DNA from: Candidatus Nitrospira nitrificans
Lineage (GTDB): Bacteria; Nitrospirota; Nitrospiria; Nitrospirales; Nitrospiraceae
Assembly (NCBI RefSeq): GCF_001458775.1
Contig: NZ_CZPZ01000032.1
Coordinates: forward strand, 145,510 to 169,509
Length of the DNA stretch: 24,000 nucleotides
Reading direction: 5' to 3'
The position numbers and the translations under genes are program-made. How positions within the stretch are numbered: position 1 is the stretch's first letter; the number at the start of each line of letters is the position of its first letter. Of this stretch, positions 1 through 24,000 are shown piece after piece. The notes beneath the pieces were generated by a model. It was not told the DNA's origin, made no database searches, and was given only the letters and a program-made list of their open reading frames with translations.

Positions 1-1
1 C

Positions 2-517
2 GGGCCCGGCGTGTTGTGGGTCGCGGCCTTGTTGGCCTGTTTATTGTCGCTTTCACGCGTGTTTACGGCGGATTATCTGGATGGGGCCCTCGAGCAGATG
101 GTGTTGATTCCCCAGCCCTTGGCGGTCCTGGTGGCTGGGAAGGTTTTCGCGCATTGGGTGATCTCCGGATTACCCGTGGTGCTGCTCTCGCCGCTCCTCG
201 GCCTTCAATTCGGCTTGGGTGGAGAACCCCTGGGGGTGTTGGTGTTGTCGCTCTTGCTTGGGACGCCGACGTTGAGTATGATTGGTGCGATCGGCGCCGC
301 GTTGGTCCTTGGCGTGCGGGGGAGTGGTCTACTGGTTGCCCTCCTGGTGCTTCCACTCTATGTTCCAGTGTTGATCTTTGGGGCCGGCGCCGTCACCGGC
401 AGTATGGCTGGAGTCGGCGGCGAAGCAAATCTGTCGCTGCTTGGGGCCTGTCTCGTGCTCTCGCTCTTTCTGGCGCCCTGGGCTACTGCAGCGGCGATAC
501 GCATTGCGTTGGAATAG
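2..517 (+). CDS. ccmB: Heme exporter membrane subunit CcmB, 5'-truncated by the window edge (about 170 C-terminal aa present)
   Basis: The frame is open from the first bases of the window to TAG at 515-517, so the GTG at 11 is probably internal. The product is polytopic and hydrophobic with CcmB-like blocks (DGALEQM..IPQPL, LLLGTPTLSMIGAIGAAL, LLVLPLYVPVLIF). It sits directly upstream of ccmC. Confidence 0.85.
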   Translation, partial: GPGVLWVAALLACLLSLSRVFTADYLDGALEQMVLIPQPLAVLVAGKVFAHWVISGLPVVLLSPLLGLQFGLGGEPLGVLVLSLLLGTPTLSMIGAIGAALVLGVRGSGLLVALLVLPLYVPVLIFGAGAVTGSMAGVGGEANLSLLGACLVLSLFLAPWATAAAIRIALE

Positions 518-532
518 AAGGATCTCATCAAC

Positions 533-1282
533 GTGAATTGGTCGAAGTATTCGGCGCCACAAGCCTTTTATCCCCTGGCAGGACGCCTCATTCCATGGTT
601 CGCCGTTGCGGCGGTTGCGCTGATGGCTATCGGCCTCTATATCGGGTTCTTCGTCGCGCCGACCGATTTTCAGCAAGGGGACTCGTATCGGATTATCTTT
701 GTTCATGTTCCCGCCGCCTGGATGTCGATGTTTCTCTATGTGGTCATGGCGATCTGGGCCGGCGTCGGAATGGGACTCAACGCGCGCCTTTCCTTCATGA
801 TGGCTCAGGCGATCGCGCCCACCGGGGCCATGTTTACGTTCCTGGCGTTGCTGACCGGAGCGATGTGGGGAAAACCGACATGGGGTGCGTGGTGGGTCTG
901 GGATGCCAGGCTGACCTCGGAGCTCATCCTCTTATTTCAGTATGCGGGGGTCATGCTCTTGCGGACGTCGATCGACGACATGCGTCGCGCCGACCGCTCG
1001 AGTGCGGTCTTTTCATTGGTCGGTGTGGTCAATGTGCCTATCATCTATTTTTCCGTGCAATGGTGGAACACCTTGCATCAAGGCGCCTCCGTCAGCATGT
1101 CGACGGGATCAAAGATGGCGGCGACGATGTTGACCGCCATGTTGCTCATGACGGTGGCTTTCTGGCTCTATAGCATCGCCGTCATTCTCGCCCGCGTGCG
1201 ATGCATCGTCGTCGAGCGGGACTCGCTACCGGTCTGGGATGAGAAACCGGCGGCGATTCGGGACGTGGTGGAGGCTCGCTGA
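533..1282 (+). CDS. ccmC: Heme lyase/heme-handling protein CcmC
   Basis: 249-aa membrane protein with a GTG start. It has the Trp-rich WWD signature WGAWWVWDARLTSE and conserved His residues in the flanking loops (IFVHVPAAW, WWNTLHQG). It lies between ccmB and ccmD. Confidence 0.93.
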   Translation: MNWSKYSAPQAFYPLAGRLIPWFAVAAVALMAIGLYIGFFVAPTDFQQGDSYRIIFVHVPAAWMSMFLYVVMAIWAGVGMGLNARLSFMMAQAIAPTGAMFTFLALLTGAMWGKPTWGAWWVWDARLTSELILLFQYAGVMLLRTSIDDMRRADRSSAVFSLVGVVNVPIIYFSVQWWNTLHQGASVSMSTGSKMAATMLTAMLLMTVAFWLYSIAVILARVRCIVVERDSLPVWDEKPAAIRDVVEAR

Positions 1283-1467
1283 TGCAGTGGGGGAGCGCGT
1301 CGGAATTTTTTGCGATGGGCGGGTACGGGCTGTATGTGTGGACCTCGTTTATCGCCACGGCGCTCTGTATGGGGTGGGAAGTACTGGCTTTGTGGCGCCG
1401 ACGAGCCGCGGCACGCGCCGAACAGCGTGCCGCGTTGTTAGGAGACACCGATGAAACCACGGCATAA
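1282..1467 (+). CDS. ccmD: Small membrane protein CcmD
   Basis: 61 aa. The N-terminal [13 protein letters not shown] block closely matches E. coli CcmD ([13 protein letters not shown]) and is followed by one TM helix and an Arg/Ala-rich tail. Its ATG overlaps the ccmC stop (TGATG). Confidence 0.88.
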
Positions 1468-1933
1468 ACGTTTTGCCTTTATTGGTCTGGGATTGCTTGT
1501 CTTGGGTGTGGCGACCGTGCTGATCTTAAACGCCTTCCAGAGCAATCTGGTGTTCTTTTTTACGCCCACTCAAGTCGCCGGTGGAGAAGCCCCGCAAGGG
1601 CGTAGCTTCCGGATCGGTGGGATGGTCGAAGACGGCAGTCTGGTTCGTGAAAATGATGGTCTGACCGTCCATTTCATCGTGACCGATACCGCGAAGCGCG
1701 TGCCGGTGACGTATAAAGGGATTCTTCCCGACTTGTTCAAGGAGGGAAAGGGGGCCGTGGCCCAGGGGCAGTTGAGCGTCGATGGGACGTTTGTCGCCAG
1801 CGAAGTCCTCGCAAAGCACGATGAAAATTACATGCCTCCGGAAGCGGCGGAAGCGCTGGCGAAGGCGAAGGCCTCCGGGGCGCAGCAAAGCAAGTCACTC
1901 GTTGTTCCTCAAGGTACGAAAGATTCACTATGA
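1451..1933 (+). CDS. ccmE: Periplasmic heme chaperone CcmE
   Basis: 160 aa with an N-terminal membrane anchor and an OB-fold region ([22 protein letters not shown]). It has the covalent heme-binding HxxxY motif [17 protein letters not shown] lies 5 nt upstream of the ATG, and the gene overlaps the ccmD 3' end by 17 nt. Confidence 0.93.
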
Positions 1934-3921
1934 TTCCAGAAATCGGTCATTTTGCCTTGATTCTCGCGCTCTGCGTCGCGGTGGTGCAGGGACTCTTTCC
2001 CATCTACGGCGCCGCGGTCGGAAACTCGGCGCTGATGGCGGTGGCCAAGCCGGCGGCGCGCGGGCAGTTCTTCTTGGTGCTGATTGCGTTTTGCTGCCTG
2101 GGATACGCGTTCGCCGACAAAGATTTTTCCGTGCTGTATGTGGCGGCAACATCGAATTCACAACTCCCGTTGCATTATCGCTTGGCGGCAATTTGGGGCG
2201 CGCATGAAGGCTCTCTGCTTTTGTGGACCTTCATCTTGACCCTGTGGATGTTTGCGGTCACGCTCTTCTCCTCCCATCTCCCGGAAGCCACACGTTCCCG
2301 GATTCTCGGAGTCATGGGTTTGGTAAGCGTGGGGTTCCTTCTGTTCATGTTGACGGTGTCCAATCCGTTCGAACGGCTGATTCCTGCGGCTCTCGACGGG
2401 CGTGATCTCAATCCGCTCTTGCAGGACCCCGGCATGGTGATCCATCCGCCGATGCTCTATATGGGCTATGTCGGTTTCTCGGTCGCCTTCGCCTTTGCCA
2501 TCGCCGCATTGTTGGGGGGAAACCTTGATGCGGCCTGGGCCCGTTGGTCTCGGCCATGGACGACGGTGGCCTGGTGTTTTCTGACGGTCGGTATTGCGAT
2601 GGGAAGCGGCTGGGCCTACTACGAGCTCGGGTGGGGCGGCTGGTGGTTTTGGGATCCGGTTGAAAACGCCTCATTCATGCCGTGGTTGGCCGGGACCGCG
2701 TTGGTGCATTCATTGGCCGTGACCGACAAGCGGGGCGGGTTCAAGGTGTGGACGGTTTTACTCGCCATCATGGCATTTTCATTGAGCCTCCTGGGGACGT
2801 TTCTCGTGCGGTCCGGTGTCTTAACCTCCGTGCATGCCTTTGCCACCGATCCGAAGCGGGGTCTCTTCATCCTTGCCTTTTTGGCGATCGTCATCGGTGG
2901 GTCGTTGGCCTTGTATGCTTGGCGCGCTCCCAAGGTTGGGCTGGGCGGCAGCTTCGCGATGTTGTCGAGAGAGGGCATGCTGTTGGCCAACAACGTGTTG
3001 TTGGTGGCCGCGATGGGCTCGGTGCTGTTAGGCACGCTGTACCCCTTGTTTTTAGACGCCCTGGACCTCGGGAAAATTTCCGTGGGGCCTCCGTATTTTG
3101 ACTCCGTCTTCGTGCCGTTGATGGTCCCTGCGATTTTCTTGATGGGAATCGGCCCGCTGGCCCAATGGAAAAAGGCGAGTCTGCCTGATTTGGCGAAGCG
3201 GTTGAAGTGGGCATTCGGGGTCAGTCTTGTGTCCGCGCTGACGCTGCCGTTTGTCCTGGGGAGCTGGACACCTCTGTTGAGCCTCGGCCTCCTCTTGGCC
3301 ATTTGGATCGTGACGACCGCGGTGGTGACATTGCGCGAACGGTTGGCTCATCTGAATGGAAATAGTCTTGTCGAACGCCTGGCTTCGGTGCCCAGATCCT
3401 ATTGGGGGATGCTCGTGGCGCACTGCGGGATTGCGGTCTTTATCGTCGGGGTGACGATGGTGAAAGGCTTCGAATCCGAAAAGGATGTGCGGATGAGCGT
3501 GGGCGAGACGGCGACGATCGGCGACTATACGTTTCGATTCGACGGGGCTCAGGATGTGGTCGGACCAAACTATACGGCAGCCCGTGGGACGTTCCGAGTG
3601 AGTTATGACGGCCGTGAAACGACGGTTCTGTACCCGGAAAAACGACGGTATGCCGTTCAGAATCAAGTCATGACCGAAGCCGCCATCGATCCGGGACTAT
3701 TGCGCGATCTCTATGTGTCGTTGGGAGAGCCGCTCGACGAGGGGGCCTGGAGCGTGCGGCTTTACCATAAGCCGTTTGTGGATTGGATCTGGGGCGGGTG
3801 TTTTATCATGGCGCTGGGCGGTGTGCTGGCCATCAGTGATCGCCGGTATCGACTGGCATGGCGTCGGCAAGAACCGGCTGTGCCTGCACCCCCACGAGCA
3901 GCTAGGCGAAAAGTGGCATGA
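1930..3921 (+). CDS. ccmF: Cytochrome c-type biogenesis heme lyase subunit CcmF
   Basis: 663-aa polytopic protein with the WWD signature [14 protein letters not shown] and typical CcmF blocks ([28 protein letters not shown]). It has an ATGA overlap with ccmE. Confidence 0.95.
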
Positions 3922-4445
3922 ATCGGTTCCTTCTGCCGCTCTCCATATTTATCGTCGTCGTGGGATTTCTTGGCGTGGGCCTCAAGCTCAACCCGCGGGA
4001 GATTCCGTCTCCCTTGGTCGGGAAGGCCGCGCCGGATTTTTCCCAGCCGCAGCTCTATGATCGCGAGAAAGTGTTTTCTCCTGCAGACCTCAAAGGGAAG
4101 GTGTGGCTGCTCAACTTTTGGGCCTCGTGGTGCAGCGGGTGTAAGACCGAGCATCCGGTGCTGATGGAGCTGGCCAAGTCCGGTGAAGTGCCGATCTATG
4201 GCATGGATTATAAGGATCAGCAGGACGAAGCGATGACCTGGTTGAGGCGATGGGGCAATCCCTATCCGATTGTCGGGGTGGATGATGCCGGACGGGTCGG
4301 CATCAATTACGGAGTTTACGGAGTTCCCGAAACGTACGTCATCGACAAGCAGGGCGTCATCCGTTATAAGCAGATCGGGCCATTGGATTCCGACACGGTC
4401 GCCAAGACGATTCTTCCTCTTGTAAAGCAGCTTGAATCGCAATGA
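3918..4445 (+). CDS. ccmG: Thiol:disulfide oxidoreductase CcmG/DsbE (thioredoxin fold, membrane anchored)
   Basis: 175 aa with an N-terminal anchor, the active-site motif NFWASWCSGCKTEHP (CxxC) and the conserved block GVYGVPETYVID. It has ATGA overlaps with ccmF and ccmH. Confidence 0.92.
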   Translation: MNRFLLPLSIFIVVVGFLGVGLKLNPREIPSPLVGKAAPDFSQPQLYDREKVFSPADLKGKVWLLNFWASWCSGCKTEHPVLMELAKSGEVPIYGMDYKDQQDEAMTWLRRWGNPYPIVGVDDAGRVGINYGVYGVPETYVIDKQGVIRYKQIGPLDSDTVAKTILPLVKQLESQ

Positions 4446-4903
4446 CTTGGGTGATGCTCATCATAGTGTTGTCGTGCGGGACGGTCTGGGCCGGAGAGGC
4501 CAGGCCGTTGGCCGATGATCCGGCCGCCGAGGCGCGGCTCAAGCATCTCGCCGTCGAGCTTCGATGTCTGGTCTGTCAAAATCAAACCTTGGCCGACTCG
4601 AACGCTCCGCTGGCGGAGGACCTGCGTCGAGAAGTTCGAGAGATGATCGCCAAGAATATGAGCGACCAGGAGATCATCGAGTTTCTTGTGGCCCGCTATG
4701 GGGACTTCGTCCTGTATCGACCGCCGCTCAAGGCCACGACCACGCTGCTGTGGGTGGGACCATTTGCTTTAATGGCGATCGGGGCGACGGCGTTGGTCGT
4801 TACGTTGCGGCGTCGAGCGCGTACGATGGTTGAGATTCCGGTGACGGATGAAGAGCATCGACGGGTTGAACAACTCTTGGCAGAAGGAGAGAAGCGATCA
4901 TGA
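4442..4903 (+). CDS. ccmH: Cytochrome c maturation protein CcmH (CycL type)
   Basis: 153 aa with a signal/anchor, the diagnostic motif LRCLVCQNQTLADSNAPLA, then a TM helix. It has a 4-nt overlap with the next gene. Confidence 0.9.
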   Translation: MTWVMLIIVLSCGTVWAGEARPLADDPAAEARLKHLAVELRCLVCQNQTLADSNAPLAEDLRREVREMIAKNMSDQEIIEFLVARYGDFVLYRPPLKATTTLLWVGPFALMAIGATALVVTLRRRARTMVEIPVTDEEHRRVEQLLAEGEKRS

Positions 4904-6189
4904 CCGTGACATTCTGGGCGATCGTGTCCGCCATGACCGTAGCCGTCTTGGGCCTCTTAGTGCGCCCGTTGTTGAAGCGTCCGGCGCAGCTGACAAGTGA
5001 ACAGGAAAAGACGTTGCCGGTGTATCGGCAGCAATTCTCGGAGCTGGAGCAAGATCTCACCAACGGGCTGCTGACGGATGACCAGTATCAGACGGCTCGA
5101 CATGAGCTGGAGCGCCGGGTGTTGGAGGAGACTGGTTCCACCGACACATCGTCGATGATGTCCGGAGGGCTCGTGAATCTTCGGCTTGTCGCACTGTCGC
5201 TGGTCCTGGTCATTCCGGCAGCCAGTGGCGTGCTCTATTGGACATTGGGAAATCCTGCCGCAATGACGCACCCGGCCGTAGCAGCGTCGTCCTCGCAAGG
5301 CGGACCCGGCGATGATCCTCAGATGGCCGACAGCCTCAATCAGCTGATCGAGCAGTTGCGGAAGAAATTAGAGCAGAATCCCAATGATGGGGTCGGATGG
5401 GGACTCTTGGCCCGATCCTATATGGCCATGGAACGGTATGCCGATGCCGTCCCCATTTTCGAGAAGGCCACCAAGCTCGATCCCGATAATGCAAGTCTCC
5501 TCGCCGACTACGCGGATGCACTCGGCGTCCACCAGGGGCGCAAGTTGGAAGGAAGGCCTGAGGCCTTGATCCAAAAAGCTTTGAAGGTCGACCCCCACAA
5601 TGTCAAGGCGTTGATGCTGTCCGGGACCCTTGCCTACAACCGAAAAGATTTTTCGCGCGCCGCCAAAGAATGGGAAGATGCCCACGCGTATCTTCCGCCT
5701 GATGACCAAGAGTCGGCGGATCAACTGAAAGCGAGCATTGCCGAAGCCAAACGACGTCTCGGCGGTGGTCCCAGCATGGGGATGATGGTGGCCAATCCAC
5801 CGATGGAACAGGCAAAGCCCGCCAAGCCGTCGGCCCAATCCGGGCAGCCACGTGCAATTACGGGTAAGGTGGTATTAGGGCCGAACATGGCAGGCAAAGC
5901 GCTTCCAGATACGTTGTTCGTATTTGCAAAGGATGTGGCCGGGCCGCCGATGCCCGTGTCGATCGTCCGAGCATCGAGAAAAGATTTGCCCTTCACCTTC
6001 CGGCTGGATGATTCAACGAGCCCTATGCCGTCGAGGAAATTGTCGGATATCGATACGGTTGTCATCGTCGCGCGCCTGTCGAAATCCGGAAAAGCCATGG
6101 CTGAAAGTGGTGATCTGGAGGGGATGAGCCAACCGATTAAGCCGGGCGCGGAAAACATCACCGTTGTCATCGATCGGGAGAGACCGTAG
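4900..6189 (+). CDS. ccmI: Cytochrome c maturation protein CcmI/CycH (TM + TPR + C-terminal domain)
   Basis: 429 aa. It has two N-terminal TM segments separated by a charged loop and TPR-like repeats (GWGLLARSYMAMERYADAVPIFEKATKLDPDNASLLADYADAL...). A C-terminal domain resembles the proteobacterial CcmI tail (FVFAKDVAGPPMPVSIVR...LPFTFRLDDS). It is the last gene of the coupled ccm string. Confidence 0.85.
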   Translation: MTVTFWAIVSAMTVAVLGLLVRPLLKRPAQLTSEQEKTLPVYRQQFSELEQDLTNGLLTDDQYQTARHELERRVLEETGSTDTSSMMSGGLVNLRLVALSLVLVIPAASGVLYWTLGNPAAMTHPAVAASSSQGGPGDDPQMADSLNQLIEQLRKKLEQNPNDGVGWGLLARSYMAMERYADAVPIFEKATKLDPDNASLLADYADALGVHQGRKLEGRPEALIQKALKVDPHNVKALMLSGTLAYNRKDFSRAAKEWEDAHAYLPPDDQESADQLKASIAEAKRRLGGGPSMGMMVANPPMEQAKPAKPSAQSGQPRAITGKVVLGPNMAGKALPDTLFVFAKDVAGPPMPVSIVRASRKDLPFTFRLDDSTSPMPSRKLSDIDTVVIVARLSKSGKAMAESGDLEGMSQPIKPGAENITVVIDRERP

Positions 6190-6257
6190 TGGCCATCAGA
6201 TCATGTGTCTCTTGTAAGATATGAGCGATGTGGTTGCTCATGCGCGAAGGAAATATC

Positions 6258-6286
6258 TTGACAGTCTAGCAGGGCTCAGTTATATT
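6258..6286 (+). promoter_or_regulatory. Candidate sigma70-type promoter of the hao operon
   Basis: TTGACA (6258-6263), an exactly 17-nt spacer, then TATATT (6281-6286). It sits in the AT-rich 192-nt gap between ccmI and hao and predicts a leader of about 120 nt. Confidence 0.55.
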
Positions 6287-6411
6287 TCGCCGCCATCTTT
6301 ATTATGAAGAACTTGTGCAAAACAACCAGCATATAAACAAGCTAGTGTGTCATTAAATATTCTTGTGAAGGACAGTGTGCAGTGTCCATCAACGGAAGGA
6401 GTCGAACTGTG

Positions 6412-8112
6412 ATGGTAAAGAACATGGTGAAGTATGCGCTGGTAGTCTGCGGCGTCTTACTGGCTGCGCAGGCTCAGGCGGATTTCCCCACCGTTCCGAA
6501 GGAAACCTACGAGGCCTTGAAGATTGATCGCTCAGCCTCGCCGAAGGAACTGTATGAAGCGTTGGTCAAGCGGTATATGGATCCGGCGCAGCAGGGCGTG
6601 GGAAAAGGGAAATACGGCGACTATTGGCAGCCGGTCTCCTTCAGTAAGTATTTCGATCCCCATACCTTCTATAAGCCACCCCAGGCGGTGAAAGAAGTCG
6701 CCAGTCGTGAGCAGTGCGTGAAGTGCCACACGGATGAATCACCCGGATGGGTGGCGGCCTGGAAGAAGAGCACCCATGCGAATCTGGACAAGATCCGTAA
6801 GCTGACCCCGAAAGATGAGACCTTCTATAAGAAGGCGAAGCTGGAAGCGGTTGAAGCCAACCTCCGCTCGATCGGGAAGCTGGGCAAGGGGGAGAACCTG
6901 AAGGAAGTCGGCTGTATTGATTGTCACTTCGACATCAATACCAAGAACAAGGCCGATCACCGGAAGGATATCAAGCTGGCCACCGCCGATACCTGCGGGA
7001 CCTGCCACCTGCAAGAGTTTGCCGAGCGCGAATCCGAGCGGGATACGATTACGTGGCCGAAGGATCAGTGGCCCAAGGGACGTCCGTCCCACGCGTTGGA
7101 CTATAGGGCCAATGTGGAAGTGGAAGTCTATGCCGGGATGCCGCAGCGAGAAATCGCCGATGGCTGCACGGGTTGCCACGTCAATCAAAATAAGTGCGAT
7201 ACCTGCCATGCGCGGCATGAATTCTCGGTGGCGGAATCACGCAAGCCGGAAGTCTGTGCGCAGTGCCATAGCGGGGCCGACAACAACAACTGGGAAGCCT
7301 ATTCCCTCTCCAAGCATGGGTTGAAGTATCAGCGCGATAAAGATCACTGGAACTTCAATATCCCCATCAAGGAAGCCATCGCGAAGGGCGCCGAAACGGC
7401 CCCAACGTGTCAGTACTGCCACATGGAATATCAGGGCAAGATTGCCCACAACATCGTGCGGAAGGTCCGTTGGGCGAACTATCCGTTCGTGCCGGGCATT
7501 CGGGAGAACATCAAGACCGAATGGGCCGACAAGCGGAACGATGCCTGGGTGAAAACCTGTACCCAGTGTCACTCCGAGACCTATGCCCGCGCGTGGTTGG
7601 AGTTCATGGATAACGGAACCTTCTCAGGTATCGATAAGTACGACGAAGCCCATCATGTCGTCGAGGAGCAGTATAAGTCCGGGCTGTTGACCGGTCAGAA
7701 GACGAACCGTCCGGCACCACCGGCGCCGGAGACGGATGGCTTTGAAAAGTTCTTCCAGATCTATTGGTCGAAGGGAAACAATCCAGCGGCCAATGAATTG
7801 AAACTGTTCGAAATGGCGGAAGACCACTTGGTGCAATTACACGTCAGCTTGGCGCACCAGTATTGGGGCTATACCTATACGGTGGGTTGGGCGGCGATGA
7901 ATCGGGCCTATGTGGAAATCATGGACGATGATACGCGCCTTAAGGAAAAGCTGGATCTTCAAGCGCGGGTGGCCAAGCTCGAAGGCCAGATGAAGCATAG
8001 TCTGCTGGATCTCGATACGGAGACCGGCAAGATCTCGCTGGGCGGGATCGGCGGCGGCATGATGCTCGCCGGGACCCTTGCCCTCGCAGGGTGGCGGCGT
8101 AACAAGAAGTAG
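6412..8112 (+). CDS. haoA: Octaheme hydroxylamine oxidoreductase (HAO)
   Basis: It has eight CxxCH motifs (CVKCH, CIDCH, CGTCH, CTGCH, CDTCH, CAQCH, CQYCH, CTQCH) and a signal peptide ([13 protein letters not shown]). Synteny with haoB-cycA-cycB supports the call. The ORF track starts at GTG 6382, but GGAAGGAG (6394-6401) favours GTG 6409 or ATG 6412. The C-terminus is hydrophobic. Confidence 0.95.
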
Positions 8113-8114
8113 CA

Positions 8115-9143
8115 GTGAGCGCGACGCCGTCCCTGAGCGAATCGGTATCACGTCCGTCAGGGACTAAGATCCTCCCGTCACTCGGGTTCCTCCTGGTGAC
8201 GGGAGGTCTGTTTCTGAGCGGATGGTTTGCCTACCTTTGGTTTAAACCTGCCCCTGCTCCCTACAACTATCAGCTGGTTGACGAGGGCAATGTCACGAAG
8301 TTTGACAGTCTACCAGTCCAAGCTTGGCCTGATTTGACCATCGCTAAATACGAAGTCCATGTTCCATCCGTAGACAAACCGATTGCTATCGCGTATCGGG
8401 CTAGTAAAGGGAACGGGAGATCCGTTCTGCTACACTGGGAAAATTTGGTGTCTGAGCCTGTCGGCTCGATGGGCAGCGATTTATCTGAACTTGCCACGAT
8501 TGCGACCGATATCACGAAACATGTTCCAAAGGGAGCTGTCATCTTGGCCTGGTGGGATACCTCTCAACAGATTGGTCTTCTGTCCGAGCGGGACACGTTG
8601 TTTACGTCCCATCTTGGGCAACCCCGTATTGCGCCATCGTACTGGAAGGATCGTGCTGATGTCATTGCGGAATATGAACGTCAATTTTGGGGCGCATCAG
8701 GGTCGTCTGAAGAGGAACGAAAATTCCAACAATTTGTGGATGCCCTGTCCTCTGAAACCAATACAGGGCCGGCCCTGCTTCGGGAATTAGTTGGTGCTCG
8801 CGAGGCGTATATAGTCGTCCATCCCTCGGACCTTTATAAGTTGGGACTCATGCGGCCTGATCGCGTGGATATTGCCTTTAAGGACTTTCCCTTGACCGGA
8901 AACGTTCATGGGCTTGCGAACCAAGTTAAAGCATGGATGAAAGAGTACGGATACGATACCTATACCCTCCAGTCGTTGTCTGAAAAACTCGTACGAGCTT
9001 ATTTTTTGAACGAAGGGAAAAAGGGAAAGATTTTGCTGTCCCAAATGCTTCCACTCATGAATTCGACTCCGGTTGATTTGCAAGCGATGCAGCTTGTCCA
9101 TAAGCATGGTGGCTATTGGGTGTATAAGATTCCGGGCAATTGA
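8115..9143 (+). CDS. haoB: HaoB (orf2), a membrane-anchored protein of unknown function always found next to hao
   Basis: 342 aa with a GTG start 2 nt after the hao stop and one N-terminal TM helix (ILPSLGFLLVTGGLFLSGWFAYLWF). It has no heme motif. The call rests mainly on its conserved position between hao and cycA. Confidence 0.7.
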   Translation: MSATPSLSESVSRPSGTKILPSLGFLLVTGGLFLSGWFAYLWFKPAPAPYNYQLVDEGNVTKFDSLPVQAWPDLTIAKYEVHVPSVDKPIAIAYRASKGNGRSVLLHWENLVSEPVGSMGSDLSELATIATDITKHVPKGAVILAWWDTSQQIGLLSERDTLFTSHLGQPRIAPSYWKDRADVIAEYERQFWGASGSSEEERKFQQFVDALSSETNTGPALLRELVGAREAYIVVHPSDLYKLGLMRPDRVDIAFKDFPLTGNVHGLANQVKAWMKEYGYDTYTLQSLSEKLVRAYFLNEGKKGKILLSQMLPLMNSTPVDLQAMQLVHKHGGYWVYKIPGN

Positions 9144-9312
9144 AAGTTACGCTGCTGCACAGTCCTTGAAGAACGGGGTAGCAGTCCAGAATCGCCCATG
9201 GTAAACTGAAGCGCCTGGAAGCAGTCAGGGGAAAAGGCTATCAAATTCTCCACTACGGCTTTATGACAAGTCCTTACGTTCTTACTCATATCTCTATCGG
9301 AAAGGAGATGCC

Positions 9313-10032
9313 GTGAATCACCGCATTCTGTATTCATTCGCCGCTGCGGCGGTATTTCTAGCAGTGGCCGGAACGGCCTTTGCTGAAGGGACTTTCGAAG
9401 GCAGGAAGAAATGCTTCAACTGCCATAAAGGTGAAGGGGAATCCTGGGAAAAATCACTCCATGGCAAGGCCATGGAATCCCTCAAACCCAACACGAGGAA
9501 AGAAGCTAAGCTGAAGGCTAAGCTTGATCCAAAGAAAGATTATACAAAGGATAAGGATTGCGTTGGATGCCATGTCGATGGGTTCGGTAAGGAAGGCGGC
9601 TATGTCATCGAAGAACCGGAAAAGTTCTTGACGGGTGTCGGTTGCGAGTCTTGCCATGGAGCCGGTAGTGACTATCGAAAGATCCATAGAAAAGCCGGTG
9701 AAGCGTTTGAAAAGTCTCAGAAGACCATGGAGCGGACCAATCTCGTCGAAGCGGGTCAGGACTTTGAGTTTCAAGAGAAATGCAATGCCTGTCACTTGAA
9801 TTACGAAGGATCACCTTGGAAGGGAGTGAAGAAGCCCTATACGCCGTTCACACCAACCGTCGACAAGAAGTATGCCTTTGATTTTGAAAAGTCGGTAAGA
9901 AATGACAAAGCCATGCATGAGCATTTTAAACTTGCCGGCACCTTCACCGGGCCGCCAATGCCGAAGTTCCATGAGGAATTCCAGAAGGCAGCCAAACCGC
10001 CGGTGAAGGCCGACAAGGCTGGGGACGAATAG
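9313..10032 (+). CDS. cycA: Tetraheme cytochrome c554
   Basis: 239 aa with a signal peptide (AVAGTAFA) and four CxxCH motifs (CFNCH, CVGCH, CESCH, CNACH). AAGGAGA lies upstream of the GTG start, and the gene follows haoB. Confidence 0.85.
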   Translation: MNHRILYSFAAAAVFLAVAGTAFAEGTFEGRKKCFNCHKGEGESWEKSLHGKAMESLKPNTRKEAKLKAKLDPKKDYTKDKDCVGCHVDGFGKEGGYVIEEPEKFLTGVGCESCHGAGSDYRKIHRKAGEAFEKSQKTMERTNLVEAGQDFEFQEKCNACHLNYEGSPWKGVKKPYTPFTPTVDKKYAFDFEKSVRNDKAMHEHFKLAGTFTGPPMPKFHEEFQKAAKPPVKADKAGDE

Positions 10033-10034
10033 CC

Positions 10035-10628
10035 ATGCCAAAGTTGGGGACATTAGCGGCTGGGGCAGTTCTTGGAATAGGGCTCATTACCGTCGTGTTT
10101 GGCGGTGAGGCCGCCATCTCAAGGACTGAGTTCTGCATCAGTTGTCATTCGGAGATCTATCCCTATGAGGAGCTGAAAAAATCTTCACACTGGGGTGCCC
10201 TTGGTATGGACCCTGGCTGTAAAGATTGCCATGTGCCTCAGGGATTATCGAACTTTCACAAAGCGGTCTGGACTCACGTGGTGGATGGTGTGCCGTTCCT
10301 CATAAAGGAGTTCACGACGGACTACTCAACCATTGAAAAGTTCAATGAGCATCGGCCGGAAGCAGCGTTTCGTGCTCGAATGAAGCTCAAGGAATGGGAC
10401 AGTCTCACCTGTAGGGCTTGTCACAAGAATACTAAGCCGCCGGGAGCTTCAGCCAAAGCGGCCCATGCCAAGATGCAAAGCGAAGGGGCGACTTGCATCG
10501 ATTGCCACCAGAACCTTGTGCATAAAAAGGTCCCTGAGCATGACCTCAATGCCAGCCTTGCGCAAGGGAAGGCCGTAATCAAGGAAGTGAAGAAGAAGGC
10601 CGACGACGATGAGGATGAAAAGGACTAG
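10035..10628 (+). CDS. cycB: Membrane-anchored tetraheme quinone-reducing cytochrome cM552 (NapC/NirT family)
   Basis: 197 aa with an N-terminal TM helix immediately followed by CISCH, then CKDCH, CRACH and CIDCH. This spacing is typical of NapC/NirT. The ATG lies 2 nt after the cycA stop. Confidence 0.88.
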   Translation: MPKLGTLAAGAVLGIGLITVVFGGEAAISRTEFCISCHSEIYPYEELKKSSHWGALGMDPGCKDCHVPQGLSNFHKAVWTHVVDGVPFLIKEFTTDYSTIEKFNEHRPEAAFRARMKLKEWDSLTCRACHKNTKPPGASAKAAHAKMQSEGATCIDCHQNLVHKKVPEHDLNASLAQGKAVIKEVKKKADDDEDEKD

Positions 10629-10660
10629 CCGTCGTCAGAAATTCTTCGGATGCTGTTAAC

Positions 10661-10699
10661 AGCAGGGCCGTACTCCACAATGTGAGGTACGGCCCTGCT
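10661..10699. terminator. Strong hairpin between the convergent cycB and MOSC genes (possible bidirectional terminator)
   Basis: A perfect 13-bp inverted repeat, AGCAGGGCCGTAC (10661-10673) and GTACGGCCCTGCT (10687-10699), with a 13-nt loop. There is no clear U-tract on either strand, so function is uncertain. A 14-nt palindrome TGCTGTTAACAGCA abuts it. Confidence 0.55.
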
Positions 10700-10741
10700 C
10701 AACTCGCCTAAGTGTTTTATCTTCGGCTCAGTTCTAATCTA

Positions 10742-11488
10742 TTAGCTCTTACTCGTGTGAGGTCCCGCCAGTCTTGAGGAGGTATTCTCCGCCTCTCCTG
10801 TAGCAGCCCGTCGTTTGAGTTTTGTCCGCCATCTCAACGAAAGATCCGTGCAATCTGCCAATTGGCTGGCTGCCTCTCTATCGTGTGGGCGATGGTGCAT
10901 CACGGTATTTGCGAGAGACACCGTCCAGTCGGGGCAGTGGCGTTCAACTAATACCAGGTCGTTCCCGACCTGCACATGGCCTTCACGAAGGACTCTGAAA
11001 TACCAGCCGGTACGTCCGGTATTTTGGACACGAACCGCAAGATCCTTGACTCGCCATCGACGAGCCAGCTTCCAGCAGGGCTGTCGCGGTTGCGAGATCT
11101 GGACAAGGGCGTCACCAATCATAAATACATCTCCGATGCACACATCGCTCTCCAGCAACCCTGTAGTCGTAAAATTTTCCCCGAATGCTCCTGGGTGGAG
11201 ATCCGGTACCGGTAATGTCTCCAACCAATAGGGGTAGTGCTCTCCCGGGTAGACATTGACGGCCTTTTCAGGTCCCCCGTGGTTGTCTAGATCTGCTTGG
11301 CCATCACCAGCCAAGTTGACTGTGCCAAGCCACAGTGATTCGGACGTTGGCTGTTTAAAGAAACCGGTCGTCCAAACCTCATCAAAGGGGTCTGGTGATC
11401 CGCTGTTCCCCAGGGTCCGTGGTTGCCCGACTTGCAAAGAGATGATTGTTGCAGCCACCGGTTTTCTCAAGAAAGGTCCTTTACTCAT
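10742..11488 (-). CDS. yiiM: MOSC-domain protein, YiiM-like (molybdenum-cofactor-dependent reductase of N-hydroxylated compounds)
   Basis: It is collinear with E. coli YiiM as I recall it: GGPEKAVNVYPGEHYPYW vs GGPDRALCHYPREHYLYW; GAFGENFTTTGL vs PAFGENLSTDGL; ALVQISQPRQPCWKL vs ALIQVSQPRSPCYKL (the conserved Cys); QNTGRTGWYFRVL vs QNTGKVGWLYSVI. The ORF track starts at GTG 11533. I prefer ATG 11488 (MSKGPF...) by length comparison. Confidence 0.85.
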   Translation of the reverse strand: MSKGPFLRKPVAATIISLQVGQPRTLGNSGSPDPFDEVWTTGFFKQPTSESLWLGTVNLAGDGQADLDNHGGPEKAVNVYPGEHYPYWLETLPVPDLHPGAFGENFTTTGLLESDVCIGDVFMIGDALVQISQPRQPCWKLARRWRVKDLAVRVQNTGRTGWYFRVLREGHVQVGNDLVLVERHCPDWTVSLANTVMHHRPHDREAASQLADCTDLSLRWRTKLKRRAATGEAENTSSRLAGPHTSKS

Positions 11489-11659
11489 ACTCAGCGATCC
11501 ACGTTGACCATTTGGGTGATTCACACGAAACACTGTGTGCCTGTGATGGCCGAAACAGATGCCGATGATTCTTGCTGATCAGTCGCGATGCGAGCCAAGT
11601 TGAGGGGTGTATGTACCCATAGGAAATGGGCAGTATTAAGGAGTGCATGCGCATCAGTG

Positions 11660-12493
11660 TTAGGAGATCCCCGTTCGATTCAAGACCGCGCTCGACCGGT
11701 ACCAGGCGTGGAGACGTTTGACCCCACGCAACGTCGGCCCTGCTCCTCCAATGGCAACCGCATCGACCAGGCAATACCAAGCGCTGGCGCCGCTGGGCGG
11801 ATTACCTTGTGGCCATCCCAGGAGTGGGTCTATAGCTGCCCAGTGCCACGCGCCGACCGTTGTACCGATCAATTCCAGCCACGTCGTAATGAAAAATGCA
11901 GCGAGGTAGACCATCGGTGAGCGGCCTGTCACCAGCCAGATTAAGAATATGCAAAACAGCAACGCACCGACCGCATCTCCACGCTCAGCATACCCGGTGA
12001 CGCCCCAGATGGCCCAAGTGCCCCAGACGCCTATGACAAATAGCGCAATTAGTCTGGGATGGCGTACAAAGAGGCCAGATCGTGCCAAGGCGACTGCAGT
12101 CAAGTAGACCATGCCATGGCCTGGTGGGACGTAAGCCGGTACATTCTCGAATCGATAGGTGTAGCCTCCCATATAGATGGAGGCGAAATGCTCTCCCACT
12201 GTTGCAAAGATGACCGCAATCAGGACCTGCACCCGTGTTTCCCGATTTTCGCCGAGCAATAAGGTCCCGAGAAAGACCCAGGCCAAGGCTCCTAACGCCT
12301 GTTGTCGCTCGATACTGGCACTGATTTCAAACAAAGAACTCACGGCAACGCTCAGGAATGTAAACGCAGCAATAGCATAATCGCGCATTCGATGCGTGCT
12401 GGCTGCATTGCTGTTCGGAAAATGTCGGAGGGCAGTCTGGGTGACTCTAACGAGCCAGGGCCAGCGAGCAGAAGTGCTTGTCGGAGCTTCCAT
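11660..12493 (-). CDS. Hypothetical polytopic membrane protein (about 7-8 predicted TM helices), family not recognised
   Basis: A 277-aa ORF with repeated hydrophobic spans of about 20 aa (AIAAFTFLSVAVSSLF, ALAWVFLGTLLL, VQVLIAVIFATV, MVYLTAVALA, LIALFVIGVWGTWAIWGV, ALLFCIFLIWLV, VYLAAFFITTWLELIG). There is no convincing SD, so the start is uncertain (ATG 12493 or 12388). Confidence 0.6.
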   Translation of the reverse strand: MEAPTSTSARWPWLVRVTQTALRHFPNSNAASTHRMRDYAIAAFTFLSVAVSSLFEISASIERQQALGALAWVFLGTLLLGENRETRVQVLIAVIFATVGEHFASIYMGGYTYRFENVPAYVPPGHGMVYLTAVALARSGLFVRHPRLIALFVIGVWGTWAIWGVTGYAERGDAVGALLFCIFLIWLVTGRSPMVYLAAFFITTWLELIGTTVGAWHWAAIDPLLGWPQGNPPSGASAWYCLVDAVAIGGAGPTLRGVKRLHAWYRSSAVLNRTGIS

Positions 12494-12801
12494 ACATCAA
12501 ACGTAATTGAGAGCAAAATAGTTTCGGCAGGCGTTCAGTATTACACCCACGATCGTTCAATCTGCAGTACCACACACCGTTGGAATCATACAGGACCCCT
12601 GCGGAACGGGCAAGCTCAAACCAGGTCATGAATCGCTTCTTGCCGGTTTCCTGACATCTGTTATCGCGCCGTTAACTCATACATCGTGGGATGTGCGGAT
12701 GTAAGACACTCTCGTTGGATAAAGAAGTGAACATGTCAACGAGAAAATGAGGGATATAAAATATAAATGGGGGAGAATTGAGCGAGAAGGGGAACAAAGA
12801 A

Positions 12802-12849
12802 AAACGCCGGTTCGTCATTCCATCATACGATGGGGACGAACCGGCGTTT
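12802..12849 (-). terminator. Rho-independent terminator of amoCAB
   Basis: 18 nt after the amoB stop there is a 15-bp perfect stem, GACGAACCGGCGTTT (12835-12849) and AAACGCCGGTTCGTC (12802-12816). On the - strand transcript it is followed directly by UUUUUCUUUGUU. Confidence 0.8.
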
Positions 12850-12867
12850 CATTAAACCAGGACTACC

Positions 12868-14127
12868 TTATGCTCCCAGCCGTGTGAAGACCGGAAGGAC
12901 TGGAGCCCAGACCGGATTGATGAGTCGCTCACCAGAATCCGTCCAAGACATCAGTAATCCTGCGAAGCGCTGATCCGGATCGTGGAGAATGTCCACCAAC
13001 CGTTGCACTTCCCAGAGGACATCCTTCGACTCGATATGGATATCAACTGTTTGGCCAGGCTGGATCGCAGCCTCGTTATCCATCGTCAGACCAGCCGCTG
13101 CGACCAGTTCGGCCGGATAGTTTGGATCAACCTTGGCTGCGCCAAACTTGTTGGTAAACCTGATGCCTGCTGTGGTGAACTCGCCGATGGTTACCGGTTG
13201 TGTGCCGTTATTGGTCGCATGAATGGTCATGCGCAATGCGCGGCCCGGAACATCGTACTCTGCATGGGTCACCTCAACCACCATTGGATTAGGCTTGATT
13301 GGCATAGGCTTGATCTTCGCCTCACCAGCCTGAAGAGGGACGCTGATCGGGTGCCGTGCTTCTGCAGCCATGTACCCGACGACCACAACAACCAATGTGA
13401 GGACCAACACCGCAACTCCAACTTTGCGATCGATGGGGTCAAGCAGGATCTCGTCCCCATAGGCCGCAAGGACTCGAGCGCGAATGAGGTACATGGGTCT
13501 GATGGCAAAGAACCCGACCCAGAAGATGCCAAGGGCGATCCACCAGATATGCCACATAATTCCGGTGGCGCTCCCCATTGTCTCCGAGTCGAATGTTTCA
13601 CCAGTCAGTGTTTTGATCGGATTGGTGAAATCCGCATAGTTACCCGTGATGTCCATCCAACCGCCTGGTCCCGCGATTGGACCGGCTTCCTTGACGGCAA
13701 ACATGGGGTGGATGTGATGGTGGCCAGGGAGTCTGGCCTTCAGTGTGACCACATACTCATAGTCACGACCGATTTCCATTGGCCCAGAGACGAACATCGG
13801 CGTTCCATTTACCTTCGAGCTCAGACGCACGAAGACGGAACTAGGGGATCCGACATTGATGAAGGTACGGGTGGGTTTCACCACCGCACGAGGCCAATCC
13901 TCGGACAAATGGAACTTGCCCTTCAGCTCTGTCACATCGTTAATTTTGGTCGACTTTCCAACCCATTCGGTATCATACCAATTCACAGTACGCATCCGCA
14001 GGAACGGCTCCTGCGATCGCTCTCCGTGAGCGAATGCGGGGGTAATATCGAGAGCCGGCGTGACCGCCAGTGTCGCCACCCCGCAGAGTCGAATCATCCA
14101 CAGTTTGAAGACGTGTTTGGCATTCAT
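12868..14127 (-). CDS. amoB: Ammonia monooxygenase subunit B
   Basis: 419 aa. The signal peptide ends AFA|[14 protein letters not shown], giving the N-terminal His copper ligand. It has the HxH copper motif ([11 protein letters not shown]), two mid-protein TM helices and two cupredoxin-like halves. The start overlaps the amoA stop as ATGA. Confidence 0.95.
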
Positions 14128-14972
14128 GCTTTTCCCCCAGAAAGTTTAGCTTTGTCGCCTTGTGGCCCCAAGGTGGCATATGCAAATACATCGTACACCT
14201 TCGTGGTCCGCTGTCTGTCGTCAGTGATGTAAAAGTACGACGTGCAGAAGAATTTTCCGAACTGCCACCACACGATGTACGTCAAGGAAGACGCGAACGC
14301 AGAGAAGAACGCGGAGATCATGGTGCTGTGACCACCGAACGTGCGCAGCGACCCTACTTCGATCATCCGGATGTACTCAGGAGTTCCGGTACGAACATAC
14401 ATGAAGCCCATGTAGTCCGCCCATGAGAGCAATGCGCCATCGACAACGAGAGGCGTATGGCTATAGGCAAATATAGGCCAGTTGCTCGGATAGAACAGTG
14501 CCGCGAACATCCACGCTCCGATCACCGCCGTCAGCGTCCAGTTCCTTGTCAACAACAGCACGATGTCGAGAACCAAGGCACCGGGGATCGCTGTAGCCGG
14601 CATGACGAAGTTGGGTGGATAATTGGACCACCACCACCACGAAGTGTAGACGGCAATCCATTTGCCGGCGCCAAGCGCCAGAATGCAGAGCGTTGCGCCG
14701 AACGGCTGTCGGTAGTTCACCCAGTTATAGTACTGGAGAGCGGCGCAGAAAGTGATCAAGGTAACCGGCGTCACGATCGGCCACCACTGACGGTCTTTCC
14801 AATCGAGCCAGAAATCCCAGTCTCCACACAGCAGCGCTGTGTGCATATGGAAGGTTCCGACGATAGTAACGAACAAAATGGGAATGAAATAGATATAGTC
14901 AATCTTCCTAGACATGGCCACCCCTTCAGGGGGTAACTTCGCGGCCTTGATAATCTCATCGGTTCTAAACAT
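14124..14972 (-). CDS. amoA: Ammonia monooxygenase subunit A
   Basis: It is collinear over its full length with Nitrosomonas AmoA blocks ([66 protein letters not shown]). The ORF track starts at ATG 14981, but GGAGG (complement of 14982-14986) abuts that codon and sits 9 nt from ATG 14972 (MFRTDE...), which I prefer. Confidence 0.96.
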
Positions 14973-15003
14973 AACTGACATCCTCCGTCATTTCGGTCGA
15001 CCG

Positions 15004-15045
15004 TGGCCAACCAGACGCTCCGCTCCATGGAGCGCCTGGCCAACC
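15004..15045 (-). repeat. Structured element in the amoC-amoA spacer: a 9-nt direct repeat flanking a 14-nt palindrome
   Basis: TGGCCAACC occurs at 15004-15012 and again at 15037-15045. Between them lies the perfect palindrome CGCTCCATGGAGCG (15021-15034), preceded by a tandem CGCTC. Confidence 0.35.
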
Positions 15046-15095
15046 GCAGATGCCGACCTATGGTTCATATGAATCTGTGCTCAGCCCATTACCCC

Positions 15096-15914
15096 TTAGT
15101 ATCCGGCTTTGGCGTTGGGGTTCACCTGGCTGGGGAACGGATCCAGAATCGTCTTCGGCGCGTTGTTCCAGATCACGTCCGCCAGATTCGACATCCGGCT
15201 CACGATCTGCGCCGCGACCCCGCCCGCCGCCCCGAACAACCCGCACCAGCCCAACGTCACGAAGCCCCAGTGCAACGGCGCCGCAAACAGCTCATCCACA
15301 AACCAGAACGCATGGCCCCACTCGTTCAACCCCACGTTCGGTAGAATGAACATCGGCCCCACCACCGCCGCCACCAACGGGAACGACGTCGCTTGGCTGT
15401 ACAGCGGCAACCGCGTCTGCGCATACAGATAGCTCGACACACCGCACGTGATGTACAACGGGAACGTCCCGTAGAACGCCACAATGTGGCTCGCCGTGAA
15501 GCTCGTGTCCCGGATGATCACTTGGTGCCACGCCGCATCCTGCTCCAACGTGTAGCTGCCCGCGTAGTACACGCCCCAGATGTAGCACACCAACCACCCC
15601 ATCCAGTAAAAGTACCGCTTCAGTTCGAGCTTCGGGTCCAGGTTCGTCAGGTTCCGGTCCCGCGTCACCCAGATCCAGCCGATCGACACGGCAAAGAACG
15701 CGGCGTTCGCCAGGATGTTGAACCGCCACAACCCCATCCACACCGAGTCGAACTCCGGCGTCATGGAGTCCAGCCCGTGCGAGTACCCAAACGTCCGCTG
15801 GTACAGCACCCAAAACACGCCGATCCCCAGCATCGCCAACCAGCCGATCTTCACCGGCTTCGAATCGTACCACTGCGAGATGTCATACCCTCGCCCCGAA
15901 CTGTCTGCAGCCAT
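15096..15914 (-). CDS. amoC: Ammonia monooxygenase subunit C
   Basis: 272 aa, collinear with Nitrosomonas AmoC ([80 protein letters not shown]). AAGGAGG lies 8 nt upstream of the ATG. Confidence 0.96.
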
Positions 15915-16035
15915 ACTCCCTACCTCCTTCTGTTTGGATGAAATAGTGAACCTACGGAATACAACGTTTCAGTGAATGATCCCCCACAACTACGTCTCAT
16001 TTGCTCAAGTGGATGGACCTGTTAAAATGTGAGCA

Positions 16036-16065
16036 AGTATCCGACAAAAATCTGAGATGAGTCAA
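16036..16065 (-). promoter_or_regulatory. Weak candidate promoter for amoCAB
   Basis: On the - strand: TTGACT (complement of 16060-16065), 18 nt, then GATACT (complement of 16036-16041). It lies in the 358-nt AT-rich gap upstream of amoC and would give a leader of about 115 nt. The -10 matches only partially. Confidence 0.3.
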
Positions 16066-16272
16066 GGGAAATATTATGGCTTAGGCTAGCAAACCCCTCA
16101 TATACAGCCTAAATGGCAAGCGTGGTCGGTGCGACCTCACCTATACTCTTGCGGATGATTGAAGTCAAGATCAGCAGGTCTGCACCATGGCGTTTGTCTG
16201 TCCTGCCTGGACACGCGATGTGCAGTTTGTCCAGAAGAATTCTCTCGATGAACTCTATCGCATAGGCATGCT

Positions 16273-18288
16273 TCAGTGGACGTGGTCACCGGGAGGAGGC
16301 AAGATCTCTCGCTCTTGATTGAGCTGGGAGATCTGTTGTGTCAAAAGGCTTATGTCTGTCCAACCCGGTCCGTCTCCTTGCGGAATCCATCGAGCTCGTA
16401 GGTATCCGAATCGGTCGAAGAGAAATTCCATGTGCTTCGGGCGAGTTCCCTCGCCGAACAAGTCAGGAATGGAAAGAGTTCGGCGGAACAGCGCATAGCT
16501 CCGGGAGATTTCTCGTCCACCTTGGGTAACGACGGGGAACGGCATTCCCTGTGAGATTATCGAGGTCAGCTCATCCGGAGAAAGGTCGGTCATGGGAACT
16601 GCCAGGATAGCCGCGCCAGTTGCGGTAATCGTGGTCGAAGCCGTACGGAGTTGATCAAGCCGAGCACGCGACTCCGGCCAAGAGAACAGCACAAGCAGCA
16701 GATCTTGTTTTCCGCGGAAGTCTTTCAATGTGCCGCTTGAGCCATCGTGCGCCGTATACGAAAAGTTTGGGGTAGCCATGAACGGTTGCTCAGGCAGAAT
16801 GCGAGGCGTGATAATCCTCGATTGATATCCTCGGGAGTTGGCGTGGAGAAAGTTAAGGAGATCCCAACGCTCTTCTTCTGAGAATTTCTCACCGAAGGCC
16901 GGCATAACCCCGTTGAATCGTCCGTAGGTCAGCCAATGGAAGAAGTCACCGGCCGTGTGCATGGCGGTATGCGGCTCCGTCAGAAGGTCGACTGGTTGTT
17001 TCGGCAATGTCTTGGCCAATATCCCATTCCCTTTAGCCTGTGGGCCATGGCACGGAATGCAATTCGCCGTGAACAGCTCGACGCCATTGGCAATTGAGAT
17101 GGCATCGAATGGAACCGGGGTCTTCCGGTAGGTTTCCGGGTAGGATTGTACGGCGATGGGATAGAGTGTCGCGCTGAGGCCCATGATCCCCAGCAGGGTT
17201 GGAACAGCGATTCGCCATGAGGTCGCCCACTGTTTCTTGCGACCGAGCATGATTGTCGTTCCGCCTATGATCAGGAGCACAAGGCCGGTTAGCACAATGG
17301 CTCTTACCAGCCAGTCGTCCCATGTGGCGTCGATGGAGAAGCGGAACGGGTAGGGCCAGTTATCGATGACGTCATGTTTAGCCGGGACCGCGTTGGCCAG
17401 CAAGGTGGCGACGATGACCAGGAGGATGGCGAGGCCGAACTCGACTGGTATCCATGTCCGAAGTTTTCGACCACCTACGGCTGCTTGCTCGGAGCTTTGC
17501 CGAAGCGCTGGTATCCACTGAGACTTCGCTCGAGAGGCGATAGAAAGAATCACGGCCAGTAACGTGAGCTTCGTGATGAGCAGCCAACCATAGGCAGTCG
17601 CGACTAGTCCGGCGTAATTGGTCTCAAACATGCGATTGGCCACGACAACGCCTGATATGACGATCACGATCATTGTGGCTGGAGCCAATCCCGAGAAACG
17701 AGCCAGCACGTCACCGATACGTGATCTTTCGTCCGTTGAGTCGGTCGTGGTGGAGGCGACAAGGATCACGCCCGGGAGGCCGCCGAACCAGACGCTGGCT
17801 GCGATGAGATGCAGGGCATAGATCGCGGTGGCCAACAGCGCTTGTTCTTCGGCGGCCGAATGGCTAGCGAGAGAACCGAACGTCAGTGTCAGCGCTGCCG
17901 CTGCCGCCCCTACGATGTAGCGCCATTGCGCTGCGGGAGAAAGCTGAATGGACAGAACGACCCCAAGGACAGCAAGGGCACCGGCAGCGCGCAGAGCCCA
18001 GATAAACCCGATACGAGTCTTTTGTAAAAAGTCCAACCAGGCTTGCGGACTCCAGGCATTTTCAGGAGATCCGGTAGCCTGCGCGGTCGTCGTGGCCAAG
18101 AGACCGACTAGGCCGATCAGCAGGAGGGTGGCCAACCAAGGGAACGTCCTTTTCAGACGAGCCGGCCAGGAATGCCCTGATTCGAGGCTCTTCTGTTCGG
18201 CGATTGCTAAGAAGACGCAACCTCCGATCAGCATCATGTTGGACGCTAATTGCAGACAGCGAAACAGCGCACCGGCGGCCTCGATCAT
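16273..18288 (-). CDS. copD: CopD-family copper-resistance/transport membrane protein fused to a class I cytochrome c domain and a Cys-less thioredoxin/redoxin-like domain
   Basis: 671 aa. The N-terminal ~390 aa are polytopic and CopD-like. Next comes ELFTANCIPCHGPQAKGNG...NGVMPAF (a CxxCH plus a distal Met, with CIPCH encoded at 17047-17061). An AhpC/redoxin-like segment follows (LKDFRGKQDLLLVLFSWPES...FLFDRFGYLRARW) with no active-site Cys. The start overlaps the copC stop as ATGA. Confidence 0.85.
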   Translation of the reverse strand: MIEAAGALFRCLQLASNMMLIGGCVFLAIAEQKSLESGHSWPARLKRTFPWLATLLLIGLVGLLATTTAQATGSPENAWSPQAWLDFLQKTRIGFIWALRAAGALAVLGVVLSIQLSPAAQWRYIVGAAAAALTLTFGSLASHSAAEEQALLATAIYALHLIAASVWFGGLPGVILVASTTTDSTDERSRIGDVLARFSGLAPATMIVIVISGVVVANRMFETNYAGLVATAYGWLLITKLTLLAVILSIASRAKSQWIPALRQSSEQAAVGGRKLRTWIPVEFGLAILLVIVATLLANAVPAKHDVIDNWPYPFRFSIDATWDDWLVRAIVLTGLVLLIIGGTTIMLGRKKQWATSWRIAVPTLLGIMGLSATLYPIAVQSYPETYRKTPVPFDAISIANGVELFTANCIPCHGPQAKGNGILAKTLPKQPVDLLTEPHTAMHTAGDFFHWLTYGRFNGVMPAFGEKFSEEERWDLLNFLHANSRGYQSRIITPRILPEQPFMATPNFSYTAHDGSSGTLKDFRGKQDLLLVLFSWPESRARLDQLRTASTTITATGAAILAVPMTDLSPDELTSIISQGMPFPVVTQGGREISRSYALFRRTLSIPDLFGEGTRPKHMEFLFDRFGYLRARWIPQGDGPGWTDISLLTQQISQLNQEREILPPPGDHVH

Positions 18289-18686
18289 TTCCTTTGAGTG
18301 TCGCCCTTTACGGTGAAGTCGAAGGTCGAATCAACCACATGGCCGTCGACCGAGAGGACACGGAACTTAACGGAGTATTTACCGGGAGCCAGATCGGGAA
18401 GAGGCAACACGATCGATTTTTGGTCATCCGGTGCAAGGGTGGGCTTGGCGTCGGTGATCGGCTGTTTTTGGGCATCGAGGACCACGAGCGAGGCGTAGTC
18501 TCCCTCGATCTTCTCGTTGAACCAGAGTCGCACTTGTGTCGGCGACTTGGTCAGCACGGCTCGTCGCGGAGGCTCGGCCTTGACTAACATGGAATGCGCC
18601 AAAGCCGAGGTCACAGGTGCTGCCAAGATGAACACGATGATCAAGATGAAGCGCGTGAACCTATGCATGCCTGCTGAGCCGACCAT
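18285..18686 (-). CDS. copC: Periplasmic copper-binding protein CopC
   Basis: The signal peptide ends SALA|HSMLVKAEP, giving an N-terminal His on the mature protein as in CopC Cu(II) sites. It has the RVLSVDGH motif and the size of a beta-sandwich domain. The ORF track starts at GTG 18713. ATG 18686 is preceded by AGGGGGA and ATG 18668 is also possible. Confidence 0.88.
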   Translation of the reverse strand: MVGSAGMHRFTRFILIIVFILAAPVTSALAHSMLVKAEPPRRAVLTKSPTQVRLWFNEKIEGDYASLVVLDAQKQPITDAKPTLAPDDQKSIVLPLPDLAPGKYSVKFRVLSVDGHVVDSTFDFTVKGDTQRK

Positions 18687-18765
18687 GAGTTCCCCCTGCG
18701 CCCGATTGCTCACTCCGGTGATGCATCGGGCGGTCTAGTCTGGCGCTCCCTTGAGAAGTCGCTTC

Positions 18766-19350
18766 TTACGATACCCGGACCTGTGACGGCTTGCGACGAT
18801 CTCGGAAGGCGAAGAACACGGCAACGACAATGCCTACGAAGACCGGCACAATGACCATCATGTAGTGCGAGAGATGGGAGATGACGCCTTGTTCACCGAC
18901 CGAAAAAGAAAACCGCGCGACATGTTCGCGACTTTGACCTATTGAAACCAACCCGACGAACTTTCCAGGCTTATCGAAGTTGTATTTTACGTCGATAGAT
19001 CCAGTGGGATAGACCTTGGCCGGGAGGTGTGCGATTGTTGCTGCTTCAAGATTATCCTCCGAGCCGGTATCTTTGATGATCCTTACTTCTACCGGGATAG
19101 AACGGAGCTCCTGTTCGACATAATCTAGAACCAAAACGGTGTTCCCCATCGCCGGAAGCTCTTGGCAGAATTTCCGATCGTAGTACATGTCAGGTAGATA
19201 GCTTGCAAAAAGCATCTTATAGGGTCCTGCGTGGAGGACGCACGTATCTGCAGCCAATTCATGCCCATGTTGGGCCATCGCCGAAAAAGGCGCGACAACC
19301 AGCAGAAATACACAACACACCCAAGCACGGATGAGAAGATGACCGGACAT
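18766..19350 (-). CDS. PmoD/AmoD-AmoE family protein, paralog 1 (signal peptide, periplasmic domain, C-terminal TM anchor)
   Basis: 194 aa. It has the signal peptide ...FSAMA, the mature start QHGHE, conserved Cys residues (DTCVLHAGPYKMLF, KFCQELP), and a C-terminal TM helix plus basic tail (RDRRKPSQ). It is very similar to paralog 2. GAGGGGGG lies upstream of the ATG. Confidence 0.75.
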   Translation of the reverse strand: MSGHLLIRAWVCCVFLLVVAPFSAMAQHGHELAADTCVLHAGPYKMLFASYLPDMYYDRKFCQELPAMGNTVLVLDYVEQELRSIPVEVRIIKDTGSEDNLEAATIAHLPAKVYPTGSIDVKYNFDKPGKFVGLVSIGQSREHVARFSFSVGEQGVISHLSHYMMVIVPVFVGIVVAVFFAFRDRRKPSQVRVS

Positions 19351-19411
19351 GTTCCCCCCTCGGTTTCTCTAATGCTCAGCATTCATAACGGTTTCGCGAT
19401 GGTCTAAACCA

Positions 19412-19996
19412 TTAGGAAGCTACGGTTTGCGACGGCTTGCGGTCTCTCATGAAAAACACAATGCCTAGGACAATGAGCACCGCAGCCACAGGAAACATGT
19501 AGATATTTAAGAACTTGGTATAGAACTTCGGCTCTCCCACCGAAAATGGAAACTTAGAGACATGCTCTTTCTTGTCGCCCACAGTGACGATGCCGACAAA
19601 TTTCCCGGGCTTGTCAAAGGTGTAGGCAAAGTCGATCGAACCATTGGGATACACTTTGGCCGGCAAGTTAAACACGGTGTCTGTCTCCAGATTGCTTTCT
19701 GTGCCGGTGTCTTTGATGATCCGAACTTCGGCGGGGAGGGTGCGAAGCTCTTGCTCGATGTAATCCAGCACGACGATCGTTTGGCCGGTCGCTGGGATAT
19801 CCTCACAGAACTGCTTTTGTTGAGTGTTTTCAGGCTGGTAACCACTGAAGTGCATCGTATAGGGGCCGATCGTGAGCTTGCACATGTCCTCGGCCATGGA
19901 GAGTCCACCGTGAGCATGGACTTGCGAAGACAAGAGAGCACTCAGAACAACTACGGCACATCCAACCGTCAGTTTCAGGAATGCGAAAGGCTTCAT
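19412..19996 (-). CDS. PmoD/AmoD-AmoE family protein, paralog 2
   Basis: It has the same architecture as paralog 1 (HAHGG..DMCKLTIGPYTMHF, QFCEDIP, VVLDYIEQELRTLPAEVRIIKDTG, and a C-terminal TM helix followed by RDRKPSQ). I prefer ATG 19996 (MKPFAFLKL...), preceded by AAGAGGA at 7 nt, over the ORF-track start at 20047. Confidence 0.75.
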   Translation of the reverse strand: MKPFAFLKLTVGCAVVVLSALLSSQVHAHGGLSMAEDMCKLTIGPYTMHFSGYQPENTQQKQFCEDIPATGQTIVVLDYIEQELRTLPAEVRIIKDTGTESNLETDTVFNLPAKVYPNGSIDFAYTFDKPGKFVGIVTVGDKKEHVSKFPFSVGEPKFYTKFLNIYMFPVAAVLIVLGIVFFMRDRKPSQTVAS

Positions 19997-20062
19997 GAAT
20001 GTGTCCTCTTTTTTGCGATGGTGAAGAGAATGCTCAGATACGGACATGCGTCGTCTGGTTGC

Positions 20063-20644
20063 TCATGAGCGACGGCGTGATGCAAACCATCCTCGCACTC
20101 GACCCGATTTCGAGAGCTCATACCCGACGACCCCAAGTACCAGCAGTAATGCCAAGGGTCCAAGAGCTGCGCGTCCAATCTTTGAATAGTCAGCCTGCTG
20201 CACTCGCAGCAGGTAGGTGGAAGGGCTGAGCCCCTCCGCTGTGATGATCAATTTGTAGAGACCTTTTTCCAGCGTGGCTTCACCCCTCACGACCCCATCT
20301 GGGTGAGAAACCGGCTTCCAATACGCCACGGTCTTGGCCTCGTCCTGCTCGTTTTCATTGACTCCTTGAATGATCTTGACCCCTATGGGTGTATTGCGCA
20401 GACTCGGGTCGACAAGGTCCACCACGAGGAACGTTTCCCCCACATCAGGGATTTCTGTGCAGTACTGAGCCTTCGGCTCAATCTGGGGCTGGTATGCGCT
20501 AAAATGCACCATATTCCCACCGATTCTGCGCACACAGATGTCCTCTTCAATCGCCACATTTCCATGTGCAGCGGCGGTGCTAGGGCCGACTACGGCTACG
20601 AGGACCAGGAGGGGAAGGCTTATTCGCAGTGCATGCATAATCAT
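20063..20644 (-). CDS. amoD: PmoD/AmoD family protein, paralog 3 (retains the C-x7-M-x-H motif)
   Basis: It has the signal peptide ...PSTAAA|HGN, then EDICVRRIGGNMVHFSAYQP (C-x7-M-x-H, encoded at 20504-20536), YCTEIP, and a C-terminal TM helix with an Arg-rich tail. It is more divergent from paralogs 1 and 2. The ORF-track start at 20659 is a TTG, and ATG 20644 or 20638 is more likely. Confidence 0.75.
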   Translation of the reverse strand: MIMHALRISLPLLVLVAVVGPSTAAAHGNVAIEEDICVRRIGGNMVHFSAYQPQIEPKAQYCTEIPDVGETFLVVDLVDPSLRNTPIGVKIIQGVNENEQDEAKTVAYWKPVSHPDGVVRGEATLEKGLYKLIITAEGLSPSTYLLRVQQADYSKIGRAALGPLALLLVLGVVGYELSKSGRVRGWFASRRRS

Positions 20645-20690
20645 GACATCATCCGCCAAATGAATTTCCTAGGCAGCCTATATTTTGACG

Positions 20691-20720
20691 AATATACCAC
20701 CCTGCGGACTGCTGTTTCAA
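20691..20720 (-). promoter_or_regulatory. Candidate sigma70-type promoter for the amoD-like/copCD transcription unit
   Basis: On the - strand: TTGAAA (complement of 20715-20720), 18 nt, then TATATT (complement of 20691-20696), about 45 nt upstream of ATG 20644. The -10 is one arm of the inverted repeat TATATT-N6-AATATA (20679-20696). Confidence 0.45.
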
Positions 20721-20850
20721 GTGCTCGAACCATGCGTGTCGCATCCGCATTGAGAAAACGCCGCCTCGCGCGCAGGTGCGGCCCGCGTAATATTGAGAAT
20801 CTATTTCACCGAATTTGAGAGATGAAATCAGAATGCATCTATTTATCGAG

Positions 20851-20880
20851 TTGACGACGAGCGTGATACGTGATGATAAT
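20851..20880 (+). promoter_or_regulatory. Candidate sigma70-type promoter of the bacterioferritin genes, with an overlapping Fur-box-like AT-rich element
   Basis: TTGACG (20851-20856), 18 nt, then GATAAT (20875-20880). The segment GTGATACGTGATGATAATGAG (20863-20883) resembles GATAAT-type Fur hexamer repeats. GGAAGGAGG (20905-20913) lies 6 nt before ATG 20920. Confidence 0.5.
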
Positions 20881-20919
20881 GAGCCGAAGGGTAATGATTT
20901 TTTCGGAAGGAGGCCAGAG

Positions 20920-21396
20920 ATGAAAGCAAAAGAAGGGGTCGTTGCCATCCTCAATAAAATCCTGACGGCGGACTTGACCGCCATCAATCAGTATTTTGTC
21001 CATGCCAAGATGTGCAGTAATTGGGGCTATGATCGGCTTCATCATAAGGTGCGTGAGCGGAGCATCGATGAGATGAAAGATGCCGATGAACTCATCGGCC
21101 ATATTCTCTATCTGGAAGGCGTCCCGAATGTCCAACGAATGAACGCCGTTCAGGTCGGCGAGACGGTAGCTGAACAGTTGAAGTTGGACTTGAAGGCGGA
21201 ACAGGAGATGCTGGCCTTGTTGAACGAAGGAGTCGTGCATTGCACGAAGGTCACCGATTTTACGACCCGGCACATGCTTGAAGATATGGCGAAGGATGTT
21301 GATGCTCATATCGATTGGATCGAAACTCAGCAGGAAACTATCAAACAAGTCGGCCTGGAGAACTATCTGGCTGAACAGATCAAGAAAGAATCCTGA
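20920..21396 (+). CDS. bfr: Bacterioferritin subunit, heme-ligand type (Met52 present, di-iron ligands degenerate)
   Basis: 158 aa, collinear with E. coli Bfr (LTAINQYFVHAKM..NWGY, SIDEMKDAD, HIDWIETQ, VGLENYLAEQI). The ORF-track extension back to 20815 is rejected because the promoter and SD lie inside it. Confidence 0.92.
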   Translation: MKAKEGVVAILNKILTADLTAINQYFVHAKMCSNWGYDRLHHKVRERSIDEMKDADELIGHILYLEGVPNVQRMNAVQVGETVAEQLKLDLKAEQEMLALLNEGVVHCTKVTDFTTRHMLEDMAKDVDAHIDWIETQQETIKQVGLENYLAEQIKKES

Positions 21397-21404
21397 GGGA
21401 GTCC

Positions 21405-21875
21405 ATGAAAGCTAAAGAAGGCGTCCTTGAGTTTCTGAATCAGGTGCTCCGGTCCGAGTTGACGGCCGTTCACCAATACTTGTTGCACGCGGCTCTGTGT
21501 AAGAATTGGGGATACGAGCGGCTGCAGGAGCACTACAGTCACTTGGCGAATGAAGAAGTGCAACACTCTGCCGGTCTGATCGACCATATCTTGTACCTAA
21601 ACGGTACGCCGGAGGTGGGACAGCTTGATCCGATCGTGCGGGGGGAGGACGTAGGAACGCTGTTCCGAGCCGATCTGGATTTCGAACGCGACGATGTCGA
21701 ATTGCTTCGAAAAGCCATCGCCCATTGCGCCAAGGTGGGAGATTTCACAACGCGTCACTTACTGGAGCATATGATCGAAGATTCCGAGGAACATGTTGAT
21801 TGGTTTGAGGTTCGCTTGAGAACCATCGATCAGGTTGGTCTTGACCGGTTCCTATCGGAGCAGATTAAGAAGTAG
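21405..21875 (+). CDS. bfr: Bacterioferritin subunit, ferroxidase type (lacks the Met52 heme ligand)
   Basis: 156 aa and paralogous to the upstream gene (MKAKEGV.. in both). It has E18, E51, H54, E94 and H130 by hand alignment, with Val at position 52. GAGGGAG lies upstream of the ATG. Confidence 0.9.
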   Translation: MKAKEGVLEFLNQVLRSELTAVHQYLLHAALCKNWGYERLQEHYSHLANEEVQHSAGLIDHILYLNGTPEVGQLDPIVRGEDVGTLFRADLDFERDDVELLRKAIAHCAKVGDFTTRHLLEHMIEDSEEHVDWFEVRLRTIDQVGLDRFLSEQIKK

Positions 21876-22325
21876 GCGAAGGGTGATTCCGTATAGAAAC
21901 GGCAGTGTCTCCTAGCCCCCGTCGGTCTTGTAGCTGAAGTCTTTTCCCAAAGCGTGGGGGAAAGGACGACTTGGGCGTCGGCATTGTTCGTTGGACTGCT
22001 TCCGAGACGGTCATGCCTTTCGCGCCCACGGGACTGTATGCTTCAGATCAGGGATTGGGCGAGTCCGAAAAGGGCGCGTTGGGCCACCGAAATCGATAAG
22101 GGCCACACTATTGTCGTTGAGTCTTGTCTCACGTTGGCCGTCTGTTTTCCCTGTCCCACGGTCAAGACAGATTGGTCCGGCAAGACTTTCAGCATTCTGC
22201 TCCCGTTGTCCTGGCCGGCACTCTCGATGACTGCTGCCCTTGCGTTCCCGTAGGTCTCATCCCAGGTTCCATCTTCAAAAAATCGCGCTTCTCGCGCGTT
22301 CAATGCACGATGCAACAGGACTCAC

Positions 22326-22523
22326 TCACGAGCAGGAAAAAGTCTTGAGCCACGCTTTCAGCCGCCGTGTCTTGAGCGATTGTGCCAGCCCCCTGGCTTG
22401 CCCCTGTTGACGTTGGACGTGTCGGCATTTGATGCACCAGAGCTGCGGATTGCGATGGCCGATCGGTTCGTGACAGCGCCGGCAGGTCATGATGAATGAA
22501 CAGGAAGGGGAATGCGGGTTCAT
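22326..22523 (-). CDS. Possible small basic zinc-ribbon-like protein (speculative)
   Basis: A 65-aa ORF just downstream of the peroxidase gene with two CxxC pairs 13 residues apart (CRRCHEPIGHRNPQLWCIKC) and a basic tail. AGGTGA lies about 5 nt before ATG 22523. It has no recognisable homology and could be spurious. Confidence 0.25.
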   Translation of the reverse strand: MNPHSPSCSFIMTCRRCHEPIGHRNPQLWCIKCRHVQRQQGQARGLAQSLKTRRLKAWLKTFSCS

Positions 22524-22577
22524 AGCGTTCACCTATTTCAAGGATGTGTGCGAGTCATGGTCCATAACGGGCACTGT

Positions 22578-24000
22578 TTACTGGTAGTCCTCGTTCAGCG
22601 ATTTCAAAAATGCCACAAGTGGGGCAATGTCACCGGGTTTAAGGACGATGCCTTGTAGCTGGGGCGCACCATTCCGGAGTGTCCCCGCGCGGGCTTGGTC
22701 TGAGACGTCGACATAGAAATCGATCACGTCATCCAAGGTGTCGAATTGACCGTTGTGCATGAAGGGCTCCGAATGTCCGAGGTCGCGAAGACCGGGTGTC
22801 TTGAATCGAGCGGTCGCACGATTCAAGAGTTCGCCTTGAGAGGCGGAACAGGGTTGCTCATCATCGCAGAGGATGTTTCGGATCTTGGCTTGCGGCGCAG
22901 GCATGTCGGGGTTGGCGAAAACGTTCCACAGGCCCAGGTCAGTCAACGTGGTCCCGGCAGCCGGAACGGATCGGAACCGCTCACTGGCCACCGGGTGTTG
23001 TTCGGTGGCCGGCAGGTCATCGGTGGTTCGTGTCGCGAGCGTGGGAATGGCCAAATTCCTGAAAGCCCCATCACCATGGCCAGGAATCTCATCATATTCC
23101 TTCTGTGTCGTCCCGGTATTATGGGCCTTGAAGTCGGTGAAGTTCGGCGCGGCATGACAGGCGACACAATTGCCGAGTTTTCCGGCCGTTAGTTCGGCCG
23201 GTGTGGCGGGGAGCGCCGTCGGTTCCGTCAAGAACATCTTCAATCCAGCCAATTCCCGCGTCCCAAAGGAGAAGGGCTGAGCATGAAATTGGAACCGGCC
23301 GTCTGTTCTGTTGGGGTTCGAGGTGACAAACTGAAGTGTTCCGGCCGACTCACGTGATTTCACGAGTTGCAGAAGACGTCTGCTGTAATCGATCGGAGAT
23401 TCGTTGGGATTGAGCGCTTGCGGGAGCCCGTTGGTCTCCAGGAACACATCAAACGGAGAGCGGATCGGCGCCCCGCTGTCTTCGTTTTGAGAAAAAAGGA
23501 GACCGTTGACGTAGGCGGTGACGACTTTGACGACGGCATCGAACACCTCCTGGTCGGTCGCGGAGTCGATCGTCTTGCGGAATTCCGAGGTGAGCCGGAA
23601 TTCCTCCGGTATGGAGGCGTCGGTCCCGCCGAAAAGCACTCTGAAGGGGGTTCCATCGAACTCCTTCGCCAGATCTCCGGCGCCGTTGTCGGACCGGACC
23701 ACGCGCGCGATATGCGCGATGGCCTGAGTTCGTTCTCCAGGCAGCCAGCCGAAGTTTCTGCCTGTGAAGGTGGCCGCGATCAGGTCTTCCATGGAATTAA
23801 ACTCGGCGTCGACGTGGAACAAGACGCCGCCTGGTCGATCGAGCGCAGCATTGACGAGAGGGGGTGAATTGCGGACGGCAACGGTTTTGCCGTCCGCTCG
23901 GGCCGGGATGGGGCTACGGCGCGCAAAGTCAGCATAGGCCCGCATGCCGCCTCTCGGCGCATCCAGAACATCGTCGACCAAATGACAAGCCCGGCAATTC
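22578..24000 (-). CDS. Di-heme cytochrome c peroxidase / MauG-family protein, N-terminus beyond the window edge
   Basis: The frame stays open upstream of the ORF-track TTG at 23981. The codons at 23996-23982 read CRACH (first heme site), followed by RNSPPLVNAAL. The second heme site is GNCVACHAAPNFTDF. Typical CCP blocks are present (FKTPGLRDLGHSEPFMHNGQFDTLDDVIDFY). Confidence 0.88.
   Translation of the reverse strand, partial: NCRACHLVDDVLDAPRGGMRAYADFARRSPIPARADGKTVAVRNSPPLVNAALDRPGGVLFHVDAEFNSMEDLIAATFTGRNFGWLPGERTQAIAHIARVVRSDNGAGDLAKEFDGTPFRVLFGGTDASIPEEFRLTSEFRKTIDSATDQEVFDAVVKVVTAYVNGLLFSQNEDSGAPIRSPFDVFLETNGLPQALNPNESPIDYSRRLLQLVKSRESAGTLQFVTSNPNRTDGRFQFHAQPFSFGTRELAGLKMFLTEPTALPATPAELTAGKLGNCVACHAAPNFTDFKAHNTGTTQKEYDEIPGHGDGAFRNLAIPTLATRTTDDLPATEQHPVASERFRSVPAAGTTLTDLGLWNVFANPDMPAPQAKIRNILCDDEQPCSASQGELLNRATARFKTPGLRDLGHSEPFMHNGQFDTLDDVIDFYVDVSDQARAGTLRNGAPQLQGIVLKPGDIAPLVAFLKSLNEDYQ

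What the first reader, a model, noticed from the sequence alone, without database searches (positions are those of the whole stretch)
6258..15914. Whole NH3 -> NH2OH -> NO2- enzyme set (amoCAB plus hao-haoB-cycAB) in one locus with a non-canonical layout: the signature of a comammox-type, probably laterally acquired ammonia-oxidation island
Seen in the sequence: amoC-amoA-amoB (15914-12868, - strand) ends about 2.2 kb from the 3' end of hao-haoB-cycA-cycB (6412-10628, + strand), in convergent orientation. Only two genes lie between them. Heme-maturation, copper-handling and iron-storage genes flank both operons. Established knowledge: in beta- and gammaproteobacterial ammonia oxidisers the amo and hao operons are unlinked and often multi-copy. 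In those organisms the accessory genes orf4/orf5 (amoE/amoD) and copCD follow amoB, whereas here they precede amoC. AmoA and AmoC align end to end with the Nitrosomonas europaea proteins as I remember them ([16 protein letters not shown], [30 protein letters not shown]). Substitutions are scattered throughout, which suggests a separate lineage rather than a Nitrosomonas or Nitrosospira copy. Inference: this matches the single AMO/HAO island reported for complete ammonia oxidisers (comammox Nitrospira; Daims et al. 2015, van Kessel et al. 2015). If the same genome encodes nitrite oxidoreductase, one organism performs complete nitrification. The host is not identifiable from this window.
Basis: partly seen in the sequence, partly recalled or inferred. 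Interest (0 to 1): 0.92.

Follow-up and report, generated by a model that had tools for sequence, protein, structure and literature searches.

The report
Known comammox Nitrospira amo–hao gene cluster

Summary
amoC-amoA-amoB (15914-12868, -) converges on haoA-haoB-cycA-cycB (6412-10628, +). The gap is 2,240 bp and holds two genes. ccmB-I lies to the left. amoE-amoD-amoD2-copC-copD lies upstream of amoC, and two bacterioferritin genes lie to the right.

The comammox interpretation is also correct. CcmF, HaoA, AmoB, AmoA and AmoC are exact full-length matches to GenBank proteins CUS38616, CUS38620, CUS38626, CUS38627 and CUS38628 of Candidatus Nitrospira nitrificans (van Kessel et al. 2015). AmoA groups with comammox clade A and is 62-64% identical to Nitrosomonadaceae AmoA.

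Palomo et al. and the Koch et al. review describe each layout feature as a known comammox trait.

Three caveats apply:
- amo-hao linkage is not diagnostic on its own. One betaproteobacterial MAG has the same convergent arrangement, and N. inopinata lacks the linkage.
- The window holds no tRNA, integrase or transposase gene. GC and GC3 of its genes resemble the few flanking genes recovered, so nothing here points to recent acquisition.
- If HAO yields NO, as Caranto and Lancaster report, the enzyme set for nitrite formation is incomplete.

Verdict: real, correctly interpreted, already known.

The parts
1..517 (+). ccmB, 3' part, cut by the left end of the window
   Evidence: PF03379 CcmB, profile positions 51-215. 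The full 227-aa gene preceded by ccmA is seen in the 99.6% identical contig L097.
533..1282 (+). ccmC
   Evidence: PF01578, E 7e-37. Called as CcmC in L095 and L097.
1282..1467 (+). ccmD (61 aa)
   Evidence: PF04995 gene called at L095 1058-1243. L095 position 1 aligns to window position 225.
1451..1933 (+). ccmE, haem chaperone
   Evidence: PF03100, E 1e-37.
1930..3921 (+). ccmF, haem lyase subunit
   Evidence: PF16327 and PF01578. Exact match to CUS38616 of Ca. N. nitrificans.
3918..4445 (+). ccmG, thioredoxin-like protein
   Evidence: Redoxin and AhpC-TSA domains.
4442..4903 (+). ccmH
   Evidence: PF03918, E 1.5e-51.
4900..6189 (+). ccmI (cycH)
   Evidence: PF23914 and PF23892.
6258..6286 (+). 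Promoter-like site upstream of haoA (TTGACA-17-TATATT, 11 of 12 matches)
   Evidence: This is a consensus match only. The total number of sites in the scanned region is not above the shuffled expectation.
6412..8112 (+). haoA, octahaem hydroxylamine oxidoreductase (566 aa)
   Evidence: PF13447, E 4e-137. Eight CxxCH motifs. E 1e-256 to solved HAO 6m0p, with the cross-linking Tyr (Y491 of 6m0p) conserved. Exact match to CUS38620.
8115..9143 (+). haoB
   Evidence: TIGR04392 haoB_nitrify, 349 bits against a cut-off of 200. One N-terminal hydrophobic segment.
9313..10032 (+). cycA, tetrahaem cytochrome c554
   Evidence: PF13435. NF043010, 427 bits against a cut-off of 400. Four CxxCH motifs.
10035..10628 (+). 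cycB, tetrahaem membrane cytochrome cM552 (NapC/NirT family)
   Evidence: PF03264, E 6e-43. Four CxxCH motifs and an N-terminal hydrophobic segment.
10661..10699 (.). 19-nt inverted repeat between the two convergent stop codons; inferred bidirectional terminator hairpin
   Evidence: Arms 89% complementary, 1 nt apart. The terminator function is inferred.
10742..11533 (-). MOSC/YiiM-like gene; start uncertain (gene callers give 238-248 aa)
   Evidence: PF03473 and PF03475. Below the cut-off for the 6-hydroxyaminopurine reductase equivalog, 172 against 294. Gene calls in L081, L082 and L095.
11660..12493 (-). Uncharacterised polytopic membrane protein (242 aa from M36 at 12388, or 277 aa)
   Evidence: No Pfam or NCBIfam match. 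At least four strongly hydrophobic segments and nine helices in the AlphaFold model. Lies beside amoB in clade A loci. Family of 853 clusters at 50% identity.
12868..14127 (-). amoB
   Evidence: PF04744. AmoB_BACT 548 bits against a cut-off of 336. Aligns over residues 3-417 to solved AMO chain 9leg_B. The mature chains 9pxf_A and 9cl6_A start at query His34, and the HxH motif is conserved. Exact match to CUS38626.
14124..14972 (-). amoA (282 aa as annotated; the ORF extends to 14981); overlaps the amoB start by 4 bp
   Evidence: PF02461. AmoA_BACT 357 bits against a cut-off of 290. E 4.5e-118 to solved AMO chain 9pxf_D. Exact match to CUS38627.
15096..15914 (-). amoC
   Evidence: PF04896. AmoC_BACT 341 bits against a cut-off of 319. 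E 6.5e-118 to 9leg_C, with the motifs DTSFTxSH and NEWGHAFWF...PLHWGF conserved. GAAGGAGG ribosome-binding site upstream. Exact match to CUS38628.
16036..16065 (-). Promoter-like site in the 359-bp gap between copD and amoC
   Evidence: TTGACT-18-GATACT, 9 of 12 matches. Sequence shown. Consensus match only.
16273..18288 (-). copD fused to a cytochrome c domain and a thioredoxin-like (AhpC/TSA) domain
   Evidence: PF05425, PF13442 and PF00578. One CxxCH motif. Multiple hydrophobic segments.
18285..18713 (-). copC
   Evidence: PF04234, E 3e-22. NF033814 match at 75 bits, below its 95-bit cut-off.
18766..19350 (-). amoD paralogue (194 aa; amoD2 in published nomenclature)
   Evidence: 50% identical to the next gene upstream. 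Hydrophobic segments at the N terminus and near the C terminus. 55% identical to the gene after amoB in beta-AOB locus L068.
19412..20047 (-). amoD paralogue (211-aa ORF; the likely start is M18)
   Evidence: 60-63% identical to the gene downstream of amoB in beta-AOB loci.
20063..20659 (-). amoE-like gene (198 aa)
   Evidence: 26% identical to the 194-aa AmoD paralogue, with the same hydrophobic-segment pattern. 48-56% identical to the first gene after amoB in beta-AOB loci. Promoter-like site at 20720-20691.
20920..21396 (+). Bacterioferritin 1
   Evidence: TIGR00754, 182 bits against a cut-off of 126.
21405..21875 (+). Bacterioferritin 2
   Evidence: TIGR00754, 144 bits against a cut-off of 126.
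22578..24000 (-). Di-haem MauG/MbnH-like protein gene, cut by the right end of the window (610-629 aa in L091)
   Evidence: The reading frame stays open to the window end, with CRACH and CVACH motifs. Weak C-terminal matches to TIGR04039 and TIGR03791. Full-length gene in L091. Found beside the cluster in clade A loci.

Best explanation
The window is the ammonia-oxidation module of the complete nitrifier Candidatus Nitrospira nitrificans, a member of comammox clade A. The steps below are inferred from homology to characterised Nitrosomonas enzymes. AMO (AmoCAB, a copper membrane monooxygenase) hydroxylates NH3 to NH2OH using O2 and two electrons. Periplasmic octahaem HAO, with its haem P460 and tyrosine cross-link, oxidises NH2OH to NO, or in the older model to nitrite. 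Electrons pass to cytochrome c554 (CycA), then to the membrane-bound cytochrome cM552 (CycB), and then to the quinone pool. Two electrons return to AMO and the rest feed respiration. The neighbouring genes supply the cofactors. System I ccmA-I attaches the 16 c-type haems of HaoA, CycA and CycB. CopCD and the PmoD-like AmoE/AmoD proteins handle periplasmic copper. Two bacterioferritins store iron. Nitrite is then oxidised to nitrate by NXR, which is encoded elsewhere in the genome. Compared with beta-AOB, the amoE-amoD-copC-copD block sits upstream of amoCAB rather than downstream, and amoD is duplicated. The hao and ccm clusters are joined to the same region.
For: Exact full-length identity of CcmF, HaoA, AmoB, AmoA and AmoC to Ca. 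N. nitrificans GenBank proteins on a 230-kb contig. The spacing of the accession numbers fits the gene order in the window. AmoA is 77-99% identical to about 65 Nitrospira MAG loci and 62-64% identical to Nitrosomonadaceae. In a neighbour-joining tree the window falls inside the Nitrospira group that contains CG24_B and Ga0074138. CG24_B is assigned to clade A by amoA phylogeny. The same gene order occurs in L043, L044, L060 and L063. All family assignments exceed curated cut-offs. HaoA has eight haem motifs and the conserved cross-link Tyr. AmoA, AmoB and AmoC align nearly end to end with solved AMO structures, and the copper-ligand motifs are conserved. Published descriptions match this layout: AMO, HAO and ccm in one region, the order amoBAC-copDC, amoEDD2, and two bfr genes in clade A.
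Against: Nothing contradicts the identification. Function is inferred from homology and no expression or activity data were examined here. nxr is not in the window. The promoter and terminator sites are consensus matches, and their total number is not above chance. The end product of HAO, NO or nitrite, is debated in the literature.
Confidence: 0.97

Rival explanations
1. The locus is from a betaproteobacterial ammonia oxidiser (Nitrosospira or Nitrosomonas type) that happens to have linked amo and hao clusters.
For: Such linkage exists. In L077, a betaproteobacterial MAG, amoCAB converges on cycB-cycA-haoB-haoA with a 2.3-kb gap. All proteins of the module have their closest relatives outside Nitrospira in beta-AOB.
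Against: Identity to beta-AOB is 56-72% across the AMO and HAO proteins, against 77-99% to Nitrospira loci. The amoED-copCD block lies upstream of amoC, not downstream of amoB. Five proteins match Ca. N. nitrificans exactly.
Confidence: 0.01
2. The CuMMO operon encodes a methane or short-chain hydrocarbon monooxygenase (pmo, pxm or similar) rather than an ammonia monooxygenase.
For: AMO and pMMO are homologous, and the generic TIGR03078-03080 models cover both.
Against: The AMO-specific NCBIfam equivalogs are passed. The best solved relatives are AMO (E about 1e-118), ahead of pMMO (E about 1e-77). Gammaproteobacterial sequences are 40-52% identical and fall outside the Nitrospira/beta-AOB part of the tree. 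A complete hao-cycAB module is adjacent.
Confidence: 0.01
3. The block is a recently acquired, still mobile genomic island, bounded by a tRNA, integrase or transposase gene and compositionally foreign.
For: Published reconciliation analyses infer transfer of amo and hao from beta-AOB to comammox ancestors and between clades. A deviating tetranucleotide pattern was reported for the amoCAB-containing region of N. inopinata. Similarity is discordant between the two halves. AmoA is closest to CG24_B and RSF12 (98%), but CycA is only 77-81% identical to theirs. CycA is 90% and HaoA 95% identical to L043 and L044, whose AmoA is 86-87% identical.
Against: The 24 kb holds no tRNA, no Rfam match, no long repeats and no integrase or transposase domain. 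The 3.7 kb and 4.7 kb of flanks seen in near-identical contigs hold none either. GC of the module genes is 0.49-0.62 and GC3 is 0.53-0.89, overlapping the flanking genes at 0.51-0.62 and 0.62-0.78. The region is syntenic across many Nitrospira species, which fits an old, vertically maintained module.
Confidence: 0.08

Closest known systems
Ammonia-oxidation gene cluster of comammox Nitrospira clade A (Ca. N. nitrificans; van Kessel et al. 2015; drawn as the clade A exemplar in Palomo et al., Fig. 5)
   Same: It is the same locus. Five proteins are exact matches. The gene order is ccm, haoAB-cycAB, MOSC gene, hypothetical gene, amoBAC, copDC, amoD2-amoD-amoE, then two bfr genes. This matches the published description.
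   Different: No difference was detected.
Betaproteobacterial AOB amoCAB-amoE-amoD-copC-copD operon and separate haoAB-cycAB clusters (Nitrosomonas europaea, Nitrosospira multiformis)
   Same: The protein families, domain content, haem counts, Tyr cross-link and copper-ligand motifs are the same. Identity is 56-72%. The internal order amoE-amoD-copC-copD is preserved.
   Different: In the window the amoED-copCD block lies upstream of amoCAB. amoD is duplicated. The hao, ccm and bfr genes are co-localised. amoCAB-hao is a single-copy cluster here, whereas beta-AOB carry 2-3 copies. At least one beta-AOB MAG (L077) also links amo and hao.
A more distant comammox-type locus (L099; AmoA 69% identical, tentatively clade B)
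   Same: AmoD-like genes, then copCD, then amoCAB on one strand, with the ccm system I genes adjacent.
   Different: In L099 CopC and CopD are fused, and ccm lies on the amoD side. There are no bfr genes, no MOSC gene and no 242-aa membrane-protein gene, and no hao within 2.7 kb of amoB. A carbonic anhydrase gene follows amoB. The clade B assignment of L099 is my inference from its AmoA identity and tree position.
Particulate methane monooxygenase operon pmoCAB with pmoD of methanotrophs
   Same: Homologous three-subunit copper enzyme with a PmoD/AmoD-type accessory protein.
   Different: pMMO chains match with much weaker E-values than AMO chains (about 1e-77 against 1e-118 for AmoA), and gammaproteobacterial AmoA/PmoA-family hits are 40-52% identical. 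The substrate differs, and there is no cycAB module.

Membership tests
Comammox Nitrospira clade A ammonia-oxidation cluster | AmoA falls in comammox clade A, not in beta- or gamma-AOB or pmoA | tested here: met
   98-99% identical to CG24_B, RSF1, RSF12, Ga0074138 and YR-XLJ-1, and 62-64% to Nitrosomonadaceae. Placement in the neighbour-joining tree. CG24_B is assigned to clade A.
Comammox Nitrospira clade A ammonia-oxidation cluster | The host genome is a Nitrospira | tested here: met
   Five proteins match Ca. Nitrospira nitrificans records exactly. DNA is about 87% identical over 11-15 kb to Nitrospira MAG contigs of up to 880 kb.
Comammox Nitrospira clade A ammonia-oxidation cluster | amoCAB, haoAB-cycAB and the system I ccm genes lie in one region | tested here: met
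   All lie within window positions 1-15914. Listed as a comammox trait.
Comammox Nitrospira clade A ammonia-oxidation cluster | amoE-amoD-amoD2 (duplicated amoD) and copCD lie upstream of amoC | tested here: met
   Three paralogues, two of them 50% identical to each other. Homology to the beta-AOB genes downstream of amoB.
Comammox Nitrospira clade A ammonia-oxidation cluster | Two bacterioferritin genes lie next to amoEDD2 (a clade A trait according to Palomo et al.) | tested here: met
   TIGR00754 passed twice. Trait stated.
Comammox Nitrospira clade A ammonia-oxidation cluster | nxrAB in the same genome, needed for complete nitrification | not testable with these tools
   nxr is not in the window and the rest of the genome could not be fetched. 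The literature reports NXR in the core genome of all analysed Nitrospira.
Bacterial ammonia monooxygenase (CuMMO) | Three subunits C, A and B pass the AMO-specific curated models | tested here: met
   AmoA_BACT 357 against 290, AmoB_BACT 548 against 336, AmoC_BACT 341 against 319.
Bacterial ammonia monooxygenase (CuMMO) | Copper-ligand residues are conserved: in AmoB the N-terminal His of the mature chain plus HxH, and in AmoC the Asp/His/His and Asn/His/His sites | tested here: met
   The mature chains 9pxf_A and 9cl6_A begin at query His34 (HGERSQ), and HHIHP aligns with HHMHA of 9leg_B. DTSFTASH and NEWGHAFWF...PLHWGF are conserved. The assignment of these residues as ligands comes from my knowledge of pMMO structures, not from a tool.
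Bacterial ammonia monooxygenase (CuMMO) | Ammonia rather than methane is the physiological substrate | not testable with these tools
   Inferred from the closest solved relatives being AMO and from the adjacent hao module.
Oxidative hydroxylamine oxidoreductase module (HaoAB-CycAB) | Eight CxxCH haem motifs and the C-terminal cross-linking tyrosine of haem P460 | tested here: met
   Eight motifs. The Tyr aligns with Y491 of 6m0p.
Oxidative hydroxylamine oxidoreductase module (HaoAB-CycAB) | HaoB, tetrahaem c554 and tetrahaem cM552 are encoded directly downstream | tested here: met
   TIGR04392 349 against 200. NF043010 427 against 400 and a NapC/NirT match. Four CxxCH motifs in each cytochrome.
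Beta-AOB-type amo operon (amoCAB-amoE-amoD-copC-copD) | The accessory genes follow amoB, and AmoA lies within Nitrosomonadaceae | tested here: not met
   The accessory genes precede amoC. AmoA is 62-64% identical to Nitrosomonadaceae and falls outside that clade.

The most novel reading that the evidence does not exclude
Two unannotated genes lie between amoB and cycB: a YiiM-like MOSC reductase gene and a polytopic membrane-protein gene of 242 aa whose product is 69-73% identical to Methylococcales proteins. The most novel reading is that they are functional accessories of the clade A ammonia-oxidation module rather than passengers. The MOSC enzyme might reduce N-hydroxylated bases or other N-hydroxy compounds formed when hydroxylamine leaks. 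The membrane protein might act with AMO. In the rearranged loci L010, L012 and L017 the MOSC gene stays next to cycB and the membrane-protein gene stays next to amoB.
Probability: 0.1. Interest if true: 0.45.

Novelty: already known. Interest (0 to 1): 0.1.

Why it matters
Comammox overturned the century-old view that nitrification needs two organisms, and this cluster is its genetic basis. This locus was published in 2015 and has been compared in detail since, so the finding adds nothing new. Its value is as a positive control. A reader working from raw sequence alone recovered the right genes, the right coordinates and the right organism type.

Tried and rejected
- Rfam at gathering thresholds, the tRNA scan and the repeat search found nothing pointing to mobile elements or RNA elements. 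The only notable result was a hairpin at 10661-10699.
- The promoter and terminator scan did not exceed the shuffled expectation. Only the positions of three sites are suggestive.
- GC and GC3 per gene showed no separation between the module and the few flanking genes recovered from near-identical contigs. This background sample is too small to settle the question.
- For the 242-aa membrane protein, Pfam and NCBIfam gave no match even at E = 5. The AlphaFold2 model reached only pLDDT 68. Foldseek against the PDB gave no match with E <= 0.001. The afdb50 library was unavailable. Its Methylobacter homologues are not next to pmo or hao.
- The literature search for MOSC was swamped by matches to 'moscoviensis'.
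- My guessed PMC id for Daims et al. 2015 was not held.
- The search for ERR1149362, ERR1149363 and PRJEB10139 did not identify the sequencing runs. It did yield the published 86.3% ANI between CG24_B and Ca. N. nitrificans, which agrees with the roughly 87% DNA identity I measured.
- I considered and rejected a beta-AOB origin, a pmo/pxm identity and a recent mobile island. The reasons are given under the rival explanations.

Full report
**Observation**

On the + strand lie ccmB (cut by the window start), ccmC, ccmD, ccmE, ccmF, ccmG, ccmH and ccmI, together spanning 1-6189. They are followed by haoA (6412-8112), haoB (8115-9143), cycA (9313-10032) and cycB (10035-10628).

On the - strand, in order of transcription, lie:
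- an amoE-like gene (20659-20063);
- two amoD paralogues (20047-19412 and 19350-18766);
- copC (18713-18285);
- a copD gene fused to a cytochrome c domain and a thioredoxin-like domain (18288-16273);
- amoC (15914-15096), amoA (14981/14972-14124) and amoB (14127-12868);
- a polytopic membrane-protein gene with no family match (12493/12388-11660);
- a MOSC/YiiM-like gene (11533-10742).

Two bacterioferritin genes follow on the + strand (20920-21875). A di-haem MauG/MbnH-like gene on the - strand runs off the right end of the window.

The stops of amoB and cycB are 2,240 bp apart, with exactly those two genes between them. A 19-nt inverted repeat lies between the convergent stops at 10661-10699.

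**Protein-level checks**

HaoA has eight CxxCH motifs. It aligns over nearly its whole length with solved HAO (6m0p, E 1e-256). The tyrosine that cross-links haem P460 (Y491 in 6m0p numbering) is conserved. CycA and CycB each carry four CxxCH motifs.

AmoA, AmoB and AmoC align nearly end to end with the recently solved bacterial AMO structures 9pxf, 9cl6 and 9leg. E-values range from 1e-112 to 1e-173, well ahead of pMMO. The mature chains 9pxf_A and 9cl6_A begin at His34 of the window's AmoB. The HxH motif of AmoB and the AmoC motifs DTSFTxSH and NEWGHAFWF...PLHWGF are conserved. That these residues are copper ligands comes from my knowledge of pMMO structures, not from a tool.

The three small proteins upstream of copC each have a hydrophobic N terminus and a hydrophobic segment near the C terminus. 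Two of them are 50% identical to each other and the third is 26% identical to the 194-aa paralogue. They match the genes that follow amoB in betaproteobacterial loci at 48-63% identity. I therefore assign them as AmoE, AmoD and a second AmoD.

**Whose locus it is**

A scan of one genome per species found about 65 loci in Nitrospira, Nitrospiraceae or Nitrospirota genomes with AmoA 77-99% identical to the window. The closest are CG24_B, RSF1, RSF12, Ga0074138 and YR-XLJ-1 at 98-99%. Nitrosomonadaceae loci reach only 62-64%.

In a neighbour-joining tree the window sits inside the Nitrospira group that contains CG24_B and Ga0074138. Palomo et al. assign CG24_B to clade A by amoA phylogeny. A group of unnamed AmoA sequences 67-71% identical to the window is sister to this group. 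I take it to be clade B, which is my inference. Beta-AOB branch outside both groups.

DNA identity to those species representatives is only about 87%. That matches the published 86.3% ANI between CG24_B and Ca. N. nitrificans.

The decisive result is the exact-sequence look-up. CcmF, HaoA, AmoB, AmoA and AmoC of the window are identical over their full lengths to CUS38616, CUS38620, CUS38626, CUS38627 and CUS38628. These are proteins of Candidatus Nitrospira nitrificans, encoded on a 230,428-bp contig. The spacing of the accession numbers fits the gene order of the window, including two genes between cycB and amoB.

Contigs 98-100% identical to the window also occur in several other metagenome assemblies.

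**What is already published**

Palomo et al. (bioRxiv 10.1101/138586) make these statements:
- Comammox genomes carry two amoD copies (amoEDD2).
- The gene order is amoBAC-copDC.
- Clade A genomes carry two duplicated bfr genes next to amoEDD2.
- Comammox genomes use cytochrome c biogenesis system I, whereas canonical Nitrospira use system II.

Their Figure 5 uses Ca. N. nitrificans as the clade A exemplar. The review by Koch et al. (PMC6311188) repeats these points. It adds that Ca. N. nitrificans has a duplicated haoA elsewhere in the genome and that NXR belongs to the core genome of all analysed Nitrospira. The novelty class is 'already known'.

**Mechanism**

The mechanism is inferred from homology to the characterised Nitrosomonas system. 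AMO converts NH3 to NH2OH. HAO oxidises NH2OH and passes electrons through cytochrome c554 to cM552 and then to quinone. The ccm system I genes, CopCD with AmoD/E, and bacterioferritin supply haem attachment, copper and iron respectively. NXR, encoded elsewhere, completes oxidation to nitrate.

Compared with beta-AOB, the amoE-amoD-copC-copD block keeps its internal order but sits 5' of amoCAB rather than 3'.

1. Linkage alone is not diagnostic of comammox. In L077, a Nitrosospira-like betaproteobacterial MAG, amoCAB converges on cycB-cycA-haoB-haoA across 2.3 kb that holds a large ORF I read as a MocR/GntR-type regulator; no family search was run on it. Conversely, N. inopinata has the two clusters apart. 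Several clade A loci are rearranged (L010, L012, L017).

2. [quoted passage not shown] The window gives no independent sign of a recent island. It has no tRNA, integrase, transposase or long repeats. GC and GC3 of its genes overlap those of the few flanking genes I could recover.

One hint of mosaic history exists. The amo genes are closest to CG24_B and RSF12: AmoA is 98% identical, but CycA only 77-81%. The hao and cyc genes are closest to L043 and L044: HaoA is 95% and CycA 90% identical, but AmoA only 86-87%. This fits the hao transfer into the CG24_B lineage that Palomo et al. infer.

3. Under the NH2OH/NO obligate-intermediate model (Caranto and Lancaster 2017, as summarised), HAO yields NO and a third enzyme is needed to form nitrite. 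On that model the title's 'whole NH3 -> NO2- enzyme set' is overstated.

4. By database comparison it can be.

**Side observations**

The 242-aa membrane protein next to amoB belongs to a widespread uncharacterised family of 853 clusters at 50% identity. After the Nitrospira hits, its best named matches are Methylobacter and Methylococcales proteins at 69-73% identity. In those genomes the gene is not near pmo or hao. The structure prediction was mediocre and matched no solved fold.

The MOSC gene is much more divergent between close relatives (62-70%) than its neighbours (about 90%). In the rearranged loci it nevertheless stays beside cycB, while the membrane-protein gene stays beside amoB. 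These points leave open a modest possibility that the two genes are accessories of the clade A module. I rate that at about 0.1.

**Verdict**

The locus is a published textbook case, and interest as a discovery is low.

Noticed in passing
window 11660-12493 (-): An uncharacterised polytopic membrane protein lies next to amoB, with no Pfam or NCBIfam match. After the Nitrospira hits, its best named matches are Methylobacter and Methylococcales proteins at 69-73% identity, which is unusually high across phyla. In those genomes the gene is not near pmo or hao. The family comprises 853 clusters at 50% identity. The AlphaFold model (pLDDT 68) matched no solved fold.
   Followed up: partly
window 10742-11533 (-): A YiiM-like MOSC gene lies convergent to cycB. 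It is only 62-70% identical in close relatives whose neighbouring genes are about 90% identical. It stays adjacent to cycB in the rearranged loci L010, L012 and L017. It might reduce N-hydroxylated compounds formed from hydroxylamine, but that is speculation.
   Followed up: partly
L077 8970-18650: A Nitrosospira-like betaproteobacterial MAG has amoCAB convergent on haoA-haoB-cycA-cycB with a 2.3-kb gap. The gap holds a 528-aa ORF that I read as a MocR/GntR-type regulator; no family search was run on it. amo-hao linkage is therefore not unique to comammox.
   Followed up: partly
window 22578-24000 (-); full gene at L091 1602-3434 (610 aa as called; the ORF extends to 3491, 629 aa): A di-haem protein with CRACH and CVACH motifs shows only weak C-terminal similarity to MbnH and MauG. 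The window end cuts it. It lies beside the cluster in most clade A loci, at 66-89% identity.
   Followed up: partly
window 6412-10628 compared with 12868-15914; loci L002, L003, L043, L044: Similarity is discordant between the two halves of the cluster. The amo genes are closest to CG24_B and RSF12 (AmoA 98%). CycA and HaoA are closest to L043 and L044 (90% and 95%), while CycA of CG24_B is only 77% identical. This fits separate histories for the two halves.
   Followed up: partly
window 15096-15914 (-): amoC has GC3 of 0.89, against 0.53-0.75 for every other gene in the window. This may reflect expression-linked codon bias or a distinct history.
   Followed up: no
window 16273-18288 (-); L099 6327-8630: CopD is fused to a cytochrome c domain and an AhpC/TSA thioredoxin-like domain (671 aa). 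In the more distant locus L099, CopC, CopD and cytochrome c are fused into a single 767-aa protein.
   Followed up: no
L050 12111-13884; L003 5800-9885: In YR-XLJ-1 (L050) only a 59%-identical fragment of haoA lies between amoB and ccmI, and amoC was not detected. In RSF12 (L003) the membrane-protein and MOSC genes sit between copD and a partial amoC match, and a second MOSC-like copy lies beside cycB. I did not determine whether these are real rearrangements or assembly artefacts.
   Followed up: no
window 10661-10699: A 19-nt inverted repeat (89% complementary, 1-nt loop) lies between the convergent stops of cycB and the MOSC gene. It is probably a shared terminator.
   Followed up: no
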